DNA of 64,000 bases from Gemmatimonadales bacterium (GTDB taxonomy: Bacteria > Gemmatimonadota > Gemmatimonadetes > Gemmatimonadales > GWC2-71-9), in NCBI GenBank assembly GCA_036555275.1, contig DATBLR010000091.1, forward strand, positions 8,888 to 72,887, read 5' to 3'. The notes beneath the pieces are model-generated. The model had not been told where the DNA came from and ran no database searches. It worked only from the letters and a program-made list of their open reading frames with translations. A program made the position numbers and the translations under genes. This document shows, in pieces, positions 1 through 64,000 of this stretch; position 1 is the first letter of the stretch, and each line of letters opens with the position of its first letter.

Positions 1-377
1 GCCCAATCGTAGGACTTCGACTGCTCAAGCTGCAGGTTCAGAGCCAGCCGCAGCGCCTCCGGAAGCACCGAGGCGCCCGAGCGCCGGATCTCATCCGCGG
101 TGATGACCTCGATGGCCGATGCGGTCTCCGACAGCTTCTCCGGCCGCTTGGACACTGAGGTGACCTCGATTGCCATGAGCTGCTCGAGGCTCAACTTCTT
201 CAAGGCACTGGGTGCCAGCAGGGAGTCCGGCGCCTGAGGAAAGGCGCGGCCCGCACCAACCGCAAGGCCGAGTACGAGGCAGGCGGAAAGCGAGAACCGA
301 TGGTGACGCGGCCGGAGAGACGGGGAATGGCGGCAGGTCCGTCGAACCGTGCGCGGATGAACCGGGGCAATGTTCAT
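1..377 (-). CDS. TonB-dependent receptor, signal peptide plus plug domain (5' part only; gene runs off the window start)
   Basis: Own translation of the minus strand from ATG at 377-375: MNIAPVHPRT...SACLVLGLAVGAG...LSLEQLMAIEVTSVSKRPEKLSETASAIEVITADEIRRSGASVLPEALRL. This is the typical TonB-dependent receptor plug N-terminus. Not in the ORF track because no stop lies within the window; the listed 91..456 ORF is a different frame. Confidence 0.75.
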   Translation of the reverse strand, partial: MNIAPVHPRTVRRTCRHSPSLRPRHHRFSLSACLVLGLAVGAGRAFPQAPDSLLAPSALKKLSLEQLMAIEVTSVSKRPEKLSETASAIEVITADEIRRSGASVLPEALRLALNLQLEQSKSYDW

Positions 378-485
378 AGGCCAACCTCGGCACGGCCGTC
401 GCCGTACCCGTCTCGGCGTTGAGCATCATGCAGGTGAGCGTTGGCCCGTCCTGCAAACTCGGTGGAGCCGCTCAGGAGGCGGGCA

Positions 486-1991
486 TCAGCCTGTCCTCGC
501 CGATGCGGTAACTGAACTCCGCGGCTCGGGCCGGTGCCGGTTCCCGCCCACGAGGGCCAGCAACCTGTTCCCCAAGGCGTTCAGGTCCTGCGCCGTCCGC
601 TCGGCCTGCCTGGTCGAGGCCAGGTTCTGCTGGGTGGCCTCGTGGATGCTCGCCATAGCCTGGCGGACCTGCGTCATGCCCACGGCCTGCTGCCCAGCCG
701 AGGCAACGATCTGGACCGCCGCCTGTGCGGCTTCCGCCACGGCTTCGGCCAACGCCCGGATTGTCTCACCGGCCTCGGTCACCTGCCGGGTCGTTGCCGT
801 GGCCTGCTTGGTGCCCTGCTCGGTGGTCATGACAGCGGCGCTGGTGGCACGCTGGATCTCCCCCAGGATCCGCCGGACCTCGACCGTCGCCTTCTTCGAC
901 TGCTCGGCCAGGCTCTTCACCTCTCCCGCCACGACGGCAAAGCCGCGTCCCTGCTCCCCGGCGCGCGCCGCCTCCACGGCGGCGTTCAACGCCAGGAGGT
1001 TGGTCTGCTCGGCGATGTCGTTCACCGTCGCGATGATCTCCCCGATCGCCTGGGCCTGCTCGGACAGCGCCAGGATGCTTTCTACGATGGACTCCACCTG
1101 CTCCTTCACGCCCTTCATCGCCGCGGTTGACTCCTGGACCGCCTTGCGGCCGGCCTCGCCGATCTCAGCCGCCCGCTGGGCCGAGTCGGCCACCGCCCTG
1201 GCCCGCTGCGCCGCCTGCTCGGCGGTCTGCGCCACTTCGTCCACCGACGCCACCGTCTGCGCCACCGCGGCCGACGTCTCGCTTGCGCCGGAGGCTTGCT
1301 GCGTCGTGGCCGCCAGGATCTCCGCCGCGCTCGACGCGAGGACCCCGGTCGTTTCGCGGAGCGGGCCGCTCACGGCGCGGTTCAGGAATACTGCCGAGAG
1401 CGTGCCGACCACCAGCGCCAGCAGACCTGCCAGCAGGAGGACCGTCTGCATCCAGGCCGCGGTCGTCTGCGCTGCCGTGGTGGCGGCATCGGTCAGCTGC
1501 TCGGCGCGCGCAATGCCACGCTGGATCGCCGCCCGCACGGCCTCACGGGCCGCAACGGCGCGCGACTCGCGGATGCGCTCCGCCTCGACGCCCCGGCCCG
1601 CCCGCGCTTCCGTCATTGATGCCTGCGACGCTGCGTCCCACTGTGAGACCGCGCCAAGGGCCTCGGCCCATATGGCCCGGCCCTCGGCAGTATAGGCGGA
1701 GTCGCGCAACTGCACGAGCAGCACGTAACTCAAGGCGAGGGTGCTATCACGGCTGCGCAGCTCTGCGTCGTTCGGTCGAGCCAGGAATCCCTGGAAATCC
1801 AGGATGGCGCGGCGGAATTCCGCCTGCGCCGTGAGCGCGGGAACGAGCGTACGCCGCTCCCGATCCAGGGCGGCTCGATAGGTCTCCGACGTCCTTCGCA
1901 GCGCCACGACGCCTACCAGCACCACGACGACCACGAGGCTCAGACCCACCGCGAACCCCGCAACGATCCGGCGACTCACGGTCCACTGCAT
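486..1991 (-). CDS. methyl-accepting chemotaxis protein (2 TM, HAMP, MCP signalling domain)
   Basis: ORF 486..2051. Likely start is MQWTVSRR at 1991, followed by TM helix [20 protein letters not shown], a second TM, and the signalling hairpin tip [34 protein letters not shown]. Confidence 0.9.
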
Positions 1992-2091
1992 AGGCTCCCC
2001 CTCACCTCTGGAGACATAACATTGCGCCTGCATCGAGCATGTGCCCCGCATCGACCGTGATGCAGCGCAGGCACTTCTGCCGTGGGCGCCT

Positions 2092-5055
2092 TCATCCCCG
2101 TTCCGGCTTCGGGGTCCGGCGCCGCGCCTGGGGTGGCAGGCGGTTCAGGACCTCGAGGAGCTCACTCGTGTCCGACTTCGTTACGATCGTGGCGACCTGT
2201 CCCCGAAGTGCCGATTGCTCCGCCTCAGTCAGGTCCTTGAAGGTGAAGATCAGCACGGGGATGTCGCGGGTGGCCGGCTGTGCGTGGAGTCGCTTCAGCA
2301 CTTCGAACCCGCTCATGCCGGGCATGATCAGGTCCAGAACGATCACATCGGGCAGCGCTTCATTGGCCAGCCGAATGGCCGCTTCGCCCTCGTAGGCTCG
2401 GAGGGCCAGGAAGCCACGCCGCTCGAGGGTCTCGGCGAGAAGATCCACCGTCTCATGGTGATCATCCACGACCAGCACCGCCGTGGGGCGGGCTTGAGCG
2501 CGTGGCGGTACTGCCCGGCGCACAGCCGCCACCAGGTCATCACGGCTGACTGGCTTCACCAGCCACTCCGCGGCCCCGAGGCCCACTCCCCGCTCGCGAT
2601 CGTCGGTAATGGAGACGACGACCACCGGGATCTGCTCGGTGTCGGCGACGGCCCGGAGCCTGGCGAGAACCTCCAGCCCGTCCTGGTCGGGGAGGAGGAC
2701 ATCGAGGGTGATTGCCGCCGGCCGGAGCCGCTCCGCCATCTCGACGGCCTGAGCGCCGGTGACCGCGTGCGCCACCGCGTAGCCGTGTTCGCGCAGATAG
2801 TGGGACAGGAGCTCGCCAGCCGCCGGGTCATCCTCGACGACCAGGATCAGCGGTCCCTCCGCCCGATCGACCATCGGAGCCGGTGCGACCGCAGGGGACT
2901 TGCGATATCCCAGCGGCTCCAACGGCAGCGAGAAGGTAAAGGTCGATCCCACTCCTGGACTGCTCTCGACCCAGATCGCTCCACCGTGCAGCTGGACCAG
3001 CCGGCGTGTCAGCGCGAGCCCGAGGCCAGTCCCCGACTCCTCCCGGGAGACCACCGACCCGACCTGCTCGAACTCCAGGAAGATGCGTTCCTGATCCTCC
3101 GCTGCGATCCCGATGCCGGTGTCCGCCACCGAGACCTGGATGCGCCGATCCGCCCCCGACGACGGGTCCGCCGCCACCACGCGGGCCGTGACCCGGATTC
3201 GACCCCCCTCAGGTGTGAACTTGATCGCGTTGCTCAGCAGGTTGTACAGCATTTGCTTGAACTTGGAGCGATCGGCGGTCAACTCGGGCAGGTCGGCGGG
3301 GGTCTCCACCTGCACGGTCAGGCGCTTGCCGATCGCGAGAGACTCGACCAGCTGCTGCACCTCGCCAATGGCCTGGGCTGGAGGGAACGCGACGAGCTCC
3401 AGAGTCAGGCGCCCCGCCTCGACTTTCGCAAGATCCAGGATGTCGTTCACGAGCTGCAGCAGGTGGCGCCCGCTGGCGAGGATGTTTCCCACGTACCTGA
3501 CCTGCTTGTCGTTGAGGCCCCCGAACGTCCGGTCTTCCAGCAGCTCAGAGAATCCGATGATGGCGTTCAGCGGCGTCCGGAGTTCGTGACTCATGTTGGC
3601 GAGGAACTGCGATTTCGCGCGGTTGGCCGCCTCCGCCATCTGCCGGGCCCGCTGCTCCTCGGCCGCCCGCCGGTTCGCCGACAGGTCGGAGTAGACGGCA
3701 ACCAGGCCCGAGATCTTCCCGGCGGAATCGTGCAGCGGCGCGGTCGAGATGGCCACCTCGATCAAGGAGCCGTCCTTCCGCCGCCGGATGGTCTCGACCC
3801 CGCCGAGCTCTTCCCCCCGCATCATGCGGTCGTGCAGCTCCTGGGATTCCGCGATCCGGTCGCTCGGGATGTTCATCAGCTCCTGACCGACTACCTCCGC
3901 GCGGCTCCATCCGAACATTCGTTCGGCCCCGCCGTACCAGCTCACCACCCGACCATCGCCGTCGAAGCCGACGATGGCCTGCGGCGAGGCCTCCACCAGG
4001 GCACTCAGCTCATCGTGGGCCCGCCGCAGCGCCTCGCCCGCTTCCTTCCGTTCGGTGATGTCCAGGCAGGAGCCGATGAAGCCCAGGAACTCTCCGTCGG
4101 CCGACGACCGGGGCACTCCGGTCTCGATCATCCACCGGTACACGCCGTCCCGCCGCCTGAGTCGGTACTCGACGGTGTACGGCAGGCGCGACTCGTGGCT
4201 CGCATCGTACTGCTCGAGACAGGGACGGAGATCGTCAGGGTGGATCACCTCCTGCCAGCCGTGCCCCAACTCCTGTTCCCGCGTGCGGCCGGTAAACTCG
4301 AGCCACCCCTGATTGAAGTAGGTCACCATCCGGTCGGGGCCCGACATCCAGATCAGGACCGGCGCCGAGTTCGCCAAGGTGCGGAAGCGGGCCTCGCTCT
4401 CGCGAAGGCTCCGTTCGGCTGTACGCAGCTCGAGGTTCTGCTGGCGGAGTGACTCCTCCGCCTGCTGTAACTGCCCAATGGTCTGCCGCAGATCCTCGGT
4501 GCGTGCCTGGACCCGTGATTCCAGCTCTGCCTGCAGTTGCCTCAACTCCTGGTTCTTGAGCACCGCATCCTCGAAGCTGGAGATCAGCAGGTCGAGGATC
4601 TGTTCCCGCTCGGAGCCGATCGTGAACGTCGAGCCGAGGAAGGTGACCGAGACCCGCATCTGGGTCTTGGCCCTGCGGCGCAGCTCCAGGTTCTGGAGCA
4701 CGTTCCGGATCCGGGCCAGCAGATGCTCGCGCTCGTAGGGTTTGGTGATGTAGTTGTCGGCGCCGGCGGCCAGACCGCGCACGATGTCCATGGGGTCGTT
4801 GAGGCTGGTGAGGAGCAGGACCGGGACCTGGGCCGAGCCGGCCTCCGCCTTGATCCGGCGGCACACCTCATACCCATCGATCCCCGGCATGGTGATGTCG
4901 CTGATCACCAGGTCAAAGGCACTGTCGTGCATCAGAGCCAGCGCCTGCTCGCCGTTCGGCGCCACCGTGGCGTCGTATCCGCTTTCCTGCAGCAGCAGCG
5001 AAAGCGCCTCCGCCTGGGTCCGGCTGTCCTCGACGATGAGAATCTTCACGGGCAT
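2092..5055 (-). CDS. hybrid sensor histidine kinase: REC - coiled coil - PAS - PAS - HisKA - HATPase - REC - REC
   Basis: 987 aa. N-terminal receiver (KILIVEDS...[14 protein letters not shown]...ITKP), H-box [12 protein letters not shown]-boxes DTGIGI and GTGLGLAL, two C-terminal receivers. Start overlaps the cheB stop by 10 nt. Confidence 0.9.
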
Positions 5056-6092
5056 CGTTTCCCCCCGCCGATCAGATTCATGAGATGCCAGCCGATTTCG
5101 GTGACCGGTAGCTGGGTATCCACCACGCCGGCGTCCATCGCGGCCCGGGCCATGCCGTACACGACGGATGACGCCTCATCCTGACCCAGCACCTTCGCCC
5201 CGGCCTCTTTGGCAGAGCGCAGCCCATCCACTCCGTCCGCTCCCATGCCGGTCATGATGACGGCGAGCATCCGTGAGCCGTAGGCCCGGGCGGCGGACTG
5301 GAACAGATAGGTCGCGGACGGCCGAAAGCCGCCGATGGCCGGCTCGCTGCCGAGGTGAATCCGGCCGTCGCGGCTCACGCCGAGATGGCGCTCATCGGGC
5401 GCCAGGTAGACGGTGCGCGGGGAGAGGACTTCCTGCTGTTCGGCGACCTTGACCCGGAGATCGCAATTGGAATCGAGCCAGGTGGCGAGGCCGCCGATGA
5501 ATCCGGCGGCCATGTGCTGGACCACGAGCACCGGCACTGGAAAGGAACCGTCGAGGTCCGCCAGCACGCGATGCAGCGCGGCCGGGCCGCCCGTGGAGGT
5601 GGCCACGGCTACCAGCTCGATCGCTCCCGCCTGCGGCGCCAGCCGACCGGGCCTGGCCGGTGTCGGCGCCAGGGACCGCCAGCGTCGGACGAGCTTGACC
5701 TGCGCCATGGCCTTGACCATCGCCAGCAAGCGCTCCCGATGACCGTTGAAGAGCTCGGAGTCGGGGCTCTCCGGTTTGCGGACCACGGCCAGCGCCCCGG
5801 CCCGCATGGCATTGAGGGAGAGTTCGACATCGCGGCCGCTGGCACTCGACGACACAATGACGATCGGGGTCGGCGCCAGGACCATGATCTCCTTGGTCGC
5901 CTCGAAGCCATCCTGCAGCGGCATGTGCACGTCCATGGTAACCAGATCCGGCTTGAGCCGGACGGTCATCTCGACGACCTCGAGGCCGTCCTTGGCCTCA
6001 CCGATCACCTGGATTTCCGGATCGCTCTGCAGCACCCCGACCAGGAGTGTCCTGACCGTGAGCGAATCCTCCGCCACGACGACCCGAATCAT
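5046..6092 (-). CDS. cheB: chemotaxis response regulator protein-glutamate methylesterase CheB (REC + methylesterase)
   Basis: ORF 5046..6269. Likely start is MIRVVVAEDS at 6092, which overlaps the cheA stop by 4 nt. Motifs STGGP, VVQHM, MTGMGADG. Confidence 0.9.
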   Translation of the reverse strand: MIRVVVAEDSLTVRTLLVGVLQSDPEIQVIGEAKDGLEVVEMTVRLKPDLVTMDVHMPLQDGFEATKEIMVLAPTPIVIVSSSASGRDVELSLNAMRAGALAVVRKPESPDSELFNGHRERLLAMVKAMAQVKLVRRWRSLAPTPARPGRLAPQAGAIELVAVATSTGGPAALHRVLADLDGSFPVPVLVVQHMAAGFIGGLATWLDSNCDLRVKVAEQQEVLSPRTVYLAPDERHLGVSRDGRIHLGSEPAIGGFRPSATYLFQSAARAYGSRMLAVIMTGMGADGVDGLRSAKEAGAKVLGQDEASSVVYGMARAAMDAGVVDTQLPVTEIGWHLMNLIGGGKRCP

Positions 6093-8272
6093 GTGCCGAG
6101 CAGCTGGCGCACCACATCCAGCAGCTGCTGCTGGTCGAAGCTCGACTTTCCCAGGTACGCGTCCGCGCCGACCTCGAGCCCGCGGGCCCGGTGCTCGGTC
6201 GACTCCAGGGCGGTGACCAGGACCAGGGGAAGTCGCCGGAATCGCGTCGACGCGCGGATGGCCGCACACAGGCCGAAGCCGTCCATCCGGGGCATGTCAA
6301 CGTCGGCGACGACCAGATCCGCGCCACGCTCCTGGAGTTGCCGCCACGCGTCAGCTCCGTCGACGGCCGTGTCCACCTCGTAACCGGCCGCCTGCAGCAC
6401 GCTCTGCTCCAGGGCGCGGGTAGTGATGGAATCGTCCACGACGAGGAGCCGCCGCCGGGTCGGCGTGCCCTCCGCAGCCTCCGAGCTGACCCCAAGGCGG
6501 CCGCCCAGCCCGAGACCCGCGTCGACCACCGCCGCCGGGTCGAGCACCAGCGCCACCTCGCCGGTCCCGAGTAGCGCGGCGCCACTCAGATTCGGCGACG
6601 GTCTGTCCTTTCGCCCAACCGGCCGGACGACGACCTCCTGTTCGGCCCGGAGCTCGTCCACCACCAGTGCCAACCGGCGCTCGCCGCTTCGCACCACGAC
6701 CATCGGGAGGATGCCGGCCGTCGGGCGCTCCTGAAACGGCGGGCCGAGCACTTTTGCCAGGGAGGCCAGGGGTACCGGCCCTTCGGGAGTGGTCAGCACA
6801 TCGCGGCCTTCGGCGTTGTGCAGGCTCGCCGGATTCACCCGGCACAGCCGATCCACAGCCGACGTCGGAATAGCCAGCGTCTGCGGCCCGAGGCCAACCA
6901 GGACCACGCGAATCGTCGCGAGACTGGGAGGGGCCTCGATGGTGAAGCGAGTGCCGCGTCCCGCCTCCCACGCGACCGCGACGCGACCCCGGATCCGTCC
7001 AACCGCCGCGCGCACCGCATCCAGTCCCACCCCCCGCCCCGAGACGACGGTCGGGGCGCTGCGGGTGGAGAACCCACCGCGGAAGAGAGCGTCGCCCAAT
7101 TCCCGATCGGTACCAGGCACCGGCGCGCCGGCCGCGCGCATTCGCTCGCAAAGGGCGTCAGCTCTCATTCCGGCGCCGTCATCAGCCACGCTTACGACGA
7201 TCCGGTCACCGCTGAGCGCCGCCTCGACCATGATCTCTCCCATCGCGGGCTTCCCTGCAGCCTGCCGCTCGGCAGCAGTCTCGATTCCGTGGTCAACGGC
7301 GTTCCGGACCAGGTGGAGCAGGGCGTCGCGGAGACCGTCGAGCACGGCGCGATCGGCCTCCACCTCCCCGCCCCGGATGACCAGCCGCGCCTCCTTGCCG
7401 AGGCTCGTTGCGAGGTCGCGAACCGTGCGGGGCAACACTTGGCACGCTTCCGCGAAGGGCCGGAGCCGGAGCCGGCGGGCCCGGTCGGCGACGTCGTCCG
7501 TTACCCGGGCAAGGCTGCGGGTGTCCTGCAGCGCGAGCGCAGCGAGGCGGCGGCTCTCCTGGATCAGGTGCTCGGCGTGAGCCGACACCAACTCCAGGGA
7601 ACGGACCAAGGCCGGCGAATGATCCAGGGCGAGGCGCAATTGCCGGCTGGTCCGCTTCCAGGTCAGCGCCCAGGTGACGGCGTATTCATGCAGCGACTGG
7701 AGCTCGACCGGATGCTGGGCAAGCCGCTCCTCGAGCATCGGAATCTGCCCAGCGGCGGCGAGGAGGCCGTCGAGTTTGTCGGCCTCGACCCGCACGTGTC
7801 CGTCACTCCGCTCAATGACCGGCGGGGGGACGGATGCGGCGGCCTCCGCGGCAGGGGGGGGCCGCCTGCCAGTGGTGGCGCCTGCCTCCAGGGTTTGCAG
7901 CGCCTTCCGAAGCTCCGCCGGCACCGCCTCCCCGGCTTCCGCTCCGGCCTTGAGCCGATTGCCAACCGCCGTCAGCGCATCCGCGGCTCTGAAGAGCACG
8001 CCGAACTGTTCGTGGCCCAGGGTGCGCCGGCCACTCCGCACCTCGGCGAGGGCAGCCTCCAGCGCATGACACACCTCCTCCACGGAGTCGACTCGCGCGG
8101 CGCGGGCGGCCCCCTTGAGGGAGTGAACCACCCGAAACAGCGAGCGCAACCGCTCAACGTCTGCCGGGGCGGTCTCCAGGGCCAGCAGGTCGGCATTCAT
8201 GATCCGCACCTGCTCGTCCAGCTCGCTGGCGAAGGTCACCAGCAGGCGACGCGCCATCTGGTCGCGGTCCAT
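6089..8272 (-). CDS. cheA: CheA-type histidine kinase with C-terminal receiver (Hpt-dimerisation-HATPase-CheW-REC)
   Basis: 727 aa. Hpt HSLKGAARAARV, N-box HLVRNAVDHGIE, DDGAGM, GRGVGLDAV, CheW-like domain, C-terminal REC (LLVVDDS...VVADVDMPRMDG). Confidence 0.92.
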   Translation of the reverse strand: MDRDQMARRLLVTFASELDEQVRIMNADLLALETAPADVERLRSLFRVVHSLKGAARAARVDSVEEVCHALEAALAEVRSGRRTLGHEQFGVLFRAADALTAVGNRLKAGAEAGEAVPAELRKALQTLEAGATTGRRPPPAAEAAASVPPPVIERSDGHVRVEADKLDGLLAAAGQIPMLEERLAQHPVELQSLHEYAVTWALTWKRTSRQLRLALDHSPALVRSLELVSAHAEHLIQESRRLAALALQDTRSLARVTDDVADRARRLRLRPFAEACQVLPRTVRDLATSLGKEARLVIRGGEVEADRAVLDGLRDALLHLVRNAVDHGIETAAERQAAGKPAMGEIMVEAALSGDRIVVSVADDGAGMRADALCERMRAAGAPVPGTDRELGDALFRGGFSTRSAPTVVSGRGVGLDAVRAAVGRIRGRVAVAWEAGRGTRFTIEAPPSLATIRVVLVGLGPQTLAIPTSAVDRLCRVNPASLHNAEGRDVLTTPEGPVPLASLAKVLGPPFQERPTAGILPMVVVRSGERRLALVVDELRAEQEVVVRPVGRKDRPSPNLSGAALLGTGEVALVLDPAAVVDAGLGLGGRLGVSSEAAEGTPTRRRLLVVDDSITTRALEQSVLQAAGYEVDTAVDGADAWRQLQERGADLVVADVDMPRMDGFGLCAAIRASTRFRRLPLVLVTALESTEHRARGLEVGADAYLGKSSFDQQQLLDVVRQLLGT

Positions 8273-8814
8273 CAGTCCCTGGACCTCGCGCCGTCTCCCG
8301 TCGCCGGACTCTGCTGGACCAGCGCCAGCAACCGGCGTCCCAGCCGATCCAGGTCCTGGGCCGCGCGCTCCGCCTGCCGGGTCGAGGCCAGGTTCTGCTG
8401 GGTCGCTTCGTGGATGTTGGCCATCGCCTGACGGATCTGGCTCATCCCCACGGTCTGCTGGCCCGCCGAGGCCACGATCTGGGCGGCCGCCTGGGCGGCC
8501 TCACCCACCGCATCGCGCACCTGCCTGGCAACGGTCCCCACCTGCTTGGTCCCCTCCTCGGTGGTCATCACCGCCGCCCCCGTCGCCCGCTGGATCTCGC
8601 CGAGGATCCGACGGACCTCCACGGTGGCGCGCTTCGACTGCTCCGCGAGGCCCTTCACCTCGGCGGTCTGCGCCACTTCGTCCACCGTGGCCACTGTCTC
8701 CGTGACCGCGGCCGATGTTTCGGTGGCCCCCGACGCCTGCTGGGTCGTCGCGGCCAGGATCTGGCTCGCGCTGCTCGCCAGCACCGTCGCCGTTTCCTGC
8801 AGCGGACGGCTCAC
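8272..8814 (-). CDS. MCP-derived protein lacking TM/HAMP and the signalling hairpin tip (intact ORF; possibly a pseudogene)
   Basis: 180 aa, colinear and highly similar to residues ~228-505 of the MCP at 486..1991. An exact in-frame gap removes ~99 aa (QAAQRARAV...RGFAVVAGE). The junction reads VDEVAQTAE|VKGLAEQSK. Its stop overlaps the cheA ATG by 1 nt. Confidence 0.6.
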   Translation of the reverse strand: MSRPLQETATVLASSASQILAATTQQASGATETSAAVTETVATVDEVAQTAEVKGLAEQSKRATVEVRRILGEIQRATGAAVMTTEEGTKQVGTVARQVRDAVGEAAQAAAQIVASAGQQTVGMSQIRQAMANIHEATQQNLASTRQAERAAQDLDRLGRRLLALVQQSPATGDGARSRD

Positions 8815-8910
8815 GCCCCGACGGCCGCAATCTTGTGGGAGATGACCAATCTCATTGCTCGACCTCCAGTTCAGTCCGTCCCGGCAGCTGTCCCGGCCTC
8901 CCGGGCCTCG

Positions 8911-9411
8911 TCACACAACATCCGCCCACTCGCGAAGCAAGGCCTTGGCGTCCAGCAGCAGCATCGCCTCACTGGTCATGCCCCGGAGATAGGGACGCGC
9001 CATCGTCCGGCCCTCGGGAAGGGGATGGATACTCGAGAGCGGGACCGAGGCCAGGACCTGGACCGCGTTCACCAGCAGGCCGAAGGCCGCCCGAGCTTCG
9101 CCCAGCACCAGCACCTGGTTCAGATCGTCGAGAGCCGCGACCGATAGCCCGAGTACCCGCCGGAGGTCGAGCACCGTCAGCAATTCTCCCCGCCAGCCGG
9201 TTACACCGTGAAGGGGGGGCTCGGCCCCGGGCAGCGCCGAGAGGTGGAGGAGCGGCGAGACCGCAACGACGTAGCGGGCTTCGATGGCATAGAGCTCCCC
9301 GGCGAGCGTGAACGCGATGACCTCCAGCGCGGCTCCGGCGGGCTGCTGCTTGAGGGGCCGGGCCAGGTGCCGGGCCCGTTCCTCAAGCAACAGAAGGGGG
9401 TCCGCGGCCAT
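8911..9411 (-). CDS. cheW: CheW-like coupling protein
   Basis: ORF 8911..9570. Likely start is MAADPLLLLEE at 9411, 17 nt after the cheR stop. CheW fold pattern: VIAFTLAGELYAIEARYV...GVTGWRGELLTVLDLR. Confidence 0.85.
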   Translation of the reverse strand: MAADPLLLLEERARHLARPLKQQPAGAALEVIAFTLAGELYAIEARYVVAVSPLLHLSALPGAEPPLHGVTGWRGELLTVLDLRRVLGLSVAALDDLNQVLVLGEARAAFGLLVNAVQVLASVPLSSIHPLPEGRTMARPYLRGMTSEAMLLLDAKALLREWADVV

Positions 9412-9428
9412 GCCCTGCGGCGGCGCCC

Positions 9429-10874
9429 TCACGCGATTGCCGATCGAGCGAGCTGTGCCTGGGCTCGCGCCAGGGTCGCCAAGCGGCTTGCGGGTTCGCC
9501 ATCGGACGCAGGCACGATCGCCGACTCCGGCAGCGCGGCGAGCCGGCGCTCCGCATTGGTGAAGGCGCACTCCGCCCCCGCGACATCACCCAGCCGGAGC
9601 AGCGCCGACCCGAGGAGCAGGTGGACCACGGCGAGGGTGGGGTCGAGATAGAGGGCGCGGCGGGCCGCGGCGGCGGCTTCGGCGTAGAGTCTCGCCTCGC
9701 TCAGCAGAAGAGCATGGAGATAGACCAGCTCAGCCACGAGCGGATGCCGATCCAGGGCCATTGCGCATGCCCGCCCCGCTTCGGCGAGGGCCCCGCGGTT
9801 CGCATGCGCGCGGACCAGCAGGATCCAGAGGGCGGCATCGTCCGGACTCCCGCGGAGCCAGCGTTCGAGGCAAAGCACGGCCCCCTCGTAATCGCGGGCG
9901 GCATACCGAACCAGCGCCTCGGGTTCGGTATCGGCGATAACCGCCGGAGGCTCCTGGACCGTCGGCGGCACCGGAATGGGCGCTACGGGATGGGCCGGTT
10001 CCATCGGTCTGGGGCGAGGGTTCGCAAACCTTGGCGGAACCGGTCCGCCACCCGGGCGGACCCGTCGGTACGCCAGCCCGGCCGGGGTAGTCAGCACCTC
10101 GCACTGGGCCAACCGAGCGATCGGTGGATCCGCCGCACCCAGCAGGAGCCAGCCCCGATCGCTCAGCGAATCAATCAGCCGCCGGGCGACCCGGGCCGCG
10201 GTGTCGGCATCGAAGTAGATCAGGACATTGCGACAGAGGATGAGGTCCATCTCTCCGATCCCGCTCGCCGGGGAAGGATAGATGTCCTCGGCCAGGTTCA
10301 GGTAGCGGAACTCCACCGCCTCACGCACCGCTGGCACCGGTTCCCATTTGCCCTGAATCCGCTGGAAGTACGCCTCAACCACATCGGGCGGGACCCCTCG
10401 GAACGACCATTGGCCGTACCGGGCGCGGCGCGCGGCCGCCAAGGCTGGTCGCGCGAGATCGGTTCCGAGGATCCTCGCTCCGCCGAGCCGGCCGAGCTGA
10501 GCCAGCTGAATGGCGAGGCTGAAGGGCTCTTCCCCGGTCGCGCAGCCGGCGCTCCAGATACGGAGCCCGCCCTCACATCCGACGAACCCGGGGAGGATCT
10601 CGTCGCGGATCAATGCCAATTGCGCCGAGTCCCGAAAGAAGTAGGTCTCCCCGACCGCCACCTCCGCGATGAGGGCCTGGAGCAGCGGCGCCTCGTTGGC
10701 GAGTCGAGCAGGGAACTCTTCGGGATCCATCCGGCCGGCGCAAAGCATGGTTCGTGCAATGCCCGCCTCGAGCGCCGCCTGGCGGGACTCACTGGCAACG
10801 AGCCCAGTCCGGCGACGGAGCACTTCACTGGCCGCGGCGACGATGGCCGCCGGCAGGGGCGCCGGCCGGCTCAT
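9429..10874 (-). CDS. cheR: chemotaxis protein methyltransferase CheR with C-terminal TPR domain
   Basis: 481 aa. ETYFFRD, RIWSAGCATGEEPFSLAI, LILCRNVLIYFD, then a TPR-like helical C-terminus. Confidence 0.9.
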   Translation of the reverse strand: MSRPAPLPAAIVAAASEVLRRRTGLVASESRQAALEAGIARTMLCAGRMDPEEFPARLANEAPLLQALIAEVAVGETYFFRDSAQLALIRDEILPGFVGCEGGLRIWSAGCATGEEPFSLAIQLAQLGRLGGARILGTDLARPALAAARRARYGQWSFRGVPPDVVEAYFQRIQGKWEPVPAVREAVEFRYLNLAEDIYPSPASGIGEMDLILCRNVLIYFDADTAARVARRLIDSLSDRGWLLLGAADPPIARLAQCEVLTTPAGLAYRRVRPGGGPVPPRFANPRPRPMEPAHPVAPIPVPPTVQEPPAVIADTEPEALVRYAARDYEGAVLCLERWLRGSPDDAALWILLVRAHANRGALAEAGRACAMALDRHPLVAELVYLHALLLSEARLYAEAAAAARRALYLDPTLAVVHLLLGSALLRLGDVAGAECAFTNAERRLAALPESAIVPASDGEPASRLATLARAQAQLARSAIA

Positions 10875-11362
10875 CTGGTCGGACCCGATGCGGCAGCAAG
10901 GACTTCGCCCCGCATGGCCACGCTCAGTAGCTGGTCGATCTCCAGCCGTTCCTCGATCGAGAGGAATTGATCAAGGTCGTGGATGATCAGGACTCCGTCT
11001 GGCAGTGTGGCGATTCCCGAAGCGTACTGCACGCCCGGAACCACGTCGGCAACCTTCCGGATGACTTCGGGAGCCACCGTCAGGAGGTCAAGCGCACGGT
11101 CGACTCGGAGCGCCACGGGGCCACCGAGCGTGTCGGCGAGCATGAGGTGTTGGTCTGGTTGCAGGGGCGCGGCGGGCAGACCGAATCGCAGTCGGAGGTC
11201 GAGGACGGGCGTCACGGTACCGCCGACATTGATGACCCCTTCGAGGACTGCCGGTGCTCCAGGGAGCGGAGAGATCGCAACCGCCCGCACGATCCGGTTG
11301 ACCGAGCGCGCGTTGACGGCCAGGCACCACCCCCCAATCTCGAAGACAAGCAGGGATACCAC
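10871..11362 (-). CDS. cheW: CheW-like coupling protein
   Basis: 163 aa. LLVFEIGGWCLAVNARSV...GVINVGGTVTPVLDLRLRFGL. Stop overlaps the cheR start by 4 nt. Confidence 0.88.
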   Translation of the reverse strand: MVSLLVFEIGGWCLAVNARSVNRIVRAVAISPLPGAPAVLEGVINVGGTVTPVLDLRLRFGLPAAPLQPDQHLMLADTLGGPVALRVDRALDLLTVAPEVIRKVADVVPGVQYASGIATLPDGVLIIHDLDQFLSIEERLEIDQLLSVAMRGEVLAAASGPTR

Positions 11363-11703
11363 CGCCCCCCCTCGGCTCCACTCGGTTGGCGTACCAATCC
11401 TGTTATCCTGTGCGCCTGGAACTACGAGAAGAGATAGAATATACGAAGGGAGGTATCCGCTTCGGTGTCAGCAAATTCCGACAAGACTCGGTTATTCAGC
11501 ACCCAGGGAGGCGCACAGGGGGCCGATCCGGGAGGGCGCGGCTAGTCAGGTGTGCTGGGGTTGCCTCCAGACCACTAGGGTTTGTGGGCCCTGCACCGGG
11601 CGTCAACAGCGTTCGCCGCGCGTGCTGCGTCAGCCGATGTGGGCGGGGTGTTGCGGCGGATCCGGGCGCGACACGGCTGGTGCACCCGCACACCCCTCCC
11701 CAA

Positions 11704-12015
11704 TCAGTTCCTCACGTAGCTGACTACAACTCGCCGCGCTTCCCGAGACTGGTCACCGGTCACTAGGTCACGCCCCGCGGCCTCTACCCACGCGTCGGCG
11801 GTGCTGGTTCCCGCTGGCGGGTGCCAGCCAAGCTCACCGGCCGCGAAGTGTCGTACAGCCGCGGTCTGGATGGTATCGAGCGGTACCACCCGCGCGCTGA
11901 CCTGTACCGTGGCCCTCCCCTGCCCGAAGGCCGGAACCGCGGCACCGCACACGATAAGGATGGCGAGTCCGGCTATCCGCCCTCCGCCCCAATCCCGCCT
12001 CAGAATTCTGTTCAT
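11704..12015 (-). CDS. small secreted hypothetical protein
   Basis: 103 aa with a plausible signal peptide (RIAGLAILIVCGAAVPAFGQG). No recognisable domain. Sits in a less GC-rich gap between two signalling modules. Confidence 0.4.
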   Translation of the reverse strand: MNRILRRDWGGGRIAGLAILIVCGAAVPAFGQGRATVQVSARVVPLDTIQTAAVRHFAAGELGWHPPAGTSTADAWVEAAGRDLVTGDQSREARRVVVSYVRN

Positions 12016-12398
12016 GTTGCCGCCTCGCTGGCCTGCTGTCAGAAGGTGAACACTTCAGCTAAGATCAATGTCCATGCAAGGTTAGGACCAAGATATCGTC
12101 CATATTCTTGACAGGCAGAGATGAACTGCTCGCCCACTGCACGAGAATCGGTGGCGACAAGGAACTGGGCGCTAGAGCTGCAGCCGCGTCAGATCTGTCT
12201 GACAGAAGGAAGCGAATTGGGCGGATTTCCGAGGCTTTGAAGTGGAAGAGTGTGGCGGGTGACCTACAGCGTGGCGCTGCCTGACAGAACGGCGGAGGCG
12301 CCGGACCGCCCTCCGCCCCAGCGGGCATCCTGGGCGACGGGCCCCAGCGCACCGCGAGCTGCAGCGCGCAAGGCCTCCTGAGAGGGGTGAGGGAGGAT

Positions 12399-13511
12399 CT
12401 AGGCCGTCACCGAGCCGGGCCCGCGGAACTCGACCGGGTCGGCATGCTCACTGTGATCGGCGACGAAGGTCAGGGTCTGCCGCCGGCCCACGACCGCGCC
12501 GAGTGCATCAACGACCTTCGGGTCCAGAATGGTGCCGCGGAGTTCCTTCATGCGCTCGACAGCGGCTTCGGGACCCAGCTGCTCCTGGTAGGGCCGGGCG
12601 CTGGTGAGGGCATCGTACACTTCGGCGGCCCCAAGCAGGCGGGCTCCCCAGGGGATTTCCATGCCGGCCGTGCCATCCGGGTAGCCGCCGCCATCCCAGC
12701 GCTCATGGTGGTGGCGGACGAAGCGCACCAGCTCCTCGCACCCGGGGAGCGGGGCGAGGATTTCGGAGCCGATGGCGCTGTGCTTCTTCACCTGCTCAAA
12801 CTCCTCGGGGAGGAGCCGTCCCCGCTTTTTCAGGATAGCGGAGGGGACCGCGATCATGCCGAGGTCGTGGAGCTGGCCGGCCCGGCGGACCAGCTCCACT
12901 TCCTCATCGCTCCGGCCGAGCTGCGCGGCCATGGAGGCGGCGAATTCGGCAACCCTGACCGAGTGGCCGGTGAGATAGGGATCACCCGCCTCTTGCACGG
13001 TGACCAGCGCGCCGAGGGCTCCGAGAGCCAGGCGCTCCAGGTTCGCCTGCTCCAACCGCACCTCGGCGCTCCGCTTGGCGAGCTCCTCCCGCAGATAATG
13101 GGCGGTGTCGTACTCTTCCATCCGCCGTTGCCGTTCCCGGGCAGCCCGCTGCAGCGCCCGCTCGAGCGAGTCGAGCTGGAGCGGTTTGACGAGGTAGTCC
13201 ATGGCGCCCCGCTGCAGACAGACCGTAGCGTTCACCGCCTCGGTCTGGCCGGAGAGCATGATGATGGCGAGGTTCCTATCGAGGTGGGTGGCCTCCTGGA
13301 CGAGATCCATCCCGCTCATGCCGGGGAGGTTCACATCGAACAGCGCAAAGCTGAAGGGCTGGCCCTCCAGCGCCTTGAGCGCGTCCTCCCCACTCTGGGC
13401 GGTGACCACCTCGAAATCGAGGCGCGCGAGGAACTGCCGCAGCGCGTCGCGCATCTCAGCATCGTCGTCCACCACCAGGATGCGATTGGTTCCCGCCTCA
13501 GCCCGTACCAT
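12399..13511 (-). CDS. response regulator with HD-GYP domain (putative c-di-GMP phosphodiesterase)
   Basis: 370 aa. REC (RILVVDDD...ALFDVNLPGMSG...VKP) plus HD-GYP (LHDLGMI, HHERWDGGGYP). Confidence 0.9.
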   Translation of the reverse strand: MVRAEAGTNRILVVDDDAEMRDALRQFLARLDFEVVTAQSGEDALKALEGQPFSFALFDVNLPGMSGMDLVQEATHLDRNLAIIMLSGQTEAVNATVCLQRGAMDYLVKPLQLDSLERALQRAARERQRRMEEYDTAHYLREELAKRSAEVRLEQANLERLALGALGALVTVQEAGDPYLTGHSVRVAEFAASMAAQLGRSDEEVELVRRAGQLHDLGMIAVPSAILKKRGRLLPEEFEQVKKHSAIGSEILAPLPGCEELVRFVRHHHERWDGGGYPDGTAGMEIPWGARLLGAAEVYDALTSARPYQEQLGPEAAVERMKELRGTILDPKVVDALGAVVGRRQTLTFVADHSEHADPVEFRGPGSVTA

Positions 13512-13523
13512 GGACGCACCTCG

Positions 13524-13892
13524 TCAGCGACGGTTGTGACTGCGCGCCCGATATGGGCGCATGGCCCGGATGAGCATTATCATCGCGCTCTCCGTTCGCT
13601 GCAGCTCCGCCCGGGCCTCCCGCAGATCCCCGGAGCGTGCCATCCGCTCCAGTCCCCGGAGTGCCTCGCTGGCCTCGCCTGCGGAGAACTGGGCCACGCT
13701 GCCTCGCAGCCGATGGGCGGCCCACCCCACGCGCGCGTCGTCACCGGCGGCGACCGCCGCTTGCAACTGGGCAAGGATGGGCGGTGCGTGCTCGAGGAAC
13801 AACTCGATCAGCTCCCTGAAGATCCGCCGGTCTCGTCCCAGCGCCTCGAACAGCTGCGCGAGATCTCCCGCGGGGTCCCGCCGCCCGGTCAC
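13524..13892 (-). CDS. Hpt (histidine phosphotransfer) domain protein
   Basis: 122 aa with Hpt motif [20 protein letters not shown] start overlaps the stop of the upstream kinase relic (GTGA). Confidence 0.8.
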
Positions 13893-14601
13893 GACGCCAC
13901 TCCCTGCGAGACCTCCCGCTGGGCCATGCTCGGCAGCCGGAACCAGAAGGTGGTTCCCTCCCCCACTCGACTCGTCACCCCGACCTCACCGCCGTGGGCC
14001 TCGATGGGCATCCTGCCCGACTCCATCCGGCTGACATCGAGGACGGTATCAACCATGTCCTTCATTCTCCGGCAAGGGTCTTCAGCTGGGTAAGCATCCG
14101 GAGCGTCTCTTCGGCGTTGGTCCGCGCGGCGTCCATGCTGAGGAGATGCAGGTACGCGGAAAAGGCGTCGAGCGGAGAGCGGACGTCGTGGACGAGCAGG
14201 TGCACCAGACTGTCGCGGAGCACCTCCAGCTCGCGGAGCCGGACATCCTGGGCTTCCAACTCGTCATAGAGCTTCTTCCCGCGGAGGGCGTTGCGGACCC
14301 GGAGCAGCAGGTCGGCGCTGTCGATCGGCTTGGTGACGAAGTCACTGGCGCCGGCGCGGATGCCATCGAGCTTCGGCATCATCACATCGAGCAGAATGAC
14401 GTCCGGCTTGCTCGCACTCGCGGCGGCGAGCCCGTCGAGCCCGTTCTCTGCCTCCTCGACAACATACCCGTTGGTCTCCAGCAGCTTCCACAGCAGCTGG
14501 CGGTTGGCCGGCTCATCGTCCACGACCAGGACGCGCCCCGGCTCCTTCAACCGAGCGAATACCTCGTCAGCGGGTGATGCCGCCACGCTCCGGTCCTTCA
14601 C
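13890..14601 (-). pseudogene. decayed hybrid kinase: REC with internal deletion - HisKA - frameshift - HATPase tail only
   Basis: ORF 14062..14601. The REC jumps from LLDVMMPKLDG straight to IRAGASDFVTKP (about 35-40 aa missing). The H-box VHDVRSPL is present. After the stop at 14062 my +1-frame translation continues [21 protein letters not shown]|[25 protein letters not shown], so the N/G1/F boxes of the ATP-binding domain are deleted. Confidence 0.65.
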
Positions 14602-14968
14602 GCGTCAGGTATCGAGCGACTTCGGTCGGAAAGGTTCGCGTATTGATCGGTTTGGTGATATACCCGATACACCCTGCGGAGCGCGCCGCCTCCTCGTCTC
14701 CTTTCATCGCCTGCGCGGTGAGCGCCACGACCGGGATCGCCGCGGTCCGGGGATCGGCGCGAAGGCGCCGCAATGCTTCCAGTCCGCTCATATCGGGCAA
14801 TCGGATATCGAGGAGGACCAGATCCGGCAAGTGTTCCCCCGCCATCCGCAGCCCTTCCGTGGCGGTGGTCGCCTCGAGGACCGTCAGCCCTGCCGTACGC
14901 AACACATCCGACGCCAGCTCCAGATTCATCGGATGATCCTCGACCACCAGCACCATGGCACTGGTCAC
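14567..14968 (-). CDS. single-domain CheY-like response regulator
   Basis: 133 aa. VLVVEDHPMN...LVLLDIRLPDMSG...ITKP. Start overlaps the stop of the upstream hybrid kinase by 4 nt. Confidence 0.9.
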   Translation of the reverse strand: MTSAMVLVVEDHPMNLELASDVLRTAGLTVLEATTATEGLRMAGEHLPDLVLLDIRLPDMSGLEALRRLRADPRTAAIPVVALTAQAMKGDEEAARSAGCIGYITKPINTRTFPTEVARYLTREGPERGGITR

Positions 14969-17412
14969 GCGGGTTCGCTCCCTTCGGAAACGGCGTCGGG
15001 CGCGCGACGGCGGGAGGGGATCCGCTCGATGGCGTCGAGCAGGGTCACCGTGTCCGACTTGGAGACGATCCGGCGCACCCGCCCGCTCAGTGCCTCGCGC
15101 TCGTCCGCAGCCAGCTCCTTGAACGTGAAGACTATGACCGGAATGCCCCGAGTTGCCTCCTGCTCCTGGAGCCGGCGGGCGACCTCGAACCCGGAGAGAC
15201 CCGGCATGACGAGATCGAGCACCACGACATCGGGAAGCTGCTCGGTTGCGAGGCGGATCCCCTCGGCCCCGCCGTAAGCGCGCAAGGCTCGGAAGCCGCG
15301 GCGCTCGAGGGTATCCGCGAGCAGGTCGACGGTCTCCCGGTGGTCGTCAATAACCAGGATGGTGCGCTCCCCGCCGTTCGATGTCGCCGGTACTGCCCGG
15401 GACACCGCATCGAGGAGCCGCTCCCGGTTGACCGGCTTGACCAGCCAGTCCGAGGCCCCGAGGCTGAACCCAAGCGCCCGGTCGTCGGTAATCGATACGA
15501 CGATCACCGGAATCCGCTCGGTGTCCGCCAATGCCCGGAGCCGGGACAGGACCTCGAGGCCATCCTGATCCGGCAGGAGGATGTCCAGGGTGATCGCGAC
15601 CGGCTTGAGCCGGCGGGCCATCTCAAGCGCCTGCTCGGCGTTCGCGGCCTGGGCGACGGCGTAGCCCTGGCTTGTCAGATAGTGGCAGAGTAGTTCGCCG
15701 GCCACCGGATCATCCTCGACCACCAGCACGACCGGCTTGCCGTCCTCCCCGGGCAGGGCCGCTGCTCCTGCTCCAGCCCGGCCGGGTGTCAGCACGCTGG
15801 GCGGAACCCGCGGCAGGAAGATGGAGAACGTAGAGCCCCTCCCGACGGTGCTTTCCAGGCCGATCCTTCCGCCGTGCAGATCGACCAGCCGGCGGGTGAG
15901 AGCGAGGCCGAGTCCGGTACCCTGCTGCTCCCTGACGTAGGAAGCGTCGAGCTGCTCGAATTCCAGGAAGATCCGGTTCTGGTCTTCCGGCCGGATGCCG
16001 ATACCGCTGTCTTCCACCTCGATGGCCAGCCAGTCTTCCGCCTCCCCCGGGGCGCTGGGGTCAGGGACCGTCCGGGCTCGCACCTGCACCAGCCCACCGT
16101 CGTGGGTGAACTTGATCGCGTTGCTGAGCAGGTTGTAGAGGATTTGCTTGAACTTGGCCCGATCCGCGGTGATGATCGGCAACGCGGCCGGCGAGCTCAC
16201 CTCCAGGCGCAGCCGCTTCCCCATCGCCAGTGACTCAACAATGCGCTGCACCTCACGGATCGCGGCGACGGGTTCGAAGCTGCTGGGCTCGAGAGTCAGG
16301 CGTCCAGCCTCGATCCTGGCGAGATCGAGAATGTCGTTGACCAGATCGAGAAGGTGTCGGCCGCTGGTCACAATGTTCCCCACGTAGCGCCGCTGCCGGT
16401 CGTTCAGGGGACCGGAGCTCAGGTCCTCCAGGAGCTCCGAGAAGCCGATGATGGCGTTGAGCGGAGTCCGAAGCTCGTGGCTCATGTTGGCGAGAAACTG
16501 TGACTTGGCGCGGCTGGCCGCTTCCGCCATTTCGCGGCCGCGCCCCTCTTCCTCCGCACGTCGGCGCTCGCTGATGTCAGCGTAGACCACGACGGCCCCG
16601 ATCACCGCGCCGCCGGAATCATGTAGCGGAGCGGACCAGAGGCTCACATCGACCCGCGAGCCGTCCTTGCGACGACGGGTTGTCATGAAATCGGTGATCA
16701 CCTCTCCACCCAGGGCGCGACGGCGCAGGTCGCTGTCCTCCTCGGTCAGGTCGGCGGGAACGTTGGGCAGCTCCCCCCCGACGACCTCGGCCGCCGTCCA
16801 GCCGAACATGCGCTCAGCGCTGGCGGGCCAGCTGGTAACGCGGCAGGTCAGGTCGATACTCACGATCGCCTGCGGCGACGCCGCCACGATAGTGCGGAGC
16901 TCGTCATGCGCTCGCCGCAGCGCCTCGAGCGCCGAGGTCAGGGCGTCCGGGCTGGTCCGCGCCGCCTTGAGGCGCACGTACTCGGTGACCTCCTCCAGCC
17001 GGTGAATGATGTAGGCAACCTTCTTCCCCCGGCCGAATACCGGAAAGTTGACCGGGCTCCACCAGCGCTCCTCGAAGCCGCCTCCCTCGGCCTCGGGCCG
17101 GCGAATGTCATACTTCTGCACCGCCATCGCATCGGGCCGCCGGTGCGTGAGAACCCGCTGGAGCGAGGCCCGGAGATTCCCGACTCCGGTGCCGGCGATC
17201 TCGTCGGGATTGTCGGGGAAGACCTCGAAGATGCCGCGGCCCACAATGGCCTCCCGGCGGGTCATCGTCGCCCGGAGGTAGGCGTCGCTCACGGCGATGA
17301 TGGTGAAGTCGGGCGCGAGCACCAGGTAGTGCCCCGGAACCGCCTCAAACAGCGCCCGGAAGTCCGCTGGGGGCAGCCTCGATCGGCGGGTGGCGGGACC
17401 GCGGCGCTTCAT
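14965..17412 (-). CDS. hybrid sensor histidine kinase: PAS - PAS - HisKA - HATPase - REC - REC (paralog of 2092..5055)
   Basis: ORF 14965..17556. Likely start is [10 protein letters not shown] at 17412, 8 nt after the upstream stop. H-box [25 protein letters not shown], two receivers. Long near-identical stretches with the kinase at 2092..5055. Confidence 0.9.
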
Positions 17413-17420
17413 TCCCTTCC

Positions 17421-18659
17421 TCAGCGCCTTTCGCCGGCATCGACATCCTTCAGATGGCGCGGCAGGGGAAGTCTGATGAAGGCGGCCACCAGCCGAGGAT
17501 CGAAGTGGCGGCCACTCAGCCCGCAGATCTCGGCGGTGACACGCTCCAGTGACCACGGGGGGCGGTAGGGACGGGCGTGCGTCAGGGCATCAAAATAGTC
17601 GGCGATGGTGACCAGCCGGGCCTCGATTGGAATGTCATCGGCCGCCAAGCCATCCGGATAGCCTTCTCCATCCCAGCGCTCATGGTGACTCCGGGCAATC
17701 CGCTCCGCCATTCGGATCAGGTCAGTCTGCCCGCCAGCCAGAATCTGGGCCCCGATGGTGGTGTGAGTCCGCATGACCGTGAACTCCGCTTCCGTCAACC
17801 GAGCGGGCTTGAGCAAGATCTGGTCGGGGATCCCGATCTTGCCCACGTCATGGAGGGGTGCCGCGCGGCGGATCAGATTCGCCCCATTCTCCTCGATGCC
17901 GACTGCGCGGGCCAGCGCCTCGGAAAGGGCCGCCACGCGCTGAGTGTGGCGTCCGGTGTCGTCATCGCGGAATTCCGCCGCGCTCGCCAGACGCTCCAGG
18001 ACCTCCAGTTGGGACTCGTCCAGTTGGCGGGTCCGGGCTAGAACCATCCCTTCCAGCTGCCGGTTCTGCTCCTTGAGCTCCAGATGCAAGAACCGGGTTT
18101 CCAGCAGATTGCCGATCCGGAGCAGAACCTCCACCCCGTCGAACGGCTTGAGCAGGAAATCCCGTGCCCCTCCTGCCAATGCCTGCTGCCGGACTTCGGT
18201 GCGGCTGTCGCCAGTCAGCATGATGACCGGAAGGTGATTGTCCGCGGCCAGTTCCTCGCGAAGGGCATGGAGCACACCAAACCCGTCGAGGCCCGGCATG
18301 TGGAGGTCGAGCAGAATCGCGTCCGGTCGAAACTCGCGAAACACCGCCAGCGCCTGCCGCGAATCCGCCGTGCAGTTGACCGCGCGGTAGCCCGCGTTGC
18401 CGAAAATGCCCTCCAGCAACTGGAGGTTGAGATCTTCGTCGTCTATGACGAGGATCCGCGCCTCGGGATGGCGCGCCGCTGCAGCCTGTCGATAAACTGA
18501 GAGCGCCGGGGCCCCCGGGGCACTCCGCTTCCGTTCGGACCTGCCGTCGGATCGTGGCGCCGCCGATCGCATCTCCTGCTCGCTGATTCTCATATCTGCT
18601 CCGCCCGACCCTTCGCCAGGGCTACGACTTGGCGACCGGACCGAGGTCGGTACTGTCAA
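17421..18659 (-). CDS. response regulator with HD-GYP domain (paralog of 12399..13511)
   Basis: 412 aa. REC (ILVIDDEDLN...ILLDLHMPGLDG...LKP) plus HD-GYP (LHDVGKI, HHERWDGEGYP). Start uncertain (18659 or MRISEQ at 18593). Confidence 0.88.
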   Translation of the reverse strand: MTVPTSVRSPSRSPGEGSGGADMRISEQEMRSAAPRSDGRSERKRSAPGAPALSVYRQAAAARHPEARILVIDDEDLNLQLLEGIFGNAGYRAVNCTADSRQALAVFREFRPDAILLDLHMPGLDGFGVLHALREELAADNHLPVIMLTGDSRTEVRQQALAGGARDFLLKPFDGVEVLLRIGNLLETRFLHLELKEQNRQLEGMVLARTRQLDESQLEVLERLASAAEFRDDDTGRHTQRVAALSEALARAVGIEENGANLIRRAAPLHDVGKIGIPDQILLKPARLTEAEFTVMRTHTTIGAQILAGGQTDLIRMAERIARSHHERWDGEGYPDGLAADDIPIEARLVTIADYFDALTHARPYRPPWSLERVTAEICGLSGRHFDPRLVAAFIRLPLPRHLKDVDAGERR

Positions 18660-18837
18660 GAGAAGCTACACCAGTCAGCATCTACCAGATGCGGACCACG
18701 ATAAGGCCAACCCCCCCGGAAGCGGTATCAGACATATCTGACAATTGGGGACAAACCGTTGTGAGGCAACCAATACGGCCAGCGGGTTACCCCTAAATCA
18801 AGGCGGGCTGCTGCGACAGGAGCAGGTGGGAATGGCG

Positions 18838-19467
18838 TCAGGCAATGAGTTGATTCTCGATGGCAAAGCGAACCAGGTCGGCGTTGGTTTCCATGGCCAG
18901 TTTCTGGAGAACTCCCAGGCGGTAGGTGCTTACAGTCTTGGGACTTAGGTCCCGCTCACCGGCGAGCTGCGTGATCCCCCTTCCCTGAGCAAGAAGCACC
19001 AGGATCTCGAACTCGCGGGTAGAAAGATCCCCGATGCGAGTGCCCTGAGGGGGCGCCGCGTCCCGCGCGTACGGCTCCTGGTCGGACTGGCCGCTGACGT
19101 AGGTACCCCCGGCCAAGGTCCGCATGATAGCGCGGGACAGCCCATCGACCGATTGCCGTTTGCTCACATACCCCCGGGCGCCTGCCTTGAGCGCGCGCTC
19201 GGCGTAGTGGGCCTCGGGGTGCATGCTCACCACGAGGACCTTGAGTTGGGGATGGCCGCTGCCGATACGCGACATCAGTTCCAGAAAGCCCGGGCCGGGC
19301 ATCGAGATGTCGGGCAGGAGCATGTCCTGGGTCGAATCGAGCGCGGTGAGAAGGCCCGCACCATCGGAGGCCTCTCCGACCACTTGGAAGCTCGGGTCAT
19401 CCCGGATGATGCGATTCAAGCCCTCGCGCACTGGAGGGTGATCGTCGGCGAGGAAGACCCGGATCAT
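18838..19467 (-). CDS. NarL/FixJ-family response regulator (REC + LuxR-type HTH)
   Basis: ORF 18838..19644. Likely start is MIRVFLADDHPPV at 19467. C-terminal LSTREFEILVLLAQGRGITQLAGERDLSPKTVSTYR. Confidence 0.88.
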   Translation of the reverse strand: MIRVFLADDHPPVREGLNRIIRDDPSFQVVGEASDGAGLLTALDSTQDMLLPDISMPGPGFLELMSRIGSGHPQLKVLVVSMHPEAHYAERALKAGARGYVSKRQSVDGLSRAIMRTLAGGTYVSGQSDQEPYARDAAPPQGTRIGDLSTREFEILVLLAQGRGITQLAGERDLSPKTVSTYRLGVLQKLAMETNADLVRFAIENQLIA

Positions 19468-19769
19468 CGGCTCTCCCGGGCGGGGGCGCTCCGGTGAGTG
19501 GCAGGATGAGGGAGAGCCGGGTTCCTTCACCCGTTGCACTCTGGATCTCGCAGCGGCCATGGAGCGCCAGCGCTCGTTCCCGCATGCCGAGCAGGCCGAG
19601 GGAGCTGGGATGGTGCATGGCTTCAGCGGGAAGGCCGATGCCATTGTCGCTCACTTCGAGGGTGGCCAGCCCGTCCGCGATGTCAAGCCGGGCCCGGACG
19701 AGATCCGCCTTGGCGTGGCGCGCGACATTAGCGAGTGCCTCCTGCAGGACCCGGAAGATCGTGGTGGAG
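19397..19769 (-). pseudogene. 5'-truncated NarX/LiaS-type histidine kinase: HATPase domain only, no HisKA_3 or sensor
   Basis: ORF 19397..19849. Only FRVLQEALANVARHA...VSDNGIGLP...GLLGMRERALALHG...GEGTRLSLILPL is kinase-like. The first ~27 codons are a read-through of the tRNA-Leu gene. There is no start codon between the tRNA and the N-box. Confidence 0.7.
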
Positions 19770-19855
19770 TGCTCGGGGGGAGGATCGAACTCCCACGGGG
19801 ATTGCTCCCCAAGGGATTTTAAGTCCCTTGCGTCTGCCAGTTTCGCCACCCGAGC
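19770..19855 (-). tRNA. tRNA-Leu (anticodon UAA), class II with long variable arm, no encoded CCA
   Basis: Reverse complement reads GCTCGGG TG GCG AAACTGGCAGA CGC A AGGGA CTTAAAA TCCCT TGGGGAGCAATCCCCGT GGGAG TTCGATC CTCCC CCCGAGC A. It folds by hand into a full cloverleaf (7-bp acceptor, 5-bp anticodon stem, TTCGATC T-loop). Confidence 0.9.
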
Positions 19856-19881
19856 GGCACCAGAAGTTAGCGCCTTCGGCC

Positions 19882-19934
19882 GGGGAACGGGGAACGGGGA
19901 ACGGGGAACGGGGAACGGGGAACGGGGAACGGGG
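19882..19934. repeat. tandem heptamer array (GGGGAAC) x 7.5, solo arm, immediately 5' of tRNA-Leu
   Basis: Read directly: ggggaac repeated perfectly from 19882 to 19934. No complementary arm nearby. Confidence 0.95.
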
Positions 19935-20075
19935 CCCGATGATGAGTTGGAGTTTCGCGTGCGTCAACCCCAATCTTCCTTAATCTCGCCTCGTTTCACC
20001 CTCCTCACTCTCCGCTCCCTTTGATCGGAGGCCGCCATCAATCGTGACTCCTGCCCGCTCGACGCCTCAGGTGTT

Positions 20076-20101
20076 GGGCCGCATGGGTGCGGCCCCTACC
20101 C
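20076..20101. repeat. GC-rich palindrome family member (GGGCCGCATGGGTGCGGCCCCTACCC) at the galK 3' end
   Basis: Read directly; same core as 32645, 55511, 60831. Confidence 0.8.
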
Positions 20102-21316
20102 GGCGCGCACCCCAAGCGCGGCCCTCGTGGCCCAAATGGTTGGCGTCCGGCCGAACCGCTTCCGGAACTCCTCCTGCACCTCCGCCAAGCACCGCGCCTC
20201 GACCTCGGGCGGAACGAGCGCGAGTACCGCGCCACCCCACCCTGCCCCGGTGAGCCGCGCGCCCCAGGCGCCGTGCCGAATGACGCTTGCCACCAGATGG
20301 TCCGCTTCATCGCAGCTGGACTGAAAGTCCCGGCGAAGCGACTCGTGCCCTTCGACCAACAGCCGACCGACCCTTGGGAGATCGCGACCCGCCAGGGCGC
20401 GGGCAGCCTCGTGGGTGCGCCCGACCTCCGTGACTACGTGCTTGAGGCGGAGACTCCACGGTGCCGGGATGGCCCGCAGCAGCGCCGGCAGGCGTTCCCC
20501 GGGGACGGCGGCCAGCTGCTCGACGGCTACGCCGTGTTCCCGGACCATGCCGAGGGCTGCATCGCACTCCTGTCTCCTCAGGTTAGCCCCCCCGTCGCTC
20601 AGCTGATGCACCACCCCGGTTTCGAGCATCCAGGCCCGCGCGCCAAACGGCAGGTAGGTCAGTTCCCCGGTCGCGGTCTCGAACAGGAGCGCGTAGCCCG
20701 GGCGAGCCAGCGCGGCGACGGTCTGACCCGCCCGGCCACAGCGCACCCCGACCTCGTCACGCTCGGCGCGGTAGGCCAGCTCGGCGACGTCCCTCACGGG
20801 GAGACGCCGGCCGGCGACCGCCAGCAGCGCGCGGGTCAACGCAACGGTGAGCGCGCCGGAGGATCCCAGACCCGCACCGATCGGAATCGTGCTGGCGATC
20901 GCCAGCCGGGCCCCCTTGGGGGCCAGCGCGCGACGGCCGAGGACCCGAATGACCCCGCTGACGTACGCGGTCCACGATCCGTCTGGCGACAGATCCGGCT
21001 CGATCACCCTGACGGTGCCGTCCACTGCCGAGACCACGGCCCATAGCTGGCTCGATTCGGCCGCGACAGCGGTTCGCCGCTCGATGGCGAACGGCAGCAC
21101 CGGTCCACCGTTGTCGTCGCTGTGGTCTCCGAGGAGATTCACCCGGCCTGGGGCCGAAACGACCACGGCCGGCCCGCTTCCAAACCGCTCCTGAAACAGC
21201 GATGTTGCCTGTCCGACGGGGGAGACCTGGGTCACGATCGGTTGCTCTGCATGGAGGCGCCTTGCATCGGTTTCTGCGGCTCGGCCTGTCTCTCGTCCCG
21301 CTCCTCCTGGCCACAT
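20096..21316 (-). CDS. galK: galactokinase (GHMP kinase family)
   Basis: APGRVNLLGDHSDDNGGPVLPFAI, GAGLGSSGAL, GARLTGAGWGGAVLALV. Start uncertain: a GTG at 21235 (VTQVSPVG) would avoid overlap with the divergent gene. Confidence 0.85.
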   Translation of the reverse strand: MWPGGAGRETGRAAETDARRLHAEQPIVTQVSPVGQATSLFQERFGSGPAVVVSAPGRVNLLGDHSDDNGGPVLPFAIERRTAVAAESSQLWAVVSAVDGTVRVIEPDLSPDGSWTAYVSGVIRVLGRRALAPKGARLAIASTIPIGAGLGSSGALTVALTRALLAVAGRRLPVRDVAELAYRAERDEVGVRCGRAGQTVAALARPGYALLFETATGELTYLPFGARAWMLETGVVHQLSDGGANLRRQECDAALGMVREHGVAVEQLAAVPGERLPALLRAIPAPWSLRLKHVVTEVGRTHEAARALAGRDLPRVGRLLVEGHESLRRDFQSSCDEADHLVASVIRHGAWGARLTGAGWGGAVLALVPPEVEARCLAEVQEEFRKRFGRTPTIWATRAALGVRAG

Positions 21317-22842
21317 CGCTCCCGGCCCAGCTCGCCCCGGTGGGGGCGCCCAAGGGTTCGCTCAGGTTCGATATCCGGGGCGCGTTCGAGAGCGCTGATC
21401 GGCGCCTGCTGGACGACCAGACCGAAGACTACCTGGCCGATTTCGGCAGCTCCGCGTTCGGCAGCGACCGCCTCCCCTTCCTGCGAGCGACAGACTCGCT
21501 GGTCGGGACCGTTCTCGGCCAAGCGGGGTACCGGCTCAATCTCGGCGCTCAGCGCGCCAACGGCCAACTCACCATCGGTACCGGCACTATCGCAGCGGCG
21601 CTCGGCATCACCAGCAAGGTCACCCTGTTCGCGAACGTCCCCTTCGTCACGACCCGGGTGCAGGCGCGGCTCCGGCTCGATTCCACTGCCGCAGACGGCG
21701 GCTTGAACCCCGCCCACCCGACCCTGGGCAACGCCTCCGATCAGGCCCTCGCCGCCACCTTCTTCACCGCCTTCGACAACGCCCTCTCGACCCTGCAGAG
21801 CAGAATCCAGAGCGGGACCTACGCCGGGGACCCCACCCTGCAGGCCATCGCCCTCGAAATCGCCGCCCGGGGTACCACGGCCCGGGACGCGCTGTCCACG
21901 ATCACCCGTGATCCCAATCAAGCCTCACCCTTCCTCCCGACCGCCGCGAGCCCGACCGGGCAACAGATCGTCGCTAGCATCAGAGGACTGCAGGATACGC
22001 TGGCGAACACGCTGGGCGTGCCGGGGTTTGCCAGCGACCCGGTGCTTGCCGCGGGCCGCCTCACCGATCAGGAGTTCGCAGGCTTCGTGAGCGACCCCGC
22101 GGGGCCCATGGACGCGTTTCCGCTGGGCGAATCGAAGATATCGCGCATGGGCGACATGGACGTCGGGGCGGTACTGACCCTGGTAGACCGTTTCGACCGC
22201 CCCGGGCATACGGGAGGTTTCCGGTTCGCCGTCACGGGGCTGGTTCGGCTGCCGACGGGGCAGCGTGACAATCCCGCCAACCTGCTCGATGTGGGGACCG
22301 GCAACGGCCGCTACGAGGTGGGTGTGTCAGGCACGGCCGATCTGGGTGCGGGACGGCTGGGTGCGCGGTTCACAGGCGGCTACCTCCTGCGGCTGTCGAC
22401 TCTCCGGGTCCGGCGACTGACCGCTCCGGGCGCTCCCTACGCCCTGGCAGGTACCCTGACCAATGTCAGGGAAGACGCCGGCGACGTCATGCAGCTGGGG
22501 GCCCGGCCATTCTTCCGCCTGGCCCGAAACATCGCGATCCACGGCGAGGTGGACTTCCAGCGCACCCTCGCGGACGCCGTCTCCTATGACTCACCATCGG
22601 ATTCCATCGCCGGCCTTTCGGCCAACCTGCTGGCCGAGAAGCGGCGAAGCGCGCTGGCCGTCGGCGGGGGCGTCAGCTACGTAGGGCGCTCGGCCCACGA
22701 ATGCGAGCCGGGCCGCAGGTGCGGCTGGCCCATCGAGGCAGGATGGAGCTACACCACCGTGGTGCAGGGCTGGGGTGGGCGGGTGGTGAAGTTCCGGACG
22801 ACAAGGCTCGAGATACGGTGGTATCAGAGGATTTGGAGATGA
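21202..22842 (+). CDS. putative outer-membrane beta-barrel protein (hypothetical); the only plus-strand gene
   Basis: 546-aa ORF. An in-frame TTG at 21262 would give the signal peptide MHRFLRLGLSLVPLLLATSLPAQ. Alternating G/T/S/aromatic-rich strand-like segments and an aromatic-rich C-terminus (EIRWYQRIWR). No named family recognised. Confidence 0.5.
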   Translation: MLPVRRGRPGSRSVALHGGALHRFLRLGLSLVPLLLATSLPAQLAPVGAPKGSLRFDIRGAFESADRRLLDDQTEDYLADFGSSAFGSDRLPFLRATDSLVGTVLGQAGYRLNLGAQRANGQLTIGTGTIAAALGITSKVTLFANVPFVTTRVQARLRLDSTAADGGLNPAHPTLGNASDQALAATFFTAFDNALSTLQSRIQSGTYAGDPTLQAIALEIAARGTTARDALSTITRDPNQASPFLPTAASPTGQQIVASIRGLQDTLANTLGVPGFASDPVLAAGRLTDQEFAGFVSDPAGPMDAFPLGESKISRMGDMDVGAVLTLVDRFDRPGHTGGFRFAVTGLVRLPTGQRDNPANLLDVGTGNGRYEVGVSGTADLGAGRLGARFTGGYLLRLSTLRVRRLTAPGAPYALAGTLTNVREDAGDVMQLGARPFFRLARNIAIHGEVDFQRTLADAVSYDSPSDSIAGLSANLLAEKRRSALAVGGGVSYVGRSAHECEPGRRCGWPIEAGWSYTTVVQGWGGRVVKFRTTRLEIRWYQRIWR

Positions 22843-23086
22843 GGAGAACGGGAATGGGGAACGGGGAATAGGGAACGGGGAAAGGGGAACAGGGAACGGG
22901 GAACGGGACAAGCCTGGAGAATTCTCCCCGCGTCAACGCTGCAAGGGCACCATCGATGGCTGAGAGATCAGAGCCAAGTGCACTTCCCGTTCCCTGTTCC
23001 CCGTTCCCCTTTCCCCCCTCCGTCGGAGATCCAGAAGGGAAGACACGCCTCACTCCCGTTCCCCCTTCCCCGTTCCCCGTTCCCCC
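22843..23086. repeat. opposed heptamer-repeat arms, GGGGAAC family (left 22843-22908; right 22983-23018 and 23053-23086), unique ~75-nt centre
   Basis: Left arm ggagaacgggaatggggaacggggaatagggaacggggaaaggggaacagggaacggggaacggga. Right arms cttcccgttccctgttccccgttcccc... and ctcccgttcccccttccccgttccccgttccccc. Fills the convergent gap between the OMP stop and the recN stop, and enters the recN 3' end. Confidence 0.9.
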
Positions 23087-24732
23087 TTCAGCAACACCTC
23101 CGCGTGTCTCCGCGCCGTAACCGCATCCGCGTCTCCCAACATCCGCGCCAGTTCGGTCACCCGGTCCTCTCCATGAATCCGCTCCACGTCACTGGTGGCG
23201 ACGCCTTTGCGCGCGGCCTTGGAGACGACCAGATGCCGTTCGGCGCGGGCCGCGATCTGGGGCAGATGGGTGATCACCAGCACCTGCCGACCGGCCGACA
23301 CTTCCGCCAGCGCCTGGCCCACCTCCGCGCCGATCTCGCCACCGATCCCCTGGTCGATCTCGTCGAAGATCAGGGTCGGGATCTGGTCGTGCTTCACCAG
23401 CACGACCTTGAGGGCAAGCATGATGCGCGACAGTTCCCCGCCTGACGCGGACCGGGCCAGCGGTCGGGGCTCGAGGCCGGTGTTGAGCCGGACGGTGAAG
23501 GTGACCACTTCCTGACCGGTGGACTCGATCCGCTCGAGTGGTTGAAGTTCGACCTCGAGCTTCCCGCTGCTCAGCCCCAGCTTGGGAAGCAGCCGGGTGA
23601 CCGCCCTGCTCAGCCGACCTGCCGCCTCGCGCCGTTTGCCGGTCAGGGCATCCGCAGCGGCACGTCCGGCGCCTTCCGCCGCCACCCGACGCGCCGCCAG
23701 CTGTCGCAGGTCCAGGTCCGCGGTATCGAGAAGCTCCAGTTCGGCTCTCGCGAGATCCCGGGCCTCGAGCACCGCTTCGAGCGTCGCGCCATGCTTCTGT
23801 TTGAGCCGGTAGATGATGTCTCGCCGCCGTTCGATCTCCGCCAACCGTGCCGGGTCTTCCTGCAATCCGTCGGCGTATTCCCCGGCCAGCCGGGCCAGCT
23901 CCGTCAGGTTGGCGTAGGCGGCATCGAGCAATTCGCGCCACCCGCCGAGTGTGGGGTCAATCCGCTCCAGGGCTCCCAGCAGCCGGTCGGCCTGGCCGAG
24001 GGCGGGAAGCGCTCCGCCCTCCTCCCCGTCGAGGAGTTGCCCGAGGCGCCGGGCCTGATCGGCCAGGGTGGCGGCGTGGCTGAGTCTCCGCGCCTCGGTG
24101 TCGAGGCCGTCGTCCTCCCCGGGCTGGAGCCGGGCCGCGTCGATCTCCTGTACGACGTGGCGCAGGTAGTCGGCACGGCGGCGGACCTCGTCCCGCCTGT
24201 TCGCGAGGGCCGCTTCTTCCTCCGACACCGAACGGAGCGCCGCGCAGGCCTCAGCGAGCGCGGCCCGCTCCGGAGCCGCCCCGGCATAGGCATCCAGAAT
24301 CTCCCGTTGCGCCTCCGCGTGAAGCAGGGACTGGGTCTCATACTGCCCGTGCAGATCCACCAGCACGCTGCCGATCCGGGCCAGGACCCCGATCGTGGTC
24401 GGGCTCCCGTTCACCCACGCCTTGGAGCGGCCATCGGCGCCGACCTCGCGGCGAATGACCAGTTGACCCTCTTCGATATCAATACCCTGGTCCTCCAGCC
24501 GGCGACGCTGGACGGGATCCTCGACCTCGAAGGCGCCCTCCAGAACGGCGCGGGGAGTGCCCGGGCGAACCATCCCGCTCTCGGCCCGGGCTCCGAGCAG
24601 GAGCGCCACGGCATCCACCAGCATCGACTTCCCCGCCCCGGTCTCGCCGGTGAGGACGTTGAGGCCAGGGCCCAGTTCCAGGGTTACTTCCGCGATCGTG
24701 ACCAGATCGCGGACCCGCAGCTCACGGATCAC
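23050..24732 (-). CDS. recN: DNA repair protein RecN
   Basis: ORF 23050..24765. Likely GTG start at 24732 forms a GTGA overlap with the nadK stop. LNVLTGETGAGKSMLVDAVALLLG, C-terminal LIFDEIDQGIGG. The last ~12 codons (KGERGTGKGERE) are encoded by a GGGGAAC-family repeat. Confidence 0.92.
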   Translation of the reverse strand: MIRELRVRDLVTIAEVTLELGPGLNVLTGETGAGKSMLVDAVALLLGARAESGMVRPGTPRAVLEGAFEVEDPVQRRRLEDQGIDIEEGQLVIRREVGADGRSKAWVNGSPTTIGVLARIGSVLVDLHGQYETQSLLHAEAQREILDAYAGAAPERAALAEACAALRSVSEEEAALANRRDEVRRRADYLRHVVQEIDAARLQPGEDDGLDTEARRLSHAATLADQARRLGQLLDGEEGGALPALGQADRLLGALERIDPTLGGWRELLDAAYANLTELARLAGEYADGLQEDPARLAEIERRRDIIYRLKQKHGATLEAVLEARDLARAELELLDTADLDLRQLAARRVAAEGAGRAAADALTGKRREAAGRLSRAVTRLLPKLGLSSGKLEVELQPLERIESTGQEVVTFTVRLNTGLEPRPLARSASGGELSRIMLALKVVLVKHDQIPTLIFDEIDQGIGGEIGAEVGQALAEVSAGRQVLVITHLPQIAARAERHLVVSKAARKGVATSDVERIHGEDRVTELARMLGDADAVTARRHAEVLLKGERGTGKGERE

Positions 24733-25598
24733 CGGATCACTTCCCGCTCGGAGAGATCGCCCCAATTGAGCTTCTGTCGCATCCGGGTGAAGTACCCTTC
24801 TGCGCCGAGACGGATCAGAAGCACCCGCGTCTTGGCGCGGCGGACGAAGACCCGGTCGCCCGCGGCCAATGTGGCACCGAGCTGGCCGTCGTAGGAGACC
24901 AGCAGGTCGTCGGCCCAGGGGGACATCGGTTCCACGCAGATGGTCGAATCGGGGGGAACTACGACCGGGCGTACCGCAAGAGTGTGGGCGCAGACCGGAG
25001 TGATGATCATGGCCTCGACCCCGGGCGCGACGATCGGTCCACCGGCGGAGAGCGAGTAGGCGGTCGAGCCGGTGGGGCTCGCCACCACGACACCGTCGGA
25101 GCTGTAGGGGCCGAGGTCCTCGCCGTCCACGTTGAGCCGGATCCGGACCACGCGGGCGACCCCGGATTTGTGGACGGCAACGTCGTTGAGAGCAAGCTGC
25201 TCGCTGCGCAGCGCGCCCTCGTCGCTCAAGATGTTGGCATGCAGGGAAAGCCGCCGTTCCAACGCGTAGCGACCGGCGACCAGTGCATCCAGCACGGAGG
25301 CCAACTCGTCCCGGGTGGCGTTGGTGAGAAACCCGACCCGTCCCAGGTTGATGCCCAGGATCGGCACCTCACGGCCGCGCAACAGACGGGCTCCCCGAAG
25401 CAGGGTGCCGTCTCCGCCGAAGCTGACCACGGCGTCGGGCGTGTCCTGATCCAGCAGGGGAAGCACCTGATCCCACAACGGGACCAGGCTTGGCTCGGTC
25501 AGGAGGGTAATACCGCGTGGAGGCGCGAGGCCTGCCAGCTCGCCCAGCACCGCCTTGAGGTCGGCGTAGCGCGGGTTCCCCACGACCCCGACCTTCAT
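24729..25598 (-). CDS. nadK: NAD+ kinase
   Basis: 289 aa. VVSFGGDGTLLRGARL, typical NadK length, conserved nadK-recN pairing. Confidence 0.9.
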   Translation of the reverse strand: MKVGVVGNPRYADLKAVLGELAGLAPPRGITLLTEPSLVPLWDQVLPLLDQDTPDAVVSFGGDGTLLRGARLLRGREVPILGINLGRVGFLTNATRDELASVLDALVAGRYALERRLSLHANILSDEGALRSEQLALNDVAVHKSGVARVVRIRLNVDGEDLGPYSSDGVVVASPTGSTAYSLSAGGPIVAPGVEAMIITPVCAHTLAVRPVVVPPDSTICVEPMSPWADDLLVSYDGQLGATLAAGDRVFVRRAKTRVLLIRLGAEGYFTRMRQKLNWGDLSEREVIR

Positions 25599-27493
25599 CG
25601 GGCCTCGACGCTCTCCTCGCTGTGCAGGGCCCGCAGGCGGCGGGCGATCCCGCCGGCGGTGAGTCCGTAGGTCTCCAGCTGCTCGGCGCGAGAGGCCTGG
25701 TCGATCAGCCGGTCGGGTACGCCGAGGGCGATGACCCGGACCTCCGGATGGGTGGTCTGCAGGGTCTCGGAAAGGCAGGCGCCGAAGCCATTGACGATGG
25801 TTGCCTCCTCCACGGTGACCAGGGTGCGATGTTCCGCCGCGAGGATCTGCAGCATCCCCTGATCCATCGGCTTGAGGAATCGGCAGTTCACCACGGCGCA
25901 GTCGATGCCTTCGGCGGCCAGCTGCTCGGCGGCTAGGCGGCTCGCCTCCACCATGGTGCCGACGGCGAGGATGGCCAGGTCCTTACCGTCGCGCAGCCGT
26001 TCCCAGGTGCCGTAGGGGATTGCTTCCACCTCCGACACCGGCCGCGGCTGGGCCGGCGCCTTGTCGCGCGGGTAACGGGTGCAGAACGGCCCGTCGCGGT
26101 GGGCGAGAGCAGTCTTCAGCAGGCCGATCAGCTCGTCCCCGTCCTTCGGGGCGGTGACGGTCATCCCCGGAACCGCCAGCATGTAGGCGATGTCGTACAG
26201 GCCCATATGGGTCTGTCCGTCCTCCCCCACGAGTCCCGCCCGGTCCATGCAGAAGACCACCGGCAGACGCTGCGCCGCGATGTCGTGGATCACGTTGTCG
26301 TAGGCCCGCTGCAGGAAGGTGCTGTAGATCGCCACGACCGGCTTGATCCCCTGGGTAGCCAGCCCGCCGGCGAAGGTCACCGCGTGACCCTCGGCGATCC
26401 CGACGTCGAAGAACCGCTCCGGCCATTTCCGCTGGAAGATGTTGGTGCCGGTGCCGCTGGGCATGGCCGCGGTGATGGCGACCAGATTCGGGCGCTCTTC
26501 CGCGAGCGTCGTCAACGCCTCCCCGAAGACCTGGGTCCAGGTCGGAGGCCCGCTCGACTTCTTGCGGGGCTCCCCGGTCTCGGGGTCATACGCCGCCAGG
26601 CCGTGCCACTTCTCCTTGTTCGCCTCAGCCAGGGCGAAGCCCTTCCCCTTCTCGGTGATCACGTGAATCACCCGGGGCCCGGTCATCGGCTTCACGAAGC
26701 GGAGGGTGTCGATGAGCTTTCGGAGGTCATGACCGTCGATCGGGCCGAAGTAGCGGAAGCCCAGCTCCTCGAAGAACATCCCCTCGGAGAACAGGTTCTT
26801 GGCGCTCTCCTCGATGTTCTTCGCCAGCTCGACCACCTCGGGCCCGAATACCCGGCCCAGCCGGAGGGTCCAGTGCTTGATGAACTCCCGAATCCGGTTA
26901 GTCGCCGGACTGGCCACGATGCTCCCGAGCGTCTTGCTGATGGCCCCGACGTTGGGGGAGATGGACATCCCATTGTCGTTGACGATCAGCACGATGTCGC
27001 GGTCGGAGTGACCTGCGTTGTTCATCCCCTCGTAGGAGAGGCCGCAGGTTAGCGCCCCATCACCGACCACCGCCACGACCTTGTGCTGCTCCCCCTTCAG
27101 GTCGCGCGCGGTCGCCATGCCCAGCGCCGCGGACATGGCGGTGCCCGCGTGCCCGGCGCCGAACTGGTCGTGCTCGCTCTCGTCGCGCTTGAGGAAACCC
27201 GAGATCCCGCCCGTCTGCCTGAGGGTGGGAAAGGGGGCGTTCCGCCCCGTGAGCAGCTTCCAGGCGTAGGCCTGGTGGCCGACGTCCCAGACGATGCGAT
27301 CGGTGGGCGAGTCGAACTCGTAGAGCAAGGCGATCGCCAGTTCGACCACGCCCAGGCTGGCACCGATGTGCCCCCCGGTCAGGGAGCAGCACTCGATCAG
27401 GCGCTCACGGATCTCGCTTGCCAGCTCCGGGAGCCTGTCCCGCGGGATGCGCTTGAGATCCGCGGGGGAGTGGATGGTGGCGAGGAGGGTCAT
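25595..27493 (-). CDS. dxs: 1-deoxy-D-xylulose-5-phosphate synthase
   Basis: ORF 25595..27571. Likely start is MTLLATIHSPADLK at 27493. GGHIGASLGVVELAIALLYEF, VVGDGALTCG. Confidence 0.93.
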   Translation of the reverse strand: MTLLATIHSPADLKRIPRDRLPELASEIRERLIECCSLTGGHIGASLGVVELAIALLYEFDSPTDRIVWDVGHQAYAWKLLTGRNAPFPTLRQTGGISGFLKRDESEHDQFGAGHAGTAMSAALGMATARDLKGEQHKVVAVVGDGALTCGLSYEGMNNAGHSDRDIVLIVNDNGMSISPNVGAISKTLGSIVASPATNRIREFIKHWTLRLGRVFGPEVVELAKNIEESAKNLFSEGMFFEELGFRYFGPIDGHDLRKLIDTLRFVKPMTGPRVIHVITEKGKGFALAEANKEKWHGLAAYDPETGEPRKKSSGPPTWTQVFGEALTTLAEERPNLVAITAAMPSGTGTNIFQRKWPERFFDVGIAEGHAVTFAGGLATQGIKPVVAIYSTFLQRAYDNVIHDIAAQRLPVVFCMDRAGLVGEDGQTHMGLYDIAYMLAVPGMTVTAPKDGDELIGLLKTALAHRDGPFCTRYPRDKAPAQPRPVSEVEAIPYGTWERLRDGKDLAILAVGTMVEASRLAAEQLAAEGIDCAVVNCRFLKPMDQGMLQILAAEHRTLVTVEEATIVNGFGACLSETLQTTHPEVRVIALGVPDRLIDQASRAEQLETYGLTAGGIARRLRALHSEESVEAR

Positions 27494-27506
27494 GGGCGTC
27501 GGGTCT

Positions 27507-27622
27507 CGGCGTTCAGCCTCGGTCAGTGTACAGCGTACAGGGTTCAGCGTACAGGGTTCAGGGTCTAACACCGGGCCTTGGTCTAAGACCCTGAACCCTG
27601 AACCCTGTACGCTGTACGCTGT
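27507..27622. repeat. opposed heptamer-repeat arms, GTTCAG/GTACAG family, between dxs start and ispA stop
   Basis: Left arm ...cagcgtacagggttcagcgtacagggttcagggtc. Short centre taacaccgggccttggtctaa. Right arm gaccctgaaccctgaaccctgtacgctgtacgctg. Both arms use the same heptamers in a different order. Confidence 0.9.
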
Positions 27623-27623
27623 C

Positions 27624-28526
27624 TCAACTTTCCCTGCTCACAATATACTGCGCCAAGGCCCCCAGCGACCCGGACGGGACACCGGCCTGCTCCAGGTGGC
27701 GGATGGCCTGACCGGCGAGGCTTGCCGCCTCGGCCCGTGCCCCCTCGATCCCCAGCACCGTCACGTAGGTGGATTTTTCGAGCGCGGCGTCGCGTCCGGC
27801 CGTCTTGCCGAGGCTGGCGCTAGTGCCGGTGACGTCCAGAACGTCGTCCGCGATCTGAAAGGCCAATCCGATCTCCTGGCCGTACTCCCCCAGCGCGTCC
27901 AGGGCCGCCGGCGGAGCCTCGGCGGCGATGCCGCCCAGCAGGCACGCGGCCCGGATCAAGGCTCCGGTCTTGCCGCGGTGGACCGCAGTGAGCCCGTCCA
28001 GGTCGAGGGTCTTCCGCTCCGCCTCGAGGTCGAGCCACTGGCCCCCCACCATCCCCTCGATGCCACCCGCCTCGAACAGCTCCCGCGCCATCCGGCGCAG
28101 GGTGTCGGGCCCGAGGAGCAGATCCCGCGCCGCCTGGGTCAGGACCAGCGCCGCCACGGGCACCAACAGGAAGCCCACTCTGGTCGCGGTCGGAATGTCG
28201 AAGGCCCGGTGCGTGGTCGGGCGGCCGCGCCGCAGGTCATCGTCGTCCATGCACGGCAGATCGTCGTGGACGAGCGAGTAGGTATGCACCGTCTCGACCG
28301 CCGTCGCCACCGCCGCGATCGCGGGCGAGCATCCGCCCACCGAGTCGTAGGCCGCCATGACCAGCGCGGCGCGAACCCGCTTCCCCGGGGTGGTCAGCGC
28401 GTATCCCAGCGCCTCTCCGGTCCGACCGGGAACGATTCGCCGAACCCGGTCGCTCCAGGCGCCGAGGAGGCTGTCTACCCGCTGGCGCGCATCGGAGAGC
28501 AGAGCCTCGACATCAGCATCCAGCAT
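27624..28526 (-). CDS. ispA: polyprenyl (farnesyl/geranylgeranyl) diphosphate synthase
   Basis: 300 aa. DDxxD motifs LVHDDLPCMDDDDLRRG and FQIADDVLD. Confidence 0.9.
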   Translation of the reverse strand: MLDADVEALLSDARQRVDSLLGAWSDRVRRIVPGRTGEALGYALTTPGKRVRAALVMAAYDSVGGCSPAIAAVATAVETVHTYSLVHDDLPCMDDDDLRRGRPTTHRAFDIPTATRVGFLLVPVAALVLTQAARDLLLGPDTLRRMARELFEAGGIEGMVGGQWLDLEAERKTLDLDGLTAVHRGKTGALIRAACLLGGIAAEAPPAALDALGEYGQEIGLAFQIADDVLDVTGTSASLGKTAGRDAALEKSTYVTVLGIEGARAEAASLAGQAIRHLEQAGVPSGSLGALAQYIVSRES

Positions 28527-28758
28527 CCATGTCCTCGGCCCGCAGAGTTCCCTCAGCGTCTTCCAGGACCTTCTTCACTCGTGCCTCGGCCTGACCCAGC
28601 CGCTCCCGGGCGCTGCGCAGGCGCGCGACCCCTTCTTCGAACAGGGCGAGGGAGCGATCGAGATCGCCGTCGTTCTGCTCCAGCTGTCGAACGATTTCCT
28701 CGAGTCGCCTCAGGTCGTCCGCGAGGGAGGCGGGGCCCTCGGGCCCGGGGCGGGTCAC
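28513..28758 (-). CDS. xseB: exodeoxyribonuclease VII small subunit
   Basis: 81 aa. LRRLEEIVRQLEQNDGDLDRSLALFEEGVARLR. Overlaps the xseA stop by 4 nt. Confidence 0.88.
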   Translation of the reverse strand: MTRPGPEGPASLADDLRRLEEIVRQLEQNDGDLDRSLALFEEGVARLRSARERLGQAEARVKKVLEDAEGTLRAEDMDAGC

Positions 28759-29903
28759 GGGGTACCCTCGGCGCGAGCTGGGACTTCCCCGTCGCTGACC
28801 CGCAGCCGGAACGGCAGGCCCGGAGCAAACTGCACCCGCCGCCGGAGCACCCGGCCGGTCTCATCACGCGCCACGCTGTAGCCCCGCTCGAGCACCCGGA
28901 GCGGCGACAGGGCGTCAAGCTGCGCGGCCAGACGCTCGAGGTCCCGCCGCGGCCGCTCCAGCTCGCGAGCCAGCGCCACCTCCAGCCGATCCGCGGTCCG
29001 GGCCAGCCGCTCCGCCGCCAGCCGGGTGCTGCGGCGGAGAGCGTTCCCCAGCCGGAGCCCGAGCGCGCCGACCTGGCGGGCGAGGTCACCCCGGTCCGGT
29101 ACTGCCAACTCGATCGCCTGGGACGGCGTGGCGGCCCGCACATCGGCGACAAGGTCAGTCAGCGACAGATCGGTTTCATGTCCGACCGCCGATATCGTCG
29201 GGACCCGGACCCGGGCCAGCGCGCGGCACACTACTTCACTGTTGAAGACGGTCAGATCCTCCTTGGAGCCGCCCCCGCGCCCGATGACGCAGACGTCAAT
29301 CCGCTCCAGCCGGTTGACGATCCCGAGCGCGTGCACGATTTCCCCCTCCGCCTCTGCCCCCTGCACCTTGCTCCCCACCACCAGGAGCTCGACCGCCTGC
29401 CACCGCTTCCGGGTGACCGTGATCATGTCGCGGAGCGCGGCCCCGTCCAGGCTGGTGACGACCGCGATCCGTTCCGGCAGTGCCGGCAACGGCCGTTTCC
29501 GGGTGGGGTCGAACAGGCCGTCCCTCTCCAGCGCCCGACGGACCCGCTCCAGCTCCAGCTGCTGGCGACCGATCTGGTCGGTGACCAGAAGCTCGGTTAC
29601 GTTGAGCCGGAACTCGCCCCGGTCCTCCCACACGGTGGGCGTTCCAAGCACGAAGACCTGGGTGCCGTCCGCCGGTGGCGGGCCCTTGAGCCGGCTCGCG
29701 TACCTCTGCCACATCACTACGCGAATCTGCGACTCGGCATCCCGCAAGGTGAAGTACCAGTGGCCGCTCTGGTACACCTTGAGACCGGACAGCTCACCCC
29801 GTACCCATAGCGCGCCCATGCTCCCCTCGAGCACCCGGCGGGCCGTTCTGGCGAGGAGGGTGGGAGTCCAGGGGAGATCAGAACCGGAGAAGAGGTCGGG
29901 CAT
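28755..29903 (-). CDS. xseA: exodeoxyribonuclease VII large subunit
   Basis: 382 aa. OB-fold N-terminus VRGELSGLKVYQSGHWYFTLRD, catalytic core, coiled C-terminus. Confidence 0.9.
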   Translation of the reverse strand: MPDLFSGSDLPWTPTLLARTARRVLEGSMGALWVRGELSGLKVYQSGHWYFTLRDAESQIRVVMWQRYASRLKGPPPADGTQVFVLGTPTVWEDRGEFRLNVTELLVTDQIGRQQLELERVRRALERDGLFDPTRKRPLPALPERIAVVTSLDGAALRDMITVTRKRWQAVELLVVGSKVQGAEAEGEIVHALGIVNRLERIDVCVIGRGGGSKEDLTVFNSEVVCRALARVRVPTISAVGHETDLSLTDLVADVRAATPSQAIELAVPDRGDLARQVGALGLRLGNALRRSTRLAAERLARTADRLEVALARELERPRRDLERLAAQLDALSPLRVLERGYSVARDETGRVLRRRVQFAPGLPFRLRVSDGEVPARAEGTP

Positions 29904-29926
29904 GTGGAGAACGGTTCCTGAAAGGA

Positions 29927-30074
29927 GGCGTTCGCTGAGGCGTTCAGCGTTCAGCGTAGAGGGTTCAGGGCCGGACCCTTCAGAGTCTAACTAAGGAGAA
30001 CGCTCCGTCGTCTAGCCCGGAATGGTGTGCCGGGCACCCCTGAACGCTGTACGCTGTGCCCTGAACGCTGCCCC
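29927..30074. repeat. opposed heptamer-repeat arms, GTTCAGCG family, ~66-nt unique centre, between xseA start and folD stop
   Basis: Left arm ggcgttcgctgaggcgttcagcgttcagcgtagagggttcaggg. Right arm cccctgaacgctgtacgctgtgccctgaacgctgcccc. Confidence 0.9.
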
Positions 30075-30956
30075 TCACATCCTCTGCTTCATCGCCTGCA
30101 ACGTGTTGGCCATCAGCATCGCGATTGTCATTGGCCCAACTCCGCCGGGGACGGGCGAGATCGCCGAGGCGACTTCGACGCACTGATTGTACGCGACATC
30201 GCCGGTCAGGCGGTAGCCTTTGGGGTGAGTGGGGTCGTCCACCCGGTTGATCCCCACGTCGATCACGACCCCGCCCGGCTTGACCATATCGCCGGTGACG
30301 AATTCGGCCTTGCCGATCGCGGCGATCAGAATGTCCGCGCTGCGGCAGACGGCGGGGAGATCCCGGGTGCGAGAATGGCAGACGGTGACGGTGGCGTCTC
30401 CCCCCGGCCCCTGCTGGATCAGCAGGTTGGCCATCGGCTTGCCCACGATGGTGCTGCGACCGAGCACCACTGCGTGAGCGCCCCTGGTCTCGATGCCGCT
30501 GCGCATCAGCATCTGGATTACTCCCCACGGGGTACAGGGCCGGAGCACCGTGGGGTCACCGATGACCAGCTTGCCGACATTCACCGGGTGGAAGCCGTCG
30601 ACATCCTTCATTGGATCGAGACGCAGCAGCACCTTCTGGCTGTTGATGTGCTTGGGCAGCGGCAACTGGACCAGGATTCCGTGGATTGCCGGGTCGGCGT
30701 TGAGCTGGTCCACGATCGTGAGCAGCTCCGCCTCGGTGATGGTGGCGGGACGGGTGATCTTGACCGAGTGCATGCCAGCCTCGGTACACGCCTTGTCCTT
30801 GCTGCTCACATAGGCTTTGGAGGCGGGGTCCTCGCCCACCAGGACGACGGCCAGCCCGGGGACGACGCCCCTGGCCTTGAGGCGGGCGGTTTCTTCGGCC
30901 ACCTCCTGCCGGATGGTCCGGCCGAGGGCGACTCCGTCGATGATGCGTGCGGTCAT
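30075..30956 (-). CDS. folD: bifunctional methylenetetrahydrofolate dehydrogenase/cyclohydrolase
   Basis: 293 aa. [45 protein letters not shown]. Confidence 0.93.
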
Positions 30957-32530
30957 CGGGCCACGTCCACCGCTCGGGTCTCGCGAATGACGACCACCTT
31001 GATCTGGCCGGGATACTGCAGTTCGCCCTCGATCCGCCGGGCGATCTGGTCGGAGAGCGTCACCGCCTGGGTGTCGTCCACCTTGTCCGGCGTCACGATG
31101 ACCCGGACTTCCCGGCCGGCCTGGATCACGCTGGACTTCTCCACGCCGGGGAAGCTGTTGGCGATTTCCTCCAGCATGGTCAGCCGCTTCACGTAGCTCT
31201 CAAATGCTTCCCGTCGGGCACCCGGCCGGGACCCGCTGATCGCATCGGCGGCCTGCACCAGCACCGATTCGGCGCTCTCGTGGGGCACATCGTCGTGGTG
31301 GGCGTGGATGCAGTTGATAACCAGGGGACTTTCCCCGTACCGGCGCGCGACATCCACGCCCAGCTCCACGTGGGTGCCCTCGCTCTCGTGGGTGAGCACC
31401 TTGCCGATGTCGTGCAGGAGCGCGCCCCGCTTGGCGAGCTGGACATCGAGGTGAAGTTCGGCCGCCAGAATGCCGGCCAGCCACGCCACTTCCTTGGAAT
31501 GGTCGTAGATGTTCTGGCCGTAGGAGGTGCGGTAACGCATCCGGCCGATCAGCCGGATCAGTTCCGGGTGCAGGCCATGAACGCCGGTTTCGAACGCCGC
31601 CTTCTCCCCCAGCTCCTGCATCTCGGTGGCCAGGTCCTTCTCGGCCTTGGCCACCAGTTCCTCGATCCGGCCCGGATGGATCCGGCCATCCGTGATCAGG
31701 GCTTCGAGCGAGCGCCGGGCCACCTCGCGGCGTACCGGATCAAAACAACTGATGATCACCGTGTCCGGGGTGTCGTCGATGATCACGTCCACGCCGGTCG
31801 CCTGCTCGAAGGCGCGGATGTTCCGCCCTTCCCGCCCGATGATGCGCCCCTTCATTTCATCACTGGGGAGAGCCACCGCCGACACGGTCGTTTCGGCCGT
31901 ATGCTCCGCGGCGATGCGCTGCACCGCAAGGGCCACGATCTTCCGGGCGTCCTTGTCGGCCGCCCGCTTGGCCTGTTCCCGGATTTCGCGGGCCAGCGCC
32001 TGGGCCTGGCTCCGGACCTCGTCCTCGACTCGCTGCAGGACCTCCCGGCGAGCTTCCTCCGCCGTCAGCCCGGCAATCCGCTCCAGCCGTTGGCGCTGCT
32101 CCTGCAGCAACTGCTCGACCTCGGTCTCCCTCTCCCGCAGCGTTGCGTCCCGCTGGGCCAGGGCCACTTCGCGCACCCCGAAGCCCATCTCCTGGCGCCG
32201 CACCTCCTCCAACTTCCGCTCCAGCGAGCTGTCCCGCTCCTCGGCCCGCCGCTCGAACCGGTCCCATTCCTCGCGCCGGCGCTGGGCCTCCTTGTCCAGA
32301 TCCTCGCGCAGCCGGAGGATCTCCATTTTGCCTTCGAGGACGATCTGGTTGCGGGCTTCGTGGGCCTTGTTGCCTGCCTCGGCGACCAGGCTCTGTGCTT
32401 CCTTGCGGGCGGCGTCCAGGGTGCGCGCCGCGCCTTGCCGCTGGATCCGGCTATAGAGGAGGAACACCACCATGGCCACGACGAGACCGGCAATGAGCCC
32501 CTCGGCGAGGGGCAGCTGGAGCGGCGACAT
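30953..32530 (-). CDS. rny: ribonuclease Y (TM - coiled coil - KH - HD)
   Basis: ORF 30953..32653. Likely start is [25 protein letters not shown] at 32530. KH ([13 protein letters not shown]) and HD (LLHDIGK). Confidence 0.92.
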
Positions 32531-32644
32531 GCGATCTATTCTCCAGGAGCGCGCCGGGCGGCACAGCTCCATCGTGGACATCGGGATGACAACGACACGA
32601 CAATGTGTGTGTTGGGCCCGCACGGGCCCAGGGCCTGCACAAGT

Positions 32645-32690
32645 GGGCCGCATGCATGCGGCCCCTACCCTGGATGCGGCTCCTACCCTG
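32645..32690. repeat. GC-rich palindrome family member (GGGCCGCATGCATGCGGCCCCTACCC + partial second copy) between zapA and rny
   Basis: gggccgcatgcatgcggcccctaccctggatgcggctcctaccctg read directly. Confidence 0.85.
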
Positions 32691-33009
32691 GAATACCGTG
32701 TGAACCCGACGCCCGTCGGCCGCGTTTGGCCGGCGGCAGTAGCCGGGCCAGATCGTCCGCCATCGCGTTCAGACGTGCTGCGTGCTCCCGGTCCCCTCGC
32801 CGGGCCTGAAACAGCTCGTCGGTGATGGCCAGGGCAGCGAGAATCGCCGCCTTGTGGGTTTCGACCTGGGGTAGCATCTCCCGGATGCGGCGCAGAGCGG
32901 CGTCGACGTAGGCCGCCACCTCCCGGGTGTACTCCGGCGGCAGTTCTGACCGGACGGTGTAATCCTCACCGCCGATGGTCACCCGTACGGCATGTTTCGG
33001 CGGGTTCAC
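32683..33009 (-). CDS. zapA: cell division protein ZapA
   Basis: ORF 32683..33231. Likely GTG start at 33009 forms a GTGA overlap with the upstream stop. VTIGGEDYTVRSELPPEYTREVAAYVDAALRRI. Confidence 0.8.
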   Translation of the reverse strand: MNPPKHAVRVTIGGEDYTVRSELPPEYTREVAAYVDAALRRIREMLPQVETHKAAILAALAITDELFQARRGDREHAARLNAMADDLARLLPPAKRGRRASGSHGIPG

Positions 33010-33317
33010 GCGGCTCCCTCGTCGGCGTCCTGCTCCAGAAAGCCAAGCCGGTTGGCCAGCATTCGCAGCCGGTCCCGGGCCGCGTCCATCCGCTCCCGGA
33101 AGGCCTGGTTTTCGACCTCCAGCTCGATCAGCCGCTGCCGGGACTGGATCAGCTCGGGTCCCGCCAGCACTCCACCCTTGGCCCGCGCCTCGGCCAGTTC
33201 GGCTTCCGCCTTGAGCGAGCGGCGCCGCCACGCCGCCAGCTCCTCTCCCACGTACTGCAGGAGGTCGCCCAGCTCCTGGACCGCTTTGGCGTCAGGACGT
33301 TCGTAGGCGTGCGTCAA
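33006..33317 (-). CDS. coiled-coil protein upstream of zapA (ZapB-like, hypothetical)
   Basis: 103 aa, heptad-rich (AELAEARAKG...LIELEVENQAFRERMDAARDRL), translationally coupled to zapA. Confidence 0.55.
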   Translation of the reverse strand: MTHAYERPDAKAVQELGDLLQYVGEELAAWRRRSLKAEAELAEARAKGGVLAGPELIQSRQRLIELEVENQAFRERMDAARDRLRMLANRLGFLEQDADEGAA

Positions 33318-35667
33318 GTTCCTGCTCCAGGGTTTTCAGCAGACGGCTCACCAGCCCGTCCACTTCCTCGTCGCGAACCGTCCGATCCGGCGCCCGCACC
33401 GTGAGGCGGAACTGGACCGCCCGGCGATCGCTTCCCAGCTCGTCGGACCGGAACTCACTCACCACGTCCACCGACTCCAGCAGTGCGCCACCGGCCCTGC
33501 GCATCGCACGCACCACATCACCCGCGGAGGTCCCCGCGGTAAGGATCAGGTTCAGGTCCCGCCACGAAGACGGGGTAACCGGGAGTGCACTGTAGCGCGG
33601 CGCCGGTCGCGGAGCATCGCTCAGGTCCAGCTCGAAGCCGAGCACCGGACCCGCCCACGCGGGCGGGGTGATGTCGAGTCGTTCGGCCCGACCCACCCGC
33701 TCTCCCGCTGCTGTTTCCGCGATCCAGCCCTGCGAATGAACTTGCACGGTCGCTGCCGGATTTGCCAGAGCCACTGCGGCCTCAAAGAGGGACTTGAGAT
33801 CCCACAGATCGAAGTCCCGCGTCTTGCCGCTCTCGGTCCAGTGGGGCGGAACCCGGGAGCCGCTGATAACGCCGGCGACCCGGATTCTCTCCACCGGGCG
33901 ACCATCGCCGCGGCCCTGGCGGAAGGTGATGCCGATCTCGAACAGCCTGATGTCCCGCACCTGCTGCGACCAGTTGGCCGCTACCGCCCGACTCAACCCG
34001 CCGAGCAGAGTCTGGCGAAGCCAGGCCTCCTCGGTCGAGAGCGGATTGAGCAGCTTGACGCTGCCAGGACCCTCGTTGGGCCCGAGCGGCAGCGACTGGG
34101 CTTCCAGCAGGCCGAGCGCCGCCAGACCGTCCCGCACCCGGGCGATGGCCTGGTCCATCGGGGAGTCGCCCAACCGCCCCACCCGATAGGGACGGAGATC
34201 GGTCGGAAAGCTGTCGTACCCATGCAGCCGGGCGACCTCCTCGATGAGGTCGATCTCGGCGACCAGGTCGGGCCGCCACCCCGGCACATCCACGGCCAGC
34301 CGTCCATCCTCCGGCTTGTTGAGCACCGTGCAGCCGATGGCAACCAGGTACTTCTCGATCGCCGCCACCGGAAGGGGCGCGCCCAGGACCTGCGCCACTC
34401 GTGCGACGCGCAGAAAAATCCGTGGCGGGTTGACCGGCCTGGGCCAGACATCCACCCCGTCCTCGATCCGTCCGCCGGCGGTGGCGACGATCAGGGCGGC
34501 GGCACGCCATTGCGCTTCCGGCAGCCCCCACAGATCCACGCCCCGCTCGAAGCGATAGGACGCATCGGTCGAAAGGCCCAGGCTGCGCCGGGTCCGGCGA
34601 ATGCGCGGCGGATCGAACCAGGCGCACTCCAACAGCAGGTCGGTCGTGGTCTCGCTGACCTCGGTGTTTGCGGCCCCCATCACGCCACCCACTCCGATCA
34701 GCCGGTTCGCGTCGGCGATTCCGGTCATCTCGGCAGTCAGGGTCCGTTCGACCCCGTCCAGCGTGGTGACTTTCTCCGAGCCCCGCGCCCGGCGCGCCAC
34801 GACCATGGGGCCCTCGAGCCGGGCCAGATCGTAGGCGTGCATGGGGTGATTCAGCTCCAGCATGACGTAGTTGGTGACATCCACCACGTTGTTGATGCTG
34901 CGCACACCGGCGGCCTGCAACCGATCGACCAGCCAGCCGGGTGAGGGCCCGATCTTCACGCCGCGGATCACCGTCGCGGTGAATCGCCGGCATCCCACGG
35001 CATCGTCGGTCCCTACGGTCACTCCGGCCACCGTGCCTCGCGCCGCCTCAACCCGCCGGAGCGCACCCATGCCCTCGGCCGGAATCCCGGGGATCTCCGG
35101 TAGCCTGAAGGGCACGCCGTAGCTCTGCGCCACCTCCCGCGCCACGCCCTTGTGACCGAGCAGATCCGGTCGGTTGGGGGTGATGTCCAGCAACAGCCGA
35201 TCGTCTCCGACGGGGAGCGCCGTCAGGAGCGGCGTTCCCGGCGTCGCTTCGGTGTCCAGCTCCAGAATGCCGTCGTGGTCCTGGCCCAGACCCAGCTCCC
35301 GGGCGGAGCAGAGCATTCCTTCCGAGAGCTCGCCGCGAATCTTGCGACGCTCCAGCGTCACCCCACCCGGGAGCGTGACCCCGACCCGCGCGAACGGGTA
35401 CTTCCTCCCGGCCGTGACGTTGGGCGCACCGCACACCACCTGGCGCCGGGCCCCCGAGCCGTCGTCGACTTCACACAGGGTCAGCCGATCGGCGTTGGGA
35501 TGGGCACGCACCGATTCCACGAGCCCCACTACCACCTGTTCCAGCCCCGGGTGCAACGGCTCGATGCCGTCCACGGACACTCCGAGCATGGCGAGGCGCG
35601 CGGCCAGGTCGCCGACGTCGAGTGGGCGGCGCAGGAACGCCTCGAGCCAGCGGCGGGAGAGGTTCAT
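33292..35667 (-). CDS. pheT: phenylalanine--tRNA ligase beta subunit
   Basis: ORF 33292..35811. Likely start is MNLSRRWLEAFL at 35667. tRNA-binding, B3/4 and B5 domains and C-terminal anticodon-binding-like domain recognisable. Confidence 0.93.
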   Translation of the reverse strand: MNLSRRWLEAFLRRPLDVGDLAARLAMLGVSVDGIEPLHPGLEQVVVGLVESVRAHPNADRLTLCEVDDGSGARRQVVCGAPNVTAGRKYPFARVGVTLPGGVTLERRKIRGELSEGMLCSARELGLGQDHDGILELDTEATPGTPLLTALPVGDDRLLLDITPNRPDLLGHKGVAREVAQSYGVPFRLPEIPGIPAEGMGALRRVEAARGTVAGVTVGTDDAVGCRRFTATVIRGVKIGPSPGWLVDRLQAAGVRSINNVVDVTNYVMLELNHPMHAYDLARLEGPMVVARRARGSEKVTTLDGVERTLTAEMTGIADANRLIGVGGVMGAANTEVSETTTDLLLECAWFDPPRIRRTRRSLGLSTDASYRFERGVDLWGLPEAQWRAAALIVATAGGRIEDGVDVWPRPVNPPRIFLRVARVAQVLGAPLPVAAIEKYLVAIGCTVLNKPEDGRLAVDVPGWRPDLVAEIDLIEEVARLHGYDSFPTDLRPYRVGRLGDSPMDQAIARVRDGLAALGLLEAQSLPLGPNEGPGSVKLLNPLSTEEAWLRQTLLGGLSRAVAANWSQQVRDIRLFEIGITFRQGRGDGRPVERIRVAGVISGSRVPPHWTESGKTRDFDLWDLKSLFEAAVALANPAATVQVHSQGWIAETAAGERVGRAERLDITPPAWAGPVLGFELDLSDAPRPAPRYSALPVTPSSWRDLNLILTAGTSAGDVVRAMRRAGGALLESVDVVSEFRSDELGSDRRAVQFRLTVRAPDRTVRDEEVDGLVSRLLKTLEQELDARLRTS

Positions 35668-35670
35668 GTG

Positions 35671-35809
35671 AGGGCAGGCGGGCAGGCGGGCAGGCGGGCC
35701 GGCGGGCCGGCGGACCGGCGAGCGGAGAGCCACCTTCGCGATTCGAGGAGAAGGAGGACAGTACCCGAACGTACGAGCGCGCTCACTGCCCGCCTGCCCG
35801 CCCGCCTGC
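35671..35809. repeat. opposed heptamer-repeat arms, GGCAGGC/GGCGGGC family, inside the pheS-pheT operon
   Basis: Left arm agggcaggcgggcaggcgggcaggcgggccggcgggccggcggaccggcg. Right arm ctgcccgcctgcccgcccgcctgc, which encodes the last residues of PheS. Confidence 0.9.
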
Positions 35810-36943
35810 AAATTGCTCCAAGAACCTCATATCCCCCTCGTACAGCAACCTGATGTCCGTGATGCCATACCGGTTCATGGCGATCCGTCCCGGGCCCATC
35901 CCGAAGGCGAAGCCGGCGTAGCGCTCGGGATCGAGGTTGCAGTTTGCCAGCACGGTGGGATGAACCATCCCTGACCCGAGAATCTCCATCCAGCCGGTGC
36001 CCTTGCAGGCCGCGCATCCGGTTCCGCCGCACACGCCGCAGGTCACGTCCATCTCCGCAGACGGCTCGGTAAACGGAAAGAACGACGGCCGGAACCGGAC
36101 AGCGGTCTTCGCCCCGAAGAACTCATGGGCGAAGTGAATGAGCGTGGCCTTGAGGTCCACAAAGGAGATCCCCTCGTCAACCGCGAGGCCCTCGATCTGC
36201 GCGAACACGGGCGCGTGGGACGCGTCGAAGGTGTCCTTGCGGTAGGCGAGGCCGGGGATGACCACCCGGATGGGCGGCGGCTCCTGTTGCATGACCCGGA
36301 TCTGCACCGGGGAGGTGTGGGTCCGCATCAGCCAGCGACCCTGGTCACGCATCCGTCGCTCGGCCGGCTCGCGGCGCTCAAATCCCGCCTCGACACCCGA
36401 GGTCCGGTTCCTCCGGCGGTCCGCGCCGGAGCGCCGGTCGGGAATGTCGAGGTACAGGGTGTCGTGCATGTCCAGCGCGGGGTGATCCGGCGGAAAATTG
36501 AGCGCCCCGAAGTTGTACCACTCGGTCTCCACCTCGGGTCCGCTCGCGCGGGCAAACCCCAGGCCGTGGAAGATGCCGACGATCTCCTCGATGACCTGGG
36601 TGACCGGATGGGTACCGCCCCCCCACCGCTCCCGGCCCGGCATGGTGAGGTCCAGGCCCTGGGCCGCCCGTCCTTCCGCCTCCCGGATGAGCGCGGCCCG
36701 GCGGGCGGCGAACGCGGCTTCGAGCTCGGCCTTGAGCTTGTTGGCGTTCCCGCCGAGGACCCGCTTCTCGCTCTCGGAGAGTTTCGGCAGGATGGTCTTG
36801 AGGATTTCACTCAGGCGGCCCTGTTTGCGGCCGAGGAGCGAGATGTATTCCGCCTCGAGCTCCCGCTCTCCGAGGGTCGGGATCACCGACAATCGGGACG
36901 CGATCTGCTGCAGGTCGGTGAAGTACTTGGGTTGATCAGACAT
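35783..36943 (-). CDS. pheS: phenylalanine--tRNA ligase alpha subunit
   Basis: ORF 35783..37000. Likely start is MSDQPKYFTDL at 36943. HPALDMHDTLY, LMRTHTSPVQIR, FAFGMGPGRIAM. The C-terminal AGGRAGGQ is encoded by the repeat arm at 35786..35809. Confidence 0.93.
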   Translation of the reverse strand: MSDQPKYFTDLQQIASRLSVIPTLGERELEAEYISLLGRKQGRLSEILKTILPKLSESEKRVLGGNANKLKAELEAAFAARRAALIREAEGRAAQGLDLTMPGRERWGGGTHPVTQVIEEIVGIFHGLGFARASGPEVETEWYNFGALNFPPDHPALDMHDTLYLDIPDRRSGADRRRNRTSGVEAGFERREPAERRMRDQGRWLMRTHTSPVQIRVMQQEPPPIRVVIPGLAYRKDTFDASHAPVFAQIEGLAVDEGISFVDLKATLIHFAHEFFGAKTAVRFRPSFFPFTEPSAEMDVTCGVCGGTGCAACKGTGWMEILGSGMVHPTVLANCNLDPERYAGFAFGMGPGRIAMNRYGITDIRLLYEGDMRFLEQFAGGRAGGQ

Positions 36944-37026
36944 GGAGTTCCGGGCTGACAAGCAACGCGGGGTCACCCACCACCGGGCGGGCGACCCCAC
37001 GGATGGATCTCGGGGTCAGACACGCC

Positions 37027-37380
37027 CTACGCGTGAGCCCGCGCTACCTCGGCGATCTTCGCGAAGGCGTCGATGTCCCTCACAGCCAGGTCGGCCAGAA
37101 CCTTCCGGTTGACCTCGACACCTGCCTTCCGCAGCGCCGCCATGAACCCGCTGTAGTTGAACCCGTGCATCCGGGCGGCGGCGTTGATGCGGGTGATCCA
37201 CAGGCTGCGAAATTCGGTCTTCTTCTTGCGCCGGTCGCGATAGGCATACTGCATCGCCCGCTCGACCGTTTCCTTGGCCGGCTTGTAGAGCTTGCTCCGG
37301 GCGCCACGCGCACCCTTGGCGGCGCGCATGATTTTCTTCTTCCGGGCGTGGTGAGCGACGTTGCTCTTGACGCGAGGCAT
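37027..37380 (-). CDS. rplT: 50S ribosomal protein L20
   Basis: 117 aa. [37 protein letters not shown]. Confidence 0.95.
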
Positions 37381-37390
37381 GGTCTCCTCC

Positions 37391-37585
37391 TTACGCCTGG
37401 AGCAGGCGGTTCACCCGCGGGAAATCGGCCGAGGCCACCAGGGCGCTCTTCTTGAGCCGGTTCTTCCGCTTACGGGTCTTCTTGGTCAGGATGTGCGTGT
37501 GGTTGGCATGAAACCGTTTGAGCTTCCCGGACCCGGTCCGCTTGAACCGCTTCATCGCCGCACGCTTGGTCTTCTGCTTTGGCAT
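37391..37585 (-). CDS. rpmI: 50S ribosomal protein L35
   Basis: ORF 37391..37639. Start is [24 protein letters not shown] at 37585. Confidence 0.93.
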
Positions 37586-37604
37586 CGGTCGTTGGCTTTC
37601 AGTT

Positions 37605-37675
37605 GGCGGACGGGCGGACGGGCGGACGGGCGGACGCACACCTCTGTCCGCCGGTCCGCCATTCCGCCGGTCCGC
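37605..37675. repeat. heptamer-repeat hairpin, GGCGGAC family, between infC stop and rpmI start
   Basis: ggcggacgggcggacgggcggacgggcggacg, then cacacctct, then gtccgccggtccgccattccgccggtccgc. Confidence 0.92.
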
Positions 37676-38197
37676 TCATTTTGGCCCCATCACCATCACC
37701 ATGTTGCGGCCTTCGAGCTTCGCCTCCTGCTCGATCTTGCCGATGTCCGCGAGGCCGTTCGCGAACCGGTCCAGCACCGCTCGGCCCAGCTCGAGGTGAG
37801 CTATCTGCCGCCCCCGATACATCATGGTGACCTTCACCTTGTTGCCGTCCTCCAGGAACTCGCGGGCGTGCCGGCTCTTGAACTCGAAGTCATGCTCCTC
37901 GATGCCGGGACGGACCTTGATCTCCTTGAGGTGAATCACGTGCTGCTTCTTCTTGGCGGCCCGCGCCGCCTTCGCTTCCTCGAACTTGAACTTGCCGTAG
38001 TCCATGATCTTGACCACGGGGGGGCGTGCCGTCGGGGCCACCTCCACCAGATCCAGGCCACGCTCCAGCGCGGCGGCCAGTGCCTCCTCGACCGGCAGTA
38101 CACCCAGCTGCTCGCCTCCGGGGCCGATCACCCGGACCGGGCTGATCCGGATCTGCCGATTGATGCGGACCCGGCGCTCACGCTCGTTAGTGGACAG
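37676..38197 (-). CDS. infC: translation initiation factor IF-3
   Basis: ORF 37676..38293. RINRQIRISPVRVIGPGGEQLGVLPVEEAL...LDLVEVAP...VVKIMDYGKFKFE. The start is uncertain because infC commonly uses a non-canonical codon; 38197 is only a guess. Confidence 0.88.
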   Translation of the reverse strand: MSTNERERRVRINRQIRISPVRVIGPGGEQLGVLPVEEALAAALERGLDLVEVAPTARPPVVKIMDYGKFKFEEAKAARAAKKKQHVIHLKEIKVRPGIEEHDFEFKSRHAREFLEDGNKVKVTMMYRGRQIAHLELGRAVLDRFANGLADIGKIEQEAKLEGRNMVMVMGPK

Positions 38198-38417
38198 TGC
38201 GTCGCTCCCCAGGAAGAAGAAGCCGGACACCCGAGTACCCCTGGGTGTCCGGCGCGCGAAAGTGGGCACGCCCCCGGGCGGCCCACCGGTCATCGCTGGC
38301 TACGGACCCGGTCGCGCCGGCATCTCCGCCGGGCTCGGGGTGGGGGGCTGAACCCCCGCTTTCATGGAACAGGGGCAAAGCTAGCTCGGGAGGCACCGGG
38401 CGGTCAACTAGGGAGCA

Positions 38418-38443
38418 CGAGAGGACGAGAGGACGAGAGGACG
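38418..38443. repeat. short tandem 8-mer array (CGAGAGGA x 3), solo
   Basis: cgagaggacgagaggacgagaggacgg read directly in the gap upstream of infC. Confidence 0.8.
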
Positions 38444-38581
38444 GGCACGGAGCGCGAAGCCGGGCGCCGCGTCAAGCCGCCACGAAACCGGGGCCGGGTG
38501 GGGTGGTATTTGTCGCGGCGGCGAGGCGGCGCCCGGCGAGCGTTTCGCAAGGAGCAGCAGCCCACCGAGACGGTACCGGAC

Positions 38582-39511
38582 TCACGGTGCAGACTTCACG
38601 TCCGTCAGGCCCACGCCCTTCCCGTTCTCGACACACCGCCCCATGGCAACCTGCGGGTCGTGCTCGAAGATGAACCACCAGTTCTCTGCCAGGGCATCGC
38701 GATACAGCGCCCGCTTCGACTCGAGGGTCCGGAGCGGCTCGAGATCGTACCCCATGATGTAGGCCAGTGGCAGATGGGCGCTGGTGGGGATCAGGTCGCC
38801 GAGAAATACCGCCGTTTCATCGCCGCTCGTGACGACGATGCTCTGGTGCCAGGGAACGTGCCCCGGCGTGAGTCGGGCGCGGATGCCCGGCAGGAGGTCC
38901 CGGTCTCCATCGACCAGCTGCCAGCGACCGGCCCCGGCCACCGGCTCGAAGTTGGGGGGCAGGTAGCTGGCCCGGGTCCGCTCATTGGTGTGGCGGGCGA
39001 ACTCGAGCTCGTTCTTCTGGACCACGTAGGTCGCGTTGGGGTAAGCCAGACGGACGGATGGGACGGTCAAGACGGACGCGACGGACGACTCCGTCTTGTC
39101 CGTCCTGTCCGTCTTGTCCGCCTTCACCGTATTCCCCCCCGCATGGTCAAAATGCAGATGAGTATTGACCACCCAACGCACTTCTTCGGGCTGGAACCCC
39201 GCCTCCCGCAGCGCATCCTCGAGCTGGGTCGGGCCCGGGTCGCCCCGATTCTCCACTGCGTAAATGTCGAGGAACTTGGGGTCCTCCTTGTCTCCGAGGG
39301 CCGTATCCACCAGGACCGGTCCGTCGGGGTGCTCGATCAGGAGGCAGCGCATGGCGAGCAGAATCCGGTTGCGATCGTCCGGCGGCACCTTGCGCGACCA
39401 GAGCGGTTTGGGCACCACGCCGAACATGGCGCCACCATCGAGACGCTGCCAGCCGCCTTCGAGGAGGTGGCAGCGGAGGGAGCCCAGGGTAAAGGTTTGC
39501 GAGAGCGCCAT
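38582..39511 (-). CDS. MBL-fold metallo-hydrolase carrying an in-frame repeat-encoded insertion
   Basis: ORF 38582..39553. Likely start is MALSQTFTLG at 39511. Metal motif VVNTHLHFDHAGGN, followed directly by the repeat-encoded KADKTDRTDKTESSVASVLTVPSVRL. Confidence 0.85.
   Translation of the reverse strand: MALSQTFTLGSLRCHLLEGGWQRLDGGAMFGVVPKPLWSRKVPPDDRNRILLAMRCLLIEHPDGPVLVDTALGDKEDPKFLDIYAVENRGDPGPTQLEDALREAGFQPEEVRWVVNTHLHFDHAGGNTVKADKTDRTDKTESSVASVLTVPSVRLAYPNATYVVQKNELEFARHTNERTRASYLPPNFEPVAGAGRWQLVDGDRDLLPGIRARLTPGHVPWHQSIVVTSGDETAVFLGDLIPTSAHLPLAYIMGYDLEPLRTLESKRALYRDALAENWWFIFEHDPQVAMGRCVENGKGVGLTDVKSAP
39049..39122. repeat. heptamer-repeat hairpin, GACGGAC family, inserted in frame inside the MBL hydrolase CDS
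   Basis: gacggacggatgggacggtcaagacggacgcgacggacg, then ac, then tccgtcttgtccgtcctgtccgtcttgtccgcc. Translated within the ORF as KADKTDRTDKTESSVASVLTVPSVRL. Confidence 0.88.
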
Positions 39512-39513
39512 CT

Positions 39514-39580
39514 CGGTACCGCGTACCGAGTACCGCGTACCGAGTACACACATCGTACGCGGTACGCGGTACGCAGTACG
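39514..39580. repeat. heptamer-repeat hairpin, GTACCGC/GTACCGA family, between MBL start and exonuclease stop
   Basis: cggtaccgcgtaccgagtaccgcgtaccgagtac, then acacatc, then gtacgcggtacgcggtacgcagtacg. Confidence 0.92.
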
Positions 39581-39581
39581 T

Positions 39582-40391
39582 TCAGGAAGTGTTCCTCTTG
39601 CGCTGCAGCCCGTTCAGATCTTGCAACGTTCTCACGCCCCGCTCCCGCGCCAGCAGAATCAGCCGGTCCAGCACCTCGGCCGTGGCGAGGGCGTCGCCCG
39701 CGGCCCGGTGCCGGGCCCGATTCTCGAGCCCGAAGTACAGGCTCAAACTGTCCAGGCTCCGCGATTCGAGGTGGGGCAGGAGGCGGCGGGCCAGGCGGAC
39801 GGTGCACAGTCGGGGACCCGTCAACCGGAGCGCCCGGGCGCGACGAATCTCGGCGCTCAGGAACCCCCAGTCGAACCGGACGTTGTGGGCGACGAAGATC
39901 CGTCCGGCCAGCGCGCCGAGCAGCTGGTCCGCGACCTGCTCGAAGCCCGGTGCCTTGGCCACCATGGCCTGGGTGATGTTGGTAAGGCCCTGGATCCGCA
40001 CCGGGATGTGAACGCCGGGATTCACCAGCGACTCGAACACGATCTCGCGGCGCGCGCCCTGCACCACCACGACGGCGACGTCGGTGACACGGTCGGCGCC
40101 CCAGGCCCGCATGCCGGTGGTTTCCACATCGACCACCGCAAAGGCGCACTCCTCCACCAGCGGTGAACCCTGCGCCTCGGCGACCAGCGCCCAGCGCCCA
40201 TCCTCGAGCTGGGTCACCCGCGGGTCCGCCGCCAGCAGAGCCACGGCCAGACGCTCCGCCACGGCGGCCGGCGCATTGACCATGCCGAGCACCTCCCGGG
40301 CCAGGCGCCCGACCTCCAGCGGGCCGCCGGCCATCAGGGTCATGGCCCTTTCCGCGAGGGTCCGGTCAGGGATGCAGGCCAGGCCGGTCAT
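39582..40391 (-). CDS. DEDDh 3'-5' exonuclease (DNA polymerase III epsilon-like)
   Basis: 269 aa. FAVVDVETTG, FVAHNVRFDWGFL, RHRAAGDALATAEVL. Start overlaps the arginine deiminase stop by 4 nt. Confidence 0.85.
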   Translation of the reverse strand: MTGLACIPDRTLAERAMTLMAGGPLEVGRLAREVLGMVNAPAAVAERLAVALLAADPRVTQLEDGRWALVAEAQGSPLVEECAFAVVDVETTGMRAWGADRVTDVAVVVVQGARREIVFESLVNPGVHIPVRIQGLTNITQAMVAKAPGFEQVADQLLGALAGRIFVAHNVRFDWGFLSAEIRRARALRLTGPRLCTVRLARRLLPHLESRSLDSLSLYFGLENRARHRAAGDALATAEVLDRLILLARERGVRTLQDLNGLQRKRNTS

Positions 40392-41620
40392 GTCGCACCG
40401 CGCCGCAGCGGCAGGGTCATGCAGCGCGGGCCACCCCCGCCCCGGACCAGCTCGTCCCCGTCGACGGTGATGACCGTGCGGTGCTTGGTATCGAGCCAGT
40501 CGTCAAAGGCGACGAAATCCACGCTGGAGACCGGCCGGAAGCCCGCCTGCTTCAGGGCCTCGATGGTCTCCTCGTTGCGGCGGTAGCCCACCACCATCCC
40601 GGGCTTGAGAGCCACCATGTTGCAGCCCGAGGCCCACTGTTCCCGCTCCTGCATCGAGCGGTGGGTGCCACCGGCGAAGATCGGGGTGAGCGGGCACCCG
40701 ACCTCCCGCAGGGCAGCGAAGAAATCCGGCATTTCGCGCACTCCGTCATGGCCCTTCTTGCGGTGCAGCACGGCCAGGCGCTCCGGGCCGATGAAGTAGG
40801 GCGGGTACACCACGCACAGCTCCCGATCCACCTGGGTGAACAGCATATCGAGATGGATCGCGGTCGGTTCCTTCGGCATCACGACCACCAGCACGTCGCT
40901 GACCTCGGTCCGCTCGAACAGCACCTCGGTGAGGTGATCGATGGCCGAGGGAGTGGATCGTTCGCTGAAGCCGATCACCAGGAGGTCCTGTCGCAGCATG
41001 TGAATGTCACCACCCTCGAGGGTGTAGTCGCTGCGCCGCTCCTCCGACCCATCGTACAGGAGCCCTTCGTTCCCCAGCGCGGGGTGGAACGCGAACAGGG
41101 TCTTGATGAGCAGCTCCTCCGTCCAGCGCACGCCGTGGCGCATCGACCCCACCACCGCGTGCCGGCCGATGATCACCCCGATGTCACGGGGGAAGAACAG
41201 GTTCGGCAGCGGCGGCAGCATGTAGCCCACTGAGTTGAGCGCCCTGGCAATGGCCCCGCCCTGCTGTTCCACACCCTCCACGATCAACCGCGCCAGGGCC
41301 CGCGGCTCGAGATCGTTGAGTCGCCGGCCCAGCTCACCCTCCGGCACGACATCCAGGGTGGCCCGAATGAAGAATTGCCGCGCGTCCTCCCGCTCCAGGG
41401 CCTCGGCGAGAAGGTCGGCCACCTGGTAGACCGTGGCGAACCGCTGCAGCACGGCCACGAACCGGCGATGCTCCCGTCGAGCGCTCTCGACCTGAATGAT
41501 GTCGTCGTACAGATAGGCGCCTTTGTTGCCCGGCGTTACCGCACGAAGCTCCGCCCCCGGCGTGTGGACGAGCACCGCTTCCAGCAGGCCGATCTCGCTC
41601 GTGACGTTGAGGGGGGGCAT
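40388..41620 (-). CDS. arginine deiminase family protein
   Basis: 410 aa. N-terminal VTSEIGLLEAVLVHTPGAEL, C-terminal GGGGPRCMTLPLRR (catalytic Cys motif of the guanidino-modifying superfamily). Confidence 0.8.
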   Translation of the reverse strand: MPPLNVTSEIGLLEAVLVHTPGAELRAVTPGNKGAYLYDDIIQVESARREHRRFVAVLQRFATVYQVADLLAEALEREDARQFFIRATLDVVPEGELGRRLNDLEPRALARLIVEGVEQQGGAIARALNSVGYMLPPLPNLFFPRDIGVIIGRHAVVGSMRHGVRWTEELLIKTLFAFHPALGNEGLLYDGSEERRSDYTLEGGDIHMLRQDLLVIGFSERSTPSAIDHLTEVLFERTEVSDVLVVVMPKEPTAIHLDMLFTQVDRELCVVYPPYFIGPERLAVLHRKKGHDGVREMPDFFAALREVGCPLTPIFAGGTHRSMQEREQWASGCNMVALKPGMVVGYRRNEETIEALKQAGFRPVSSVDFVAFDDWLDTKHRTVITVDGDELVRGGGGPRCMTLPLRRGAT

Positions 41621-41636
41621 GGCTTGAGAAACTAAT

Positions 41637-42170
41637 AGCGTTCAGGGTTCAGCGTTCAGGGTTCAGGGGGGCCGGTGCGGGCGCTCGGGCGAGACCGCGA
41701 AGGGACGTTGACATCCTCGCTAGCATGCGGCCAACCTCCGACGCGAGTCCGAGCAGGGTGTCGGCATCAGCTCTAGCCAGGTAGCCTACCCGGTGCGCCA
41801 CGAGGACCTGCGTCTCCAGCTCAAGCAGCGACCCGTTGGCGATCGAGAGATGACGGAGGTACTCGCGACGTGAGGAGCGCCCGTAGCCCTCGGCGATATT
41901 GCACGGTATCGAGACCGATGCCCGCCGCATCTGGGCGCTGAGGCCGTACCGCTCATGATCTGGGAATCGAGTGGCCTCTTTGTACACGGCTTCCGTCAGC
42001 TGCATGGCCCTGACCCAGACGGTCAGGCGCTGATGACCCCGACGGACCCTGATTCTATCCATGACGAGGAAGGTGACGCCCACCGCATTCGGCCGGGCGA
42101 CCACAATGACGCCGCACAGCCCACGGCAACGCACACCCTCTGCACGCTGAACCTTGCACCCTGAACGCTC
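41637..42170. repeat. opposed GTTCAG(C/G)G heptamer arms (41637-41671 and 42136-42170) enclosing the four-helix-bundle gene
   Basis: Left arm agcgttcagggttcagcgttcagggttcagggggg. Right arm ccctctgcacgctgaaccttgcaccctgaacgctc. The whole ORF lies in the loop. Confidence 0.85.
41649..42062 (-). CDS. four-helix-bundle protein (23S rRNA intervening-sequence protein / Avd-like family)
   Basis: ORF 41649..42134. Likely start is MDRIRVRRGHQRLTVW at 42062. Signature ERYGLSAQMRRASVSIPCNIAEGYGRSSRREYLRHLSIANGSLLELETQV. Lies between opposed GTTCAG(C/G)G repeat arms, and its last codons are repeat-encoded. Confidence 0.85.
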   Translation of the reverse strand: MDRIRVRRGHQRLTVWVRAMQLTEAVYKEATRFPDHERYGLSAQMRRASVSIPCNIAEGYGRSSRREYLRHLSIANGSLLELETQVLVAHRVGYLARADADTLLGLASEVGRMLARMSTSLRGLARAPAPAPLNPER

Positions 42171-42174
42171 GGCT

Positions 42175-42801
42175 TCACCGATTCGTCAACGCATAACTCA
42201 ACGTCTCCAGCTCCAGCGCCAGGTTAACCGTCTTGACCACCACATCATCGGGCACCGAGAGCTGGACCGGCGTGAAATTGAGGATCGCCTTGACCCCCTG
42301 CGCGACGCACCGCTCGGTAACCTGCTGGGCCACGTCGCCCGGCGTGACGATCACCGCGATCTCCACCGGGTGCAGGCGCAACTCGGCGTCCAGATCCCTC
42401 ACGTCCTTCACGGTCAGGCCGTTCCACGCCCGACCAATCTTGGTGGGGTCGGAATCGAAGATCGCCACGATCTCGAAGCCACGCTGTCGGAACCCCCGAT
42501 ACTGTACCAGCGCGCTGCCGATCTTCCCGGCTCCGATCATCGCGACCCGGTACACACGGCCCAGGCCGAGAATCTCCCGGAGCCGGCGTACCAGCTCCAC
42601 CACCGAATAGCCCAGCCCCCGCTTGCCGAAGGACCCGAAGAATGAGAGGTCCTTGCGCACCTGAGCCGACGTCGTCCCACCCCTGGCAGCAAGGGCTCCG
42701 GAACTGACGGTCTCGATGCCCTGCCCCTCGAACTCCTCCAGGAAGCGCAGGTACAGCGAGAGACGGCGAACGGTGGATTCGGCGATTTTCCGCATCGGCA
42801 T
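42175..42801 (-). CDS. rex: redox-sensing transcriptional repressor Rex
   Basis: ORF 42175..42939. Likely start is MPMRKIAESTVRRLSLYLRFL at 42801 (or 42795). Winged helix plus Rossmann fold (VAMIGAGKIGSAL). Confidence 0.92.
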   Translation of the reverse strand: MPMRKIAESTVRRLSLYLRFLEEFEGQGIETVSSGALAARGGTTSAQVRKDLSFFGSFGKRGLGYSVVELVRRLREILGLGRVYRVAMIGAGKIGSALVQYRGFRQRGFEIVAIFDSDPTKIGRAWNGLTVKDVRDLDAELRLHPVEIAVIVTPGDVAQQVTERCVAQGVKAILNFTPVQLSVPDDVVVKTVNLALELETLSYALTNR

Positions 42802-42818
42802 TGTGAAAGTTTTCACAA
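42801..42818. promoter_or_regulatory. Rex operator (perfect TTGTGAA-N4-TTCACAA palindrome) abutting the rex start codon
   Basis: Sequence TTGTGAAAGTTTTCACAA read directly at 42801-42818. It matches the established Rex box consensus TTGTGAAnnnnTTCACAA. Confidence 0.75.
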
Positions 42819-42853
42819 ATCTACTCGAATGCCTCGGCCGGGCAAAGGGACTG

Positions 42854-43648
42854 CTATTCGGGCAGGATGGAGACGGGGATCGCGCGATACAGACGGGCGA
42901 ACGTATCGGGGCCCAACTCGCCCGGTCGGATGGTCTCATGGAGACCGACTGAGGCCAGCCAGCTGACCACGTCGGAGACAGGTGCTCCGGTGAGGTCCCG
43001 GAGGGCGCGACTCAGTTGTTTGCGCCGGAAGCCGAACAGCCCAACGACGAACCGCCGGAAGGGGGCGATCTCCGCGTCGCTCACCAGCGGCTCCGGCCTC
43101 GGTCTCAGCCTGAGCACGGCCGAGCTCACCTTGGGGCGAGGCCGAAACGCTCCGGCGGGGACCGTGAACAGCCGTTCCACCGTCGTGACGGCCTGAACCC
43201 CCACGCTGAGAGCCCCATACTCCGCAGTCCCCGGGAGCGCCGCGACCCGATCTGCCACCTCCCTCTGCACCAGGTAGACGATGCAGACCGGCCGGGGTGG
43301 GCGCAGCGCCTTCTCGAGCAGCGGGGAGGTGATGTTGTAAGGGATGTTCCCGATGACGCGGAAACGTCCCTGCCCGACCAGCGCGTGCCAGTCCAGCTCG
43401 AGAGCATCACCGTGGATCAACGTGAGGTTGGGAAAATGTTGCCGCAGATGGGCGAGGAACGCCTGGTCCTTCTCGATCGCGAAGAGGTGCGGGGTCCGGG
43501 TTGCGAGCTGAGCGGTGAGACCACCAGGGCCCGGGCCGATCTCCAGGACAGCCTCGTCCCCCTCAATCTCCAGGGCGTCCGCGATGCGCCGGAGGATGCC
43601 AGGGTCGTAAAGGAAGTGCTGGCCGAGGCGTTTCTTGGGGCGGGGCAT
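42854..43648 (-). CDS. rsmA: 16S rRNA (adenine1518/1519-N6)-dimethyltransferase
   Basis: 264 aa. KKRLGQHFLYDPGILRRIADAL, VLEIGPGPGGLT. Confidence 0.92.
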   Translation of the reverse strand: MPRPKKRLGQHFLYDPGILRRIADALEIEGDEAVLEIGPGPGGLTAQLATRTPHLFAIEKDQAFLAHLRQHFPNLTLIHGDALELDWHALVGQGRFRVIGNIPYNITSPLLEKALRPPRPVCIVYLVQREVADRVAALPGTAEYGALSVGVQAVTTVERLFTVPAGAFRPRPKVSSAVLRLRPRPEPLVSDAEIAPFRRFVVGLFGFRRKQLSRALRDLTGAPVSDVVSWLASVGLHETIRPGELGPDTFARLYRAIPVSILPE

Positions 43649-43722
43649 GGGAGAACGGGGAACAGGGAACGGGGAACGGGGGAACGTAGCGACCGTTCCC
43701 CGTTCCCCGTTCCCTGTTCTCC
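43649..43722. repeat. heptamer-repeat hairpin, GGGGAAC family, between rsmA start and PP2C stop
   Basis: gggagaacggggaacagggaacggggaacgggggaacg, then tagcgac, then cgttccccgttccccgttccctgttctcc. Confidence 0.92.
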
Positions 43723-43727
43723 GCAGT

Positions 43728-45290
43728 TTAGATCCGCATCACCAGCAGCGTCCGGTCGTCGGCCGGCTGAGCGGTTGCCTTGTCCGCCTCCCGGAACACC
43801 GCACGGACAATCGCGTCCGGCGGGTCGGCCCGGCGGCGGACGATCTCGGCGAGGAGCCGTTCCTCGGTGAACTCCGACTCCCCGCCCTGCTCGATCAGCC
43901 CGTCGGTCCACAGGCAGAGCAGATCCTGCTTCGGGATCCAGGCTACCTGTTTCCGCTGGATACTCGCCGCGGCCGCGAGTCCGAGGGGAGGCGCGGTCGT
44001 TGGCAACCGCTCGGGGTCCCCCTTGGCCGGCACCCGGAAGGCGTGCGGATGCCCGGCGTTGGCATAGGTCAGGCGGCGGTGCTTCGGATCGAGTTCTCCA
44101 TAGAAAACCGAGAGGAACATCTCGGTTGAGGCCAGCTCGTCACCCAGGCTCTCCAGCATGGAAGCCAGGACCTCATCGGGCCTGTTGCCGCCGCCGGCGT
44201 GGATGCCGGCCGCGGACATGACGAGGGCCATGACCAGGGCCGCCGCGAAGCCGTGGGAGGACACATCCCCCAGCATCACTCCAACCCGGCCGTTGCCGAG
44301 CCGGGTGAAGGTGTAGAAGTCGCCGCCGACACTGTCCACCGGGCGGCAGATCGCCGCGACCTGGGCGTCCCCCTGCAGCACGCCGGGGGCCGGGAGCAGC
44401 TTGAGCTGGAGGTCATGGGCCAGCTCCAGCTCCCGCTGCAGCCGCTGGCGACGGAGATCCCGCTGGACCAGCCTGGCGTTCTCGATGGCGGCGCCGATCT
44501 GGTTCGCCACGGCGGAGACCAGCTTGGCGTCCGAGGGCATGAAGCTGTCGCCCAGGAGCCGCTCGGTGAGGTTGATGACCCCAACACAGCGGCCGCCCGG
44601 ACCGTAACAGATCGGGATGCTGAGAAACGCCTGGCTCTTGTAGTCGCGGGCGTCCTGGGAGCCGAGGTTCTGGGCCGTGGGATCTGTTGGGTCGAAGACG
44701 ATGATCCGCTTTTCGCGGAACACGCGCGCCGCCACCGAATGGGGATCGTCGGTGGCTACGGGGAGGAGTCCTTCGGGCGAGAAGCCGCGGGCGGCGACGG
44801 TGCGGAGCAGTCCGGTCGCCTCGTCGTGCACCATAATGGATGCCCGCCGCGATCCCACGACATCCGCCACTTCCTTCACGATGGTCGGCGCAGCCTCCTC
44901 CAGCCGGGTCGTGTGGCCGAGGATTTCGCTGATCGCGTAGAGGAGGTCGATCTCCTTGTAGACGCCGGCCAGCTCGTCGACCACCCCGGCGGTATCCCGC
45001 TCGACCCCCAGGAAGGCGCCCAGGATGCCGGCCAGTTGCGGGGCGACCTCCGCCGCGCGGGCCTGGGGCAGGTCCCCGACTTCCAGCCAGTACCCGTTCG
45101 TGTCAGGTACGGGGGCCAGCCACACGCTGCCGGTGGGGGTAGGGACAAGCCCGGGAGCCAGCGGGATCGGCGGGGTGAATCCGGGATCGGGGCCCGTGCC
45201 AAACCGGCGCAGGGTCCGCCCGTCATACCGCCAAAGCCGCACGCGGGCTCCCGCGAGGGCGCCCAGGGCATCCGCGACGGACTCAAGGCC
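43728..45290 (-). CDS. GAF domain-containing PP2C/SpoIIE-family serine phosphatase (RsbU-like)
   Basis: C-terminal two thirds of ORF 43728..45806. GAF region, then PP2C motifs (GGDFYTF, GVMLGDVSSHG, LCLWTDGL). The ORF's N-terminal ~170 aa overlap the RsbW-like gene in another frame, so the true start lies near 45290 and its codon is unresolved. Confidence 0.8.
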   Translation of the reverse strand, partial: GLESVADALGALAGARVRLWRYDGRTLRRFGTGPDPGFTPPIPLAPGLVPTPTGSVWLAPVPDTNGYWLEVGDLPQARAAEVAPQLAGILGAFLGVERDTAGVVDELAGVYKEIDLLYAISEILGHTTRLEEAAPTIVKEVADVVGSRRASIMVHDEATGLLRTVAARGFSPEGLLPVATDDPHSVAARVFREKRIIVFDPTDPTAQNLGSQDARDYKSQAFLSIPICYGPGGRCVGVINLTERLLGDSFMPSDAKLVSAVANQIGAAIENARLVQRDLRRQRLQRELELAHDLQLKLLPAPGVLQGDAQVAAICRPVDSVGGDFYTFTRLGNGRVGVMLGDVSSHGFAAALVMALVMSAAGIHAGGGNRPDEVLASMLESLGDELASTEMFLSVFYGELDPKHRRLTYANAGHPHAFRVPAKGDPERLPTTAPPLGLAAAASIQRKQVAWIPKQDLLCLWTDGLIEQGGESEFTEERLLAEIVRRRADPPDAIVRAVFREADKATAQPADDRTLLVMRI

Positions 45291-45292
45291 CG

Positions 45293-45769
45293 TCAGCGGC
45301 GGCGCAGTGTCATGCAGATGGAGTTTCCTTGTGCGTTGAAGCGGACATCGTCGACCAGGTTCTTGATCAGGAAGAGCCCGCGGCCGTTGGGTCGATCGAG
45401 GTCGTCGGGCAGGATGGGCGTGGGGACCGCCGCCGGGTCGAAGCCGGGGCCCTGGTCGGTGACCTCGATGCGGATCTCGTCCCCGCACACCTCGGCCTGG
45501 ACCTGGACCCACTTGGAGCGATCCTCCTGGTTGCCGGCGACGATCGCGTTCGCCAGGGCCTCCGCGGTCGCCACCCGCAGGTTGAAACGGGACCGGCGGC
45601 ACAGCCACCCGCCGTCGCAACAGTGCCGCATGAGAAGGTCCACCACCTCTTCGATACAGGCGACGTCGCTGGGTACCCGCAGCGAGACCTGCACCATCGC
45701 TCCGGTCGGGCCGGGCACCCGGCGGCGGCGCACGCACAGCCTCAGGGAGGCGGGAAGCGGAGCCGTCAT
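45293..45769 (-). CDS. anti-sigma regulatory factor, serine/threonine kinase (RsbW/SpoIIAB-like HATPase)
   Basis: 158 aa. ATAEALANAIVAGN, IEVTDQGPGFDP, GRGLFLIKNLVDDV. Start overlaps the STAS gene stop by 4 nt (an alternative start is MVQVSL at 45697). Confidence 0.82.
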   Translation of the reverse strand: MTAPLPASLRLCVRRRRVPGPTGAMVQVSLRVPSDVACIEEVVDLLMRHCCDGGWLCRRSRFNLRVATAEALANAIVAGNQEDRSKWVQVQAEVCGDEIRIEVTDQGPGFDPAAVPTPILPDDLDRPNGRGLFLIKNLVDDVRFNAQGNSICMTLRRR

Positions 45770-46107
45770 CCGGCGAAGCTCCCGACCGCCCGTTCTGCCG
45801 TGTCACTGATGGCGAACAACGTGTCCAGCTTGGTCAGCTCGAAGAGTGACCGGAGATCCTCGTTCAGCCCCGAAAGCCGGAGCTCCCCGCCCTGCTCGCG
45901 GACCTTCTTGGAAATCGACACCAGGGCACCGAGCCCGGAGGAGTCGATGTACCCCGTGCGGGAGAAGTCGATGACAAACCGGCGTTCGTCGTGATCGAGG
46001 GCCTGCTGCACTGCCGTCTTGAGCTCCTGCCGGTTGCCGACGATCAACTGACCCTCGACCCGGATCACGTAGACGCCGGCCTGGTCTTTAGTGGCGGTGA
46101 ATGGCAT
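45766..46107 (-). CDS. STAS-domain anti-sigma-factor antagonist (RsbV/SpoIIAA-like)
   Basis: 113 aa. FVIDFSRTGYIDSSGLGALVS (phosphorylatable Ser context), LRLSGLNEDLRSLFELTKL. Confidence 0.88.
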   Translation of the reverse strand: MPFTATKDQAGVYVIRVEGQLIVGNRQELKTAVQQALDHDERRFVIDFSRTGYIDSSGLGALVSISKKVREQGGELRLSGLNEDLRSLFELTKLDTLFAISDTAERAVGSFAG

Positions 46108-46137
46108 GAGGCTCCTCAGAGCGGGCGGTCGACTGCT

Positions 46138-46275
46138 GGCTACCGGCTATCAGCTATCGGCTATCAGTCGCTGGGCGGAGACCGGCTTCTGGCTCGGGTC
46201 GGTCGCATTCCGACCGCTTCAGGGTTGACCGCCAGCTGACGGCCGATAGCCGATAGCTGATAGCCGATAGCGGCC
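46138..46275. repeat. opposed heptamer-repeat arms, GGCTATC family, ~70-nt unique centre, between STAS start and pta stop
   Basis: Left arm ggctaccggctatcagctatcggctatcag. Right arm ctgacggccgatagccgatagctgatagccgatagcggcc. Confidence 0.9.
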
Positions 46276-46295
46276 AGCCCTCACCCGACCCTCCT

Positions 46296-47222
46296 CTACT
46301 CCGTCCCCTGCAACGCCACCATCGCTGCGACCTCCACAATATCCTCTGGAGACGCGCCGCGCGAGAGGTCGCTCATGGGACGGGCCAGGCCCTGCAGCAC
46401 CGGGCCCAGGGCCACCGCACCGCCCAGCCGCTGCAGCAGCTTGTAGCTGATATTGCCACTGTCGAGATCGGGAAACACCAGGATATTGGCCCGCCCGTGG
46501 AGGGGCGACTCGGGCGCTTTCCGGCCGGCCACCTCCGGCACCAGCGCCGCGTCTACCTGCAATTCGCCATCGGACGGAATCTCGGGCGCCCGGGCATGGA
46601 AACAGCGGGCAGCTGCGCGCATCCGGGCCACCGAGGGGCTTTCCGCGCTGCCATGGGTGCTGTAGGAAAGAAACGCGACCCGGGGATCGTCGCCCACCAG
46701 CCGGTGCCGGTCGCGGACGGCCCCAAGGGCGATATCGGCCAGCTCCTCCGGGCCCGGCTCCGGCACCACCGCGCAATCGGTGAAGGTGTAGACCCGGTTG
46801 TCGGGGAGCACCATGTAGAACGCTGAGCTGACGGTGTGCACGCCCTCGCTGGTGCCGATGGCCCACAACGCCGCGCGGACGACCTCCGCGGTGGTGGCAA
46901 CCGCGCCTGCCACACACCCGTCTGCCTCACCCAGGGCAACGAGGGAGGCGGCGAACCGGAGCGGATCGGCGGCGAGATCCAGCGCGTGCACCGCATCGTT
47001 GACCCGGTCCGGGCGCCGGTCCCGCAGGTGCTGGGCCACCCGGGCATGCCTGGGATCATGGAGCGGCTCGATCGCGCCGGGGCCCACCAGTATGGGCTCT
47101 GCGATGCCGTCCCGGCGCAGCCGCTGGGCGGCCTCCTGGATCCGCGGGTCGGCCGCGTCGGGCATTACGATCCGCCGCCGCCGCTTGGCAGCGCGGGCCA
47201 GGAGCTCCGACCGGAAATTCAC
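46296..47222 (-). CDS. pta: phosphate acetyl/butyryl transferase (short Pta type)
   Basis: 308 aa. RRIVMPDAADPRIQEAAQRL...GIAEPILVG, C-terminal PMSDLSRGASPEDIV. Confidence 0.82.
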   Translation of the reverse strand: MNFRSELLARAAKRRRRIVMPDAADPRIQEAAQRLRRDGIAEPILVGPGAIEPLHDPRHARVAQHLRDRRPDRVNDAVHALDLAADPLRFAASLVALGEADGCVAGAVATTAEVVRAALWAIGTSEGVHTVSSAFYMVLPDNRVYTFTDCAVVPEPGPEELADIALGAVRDRHRLVGDDPRVAFLSYSTHGSAESPSVARMRAAARCFHARAPEIPSDGELQVDAALVPEVAGRKAPESPLHGRANILVFPDLDSGNISYKLLQRLGGAVALGPVLQGLARPMSDLSRGASPEDIVEVAAMVALQGTE

Positions 47223-47701
47223 CGGGAGAACCGCCGGCGGAGCGCGTCCGCCACGACCGGGTGGACCAGCGAGGAGACATCCCCACCGTAGCGTGCCACC
47301 TCCCGCACCAGGCTCGAGCTCAGGTAGGTGGCATCCTCGGGCGGCACCAGAAACACGGTCTCCAGCCCAGGGAGCAGATGGCGGTTCATCATGGCCATCT
47401 GGAACTCGTATTCGAAATCACTCACCGCACGCAGCCCCCGCACGATGAGGGTGGCGCCCACCTCCCGGGCAAAGTCCACCAGCAGCCCCCCGAACGAGGC
47501 GAAGCTGATCCGGGGGTCGCTGCCGATCGCCACCCTGAGCATCTCCAGGCGTTCCTCCAGGCTGAACAGCGGCTCCTTGGCCGAGTTGCGGGCCACCGCG
47601 ACGATGACCCGGTCGGCCAGGACGAGGCTCCGGTGCACGAGGTCACTGTGGCCTCGGGTGGGCGGATCGAAGGAGCCCGGGTAGACGGCGGTCCGTATCA
47701 T
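47219..47701 (-). CDS. coaD: phosphopantetheine adenylyltransferase
   Basis: 160 aa. AVYPGSFDPPTRGHSDLV, ISSSLVREV. Confidence 0.93.
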   Translation of the reverse strand: MIRTAVYPGSFDPPTRGHSDLVHRSLVLADRVIVAVARNSAKEPLFSLEERLEMLRVAIGSDPRISFASFGGLLVDFAREVGATLIVRGLRAVSDFEYEFQMAMMNRHLLPGLETVFLVPPEDATYLSSSLVREVARYGGDVSSLVHPVVADALRRRFSR

Positions 47702-48213
47702 GGCGCGTAGCAGAAGGTGATGGCGGTGTCGCCGTACCGGCGGGTGTCGTCCCCCGCCAGCGTGGTTCGGACCGGATGCTCCACCGCCAGAATGCGCGCA
47801 AACGCGTTCTGGCGGAAGAGGGCCACGAGCCGGGCGGCGTCGTCCCGGGAGTAGGGCGGATCGGCAAAGGCCACGTCGTAGCTGCCGGGCGCGAGCCGGG
47901 CGGCGAAGCGCAACGCATCGGCCCGGTGCACCGTCGCCCGGCTGGCGAGCCCCAGTGCGGTGATGTTGGCCCGCAGGGCCGCTAGCGATGACGGCGCCAG
48001 GTCGACGAAATCCGCACTGGCCGCGCCGCGGGAGAGCGCCTCGATGCCCAGGGCCCCGCTACCGGCGAACAAATCCAGAATCCGGCTCCCGGGGAGGGCG
48101 TCCTGGAGGATGCTCATCCAGGCCTCGCGCACTCGGTCCGACGTGGGGCGAACCCGGGAATCCCTCGGCACCTCGAGCCTGCGGCCGCCGAGCTGCCCAC
48201 CGACGATACGCAC
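47698..48213 (-). CDS. rsmD: 16S rRNA (guanine966-N2)-methyltransferase
   Basis: 171 aa. RPTSDRVREAWMSIL, DLFAGSGALGIEALSRGA, DPPY. Confidence 0.9.
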   Translation of the reverse strand: MRIVGGQLGGRRLEVPRDSRVRPTSDRVREAWMSILQDALPGSRILDLFAGSGALGIEALSRGAASADFVDLAPSSLAALRANITALGLASRATVHRADALRFAARLAPGSYDVAFADPPYSRDDAARLVALFRQNAFARILAVEHPVRTTLAGDDTRRYGDTAITFCYAP

Positions 48214-48217
48214 GGGC

Positions 48218-50002
48218 TCAGACGGGAGGGGCAGAAGAGGCAGAAGGGGCGGGAGGGGCGGGAGCAGCGCCCGCCTCTCCCGCCGCCCCCGCTTCCGCCA
48301 CCGTCAAGGCGACGATTCGAGCTTGCAGCGTGATCTCTCCCTGGAATTCGTTCTGCTCCAGCCGGTAGGCGGCGTCCACGACCTCGGTACTGGGGGCGCG
48401 ATCGGCCCAGTGGAAGCCAATGGCGGGGAGTCGCCCACCCGGCGTAGCCAAGGTCGCCTTGAGGTGACCACTCCCGACCCGCCTGGCTGCCTCGAGCCGG
48501 ACGCTCCTGGTCCCGAAGACGGGGCTGGGGTTTCCCATGCCGCAGGGCTCGAGGTAGCGGCACAGTCGCTCCAGATCCGGATTGATCTCCCCCAGGTCGA
48601 GGACCAGATCCACCCGCTGTTCGGGCCCCAGGTCAAAATCGCTCAGGGACTCGCGGGCCACCGCGGCGAACCGCTCGCGGAAGGCGTCGAGCCGATCCCG
48701 GCGCAACGTCAGGCCGGCCGCCATGTGATGCCCGCCGAAGCGCTCCAGCAGATCCCCACAGCGATGCAACGCGGCATGCAGGTCAAAGCGCGAGATGCTC
48801 CGGCCACTGCCCTTGCCGATCTCGCCATCCAGCGCAATGAGAAACGCGGGCCGGCCGTAGCGCTCCACCACGCGCGAGGCCACGATCCCCACCACGCCCG
48901 GATGCCAGGTCTCCGAGGCGAGCACCAGCGCGGTGTCGCGCCCGGGATCCCGCTCCCGCTCCACCTGGCTGATGGCCTCCTCGAGGATTCGCTGGTCCAG
49001 CCCCTGCCGTTCGGCGTTGAGACGCTCCAGCATCGCGGCCAGCCGCGCCGCCTCGGCCTCGTCGTCGGTCAGCAGCAGTCGCAGGCCATCGTTGGCGTCC
49101 CCCACCCGGCCGGCGGCGTTGAGTCGCGGTGCGAGAATGAACCCCACCTGCCCCGCCCGGATCTCCCGTCCTTCCAGGCCGCTGGCCCGGATGAGGGCCC
49201 GGATTCCGGGCCAGCGGCTGTCCGACAGGAGCTTGAGCCCCTGTCGCACCAGCACCCGATTCTCGCCGACCAGCGGCACGATATCCGCCACCGTCGCCAG
49301 CGCGACCAGATCGAGAAAGTGGTACGGGAGGTTGGCGGGCAGCCCCAGTTCCGGAACCAGCGCCTGGACCAGCTTGAAGGCGATCCCGGTCCCGCACAGG
49401 GATCCGAGGCCGGAGGTGTCGTCCTCGCGTTGAGGATCGACGATGGCCCGTGCGCGGGGGAGCGTTGGGCCGGGCAGGTGATGGTCGGTGATCACCACTT
49501 CGATGCCCGCGGCCCGGCCCATGTCCACCGCATCGAGGGCGGTGATCCCGCAGTCGCACGTGATGATGAGCCCGGCGCCCGCCGCCCGCGCCGCGGCGAT
49601 CCCGGCCGTGCCGAGGTCGTACCCGTCCCGCAGCCGGTGGGGAAGGAACGGGGTGACCCGGGCGCCAGCGGCGCGGAGCGCGCGGGTCAGCAGCGTGGTA
49701 GCGCACTGGCCGTCGACATCGTAGTCGCCGTGGACCAGAATCCCCGTTCCGGCACGCACCGCCTGGCGAATGGCGGCGACCGCCTCCGTCATCCCGGCAA
49801 GCGCCCCGGGCGGGGCCAGATCGTCGAGCGTCGGGCGAAGAAAGCGGCGGGCCGCCTCGGGCGTCTCCAGCCCCCGTCGGGCCAGCAGCGCGGCCAGGGC
49901 ATGAGCGACACCCAGGCCGTGGGCGAGCGCGGCTACCAGATCCTCGGCGGGCGGGTCTTCGACGACCCAGCGGAGGGCGGGAACCGGGAAGGAGCTACTC
50001 AC
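48218..50002 (-). CDS. recJ: single-stranded-DNA-specific exonuclease RecJ
   Basis: ORF 48218..50050. Likely GTG start at 50002. ILVHGDYDVDGQCATTLL, VVITDHH. The Ala/Pro-rich C-terminal tail is encoded by a purine-rich repeat tract. Confidence 0.9.
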   Translation of the reverse strand: MSSSFPVPALRWVVEDPPAEDLVAALAHGLGVAHALAALLARRGLETPEAARRFLRPTLDDLAPPGALAGMTEAVAAIRQAVRAGTGILVHGDYDVDGQCATTLLTRALRAAGARVTPFLPHRLRDGYDLGTAGIAAARAAGAGLIITCDCGITALDAVDMGRAAGIEVVITDHHLPGPTLPRARAIVDPQREDDTSGLGSLCGTGIAFKLVQALVPELGLPANLPYHFLDLVALATVADIVPLVGENRVLVRQGLKLLSDSRWPGIRALIRASGLEGREIRAGQVGFILAPRLNAAGRVGDANDGLRLLLTDDEAEAARLAAMLERLNAERQGLDQRILEEAISQVERERDPGRDTALVLASETWHPGVVGIVASRVVERYGRPAFLIALDGEIGKGSGRSISRFDLHAALHRCGDLLERFGGHHMAAGLTLRRDRLDAFRERFAAVARESLSDFDLGPEQRVDLVLDLGEINPDLERLCRYLEPCGMGNPSPVFGTRSVRLEAARRVGSGHLKATLATPGGRLPAIGFHWADRAPSTEVVDAAYRLEQNEFQGEITLQARIVALTVAEAGAAGEAGAAPAPPAPSASSAPPV

Positions 50003-50708
50003 CGGAATCGTCGGCGTAGAGGATGACACCGCAGCTCTCACAGAAATCAATCAGCGTGCCGGCGCGGATCTGGCTCCTGCGGTTGAGCGGCACCGTGGTG
50101 AAGCAGGCACCGCAGGCTGCTCCATTGAGCGCCACGACCACCGCGACCGACTTGACCGATCGCAGCCGTTCATAGCGGGTGCGCAGGGCACGGTTCACTT
50201 CGGAAGCGGCTGCGTCGCGGGCAGCCAGCGCGGCGTCACGCCGCGCCTCGGCATCCGCCCGCCGCAGATCGATCTCACCGCGCGCCGTCACCTGCCCCTC
50301 CCGCAGCTCGGCGACCTGCTTCTCCGCCTGCTTCTGGCCCAGCTCCAGGGCGGTAATGACGTCCGCGAGCTTGAGCCACTCGGTCTCTTCCCGGGCGAGC
50401 ACCGAGCGGGCCAGATCCAGCTCGGTAGACACGGCCTGCAGCTCCTTGGGAGAGCGCACCTGCTCCAGCCGTGCCTTGCCGCGCTCTTCGAGTTTCTTGT
50501 AGTTGTCGATTTTTCCCTCCAGCTCCTGCCGACGCCGAACCGCGTCTGCCACCGCCCCCTGGGCTTGCGCCAGCGCACGCTGGGCGTCGGCCAGCTGGAC
50601 GTCGAGTGCCTCGGCCTCGGCCAGGACGCTATCGAGGCCACGATCGGCCTCCAGCAGCGCCACGTCCTTGGCCTGCAGCTCCAGGAGTTTCACGAGATCA
50701 GGGTGCAT
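49995..50708 (-). CDS. coiled-coil protein with C-terminal C4 zinc ribbon (COG1579-like)
   Basis: 237 aa. Long heptad region, then CGACFTTVP...FCESCGVILY. Confidence 0.75.
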   Translation of the reverse strand: MHPDLVKLLELQAKDVALLEADRGLDSVLAEAEALDVQLADAQRALAQAQGAVADAVRRRQELEGKIDNYKKLEERGKARLEQVRSPKELQAVSTELDLARSVLAREETEWLKLADVITALELGQKQAEKQVAELREGQVTARGEIDLRRADAEARRDAALAARDAAASEVNRALRTRYERLRSVKSVAVVVALNGAACGACFTTVPLNRRSQIRAGTLIDFCESCGVILYADDSGE

Positions 50709-50738
50709 GCAGCGTCCTCGGAATAAGAGACCAAGAGA

Positions 50739-50776
50739 GCCGTTGGCCGTCAGCCATTAGCAGTCAGCCGTCAGCG
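50739..50776. repeat. solo tandem heptamer array (CCGTCAG-like x 5) overlapping the dnaG stop
   Basis: gccgttggccgtcagccattagcagtcagccgtcagcg read directly. Confidence 0.8.
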
Positions 50777-52593
50777 TCCTGCGTCGCCCTTCGGCCGCGA
50801 CGCGTGGCCTGAAAACCCAGCGTTCGGAATTCCTCCGGATACTTCAGCTTCAGTTCCCGGGCCTTCTGATCCTTGAGGGCCAGCAGGGCGGACTTCTCCG
50901 CGCCGGTGGCCTGCCGGATCCTTTCGTTAAGCTCCCGCCACGTCTGAAACTCCGACCGGGCCTCGAGTTTGCGGCTTGCGGCCGCGAACAGATTGGCCTG
51001 GCCGGTGTAGTCCAACGGTATATCGGAGCTCGCGAGGCGAAGCCATTCGGCCCTCATTGCGTCGGAGAGAGTCTCCGGCGGGACGGCCACGCCCGGCTCA
51101 CGAAGGGTCAGCAGGACCTCAGCGAGCGCCCGGTACGAGGGCGTTTGAAACCACTCGGTCTGCATCGACTCGCGCCATCGGCTGCGCCATTCGTTGTCGG
51201 TAATCAGCAGCCGGAGCATCTGTTGCTCGGTCCTGGAACCGGCCTTTCGTGCGGGGGATCCTGACGAACTCGGCGGCTCAGCAGCTCGGAGGCCCGGCGG
51301 CTCCGCGGTCCGTGGAGCGGGCGCCTCCGCCGCCTCGTGTTCCAGCACCTTCTTGTCGACCCCGGATCGCTCGGCCACGAGCGAGAGGTAGAGTTCACGC
51401 TGGATCGGGTCCTTGGTGGCGCGAATGGTCGGGAGCAGACGATCCAGGGCGTCGCGCCGATGCTCGATCCCGCTGAACCAGCCCTTGCGGTCGAGCAGCT
51501 GGATCTTCCGTTCCATGATGTCGACCGCATCCCCGAGGATCCCCTCCAGCGCGGCCAATCCGCCACGCTGGACCAGGCTGTCGGGGTCTTCACCGGCGGG
51601 AAGGGTCGCGACCTTGACCCGCGTTTCGTGCCGCAGCAGCTCATCGCCGGCGCGGAAGGTGGCCCGGAGTCCCGCCATGTCGCTGTCGAGCAGCAGAATC
51701 GCCTGCGGAGCGTAGCGCTTGAGCAGGCCGGCCTGGTCCGGTGTCAGCGCGGTGCCCAGTGGAGCCACCACGTTCTCACAACCGGCCAGCACCAGGCGGA
51801 GCACGTCGAAGTATCCCTCCACAACAATGACGGCGCCGTCACGACGGATTGCGTTCTTGGCCGCGTGAAGGTTGTAGAGGGTCTGACCCTTCCTGAAGAT
51901 CGGGCTCTCGGGGGAGTTGAGGTATTTGGGCTCGCCAGGGCCCAGCAGCCGCCCACCGAAGCCCACGACCCGGCCACGCAGATCGTGGATCGGAAACAGC
52001 AGCCGGCCGCGGAACCGGGGGATGATGGTCCCATCCTCGCGACGCGCCAGCAGGCCGGCCTCGAGCATCACCGGCTCCTCCAGCCCGAGCGCCTTCATCG
52101 CCTGGACAAAGCCCTGGGCCCTCGGGGCGAAGCCCAGCTCGAAGGGCTCCACGGTTTCCAGCTCGACGTCCCGTCCCAGCAGGTAGCGTCGGGCATCCTC
52201 GGCGTCCGGCGCGTCGCGCAGCTGGCGGGCGAACCAGTCGTGAGCCATCGCAACGGCCTGGAACAACGGCTCCCGGGGATCGGGACCCTGGCGGGTGGAT
52301 TCCGGGATGACGATCCCGACCTTGCGGGCCACCTCGCGCACCGCCTCGGGATAGTCCAGGCCGAACCGTTTCATGTACCACGAGAACACGTCGCCGGACG
52401 CCTTGCAGACGAAGCAGTAGTAGCGTCCCTTCTTCGGGATCACCGCGAAGTTGCGGTGCTGGCCGCCGTGAAAGGGACAGGGGCCGCGGTAGTCGGAGCC
52501 GGTTCGCTTGAGGTCCACTGATTCGCCGATGATGGTGAGCAGGTCCGCGCTGTCGCGCACCTGCTCGATCACCTCGTCGGGAATCATGCTCAT
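50764..52593 (-). CDS. dnaG: DNA primase
   Basis: 609 aa. Zinc finger CPFHGGQHRNFAVIPKKGRYYCFVCKASGD, TOPRIM (VIVVEGYFDV...LLLDSDMAG). Confidence 0.93.
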   Translation of the reverse strand: MSMIPDEVIEQVRDSADLLTIIGESVDLKRTGSDYRGPCPFHGGQHRNFAVIPKKGRYYCFVCKASGDVFSWYMKRFGLDYPEAVREVARKVGIVIPESTRQGPDPREPLFQAVAMAHDWFARQLRDAPDAEDARRYLLGRDVELETVEPFELGFAPRAQGFVQAMKALGLEEPVMLEAGLLARREDGTIIPRFRGRLLFPIHDLRGRVVGFGGRLLGPGEPKYLNSPESPIFRKGQTLYNLHAAKNAIRRDGAVIVVEGYFDVLRLVLAGCENVVAPLGTALTPDQAGLLKRYAPQAILLLDSDMAGLRATFRAGDELLRHETRVKVATLPAGEDPDSLVQRGGLAALEGILGDAVDIMERKIQLLDRKGWFSGIEHRRDALDRLLPTIRATKDPIQRELYLSLVAERSGVDKKVLEHEAAEAPAPRTAEPPGLRAAEPPSSSGSPARKAGSRTEQQMLRLLITDNEWRSRWRESMQTEWFQTPSYRALAEVLLTLREPGVAVPPETLSDAMRAEWLRLASSDIPLDYTGQANLFAAASRKLEARSEFQTWRELNERIRQATGAEKSALLALKDQKARELKLKYPEEFRTLGFQATRRGRRATQDADG

Positions 52594-55145
52594 GGTGCGA
52601 ACTCCGCCACGGTCACGCCGGTGCCCCCCTGCGTGGGCGGGGCGAACCCGTGGCTCTTCACCCGCCGGTCATGCTGGAGCACCCGCCGCACCCGGTCGCG
52701 CACTACGCCGGTTCCCTTGCCATGGATGATCCGGAGGTACGGTTGTTCCGCGAGCACCGCCCGGTCGAGCGCGGCCACCACGGCCTGCTCGGCCTCGTCG
52801 CCGGTCATGCCACGAAGGTCAATGTCATACGAGGGAGCGGCGGATGAGGTGGATGAGGCGGACGGGCGGACCGGCGGAGCGGCGGACCGGCGGTCTCCCC
52901 TCACTTCGGTGAGGCTGCCGGGATCAACCACCAGTTTCAACGACCCGACCCGCACGACGGCCTTTCCATCCCCCCGAAGTTCCATGAATTCCCCTACCGA
53001 GCCGCTGGCCAGCCGAACCCGGGCGCCCGGCTTCATCCCGTCCGCCGCTCCGCCGGTCCGCCGATCCGCCTCCTCCAAGCTCCTGAGGGCCGCGGCCTCC
53101 GCGGCCGCCGCGGCCTCCACCGCTCGCCGAGCCTCGCGAGCGGCCGCGTCGTCACCCGCCGCCGCTTGCCGAATCGCCGCCTCGACTTTCTCCCGCGCCT
53201 CGAGCAGATAGCTTCGAGCCTGTTCCCGGGCTGCCTTCTCCGCCGCACGCTCCCGCTGGTGGAGCGCCTTGTCGCGAAGTGCCTGGGTCTCCTCCCGGGC
53301 CACCTGCGCCGCGGCCCGCGATTCTACCTCGGACAGCCGGGCCGAGAGCTCCTGTTCCCGTGCGCGCAGCTCCCGCTCCCGCTGTTCGACCGCGCTGAGC
53401 AGGGCGTCGAGATTCCGCTCCGCCTCGGGGACCTGGGTCTCGGCATCGGCCAGCACATCCTCCCGAAGGCCCAGCCGCCGGGCGATGGCCAGGCCGTAGG
53501 AGCGCCCGGGAACGCCCTTCAGCAGCCGATAGGTAGGCTGGAGCGTCGCGGCGTCGAACTGGAGCGAGGCGTTGACGATGCCTGGCGCGACGGTCGCCAG
53601 GCGCTTGAGGGCGCCGAGATGGGTCGTGGCAAGGGTAATGGCTCCGCGACGGGTCAGCGCGATCAGCGCAGCTCCGGCCAGCGCCCCACCTTCGGCGGGA
53701 TCGGTGCCGCCTCCGATCTCATCGATCAGCACCAGGGTCTCGTCGTCCGCCTCGTCGAGGATGACGCGGAGGGCAGTGATGTGGGCGCTGAAGGTCGAGA
53801 GGCTCGCGGCGATCGACTGCCGATCACCGATGTCGGCGTAAACCCGCGTGAACACGGGGAGAGCACTCCCCGGCCCGATCGGCGGAATGATCCCGCTCTG
53901 AGTCAGCGCCACGCTCAATCCCACCGCCTTGAGCAGCACCGACTTCCCGCCGGTGTTGGGGCCGGAGAGGAGGACGCAGCGTTCATTGCCTTCCAACGTC
54001 AGGTCAAAAGGGACGACGTCCGGGCGGCTCGGCGGCTCGGCTCGGCGGCTCGAGGGCTCGGTTGCACGGCTTGGTAGACTGGCGGGGCCAGGTGGGCCGG
54101 CCGAGCCGGCGAGCAACAACGGATGCCGCCCGTTCACGATCCTGAGCTCCGCGGGCGCCGCGGAGACCTGCGGTGCGTGGCCGTCAACATCCACGGCCCA
54201 GCGTGCCCGGGCCACCAGATCGTCCAGCGCCACGCAGGCGGCGTGCAATGCTTCGAGCTCAGCATGTGCGGGGCGCAGCATGTCGGTGAGCTCCCGGAAG
54301 ATGCGCAGCTCCTCCCGCGCCGCCCGGGACTCAGCCTCGCGAAGCGCGTTCCCCAGCTCGATCGCGGCCGTCGGCTCGAGGTAGAGCGTTGCACCGCTCG
54401 CCGATTCGCCGTGCACGAGGCCTTCGGGCCGGCCCCGCAGATCGCGGGGCACCGGGATCACATAACGTCCTTCCCGGAGGGTGACCCCGGCTTCGGCGCC
54501 CGTGGCGCGAAGAATCGCCTCCAGCTTCTGGACCAGTCGCTCGCGCGCGCTGCGGATGTCGCTGCGGGCGGCCGCAAGCCCCGGGCTGGCAGTGTCGCGG
54601 AGGGTTGCGTCATCGTCGAGGGCCTGCTCCAGCCGCCGCTCGAATGCCTTGTCCGGGGCGGGCAGCTCAAGGCTCGCCAGGTGCGGCGCCCACGGCAGCA
54701 CCCGGCGAAGCTCGCCCATGACCACCCGGGCCGCGGTGAGCGTCCGCCGCACCGCCAGGAGTTCGGGTCCGTCGAGCACGCTGCCGCCAATCCGGAGCCG
54801 GGCCAGCACCGGGGCAAGCGCCGGCACCGGCTCCGCCACCATTCCCTTCCCCTCCCGAGCCAGTCTCGCCAGCTCCTCCACCCGCAGCAACTCCTCGCGG
54901 ATCCAAACCGGATCTCGCCGTGGACTCCTGCCGCGCACACTCGCCGCGCCTAACTCACCGGCTGCCCGCTCGGCGATCTCCTCGACGACCGCGGCGAACT
55001 CGAGCGCCTCAAGCGCCTCGGCCCACTCGTCGGCTCCTGCCGCCGCGTCGCCGAGCCGCCGAGCCGCCGAAACAGCGGACGGGGTGCCAGCGTCCGCGGA
55101 CACTAGCACCCCGTCGGGGAGTTTGATCTGGGTCTGGTCGGTCAT
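52590..55145 (-). CDS. mutS2: endonuclease MutS2 (MutS domain V ATPase + Smr)
   Basis: ORF 52590..55340. Likely start is MTDQTQIKLPDG at 55145. LLSGPNTGGKSVLLKAVGL, LIDEIGGGTDP, C-terminal Smr IDLRGMTGDEAEQAV...LRIIHGKGTG. Confidence 0.92.
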   Translation of the reverse strand: MTDQTQIKLPDGVLVSADAGTPSAVSAARRLGDAAAGADEWAEALEALEFAAVVEEIAERAAGELGAASVRGRSPRRDPVWIREELLRVEELARLAREGKGMVAEPVPALAPVLARLRIGGSVLDGPELLAVRRTLTAARVVMGELRRVLPWAPHLASLELPAPDKAFERRLEQALDDDATLRDTASPGLAAARSDIRSARERLVQKLEAILRATGAEAGVTLREGRYVIPVPRDLRGRPEGLVHGESASGATLYLEPTAAIELGNALREAESRAAREELRIFRELTDMLRPAHAELEALHAACVALDDLVARARWAVDVDGHAPQVSAAPAELRIVNGRHPLLLAGSAGPPGPASLPSRATEPSSRRAEPPSRPDVVPFDLTLEGNERCVLLSGPNTGGKSVLLKAVGLSVALTQSGIIPPIGPGSALPVFTRVYADIGDRQSIAASLSTFSAHITALRVILDEADDETLVLIDEIGGGTDPAEGGALAGAALIALTRRGAITLATTHLGALKRLATVAPGIVNASLQFDAATLQPTYRLLKGVPGRSYGLAIARRLGLREDVLADAETQVPEAERNLDALLSAVEQRERELRAREQELSARLSEVESRAAAQVAREETQALRDKALHQRERAAEKAAREQARSYLLEAREKVEAAIRQAAAGDDAAAREARRAVEAAAAAEAAALRSLEEADRRTGGAADGMKPGARVRLASGSVGEFMELRGDGKAVVRVGSLKLVVDPGSLTEVRGDRRSAAPPVRPSASSTSSAAPSYDIDLRGMTGDEAEQAVVAALDRAVLAEQPYLRIIHGKGTGVVRDRVRRVLQHDRRVKSHGFAPPTQGGTGVTVAEFAP

Positions 55146-55204
55146 CCCGCCTGAAGTCCGGCGAGCGACACGGGTCTCTTGCTCATGACGGCCATGGAAG
55201 GGAA

Positions 55205-55405
55205 TCAAATCCGTGGCGGGCGCGGATAGGTGCGGCGAGTCTTGCGGTGCGCCGCGTTCTGCTTTCGTTTCCGCTTCTCGCTGGGTTTCTCGTAGTGGCG
55301 ATGTTTGCGCAAATCGGAGAGAATCCCGGCTTTTTCGCACTTCTTCTTGAACCGCTTGAGGGCCCGTTCAAAGCTCTCGTCATCATGGATGATGACTTCG
55401 GACAT
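55205..55405 (-). CDS. rpsU: 30S ribosomal protein S21
   Basis: ORF 55205..55486. Start is [48 protein letters not shown] at 55405. Confidence 0.92.
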
Positions 55406-55510
55406 CCCAGGACTCACCCCTCTCGACCGCCGATGGCGTATGGTGTTGAGGGATGGGAACTTAGAGGGGAGAATCGCGAAAGGCAACGGGCGGATGTGAT
55501 CCGCGTGCTC

Positions 55511-55532
55511 GGGGCCGCATGCATGCGGCCAC
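55511..55532. repeat. GC-rich palindrome family member (GGGGCCGCATGCATGCGGCCAC) at the 3' end of the SBP-OmpA gene
   Basis: Read directly; possible terminator-like hairpin without a U-tract. Confidence 0.85.
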
Positions 55533-57184
55533 TACTCCAGCGTGAACCACTGCACCTCGACGCGGCGGTTCTGCTCCGGGTCGGTACCCGCCGGTTCATC
55601 CCAACCCCGACCGACGATCTCGATGCGCTTGGGATCGACGCCGTGTTTCTGGATCAGGAGGCGCTGGATCTCCCCGGCCCGGTCGCGGGACAGCTCCACC
55701 GCCTTGAGCGCCATCTGCCGCACGAACGCCTCGCCACCCCTCTTTCGGAATTCTTCCACCAGCGAATTGTCAACGTGGCCGCGCAGCAGGATGGTCGAGC
55801 CCGGGCTCACCGTGAGCAACTGCTTGATGGCCTCCAGGTTTTTCAGGTTCTCGGCCTGGGCCAGGTCCAGCACCGCGGAGTTGGGCTGAAACAGGAAGCG
55901 GATGTCCTTGGAAAGCAGGGGATCGTTCTCGACGCTTCCAGGGCCGCCGGTCTTGATCGGGGCAATCGCGATCTTCTGGTCCTTGAAGAGACCCGCCTTG
56001 TCCAGGGCGGTCAGGGCCGCGAGATCGGCGAATCGCGCCGGATCGGCCGCGTCCTTGATCAGGTCGCTGCCATAGGCATACACCGCGGACTGGTAGATGC
56101 CGCCGAAGCTGCCGGCGGCGTCGATCGACCCGTTGAAGAAGGCCAGGTTCTCGGGCAGGTTCGCGAGGTGGACCTTCGCCAGCTCGGCGCGGGCCTGGTC
56201 GGGCGTCCATTTGAAGGCCTGGGCCACGACGGCGAGCTGGCTCTCAGGGTTGTCGCGGACCATGCGGTTCCCCTCCAGCAGGGCCCGGACGATCCCCTCC
56301 ACCATCCGGGGATGCTGCTCGGCAAAGCCCTGGTTCAGGACCAGGATATCGGCGATGATGAGCAGATTCCGGTTACTGGTGAGGAGCCGCGCCTTGCCGC
56401 CGCTCTGGGCGATGACTTCCGAGGTCTTGGGCTCCCAGGTCATCGCCCCGGCGAACCGTCCCTTACCACCCTTCAGGTCGGCGAGGAAGAGATCCCCGGC
56501 AGCAAACCCGTCATCGGTGTAGACCAGGTTGAGCCGATCCGGGCTGGGGGTCGCGTCCCCGCTGCCCAGCGTCGCGATGGAGAGCCCCGCCTCCTGGGCC
56601 AGATAGCGAATGAAGAAGTCGGTCTCGGTGAACTGGGCCGCGACGACAGTTTTTCCCCGCAGGGCGTTGACTCGGCGGACGTCGTTCAGCACCACCAGGC
56701 CGTCGGCCCCGCGAGAGAAGCCGATCTGGGCCGGCACCTTCACCTTGAACTGGCGGCCGTACACGGCCAGGACATCGGCGGTCGTCACCGAACCGGCCAG
56801 CTTGCCGCTGTTGAGCGCCGACCAGCTCTCCTCCTCGCTCACGCTGAGCCGCACCCGGCAACCGCAGTACCGGGTGAACAAAGAGCCCGGCCCGGGCTCC
56901 AGTCCGCCGTTGGCGGCGATCAGGCCCGCGTAGCCGGCGTACTCGCTGATTTCGATGGGGACAACGCTGTCAACTTTCAGCTCGAAGGCCGCCGCCGGTG
57001 CCAGGGTCGGCACTTCCGTCTGCACTTCACTGACCGTCGCGGCGGGCTCTTCCCGGCCCGGCAGGCTTGGCAGGTGGACGGATCGACCCCGGAGCAGCTG
57101 CGCCCCGAAGTAGATCAGACCGCCGATCAGGGCGAGGGAAAAGAGCTTGCCGAGAAAGGTGAAGCGGGGGGCGTTGTCGGCCAT
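55532..57184 (-). CDS. membrane-anchored periplasmic substrate-binding-like domain fused to a C-terminal OmpA/MotB peptidoglycan-binding domain
   Basis: 550 aa. N-terminal TM (LGKLFSLALIGGLIYFGAQLL). The central region resembles NMT1/SsuA-type binding proteins by eye only. C-terminal OmpA-like: ILLRGHVDN...SRDRAGEIQRLLIQKHGVDPKRIEIVGRGWDEP...NRRVEVQWF. Confidence 0.7.
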   Translation of the reverse strand: MADNAPRFTFLGKLFSLALIGGLIYFGAQLLRGRSVHLPSLPGREEPAATVSEVQTEVPTLAPAAAFELKVDSVVPIEISEYAGYAGLIAANGGLEPGPGSLFTRYCGCRVRLSVSEEESWSALNSGKLAGSVTTADVLAVYGRQFKVKVPAQIGFSRGADGLVVLNDVRRVNALRGKTVVAAQFTETDFFIRYLAQEAGLSIATLGSGDATPSPDRLNLVYTDDGFAAGDLFLADLKGGKGRFAGAMTWEPKTSEVIAQSGGKARLLTSNRNLLIIADILVLNQGFAEQHPRMVEGIVRALLEGNRMVRDNPESQLAVVAQAFKWTPDQARAELAKVHLANLPENLAFFNGSIDAAGSFGGIYQSAVYAYGSDLIKDAADPARFADLAALTALDKAGLFKDQKIAIAPIKTGGPGSVENDPLLSKDIRFLFQPNSAVLDLAQAENLKNLEAIKQLLTVSPGSTILLRGHVDNSLVEEFRKRGGEAFVRQMALKAVELSRDRAGEIQRLLIQKHGVDPKRIEIVGRGWDEPAGTDPEQNRRVEVQWFTLE

Positions 57185-57198
57185 GGCGGTTCCGGTCA

Positions 57199-57237
57199 GG
57201 GCTATCGCTATCGGCTATCGGCTATCGGCTATCGGCC
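57199..57237. repeat. solo tandem heptamer array (GGCTATC x 5) just upstream of the SBP-OmpA gene start
   Basis: gggctatcgctatcggctatcggctatcggctatcggcc read directly. Confidence 0.92.
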
Positions 57238-57244
57238 GCGGCAT

Positions 57245-57293
57245 GATCGCAGCGGGCCGCATCGCTGCGGGCCGCATCGCTGCGGCCCCTACC
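57245..57293. repeat. tandem 15-mer (GCGGGCCGCATCGCT x 2+) ending in GGCCCCTACCC; variant of the GC-rich palindrome family, at the pspA 3' end
   Basis: atcgcagcgggccgcatcgctgcgggccgcatcgctgcggcccctaccc read directly. Confidence 0.85.
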
Positions 57294-57295
57294 CA

Positions 57296-58030
57296 CTACG
57301 AGGGCCCGATCTCCTTTTGTGTCTGCGGGGTGTCCGGCGCCGCGCCTGCCTGGATTCCCTGGCTCGCAAGGAAGTCGGCCAACGCCGCCTGTTCCAGCGC
57401 CTTGGTTTCCCCTTCCTTCTCTCGAACCTTGTCCATGTCCACCATGTCCCTGGCGACCCGGGCCTTCCCGGCCGCCTTCTCGTAGCGCTTCTGCAGCACC
57501 TCATCCACCGTCTTCATGGTGTCGCCAAGATCGCCGACCCTGAAGGTGGCGTTCGTCAGGGCCCCGGCCGCCTCCGCCTGGGCCTCCTTGATCTTCACCT
57601 GGTCGAGCTGCTTGTCGAGGCGCTTGACCTTATCCTCGAATTCCTTCTGGACCACCTTTGCCTGCCGCAGGTTGGCCTGGTACGCCTCCTCGGTTTCCGT
57701 CAGCTCCGAGGCGTCGGTCGACAGGTCCGCTTTCAACTCCTGGAGCTCCCGCGCCAGGCTGCCCGCCAGCTCCATATTGCCGGCGTGATGGTTGGCCAGG
57801 ATCCGGCGCTCCAGATCCTGGGCTTTGGCAGACTTGGCCTTAACCTGGCCCTTGAGTCGCTCCGCGACTCCCGCCATCCGGGCCAGCGCGGAGTTGTACT
57901 GGGCCATCTTCTCCCGGAATTCCTGCCGGGCAGAATCCATGAGGGCCTCGGGATTAGACTCTTCAAGCCCACTGATGAAGAGTCCGACGAACCCGCGGAA
58001 CAAACGGCCGATCCGAGCTAACAGGCCCAT
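57296..58030 (-). CDS. pspA: PspA/IM30 family protein (ESCRT-III superfamily)
   Basis: 244 aa. N-terminal amphipathic MGLLARIGRLFRGFVGLFISGLEESNPEALMDSARQEFREKM, followed by long coiled coils. This is the pattern of PspA/Vipp1/LiaH proteins. Confidence 0.85.
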   Translation of the reverse strand: MGLLARIGRLFRGFVGLFISGLEESNPEALMDSARQEFREKMAQYNSALARMAGVAERLKGQVKAKSAKAQDLERRILANHHAGNMELAGSLARELQELKADLSTDASELTETEEAYQANLRQAKVVQKEFEDKVKRLDKQLDQVKIKEAQAEAAGALTNATFRVGDLGDTMKTVDEVLQKRYEKAAGKARVARDMVDMDKVREKEGETKALEQAALADFLASQGIQAGAAPDTPQTQKEIGPS

Positions 58031-58089
58031 GGTGCCCCCGCTGAGTGACGGTGAGGGTTAGAAGATTGGCGCGCCCGTGAGTGGTGTCA

Positions 58090-58233
58090 AACAGGGAACG
58101 GGGAACGGGGAACAGGGAACGGGACGAACTCTTATGCAATGGGCGTAAGGGCGTCATGAGGGGCATGATTACCGTTCCCCGTTCCCCGTTCCCTGTTCCC
58201 CCGTTTCTTTTCCCCGTTCCCGTTTCCCCGTTC
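58090..58233. repeat. opposed heptamer-repeat arms, GGGGAAC family, ~47-nt unique centre, between pspA start and AAA+ stop
   Basis: Left arm aacagggaacggggaacggggaacagggaacggga. Right arm ccgttccccgttccccgttccctgttcccccgtttcttttccccgttcccgtttccccgttc. Confidence 0.92.
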
Positions 58234-58237
58234 TGGC

Positions 58238-59956
58238 CTACACGAACCGCCTCAACTCCTCGATCTTCCGCTCGATCTCCTCCGGGGCGAGATCCCGGTA
58301 CCGCGCCGGCAGGAACCGGACATCGGTACACTCCTTGACCGCCACGAGGTCCATGTACTCGAGCTTGCGGGTGTGCGCGTTGGGACGCACCTCCCGGATA
58401 ACCTCGACCAGGATCTCCTTCAGCGGCCGGCGAGGCTCGGGAGACAGCTCCCACACCCTGAGGCTGCGCACGAAAACGCCTTCGATCTCGTTGCCGCCCA
58501 GGGTCAGGTCGCGAGGCAGCTCTGGCAGATCCCCGTCGCCGAGGGGCACCTGGATCTTCCGCGCCACCGCGAGGAGGAGGGCGCGGCGCTCCTCCACGGT
58601 CTCGGGGGGGAACAGCGGAATGTGGACATCGAGTCGGCCCTGGCGCTTCAGGTCCACTTCCAGCAGGTCGGGTCGCGAGGTCGCGAAGATCCAGATGATG
58701 CGGCCGCGGTTCGCGGTATCGGACATCTCCTTGGCGAGCATCGAATAAACCCGGCCGGAGAGCCCGCTGTCGCCTTCGCCCCCTTCCCGCTTGCCTGCGG
58801 CCTGGTCGGCCTCGTCCACGAACACGACGACCTGACCCAGCGCGTGCAGCACCGCGAAGATCTTCTCGAGGTTGGATTCGGTGGCGCCCACCCAGCGATC
58901 CCGGAAGTTCTTGAAGACCACACACGGAATGCCCAGCTCGCCGGCCCAGCAGGTGACCAGGAAGGTCTTTCCCGTCCCGATGCGGCCCGCGATGAGGTAG
59001 CCCATCGGCAGCGCGTGCAGCACGCCCCGCCGGAGCAGCTCGGCGTCCTCCCGGAGCCACGTGCGCACCGCGTCGAGGCCGGCGACGTGGTCGAGGGTGT
59101 AGCTCGACTCGATGAACTCCAGCAGCCCCTGGCACTCGCGCTCGATGGCGTCCTTCTTCATCCGGGTGAGCCACGCCACGGTGATCCGCTCCCCGTTCTT
59201 GAGCGCGAGGGCGAGTACCCGACGCGCCGCCACCCGGGAGAGGCCGGTGAGTCGCCGGGCGAGGATGTCCATCGACACGTCGCAGCTGGCGGGCAGCTCC
59301 GGCATCTCTTTCTGAACCAGGACGGCCAGATACTCCCGCATTTCCGCCTCGTTCGGCAGCGGGACCCGGAGCGCCACGGCGTGGGGGTTCTCCACGACCA
59401 GCTCGTTGAGGTCGTGCAGCCCCTCGCTGAGCAGGACGGTGACGACATTGGCATGGAGGATCGCCGGGTCGTTGGCCCAGCCGAGCACTTTGACGACGTT
59501 GGCGCTGAACGCGCCGCCCAGCGCCACCGCGTCTCCCCGGGGCACCACGAACTCGGCGAAATCAATCACCACCGCCAGCTTCCGGGCGGCGGCCTCCTGG
59601 TCCCCGATCGCCTGCAGGTTCAGGGTCCGGAGCAGGTAGCGATCGATGAGCTCGAGCGCTGAACCCGGCTCGCGCAGGTAGCTCTGGTTGCGGGCCTCGT
59701 CTCCCAGCGCCCCGCGCAGCCACTCGCTCCAGTCCTCCCCACCCCGGACGGCGCGGATGCCGCGGCTCCGGTCGTAGTGCAGCACCACGTCATAGGACGC
59801 GAACATCACTTCATCCAGAAAGCCCTTCACCGAGAGCATCCTGCCGTCCTGGGGCACGGCGTCGAAGATGTTGCCGTGCAGGATGAACTGGGCACAGCCG
59901 CCGGAGCGGAAGAGGTTCCGCATCTCCATCGCCCACGAGGGCAGCGGGGTGCTCAT
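58238..59956 (-). CDS. tandem AAA+ ATPase: degenerate N-terminal AAA-like module + active classic-clade AAA module
   Basis: 572 aa. D2 has Walker A GRIGTGKT, Walker B VVFVDEAD and an SRH-like ATSRPDLLEVDLKRQGRLDVHIPL. The N-terminal ~270 aa follow AAA topology but with a dead P-loop (FILHGNIFD) and dead Walker B (LAVVIDFAEF). Start overlaps the upstream gene stop (ATGA). Confidence 0.85.
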   Translation of the reverse strand: MSTPLPSWAMEMRNLFRSGGCAQFILHGNIFDAVPQDGRMLSVKGFLDEVMFASYDVVLHYDRSRGIRAVRGGEDWSEWLRGALGDEARNQSYLREPGSALELIDRYLLRTLNLQAIGDQEAAARKLAVVIDFAEFVVPRGDAVALGGAFSANVVKVLGWANDPAILHANVVTVLLSEGLHDLNELVVENPHAVALRVPLPNEAEMREYLAVLVQKEMPELPASCDVSMDILARRLTGLSRVAARRVLALALKNGERITVAWLTRMKKDAIERECQGLLEFIESSYTLDHVAGLDAVRTWLREDAELLRRGVLHALPMGYLIAGRIGTGKTFLVTCWAGELGIPCVVFKNFRDRWVGATESNLEKIFAVLHALGQVVVFVDEADQAAGKREGGEGDSGLSGRVYSMLAKEMSDTANRGRIIWIFATSRPDLLEVDLKRQGRLDVHIPLFPPETVEERRALLLAVARKIQVPLGDGDLPELPRDLTLGGNEIEGVFVRSLRVWELSPEPRRPLKEILVEVIREVRPNAHTRKLEYMDLVAVKECTDVRFLPARYRDLAPEEIERKIEELRRFV

Positions 59957-60807
59957 CGGGCCTCCTTGAGGGCCGCCCGGGCGACGGCAGGCGGCGGTTC
60001 TTCCAGCAGGTCATCCAGCGAGCCATACAGCTTCTGCTGGTCGGAGATCCACTGGGTGGCACCCCCCAGGCTGCCGGTGATCTCGTCCAGTCGGGCCGAC
60101 ATGCCGTCGGCGTCCGCCGACAGCGCGGCCTGCTCGCGGAGCAGCTCCACCTGTTCCTGAATCCGCAGAATCTCGGCCTCCAGGAAGTCCAGCTTCTCGC
60201 GTCCTTCCCGGCGCTGCTGCACTCGCTGCTGCAGGATCTCCGCCTGGCTGGTGAGGCTCTTGCGAAGGTCCCCAGCGAGCGACGCGTCGCCCAGTCGTCG
60301 CTGCAGGTCGGAGAGCCGGGTTTCCAGCTCCTGCGTCTCCCCCAGGTTCGGTTCCTTCAGCACCCGGCTGATCGCGCGGCGGGCAATCAGCAGACGCAGG
60401 TAAACCCAGATGAGCTTGCTCAGATTCTCGCTCTGTATTTCGACGCCGGAACCGGATGGATCCTGCTGGGCAAAGAGATCGAGGATGCCCCGGCAGCGGG
60501 CCACGAAAGCGACGTAGCGCGCCTGGTCCGGATCGGACAATCGTCGTACCATGGCGTCCAACCGGTCCTTCCACTCGCGCTCAGTGCCTGACGTGGCCCT
60601 GGCGGCGATCGCACGCTGAAAGCGGCCGTTGGTGGTGAGCGTCAGCAGGTAGGTGAGTTCCACCCCGGCCCCCACCAGCCAGAAGCCGGGGTTGGTCAGA
60701 CCTAACAGGCCGAAGGCCGCGAGGCCGATCCAGTTCGGCGCCACGAACATCCCGAACGGCCGGGCGTTGAACGCGGAAGTGAGGTAGGTCCAGAACGTGG
60801 GTTTCAT
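59953..60807 (-). CDS. 2-TM membrane protein with long cytoplasmic coiled-coil domain (hypothetical)
   Basis: ORF 59953..60888. Likely start is MKPTFWTYLTSAF at 60807. TM segments FGMFVAPNWIGLAAFGLLGL and FWLVGAGVELTYLLTL, then ~200 aa of heptad-rich helices. Confidence 0.65.
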   Translation of the reverse strand: MKPTFWTYLTSAFNARPFGMFVAPNWIGLAAFGLLGLTNPGFWLVGAGVELTYLLTLTTNGRFQRAIAARATSGTEREWKDRLDAMVRRLSDPDQARYVAFVARCRGILDLFAQQDPSGSGVEIQSENLSKLIWVYLRLLIARRAISRVLKEPNLGETQELETRLSDLQRRLGDASLAGDLRKSLTSQAEILQQRVQQRREGREKLDFLEAEILRIQEQVELLREQAALSADADGMSARLDEITGSLGGATQWISDQQKLYGSLDDLLEEPPPAVARAALKEAR

Positions 60808-60830
60808 CGTGACGGTGGCAGGGCCGCCGC

Positions 60831-60862
60831 GGGTAGGGGGCGCATGCATGCGCCCCCTACCC
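60831..60862. repeat. perfect 32-nt palindrome GGGTAGGGGGCGCATGCATGCGCCCCCTACCC between the HIT gene 3' end and the start of the 2-TM/AAA+ operon
   Basis: Read directly and checked to equal its own reverse complement. Confidence 0.9.
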
Positions 60863-61204
60863 CGGCGGCCATGCCATGCGCCGGCCACCCAGCAGATGGA
60901 AGTGAAGGTGAAACACCGATTGCCCGCCGTCGGGTCCGGTGTTGGTGATCAGCCGATACCCCGACGTGTCCAGACCCAGCTCGCTGGCGACGCTGGTCGC
61001 GAAGAGCAGCAGCCTCCCCAGGAGGGCCTCGCCCTCCGATCCGGAGAGGTCCCGTGCCGCCGAGTAGTGCTTGGTGGGGATGACCAGGACGTGGACCGGC
61101 GCTTGCGGGGTCAGATCGTGAAAGGCGACCGCCTCCGGCGTCCGGCGGACCAGCTTGGCGGCGATGTCGCCGCTCGCGATCTTGCAGAAAACGCACTCAG
61201 CCAT
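60857..61204 (-). CDS. HIT-family (histidine triad) nucleotide hydrolase
   Basis: 115 aa. CVFCKI, VHVLVIPTKH, GQSVFHLHFHLLGG. Confidence 0.92.
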   Translation of the reverse strand: MAECVFCKIASGDIAAKLVRRTPEAVAFHDLTPQAPVHVLVIPTKHYSAARDLSGSEGEALLGRLLLFATSVASELGLDTSGYRLITNTGPDGGQSVFHLHFHLLGGRRMAWPPG

Positions 61205-61910
61205 GACCGCCTCGCTGGCGTGCCAGCCACGCCGTGGTGAGGGCGGCGAGCGCCGCCGTTTCGAACCTCAGCCGGTTCGGACCGAGCCGCACCGGAGCAA
61301 ACCCCGCCGCCTTCAGGGCCGAGCGCTCCTCCGCTGTGAAGCCCCCCTCGGGTCCCACCGCGATGGTGACGGCATCGGTCTGGCCGAGACCGGGGAACTG
61401 CTTTCCCTCCTCCTCCGCCAGCCACCGCGCCCCCTCCGGTGGGCTAGCCAGAAACTGAGGCAACGGCACCGGATCCGCCACGACCGGGGCCCATGCCGAG
61501 CCGCACTGTTTGATGGCGTCGCGCGCCCGGCGACGCACCCGCTCAAGATGCGCCGGCCGAAGCCGGGTGGCCACGCTCGCGGTTCGGGCGGTCTCCAGCG
61601 GCACCACTCGGGTGGCTCCGAGCTGGGCCGCCTGCTCGACCAGCCAGCCGAAGCGGTCGCGATCTCCCGCGCCCACGGCGAGGATCGTGGGGACCGGGGC
61701 CGGCTCCCGGGCCACCGCCTCTACCCGCACCGTCACCCGCCGGCCCTCGAGCGCCAGCCGGCCGCTGGCCTCCGCGCCGGCGCCGTCGAGCAGACGCACC
61801 GGCGCGTCGGGCGCTGCTCGACGCACTGCGAGATGGTGTTCCTCTTCCGCCTCGAGCGTCACCGTTGCCCCCGCGACCAGGCTGCCCGGGCGCGCGAGGA
61901 CGGTGATCAT
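61197..61910 (-). CDS. rsmE: 16S rRNA (uracil1498-N3)-methyltransferase
   Basis: ORF 61197..61937. Likely start is MITVLARPG at 61910 (4-nt overlap with the prmA stop). EEHHLAVRRA, C-terminal LGPNRLRFETAALAAL. Confidence 0.85.
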   Translation of the reverse strand: MITVLARPGSLVAGATVTLEAEEEHHLAVRRAAPDAPVRLLDGAGAEASGRLALEGRRVTVRVEAVAREPAPVPTILAVGAGDRDRFGWLVEQAAQLGATRVVPLETARTASVATRLRPAHLERVRRRARDAIKQCGSAWAPVVADPVPLPQFLASPPEGARWLAEEEGKQFPGLGQTDAVTIAVGPEGGFTAEERSALKAAGFAPVRLGPNRLRFETAALAALTTAWLARQRGGHG

Positions 61911-62740
61911 GACCGAACGGCGGCCACCGCCCACCAAGTCTCGTCGACCTGCTCCGCGACGGTAGTGAACCCACCGGCGAGGAGCGCAGGCCGGAACAGC
62001 TCGGCCTCCGCCGCCTCCATACCGGAGAAGATGGCGATTCCACCCGGCCGCAGGGCGGCGTGGATCTCGGGCAGCAGCGCGATATTGATCAGCCGGAGAA
62101 TGTTGGACACGATCAGGTCGGCGGGTGCGACGAGCGGGGTGAGCTGGGCGGCGTCCCCCTCGAGGAAGACCACCCGCTCCAGCACCCGGTTGCGCTCGGC
62201 GTTGTTCGTGGCGAAGGGGAGGGCGTCGGAATCCACTTCAATGCCGATGGCCTTCCCCGCTCCCAGCAGGGCAGCGGCGATGGTGAGGATGCCGCTCCCG
62301 CTCCCCAGATCGAGCACCGTATCGCCCGGCCGCACGAAGCGATCGACCAGGGCCAGCGCGGCCCGGGTCGACCCGTGTTCGCCGCTGCCAAAGGCGAGCT
62401 CCGGGTCGATCACGATCACCCGGTCTCCGTCCGCCGCCGGGTGCTCGATCCACGTCGGCACCACCGCGAACCGGCCCACTCGCCGGACGCCCAACCCCTC
62501 GCGCCAGGCGTTGGTCCAGTCTACATCCGGCTGCTCGCGCCGCGAGACCGGGATCCCCGGTCCGTGCACCCGCGCCAGGTCGTGCTCAATGGCCTCCGCC
62601 GCCGGCATGGTGAGGGCGGAGGAGACCAGGGTCCCGTCCGGCCGCTCCTCGACCGCCTGCCCGGTCCGGGTGACCAGCCAGGCAGCGATGGCGTCGCGGC
62701 GGTCCGCGTCGGGCTGCACCTCAATCTCATACCAGCTCAC
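61907..62740 (-). CDS. prmA: ribosomal protein L11 methyltransferase
   Basis: ORF 61907..62770. Likely GTG start at 62740 (GTGA overlap with the dnaJ stop). [26 protein letters not shown]. Confidence 0.88.
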
Positions 62741-63861
62741 GCGCGCAGGGCCTCTTTCAGCTTGGCCCAAAAGCCGGCGGCGCGCTTGGGTGGGTCGCCC
62801 TCGTGTTTGGCGAGCTCCCGAAACAGCCGCTCCTGCTCCTCGGTCAGCGACTCCGGGGTCCAGACATGGACCCGGATGAGCATGTCCCCCCGGCCCGCCT
62901 GGCCCAGCCTCGGCAGGCCCTTGCCGCGAAGCTTCAGGATGGTCCCCCCCTGGGTTCCCCCGGGAATGGTCACCCGCTCCTCGCCGTGCGGGGTAGGGAG
63001 CGGAACGGTCAGCCCGAGGGCGGCCTGGGAGAAGGAAAGCGGCAGGTCCAGGACCAGGTTGTCACCGTCGCGTTCGAAGCGCTCGTCGTCCTTCACCTCG
63101 ATCATGACGAGCAGGTCTCCGGGCGGCGCATTGCGCGGCCCGACGGCGCCCTGCCCGCGAAGCGTCAGGTAGTTGTTCTCCGAGACGCCGGCCGGAATTT
63201 CGACCTGGACGGTTTTCTCGCTGCGCACCCGGCCTTCTCCGTGGCACTCCTCGCAGGGGGTCCGGATTACGACCCCCTCGCCGGCGCAGGTGGGACAGGG
63301 GCTCACCGAGACGAACTGCCCGAACATGCTCCGTGCCGCGCGACGAACTTCGCCCGTTCCGCCGCAGGTCGAGCAGCTCGCGGGCTTGGTACCCTTGCCA
63401 GCCCCGGTGCCCTCGCAGACGGCGCAGCGATCCAGGGTCTTGAGCTTGATGGAACGCTTGGCGCCGCTGGCCACCTCCGCCAGCGAAATCTTGACGTTCA
63501 CCCGGATGTCCTGGCCCCGCGGCGGCTCCGGCCGGCTGGCCTGGCCGAAGATCGATTCGAATCCGCCGAAGTCCCGCATGAAGATGTTCAGCGCTTCCGC
63601 CAGGTCCACATGGTGGAACCCGTGATATCCCGGCGCACCGGCCCCGCCCAGGCCCGCCTTGCCGTAGCGGTCATAGCGGGCCCGCTTATCCTGATCCTTC
63701 AGCACTTCGTAGGCTTCGGTGATCTCCTTGAACTTCGCCTCGGCATCTGGGGACTGGTTTCGGTCCGGATGGTAGTCCATCGCCAGCCGGCGGTAGGCCT
63801 TCTTGATGTCGGCCTCCGACGCATCCCGGGACACTCCGAGCAAATCGTAGTACTCGCTCAC
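62737..63861 (-). CDS. dnaJ: molecular chaperone DnaJ
   Basis: 374 aa. J domain [32 protein letters not shown], four CxxCxGxG zinc-finger repeats. Confidence 0.95.
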
Positions 63862-64000
63862 TCCATCAGTCCTTCCACCAGGCGGGTGGTGTGGTCCACC
63901 AGCCCGATGATCTTGTCGTAGGGCATGCGGGTAGGTCCGATGACCCCGATCACGCCGATGAGGTCGCCCGAGCGGTAGGAGCTCGTGACCAGGGTGAAGC
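63858..64000 (-). CDS. hrcA: heat-inducible transcription repressor HrcA, C-terminal end (gene continues beyond the window)
   Basis: Own translation: [46 protein letters not shown]. The [11 protein letters not shown] motif is typical of the HrcA C-terminus. Stop overlaps the dnaJ GTG start. Confidence 0.8.

Follow-up and report, generated by a model that had tools for sequence, protein, structure and literature searches.

A four-helix-bundle gene between inverted heptamer arrays at a rex–arginine deiminase junction shares the anatomy of 23S rRNA intervening sequences

Intervening sequences (IVS) of rRNA that contain an ORF have been known since the early 1990s, and we know of no accepted function for either the element or its protein. 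Avd, the accessory protein of diversity-generating retroelements (DGRs), is a pentamer that binds nucleic acid and reverse transcriptase. In Coxiella, the IVS has a 28-bp terminal stem which RNase III cuts at the first of three to four tandem heptamers; the tandem heptamers, three to four copies of GACAGAT, precede the ORF and vary in copy number by strain (PMC4990558). The Xanthomonas campestris homologue of the protein is given as a homopentamer in the same article (PMC4990558, citing Lin et al. 2006). Heptameric SSRs, GGGAATC in Xanthomonas and GGGGAYT in Nostoc, have been reported as a heptamer excess with no link to four-helix-bundle genes, and convergent (inverted) heptamer pairs number 70–75 per Xanthomonas genome (PMC4692102). 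In surveys of DGRs and CRISPR, PF05635 is mentioned solely as Avd-like or CRISPR-linked.

The locus described here lies in a 64,000-nucleotide stretch of DNA from a Gemmatimonadales bacterium (GCA_036555275.1 DATBLR010000091.1:8888-72887), which as a whole is called the window and whose first letter is position 1. Read along the minus strand, the order is rex, 5' arm, leader, a 137-aa ORF, 3' arm and a gene of the arginine deiminase (ADI) family. The upstream host gene, rex, encodes the redox-sensing repressor and is listed as the longest ORF (42175-42939); its orthologues are 206–208 aa long, and the true start is therefore probably the methionine of MPMRK. The 5' arm, GCGTTCAGGGTGCAAGGTTCAGCGTGCAGAGGG, consists of four degenerate G/T-rich heptamers on the sense strand of the ORF (42136-42169/42170) and begins 8 nt downstream of the rex stop codon. 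It is followed by a leader of 73 nt (42063-42135), by the four-helix-bundle gene itself, 137 aa from its ATG (41649-42062, PF05635/TIGR02436), and by the 3' arm, CCCCCTGAACCCTGAACGCTGAACCCTGAACGCT, of four near-perfect heptamers on the same strand (41637-41670/41671). From the end of this arm it is ~16 nt to the start codon of the downstream ADI gene (40388-41620). The arms stand close to the gene on either side and take up the spacer between the stop codon upstream and the start codon downstream. The whole cassette is ~0.53 kb (about 534 nt), with arms of 34 nt each that are 82% complementary and separated by 465 nt.

The first-pass annotation of the window had proposed opposed GTTCAG(G/C) heptamer arrays around the 137-aa ORF, and these are indeed present at 41637-41670 and 42136-42169. 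Its further statement that the arms precisely enclose the ORF is right for the 3' arm, which overlaps the stop codon, but not for the 5' arm, which ends 73–74 nt upstream of the ATG. The 3' arm (the left one in the window) is a tandem array of GTTCAGG in 4.1 copies or, alternatively, of a perfect 14-mer in 2.1 copies, and GTTCAGSGTTCAG, allowing up to one mismatch, has 11 matches in the window against 0.11 expected. The same arm covers the stop codon and the last six codons; because 22 terminal nucleotides of the ORF fall inside it, the C-terminal PLNPER is repeat-encoded, as had been claimed, and the C-termini ALNAEP and PTPER of orthologues, each directly before the stop, come from the same repeats read in other frames.

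The leader (42063-42135) is long enough to hold an RBS or a promoter of the gene's own; a match to the sigma-70 consensus, however, was found neither in it nor elsewhere at the locus. In an Rfam scan of the window a single tRNA was the only hit; the cassette has no Rfam match and does not lie in helix 25 or 45 of a 23S rRNA. When the RNA of the whole element is folded, the MFE and centroid structures both contain a long-range stem between the arms, with a total folding energy that is unremarkable (z=-1.45). Three further independent metagenome assemblies agree with the cassette at every base, and it is therefore real, no assembly artefact, and not hypervariable; among the four identical assemblies there is no variation in arm copy number of the kind seen between strains of Coxiella.

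The protein is a clear member of its family, matching PF05635 with E=2e-35 and 121.5 bits (cutoff 33.8) and TIGR02436 with 114.9 bits (cutoff 24). Its sole PDB match is 2GSC, X. campestris XCC0516 (E=1e-28, residues 4–126). Among the orthologues at rex-ADI sites it is under purifying selection, with dN/dS of 0.10–0.22. We rejected a HEPN-like Rx4-6H motif (RxEYLRH) as a conserved catalytic motif, since four orthologues (L024, L030, L032 and L033) have Y or F in place of its histidine. Weak matches to bAvd (PF22296) and to the DGR Avd equivalog (NF033474) raise the idea of an orphan Avd left behind by a diversity-generating retroelement. Both scores, however, stay below the curated cutoffs (27.5 bits against 40 and 31 bits against 80, respectively), the gene is held at its site by purifying selection among species whose synonymous sites are saturated, and no reverse transcriptase (RVT families) was found among the called genes up to 10 kb on either side, on contigs with the identical ADI gene, or within 6 kb of the site in relatives. 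We consider such an origin very improbable. The earlier remark that the window holds no reverse transcriptase is supported for called genes over these 10 kb on each side, but the scan excluded the remaining window.

Two ORF-less elements of the cassette's arm family, already reported in the first-pass annotation, were confirmed in the window: a hairpin of the form GTACAGC/GTTCAGG ... CCTGAAC/GCTGTAC at 27524-27622, with a loop of 7–30 nt, and a second one of the GTTCAG/GTACAG unit family at 29940-30070, with a loop of about 70 nt. Inverted pairs of tandem 7-, 8- and 9-mers occur in at least 12 intergenic places in the window and also inside the MutS2 ORF. Similar hairpins being this abundant, the arms alone are not special, and the specificity of a gene in the loop therefore needed testing. 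One could indeed suppose that one arm is a hairpin or terminator of rex and the other an unrelated one of ADI, with the gene between them by chance; the wealth of intergenic tandem-repeat hairpins in the window would suit this, as would the fact that rex-ADI spacers without the gene often carry such hairpins. Yet each flank has one arm only and neither arm folds alone, and there are no terminator-like sites (a short G+C-rich hairpin followed by a T-run) in 41300-42500.

Metagenome contigs were scanned with an alignment of diverse family members, which gave 80 loci whose proteins are 39–55% identical to that of the window. These and the Gemmatimonadales loci made up a census of 73 usable genes, with a score of at least 14 as the threshold for arms. 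The first-pass annotation had conceded that its reading would fall if other copies of the gene family lacked flanking arms, and this is not the case: arms were present in 57 of the 73 metagenome or MAG loci, most of the remainder having weaker heptamer arms, in 27 of 35 family members on viral contigs and in 5 of 6 on plasmids of named cyanobacteria and Gemmatirosa. Arms are thus found in about 80% of the gene family across phyla. Under identical scoring they flanked 46 of 69 family members but only 7 of 710 other ORF-defined genes in the same loci (Fisher p=3e-49), and under stricter scoring 34 of 69 against 3 of 710. In the 57 positive loci the period is 7 (51 loci) or 8 (6 loci), the medians are 31 nt (~4.4 units) for arm length and 89% for complementarity, and the loop measures 378–533 nt (median 416 nt). 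In 18 of them the 3' arm and the stop codon overlap, and in another 25 the arm begins no more than 30 nt after the stop (43/57 together). Outside the Gemmatimonadales, a four-helix-bundle gene lies in the loop of 12 of the 14 strictly defined tandem-repeat hairpins and one hairpin is ORF-less, and the arms there are therefore part of the cassette rather than of a genome-wide background.

The contexts in named genomes are diverse: the cassette adjoins an integrase in Calothrix brevissima, lies between cas6 and cas4 in Anabaena sp. 90 and between cmr2 and cmr3 in Picosynechococcus PCC 7003, and is found on a plasmid in Geminocystis and on a 1.1-Mb plasmid in Gemmatirosa kalamazoonensis, while in Nostoc PCC 7120 the 3' arm alone is left, adjoining a transposase. 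Such insertions into cas operons may explain the link between PF05635 and CRISPR in the surveys. Cumulatively, we show that arms of this architecture accompany PF05635/TIGR02436 genes family-wide, in several phyla, and are specific to them. This family-wide anatomy is the part of interest in the present work, the IVS-type cassette itself being already known; we found no prior report that generalises heptamer arms to four-helix-bundle genes in the full-text literature searched, subscription-only papers and database comments aside.

The closest homologues of the window protein (98%, 69% and 60% identity) are all found between rex and ADI in Gemmatimonadales. As the first-pass annotation had proposed, filled and empty sites in relatives were compared: a scan with the ADI protein retrieved the rex-ADI locus from 80 species. 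There are 11 distinct filled sites (the window, L001, L007, L015, L024, L030–L034 and L064, the last a decayed remnant), and in 11/11, including those in which the gene is inverted, inverted tandem-heptamer arms surround it. Around 50 species have an empty rex-ADI spacer of 14–380 nt, and none of these has GTTCAG arms; many hold ORF-less hairpins with quite different, species-specific units. Inserts of 1.7–3.7 kb in some rex-ADI spacers were considered as hairpin cargo and discarded, their ORF translations alone suggesting ordinary genes; the high inverted-repeat score of one such insert, that of L043, stems from a REP-like palindrome. Taken together with the absence of terminator-like sites, the empty spacers dispose of the possibility, raised in the annotation, that the arms are ordinary ADI and rex terminators. 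The gene has arms at all filled orthologous sites and in other phyla as well, as against ~1% of other genes; they travel with the gene, family-wide, and this therefore is no chance pairing of neighbouring terminators, an explanation we regard as barely conceivable.

At these orthologous sites the repeat unit is specific to the lineage and changes together on both arms: GTTCAGG, GGTCAGG, GGCAGGG with CCTGCCA, GTGTAGG, GGAGTAGG and GGTGGCAGG. The best partner of a 5' flank is the 3' flank of its own locus in 7 of 10 loci. Differing units with complementarity kept show that the arms co-evolve. Across the window, L001 and L015 synonymous sites are saturated (pS 0.70–0.77) and the GTTCAG unit is still common to all three, from which it follows that the arms change more slowly than neutral DNA does. 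The gene points the same way as rex and ADI in the window, L001, L007 and L024, and inverted relative to them in L015, L030–L034 and L064. On a neighbour-joining tree of ADI, filled sites are confined to one clade, with empty sites nested within it, and both orientations occur in this clade, the inverted one on early branches. The simplest reading is one gain in the ancestor of the clade, followed by at least two inversions and at least three losses, and inversions are what recombination between inverted arms would be expected to produce. In the Gemmatimonadales lineage the cassette thus looks vertically inherited and not actively mobile.

The G-rich arm is the 5' one in 55 of 57 cassettes (p=2e-14), and among strict tandem-repeat hairpins, ORF-less ones included, the 5' arm is G-rich in 28, C-rich in 1 and neither in 3. 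A hairpin reads identically on either strand, and the handedness therefore belongs to the structure and not to the orientation of the gene. The dinucleotide AG is present in 51 of the 57 units, which, anchored on it, give the consensus AG-(G/T)-(G/T)-(G/T)-(T/G)-(C/T), i.e. AG-K-K-K-K-Y. Arm units turn up again at 12 other places in their own loci (control units: 0.4), and the repeat units are therefore genome-specific. Relative to neighbouring genes the orientation is unbiased (about 27 vs 28, a rough, ORF-based count), which gives no hint that the cassette depends on transcripts reading through from its neighbours. We also rejected the idea that the heptamers are there to provide stops in all three reading frames: all frames are stopped in 17 of the 57 3' arms and none in 22.

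A direct connection to rRNA is provided by a metagenome locus, L102, which is a genuine 23S rRNA (Rfam LSU) containing a four-helix-bundle ORF flanked by GGGGCGA/TCGCCCC heptamer arms, with the same handedness as in other cassettes. On the strength of its anatomy and that of Coxiella, the insert at rex-ADI is therefore an object of the same kind as the rRNA IVS, placed in the transcript of another host. The first-pass annotation had described the window locus as mimicking rRNA IVS architecture; the shared anatomy is borne out in L102 and Coxiella, but it looks like shared descent of an architecture rather than mimicry. The IVS of rRNA appears to be one instance of a cassette that is more widespread and for the most part undescribed, and the reading we favour, as probable though by no means secure, is that the window element is a non-ribosomal copy of the 23S IVS cassette, a four-helix-bundle gene between inverted heptamer arrays.

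What the arms do is a matter of inference, and in our order of preference RNA pairing comes first, DNA inverted repeats second and binding of a factor third. The arms may pair in the transcript of either strand, giving a duplex of ~30 bp that would isolate the insert from the host RNA, and in rRNA copies this duplex would be the site of excision by RNase III. As inverted repeats in DNA, they could mediate the observed inversions and possibly also gain and loss. They might in addition be binding sites for a sequence-specific factor, for which the pentameric four-helix-bundle protein is the candidate, a role suggested by the conserved unit consensus and the ~4–5 units per arm, without any binding data. 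The uniform handedness may serve to avoid exposing C-rich, Rho-loading RNA before the partner arm has been made. Mismatch asymmetry, used as a test of RNA-level selection, gave no significant difference (57 of G:U type vs 44 of A:C type), and this, like the unbiased orientation of the gene, speaks against arms that do nothing but direct RNA processing. The window's own arms, only 82% complementary, and the unremarkable folding energy of the whole element also count against the reading we favour.

Four cassettes lie within host ORFs, namely leuS, two methyltransferases of Eco57I/MmeI type that share one insertion site, and another methyltransferase. In 4/4, the host frame is the +2 frame of the four-helix-bundle gene and stays free of stops over ~450 nt; averaged over the family, this frame has about 4 stops per 110 codons. 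In such intragenic copies, with the host frame open, a cut would do harm, and severing by RNase III therefore cannot be universal. A conjectural and rather doubtful reading takes the cassette for a general 'intervening sequence', harmless in rRNA, in operon spacers and even in protein-coding genes, where translation of its arms would yield Gly-rich and Pro/Ser-rich linkers.

Recent change at the DNA level is evident in cyanobacteria. The cassette is present in Picosynechococcus PCC 7003 and absent from PCC 7002, with flanks 95.8% identical, and Anabaena sp. 90 has a filled site where that of Dolichospermum is empty or replaced, with flanks 99.3% identical; in the 245-nt filler of this 'empty' site no trace of a decayed four-helix-bundle gene was found. 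Whether gain, loss or replacement, this is turnover of DNA, which the RNA model does not explain. It would come naturally to a mobile DNA element in which the arrays are terminal inverted repeats, the protein is a mobility or DNA-binding factor acting with a host or distant enzyme, and ORF-less heptamer hairpins are MITE-like deletion derivatives. Many unrelated insertion contexts (cas operons, 23S rRNA, ORF interiors, phage contigs) speak for such an element, as do a unit consensus and handedness resembling a recognition sequence and the recurrence of units within their own locus, in the window at 27.5 kb and 29.9 kb. Nonetheless, neither the window junctions nor the comparison of PCC 7003 with PCC 7002 shows a target-site duplication, and transposase and reverse transcriptase are absent nearby. 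Near-identical second copies were not found, the plasmid matches being coding-only at 68–73% identity with unconserved arms; the 64 kb of the window hold one copy, and the loci of 80 relatives (loci, not whole genomes) hold none elsewhere, and the Gemmatimonadales pattern is one of a single ancient gain followed by vertical descent. Moreover, the 5' arm in PCC 7003 has a 16-nt tandem duplication that includes the last 9 nt of cmr2, and part of the array at least therefore grew in place. Keeping these points in mind, we consider such mobility possible, but less likely than the non-ribosomal IVS cassette.

Alternatively, the protein may act in trans on heptamer arrays genome-wide, recognising them and perhaps seeding or maintaining them, with the arms of its own gene merely the nearest targets, through autoregulation or as a by-product. 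The Nostocales and Xanthomonas, for which a heptamer excess is reported (PMC4692102), also encode the family, the only PDB relative comes from X. campestris, and plasmid matches are limited to cyanobacteria and Gemmatirosa. More than 12 heptamer/octamer hairpins in the Gemmatimonadales window, the genome specificity of the units and a number of units per arm (~4.4) close to the five subunits reported for the X. campestris homologue (PMC4990558) point the same way. This proposal sits badly with the rarity of ORF-less hairpins near the gene outside the Gemmatimonadales (1/14 strict hairpins), with the several unrelated unit families in a window that has a single four-helix-bundle gene, and with the many rex-ADI hairpins in clades never showing the gene at that site; binding data are nonexistent. 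We hold it to be doubtful, and equally conjectural, in the absence of binding data, is its fullest form, that TIGR02436 proteins are sequence-specific heptamer-binding pentamers and the cassettes the source or organiser of bacterial heptamer arrays. If this were true, however, it would join the rRNA IVS ORFs, the function of the non-DGR relatives of Avd and the heptamer excess (STRR, GGGAATC and similar) of cyanobacteria, Xanthomonas and Gemmatimonadota.

Returning to the IVS-type cassette that we prefer, if its architecture is general then the rRNA IVS would be this cassette in just one of its insertion contexts, most of which lie outside rRNA. Natural variants would then be far more numerous, tractable hosts (Nostoc, Picosynechococcus, Xanthomonas) would come within reach, and the long-noted over-representation of heptamers in some phyla would have a possible reason. 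The repeat consensus, the fixed handedness, the co-variation of the arms, the pairs of filled and empty strains and the intragenic copies all provide experimental handles. For annotation, the cassette accounts for genes labelled 'four helix bundle protein' that are wedged into cas operons and other conserved gene pairs.

Among known systems, MITEs and REP/BIME elements resemble the cassette in having terminal inverted repeats, lying in intergenic DNA, forming hairpins and coexisting with ORF-less versions. The cassette arms, in contrast, are built of tandem repeats and vary in sequence from copy to copy, and no target-site duplication, transposase or high-copy identical family was found for the cassette. 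Avd has a related four-helix-bundle fold and matches the window protein weakly at the profile level, but the window gene stays under the Avd cutoffs and has no reverse transcriptase nearby. The cyanobacterial STRR, Xanthomonas GGGAATC and Nostoc GGGGAYT repeats are, like the cassette arms, intergenic tandem 7-mers with G-rich units, and the unit of one cassette, GGGACTG (L101), is the complement of the STRR1 unit CCCCAGT. The literature on heptameric SSRs takes a G-quadruplex or regulatory view of such arrays, whereas those of the cassette form a complementary pair around one gene family.

The closest system remains the ORF-containing 23S IVS of Coxiella burnetii and Leptospira, with its 'S23p' ORF. 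The window cassette differs from it in occupying the mRNA operon spacer between rex and ADI rather than rRNA, and in a protein under purifying selection, where the Coxiella IVS ORF is reportedly decaying and probably untranslated; excision by RNase III has been demonstrated for rRNA copies only. Several features are common to both: the protein family is identical, a long terminal stem closes the loop that holds the ORF, the sizes are similar (428–759 nt against about 534 nt), and tandem heptamers occupy the stem region in Coxiella (GACAGAT, three to four copies), in the 23S rRNA of L102 (GGGGCGA) and likewise in the window.

Two pairs of closely related strains differ at a site occupied by the cassette, a four-helix-bundle (PF05635/TIGR02436) gene enclosed by inverted tandem-repeat arms. 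Between cmr2 and cmr3, Picosynechococcus PCC 7003 (L173) carries a cassette where PCC 7002 (L216) has only a 12-nt spacer, and the flanks of the two sites are 95.8% identical. At the cas6-cas4 site, with flanks 99.3% identical, the cassette of Anabaena sp. 90 (L171), whose 5' array is ~290 nt long, is matched in Dolichospermum UHCC 0315A (L217) by an unrelated 245-nt filler.

Cassettes were also found inside protein-coding genes: within the leuS editing domain (L101, 2451-2875), within Eco57I/MmeI-type methyltransferase genes (L093, 1164-1614; L127, 2463-2919), which share one common insertion site, and within an N6_N4 methyltransferase gene that also bears DUF559 (L135, 2465-2914). Relative to the cassette gene, the host frame is +2 in all four, and it runs through the whole insert without a stop; on average, the +2 frame of four-helix-bundle genes of this family contains ~4 stops per 110 codons.

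Repeat arrays lie within a coding sequence of the window as well. The MutS2 ORF (52590-55340, minus strand; Pfam MutS_V and Smr) contains inverted tandem octamer arrays, GGCGGACC / GGTCCGCC, at 52850-52890 and 53037-53077, and a second such pair at 54023-54049 and 55042-55068. The octamer arrays are translated in frame into Gly/Ala/Arg-rich and Pro/Ser-rich linkers, and the segment ahead of the Smr domain has array-encoded linkers on both sides.

Across Gemmatimonadales relatives (L008-L087), the hairpins in the spacer between rex and the arginine deiminase (ADI) gene (~3300-4000 in most loci) are built from tandem units that are very unlike between species, including GGGAAGGAC, GTCGAGAG, GGCTATT, GCGGAAT and GACCGGTAAC, and nearly every one of these hairpins has a G-rich 5' arm. 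In the most basal species the spacer is 14-15 nt long and without hairpins.

Other repeats were observed in these regions. REP-like palindromes of GTCATCCCGAGGAGCGTAGCGACGAGGGATC ... GATCCCTCGCTCCGCTCGGGATGAC type occur repeatedly in the rex-ADI spacer or the insert flanks (L036, L038, L043, L044, L052), in some cases within the loop of a tandem-repeat hairpin, and the spacer of L060 (~3630-4000) is full of copies of a tandem ~46-nt unit (attccaagttccggactcttgccggggttaaccaaccc...), an array broken by an assembly gap. In the window, a minus-strand tRNA gene (19770-19855) has a perfect (CGGGGAA) x7.7 array (19881-19934) 26 nt away, and hairpins built from this unit family occur at 22846-23089, 43641-43723 and 58090-58233.

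The cassette on Gemmatirosa kalamazoonensis plasmid 1 (L168, ~1330-1870) carries octamer units (GGGCAGGA), with an additional complete small hairpin of this unit immediately upstream of its 5' side, giving the order G-rich array, C-rich array, four-helix-bundle gene, second C-rich array. Finally, L102 contains a true intervening sequence of 23S rRNA at positions 1-530 (Rfam assigns 1-2183 to LSU_rRNA_bacteria, with 5S after it), in which a four-helix-bundle ORF is accompanied by GGGGCGA / TCGCCCC heptamer arms, alike in handedness to those of the window's cassette.

Follow-up and report, generated by a model that had tools for sequence, protein, structure and literature searches.

We identified, in a 64,000-nucleotide window of Gemmatimonadales DNA, a 572-aa type-II-like, classical-clade AAA+ protein, made up of a pseudo-D1 with an AAA fold (residues 1-285) and of a classical AAA module, D2 (residues ~286-572). 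It is encoded in a conserved four-gene cassette together with PspA/IM30, a protein of the ESCRT-III superfamily (Table 1). On balance, we think it probable that this ATPase is an ATP-driven remodeller of PspA and/or of a membrane-anchored partner, for which the dead ring would serve as a scaffold or as a platform for docking; the functional proposal is guilt by association.

Table 1. Features of the AAA gene and its cassette (positions in the window)
Feature	Position	Strand	Evidence or remark
AAA gene, 572-aa pseudo-D1 + D2 classical-clade AAA+ ATPase	58238..59956	-	ORF, AF2 model, Foldseek
Pseudo-D1 alpha/beta core, aa 1-200	59357..59956	-	nucleotide-binding motifs absent
FILHGNIFD, aa 24-32, P-loop replacement	59861..59887	-	family motif F.LHGN[VI].D (family alignments)
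LAVVIDFAEF, aa 127-136, Walker-B strand	59549..59578	-	family motif hhhD[YF]AE..hP; aligned to D2 Walker B (hhalign)
VVTVLLSEGLHDLNELVVENPHAVALRVPLP, aa 171-201, sensor-1/SRH position	59354..59446	-	conserved; paired with D2 sensor-1/Arg-finger (hhalign)
Pseudo-D1 helical lid + linker KK..IE.EC.GLLEFIE, aa 201-285	59102..59356	-	model helices 203-274
D2 alpha/beta core, aa 286-450	58607..59101	-	PF00004 E 4e-22
D2 Walker A GRIGTGKT, aa 324-331	58964-58987	-	motif conservation
D2 pore loop 1, RWVG aa 354-357	58886-58903	-	motif conservation
D2 Walker B VVVFVDE, aa 376-382	58811-58831	-	motif conservation
D2 sensor-1/SRH with R438, R441	58628-58684	-	motif conservation
D2 lid + conserved C-terminal helices, aa 451-572 + stop codon	58238..58606	-	model helices 454-571
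Upstream partner, 284 aa, 2-TM hairpin + long coiled coil	59953..60807	-	ORF, homologue alignment
PspA/IM30 (ESCRT-III superfamily), 244 aa	57296..58030	-	PF04012 E 2e-8, 34.3 bits vs cutoff 33.9
Fourth cassette gene, 550 aa, N-terminal anchor	55532..57184	-	SsuA/NMT1-like solute-binding domain + C-terminal OmpA peptidoglycan-binding domain
Heptamer-repeat palindrome (GGGGAAC)n/(GTTCCCC)n	58091..58203		AAA-PspA spacer

Domain architecture

A database protein 100% identical to the 572-aa sequence is annotated as AAA family ATPase from a Gemmatimonadales MAG. The Pfam AAA family (PF00004) matches residues 321-447 only (E 4e-22), and residues 1-285 are without any Pfam or NCBIfam match. In the full-length AF2 model (pLDDT 89.4, pTM 0.85), predicted from an alignment of database homologues that is shallower than the locus-derived homologue set, the AAA fold begins at about residue 5 and there is no extra N-terminal domain, which together with the Pfam and NCBIfam results bears out the absence of MIT and Cdc48-N domains noted in the preliminary description. 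Cyanobacterial Ycf46, considered as a possible relative, is of comparable length and has its AAA domain at the C-terminus.

Foldseek aligned the full-length model with the D1-D2 protomers of Rix7 and Cdc48/p97 over 580-630 columns (E ~1e-20, TMq 0.52-0.59), and the modelled chain has two AAA folds stacked as D1-D2, the tandem arrangement of type-II proteins. The nucleotide-binding D1 of that class is lacking, as a Walker A motif was detected neither in the N-domain of the query nor in that of any of the 47 diverse full-length relatives (0/47). A single canonical Walker A copy, that of D2, is present in 40 of these relatives, and the other 7 have no pattern-matching Walker A (variants such as GTAK, GCGKN, or defective sequences).

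The pseudo-D1 domain

According to the full-length alignment, the order of secondary structure elements and the profile-profile comparison, residues 1-285 are an AAA fold without P-loop, Walker B acids and arginine fingers. The AF2 core has the order beta1-alpha1-beta2-alpha2-beta3-alpha3-beta4-alpha4-beta5, with FILHGNIFD on beta1, LAVVIDFAEF on beta3 and VVTVLLSEGL...RVPLP on beta4-beta5. The hhalign comparison of the N-domain with D2 was collinear (E 1e-5 to 7e-5, with a probability of only 63%), aligning LAVVIDFAEF to the D2 Walker B and pairing LLTE..L..nP...IPLP with ATSRPDLL..KRqGR..IPLF; 'NPH' occupies the position of the arginine-finger RxGR in VVTVLLSEGLHDLNELVVENPHAVALRVPLP. The AAA-like N-terminus with replaced motifs, first described from the sequence, is in agreement with the AF2 model, Foldseek and the collinear hhalign result, and the model and hhalign both place LAVVIDFAEF at Walker B and the third string at sensor-1/SRH. 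The assignment of FILHGNIFD to the P-loop holds as a beta1 strand in the model, but in hhalign this string was not paired with the P-loop strand and fell mostly in gaps. A phmmer search of the PDB with residues 1-285 (E<=10) returned one chance match only, and the full-length query matched D2 only.

The pseudo-D1 domain is not a chance feature, because a search with the N-domain alone retrieved 1096 cluster representatives at E<=1e-3, and 431 of them reached E<=1e-10. Over 80 orthologues from different phyla the domain averages 72% identity; D32 is invariant and W8, F24, L26, Y61, G66 and W160 are near-invariant, while in the linker K267, K268, E272, G277 and L278 are nearly invariant in the family alignment. 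In the FILHGNIFD motif (family alignment, n=51) H27 is kept in 43/51, G28 in 44/51, N29 in 43/51 and D32 in 51/51. The acids of LAVVIDFAEF are more variable, D132 being Asp and E135 being Glu in 29/51 only for each residue (n=51), so that pseudo-D1 is without a conserved catalytic acid pair. The preliminary description had named conservation of the degenerate motifs as a sign of selection on a non-catalytic fold, and they are indeed kept in orthologues and in distant relatives; a role of pseudo-D1 as substrate or partner platform, as put forward there, is plausible and consistent with purifying selection on the domain.

NSF D2 and Pex1/Pex6 D1 are non-hydrolysing rings used for assembly or partner binding while the other ring works, and they still bind nucleotide, whereas here the P-loop is gone and replaced by HGN.xD and a beta-hairpin.

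The D2 domain

D2 has the Walker A, the Walker B, the two SRH arginines and the pore loop 1 of the classical AAA clade. Among 51 diverse relatives the Walker B DE pair is present in 51/51, R438 in 50/51, R441 in 51/51 and the pore-loop aromatic residue (W/Y/F) in 51/51. The mean identity of the D2 alpha/beta core among orthologues is 92%, and a C-terminal stretch (AHTRKLEYMD..AVKECTD..FLP) is conserved in the orthologues. The best phmmer match for D2 in the PDB was VAT/Cdc48 D2 (E 4e-35).

The earlier wording of D2 as fully motif-competent is right for Walker A and B, the pore loop and both arginines, but slightly overstated for sensor-1, where the Asn is replaced by Ser427 and the 51 diverse relatives have Ser (22), Asn (11), Ala (9) or Cys (9), with the preceding Thr/Ser kept. 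Hydrolysis kinetics of D2 may be unusual, because the sensor-1 Asn is Ser here, or Ala/Cys in relatives.

Cassette and partner genes

The preliminary description had passed over the gene context, that is, the PspA neighbour, the coupling to a membrane-anchored coiled-coil protein and the published architecture. The AAA gene is the second of four same-strand genes, encoding a 2-TM coiled-coil protein, the AAA protein, PspA/IM30 and an anchored solute-binding-like + OmpA protein, surrounded by the housekeeping genes for DnaJ, PrmA, RsmE, S21, MutS2 and DnaG.

The upstream TM gene and the AAA gene share 4 nt, where the stop of the former runs into the start of the latter, and the AAA gene is translationally coupled to this membrane-anchored coiled-coil gene. 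The mechanical ORF of the TM partner reaches 60888; its homologues start with MKP.F, and M28 is likely the true start. The C-terminal tail of the TM partner is conserved (QQK.YG..[ED]DLL.EPPP), and no Pfam family matched the protein above the gathering cutoff (sub-threshold Laminin_II only, E 0.008). The published reading of this partner as divergent Snf7/ESCRT-III found no support here and was not reproduced, with only noise, and neither a Snf7 nor a PspA signal, in Pfam at E<=1. Its hhalign probability against the PspA profile was 0.8%, and its AF2 model was moderate (pLDDT 71.9) and had no Foldseek match in the PDB at E<=1e-3.

PspA also has a conserved tail, KALEQ.ALA[ED]FLA.QGIQ ... KE[IM]GP. 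In the fourth gene product, the OmpA domain was recognised by Pfam (E 7e-12) and the solute-binding part by NCBIfam SsuA_fam (E 1e-12).

The heptamer-repeat palindrome in the AAA-PspA spacer belongs to a repeat scattered over the genome and is probably not peculiar to this system, and the co-transcription of the AAA gene with pspA is not certain because this long hairpin repeat lies between both genes. A regulatory RNA in the intergenic spacers was rejected, as Rfam gave only sub-threshold miRNA-like matches caused by the same repeat. The scan for promoters and terminators, uninformative in this genome of 68% GC, gave no promoter-like sites, and terminator-like sites were as frequent as expected by chance.

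Conservation of the cassette and alternative functions

The pspA gene follows the AAA gene in 65/65 orthologous loci and the TM coiled-coil gene precedes it in 73 of 74, in each case on the same strand, and the PBP+OmpA gene is present in 57/58 loci. The cassette is conserved in Gemmatimonadota, Acidobacteriota and Planctomycetota, between which AAA proteins are 68-85% and PspA proteins 70-87% identical. Flanking genes vary by phylum (HIT/RsmE in Gemmatimonadota only), therefore the cassette stays together as a unit. In a relative whose N-domain has only 27% identity, genes for a PspA-like protein (31% identity, E 4e-34) and for a TM coiled-coil protein (22% identity, E 2e-17) are still found immediately upstream, and the C-terminal tail motifs of PspA and the TM protein survive this divergence. 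AAA and PspA co-diverge in locus L081. In Acidobacteria the cassette is enlarged by genes for an ABC permease and ATPase and for a vWA lipoprotein, in L081 by SBP+vWA, and the relative L029 has ABC ATPase and permease genes. PspA is absent nearby in the more distant family members P0146, P0236 and L074, the last being stand-alone, and one divergent relative without adjacent PspA keeps the TM coiled-coil partner only. PspA may not be the universal substrate, because these distant members have no PspA nearby.

The last observations bear on a different reading, which we regard as rather unlikely, that the motor works mainly on the membrane-anchored coiled-coil protein, or on the trans-envelope complex of this protein with PBP+OmpA (and the ABC transporter in relatives), the AAA protein being an assembly or extraction chaperone and PspA a co-induced membrane stabiliser. 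The TM gene has the tightest linkage (4-nt overlap and 73/74 loci), the AAA-TM pairing outlasts PspA adjacency in the divergent relative, and the ABC genes and vWA lipoprotein of the Acidobacteria cassettes, like SBP+vWA in L081, would fit such a complex; however, the PspA adjacency is equally strict in this subfamily (65/65), PspA co-diverges with AAA in L081, and PspA has its own conserved tail motif.

PspA could instead be a regulator or adaptor of the ATPase, not a substrate, with the motor acting on unlinked clients under envelope stress. This has a precedent in the E. coli Psp system, where PspA inhibits the AAA+ domain of PspF according to the retrieved reviews and papers, so that binding and regulation of an AAA+ protein by PspA are described in the literature, and the functional coupling of an AAA+ protein to PspA is what we propose here too. 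The precedent is of limited reach, since PspF is an NtrC-type sigma-54 activator with GAFTGA loop and HTH, whereas the 572-aa protein is of the classical clade and matches PF00004 only in Pfam, with no Sigma54_activat or HTH domain; its aromatic pore loop is of the threading type. We therefore judge a regulatory role of PspA distinctly unlikely.

A general Cdc48/VAT-like proteostasis unfoldase, with incidental pspA adjacency, would agree with the best sequence and fold matches (Cdc48/VAT/p97/Rix7) and with the stand-alone orthologue L074. The likeness to Cdc48/p97/VAT and Rix7/NVL extends to the best D2 sequence matches and to fold matches over both domains in the stacked D1-D2 order, but the protein has no double-psi barrel N domain (Cdc48-N), all nucleotide motifs of its D1 are absent, and NCBIfam CDC48 (TIGR01243) scored 65.9 bits vs the cutoff of 802. 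The synteny is kept in three phyla in different genomic surroundings and the cassette is without a protease partner, and such a general role seems to us very improbable.

Membership in an IetA-like anti-phage defence system, suggested by weak partial D2 matches to IetA/IteA in PADLOC and NCBIfam (E 1e-10 and 8e-6), is hardly credible, given that these matches span the generic AAA core only, neither a full-length IetA nor an IetS-like protease partner was found, PADLOC matches none of the remaining three proteins of the cassette, and the cassette lies among housekeeping genes.

Comparison with known systems

By matching architecture and neighbourhood, we assigned the 572-aa protein to the PspA-associated family of Ravi, Anantharaman, Aravind, Gennaro et al. 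2024 (mSystems, PMC11237479). These authors described in silico an inactive-classical-AAA+classical-AAA architecture that occurs with PspA, TM+'Snf7', PBPB+OmpA and ABC components, and suggested that it remodels membranes in an ATP-dependent way; their exemplars are AEY64320.1 (Clostridium), CKH37208.1 and the neighbourhood of OGG56892.1 (Handelsmanbacteria). The dead N-terminal copy with an active AAA and the neighbours PspA, TM-anchored helical protein and PBPB+OmpA are the same here, but the Gemmatimonadales locus is without ABC transporter genes and its gene order differs from the Handelsmanbacteria example. The idea of a PspA-linked AAA remodeller is thus already known from that work and is not new here; we add the structural support for the dead D1, the quantified synteny, the co-divergence of the triad of AAA, PspA and TM protein, the candidate recognition tails and the sensor-1 caveat. 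We found no experiments on this family in the literature, and the protein does not fall into a well-characterised family of unrelated function, its own being described in silico only.

Vps4/CdvC is likewise a classical-clade AAA+ protein whose gene adjoins a gene of the ESCRT-III superfamily, with Trp in pore loop 1, and the conserved C-terminal tails of the partners here could act like MIM motifs. The 572-aa protein differs by having no MIT domain and two AAA folds vs one; NCBIfam CdvC (NF041006) scored 35.6 bits vs the cutoff of 650, and D2 is nearer to Cdc48/VAT and FtsH.

Proposed function

For the ATP-driven remodelling of PspA and/or the membrane-anchored partner, we propose the following mechanism. 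The AAA protein would assemble as a double-ring hexamer, in which the dead ring would be a nucleotide-independent assembly scaffold and docking surface in place of MIT or Cdc48-N, and the D2 ring would thread substrate polypeptides. The putative substrates are the ESCRT-III-type PspA polymer and/or the membrane-anchored coiled-coil partner, which the motor would engage by the conserved tails at their C-termini, in the manner of MIM motifs. At the inner membrane, a scaffold for membrane repair or remodelling would in this way be disassembled or recycled at the expense of ATP, much as ESCRT-III is by Vps4/CdvC, and the periplasmic solute-binding+OmpA protein may couple the remodelling system to the envelope.

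More tentatively, and with less than even confidence, we suggest that the family could be the genuine functional counterpart of Vps4 in bacteria, as a hexamer whose pseudo-D1 would read the tails of PspA (ALAEFLASQGIQ...KEIGP) and of the membrane-anchored partner (EDLL.EPPP) for ATP-driven polymer disassembly or recycling. Bacteria are without a Vps4-like ATPase according to field reviews (PMC7619361), and the AAA protein is a candidate for this 'missing' counterpart because it is in a conserved operon with the ESCRT-III protein PspA. If this is true, nucleotide-driven ESCRT-III turnover would extend beyond archaea and eukaryotes, against what recent reviews state.

Taken together, the cassette is a concrete and widely conserved candidate for ATP-driven PspA turnover, and its AAA protein offers a clear example of a pseudo-AAA ring without nucleotide under strong selection, which bears on the use of inactive rings in type-II AAA proteins.

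The N-terminal half of the ATPase

We detected an AAA fold with replaced catalytic motifs in the N-terminal half (pseudo-D1 or N-domain, aa 1-285) of the AAA+ ATPase, as the preliminary description had proposed; structural model, fold search, profile alignment and family conservation agree, and on these four lines of computed evidence we consider it a dead AAA domain. Pfam matched no domain in aa 1-300. The AlphaFold2 model (43-sequence alignment as input; pLDDT 89.4, pTM 0.85) has the AAA core order beta1-alpha1-beta2-alpha2-beta3-alpha3-beta4-alpha4-beta5 in residues 23-198; a helical lid then occupies residues 203-274. Foldseek against the PDB aligned the model over its full length (580-630 columns, E ~1e-20, TMq 0.52-0.59) with protomers of the tandem AAA proteins Rix7, Cdc48/p97 and NVL, and therefore the N-terminal half superimposes on D1; no sequence relatives of the N-domain were found in the PDB. 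Profile-profile alignment of the family N-domain with its own D2 was collinear (E 1e-5 to 7e-5, probability 63%), pairing AVVIDFAE with the D2 Walker B and LLSE..L..NPH...VPLP with ATSRPDLL..KRQGR..IPLF.

The N-domain alone retrieved 1096 cluster representatives (E<=1e-3). A Walker A motif was found in the N-domain of 0/47 full-length relatives (27-65% identity to the ATPase over matched N-domain stretches); their D2 carried a single canonical Walker A in 40 and none fitting the pattern in 7. The orthologues do keep the degenerate motifs: F.LHGN[VI].D, with D32 invariant, hhhD[YF]AE..hP and WA.DP...LTE.L.DL..L..NP....h.hPLPDE.ER are conserved in the family. Mean identity among 80 orthologues from three phyla was 72% for the pseudo-D1 core versus 92% for the D2 core, which, together with the conserved motifs, indicates at the sequence level purifying selection on a non-catalytic fold.

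The D2 module and family membership

Its D2 places the protein in the classical AAA clade, and its modelled fold is type-II. Pfam assigned a single AAA domain (aa 321-447, E 4e-22), and NCBIfam matches at aa ~285-470 (CDC48, FtsH, PAN, CdvC) were all partial and far sub-threshold; a 100%-identical deposited protein from a Gemmatimonadales MAG is annotated "AAA family ATPase". Walker A, pore loop 1, Walker B and both SRH arginines vary little or not at all among 51 diverse relatives. The canonical sensor-1 Asn position is Ser427 here and S/N/A/C across the family, so that the earlier wording "fully motif-competent" is slightly too strong.

The protein differs from Vps4/CdvC in having no MIT and two AAA folds (35.6 vs 650 bits), and from Cdc48/VAT in its dead D1 and missing N domain (65.9 vs 802 bits). 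It matches in architecture and neighbourhood the family of Ravi et al. (mSystems 2024, PMC11237479), who described the same AAA architecture and PspA operon, and longer operons with an ABC ATPase, permease and PBPB+OmpA protein. Experimental work on the family was not found in the literature; the ATPase is a member of a kind described in silico and experimentally uncharacterised.

Features of the ATPase and its cassette (neighbour counts take in only loci with sufficient flanking sequence)
Feature	Position	Strand	Description	Neighbour in related loci
TM coiled-coil protein, 284 aa	59953..60807	-	N-terminal two-TM hairpin, long coiled coil	upstream, same strand, 73/74
AAA+ ATPase, 572 aa	58238..59956	-	ORF	
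D2 Walker A	aa 324-331		GRIGTGKT	
D2 pore loop 1	aa 354-357		RWVG	
D2 Walker B	aa 376-382		VVVFVDE	
D2 SRH arginines	R438, R441			
PspA/IM30	57296..58030	-	PF04012	downstream, same strand, 65/65
PBP+OmpA protein	55532..57184	-	membrane-anchored, SsuA-like solute-binding domain, C-terminal OmpA domain	present, 57/58

The PspA cassette

The PspA cassette, which lies outside the ATPase gene and was unused in the preliminary description, is the more informative fact. The ATPase is the second of four genes on one strand, and the stop of the TM coiled-coil gene overlaps its start by 4 nt. Synteny was analyzed in 80 related loci of GTDB species genomes (Gemmatimonadota, Acidobacteriota, Planctomycetota and one bin labelled Burkholderiales). 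Synteny beyond the cassette (HIT, RsmE, S21, MutS2) is confined to Gemmatimonadota, so the cassette has stayed together where the genes around it differ. Both partners have conserved C-terminal tails: KALEQ.ALA[ED]FLA.QGIQ, a variable linker and KE[IM]GP in PspA, and QQK.YG..[ED]DLL.EPPP in the TM protein.

The mechanical ORF of the TM gene (59953-60888) starts 27 codons upstream of the homologues' start (MKP.F...) and would run into the HIT-family gene (60857-61204); judging by the homologues, the true start is probably 60807. The published claim that this protein is a divergent Snf7 gained no support from Pfam, hhalign against PspA or Foldseek on a pLDDT-72 model. Downstream, the cassette is followed on the same strand by housekeeping genes (S21 within 55205-55486, MutS2-like in the ORF 52590-55340, DnaG primase 50764-52593); HIT, RsmE, PrmA and DnaJ are upstream (60857-63861). 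These were identified from ORF translations; S21, MutS2, HIT and RsmE were also recovered by tblastn in related loci.

Cassette variants and distant relatives

In some Acidobacteria the cassette is longer: genes for an ABC permease and an ABC ATPase precede it, a coiled-coil gene (214 aa) separates the AAA+ ATPase from PspA, and a vWA lipoprotein gene follows; locus L029 has all of these, its inserted protein (7735-8379) lacking a Pfam family. Insertions of ~0.7-1.3 kb at this place are also present in certain other cassettes of Acidobacteriota and Planctomycetota (L024, L026, L034, L042, L043, L056, L058, L061, L065, L067, L068, L075, L077), most of which also carry a divergent (~27-30% identical) PBP+OmpA gene.

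In the distant relative P0200 (locus L081), only 27% identical in pseudo-D1, a PspA-like gene with 31% identity (E 4e-34) is retained immediately upstream together with a TM coiled-coil gene at 22% identity (E 2e-17), and solute-binding and vWA proteins flank the two; the first PspA tail element is still recognisable there, as is the proline-rich tail of the TM protein. One other distant relative keeps the TM partner alone, and both partners are absent near two further ones and orthologue L074. Relatives of ~820-856 aa (P0146, at L083 1909-4479; P0150, P0184, P0223) carry ~250-280 additional residues on the N-terminal side of pseudo-D1; around P0146, the single context examined, PspA is not adjacent and a PIN toxin-antitoxin-like pair is nearby.

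Intergenic repeats

Palindromes in which heptamer arrays (GGGGAAC)n and (GTTCCCC)n face each other are dispersed in intergenic regions (58091-58203, 19882-19937, 22849-23085, 43650-43722; 35 matches to a 14-mer vs 1.1 expected) and look like a REP-like genomic repeat. The copy in the ATPase-pspA spacer (58091-58203), also present in the same spacer of a related Gemmatimonadota MAG (L015 7734-7844), is predicted to form a long hairpin (-82 kcal/mol, z -4.7), gives spurious sub-threshold miRNA matches in Rfam, and could affect co-transcription. The pspA to PBP+OmpA spacer (57200-57285) holds short tandem arrays, GGCTATC x5.4 and the 15-mer ATCGCTGCGGGCCGC x2.7.

Physiological role

We lean towards a remodelling motor. 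The ATPase would assemble as a double-ring hexamer, in line with a type-II protomer geometry like that of substrate-engaged Cdc48/p97 and with the conserved SRH arginines. The pseudo-D1 ring, free of nucleotide, may be the assembly scaffold and docking surface, replacing MIT or Cdc48-N; the earlier suggestion of a substrate or partner platform is plausible. The D2 ring would thread PspA, the TM partner or both by their tails, leading to disassembly or recycling of an inner-membrane ESCRT-III-type scaffold, and the PBP+OmpA protein may connect this machinery with the periplasm and the cell wall.

The main alternative, possible but doubtful, has the TM protein or its trans-envelope complex as the client in place of PspA; the TM-ATPase pair has the tightest coupling and the widest retention. 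It is unlikely that PspA is a regulator of the motor in the style of PspF, whose sigma-54 and HTH domains the ATPase lacks, and a generic Cdc48-like unfoldase is less probable still. A defence system is very improbable, the likeness to IetA being limited to the generic core.

Ravi et al. (2024, PMC11237479) proposed ATP-dependent membrane remodelling comparable to Snf7/Vps4; the idea of ATP-driven PspA remodelling has been published before. According to a review from 2025, a Vps4-like ATPase "appears absent in bacteria". The ATPase offers a candidate, open to direct testing, for the ATP-driven turnover of ESCRT-III in bacteria.
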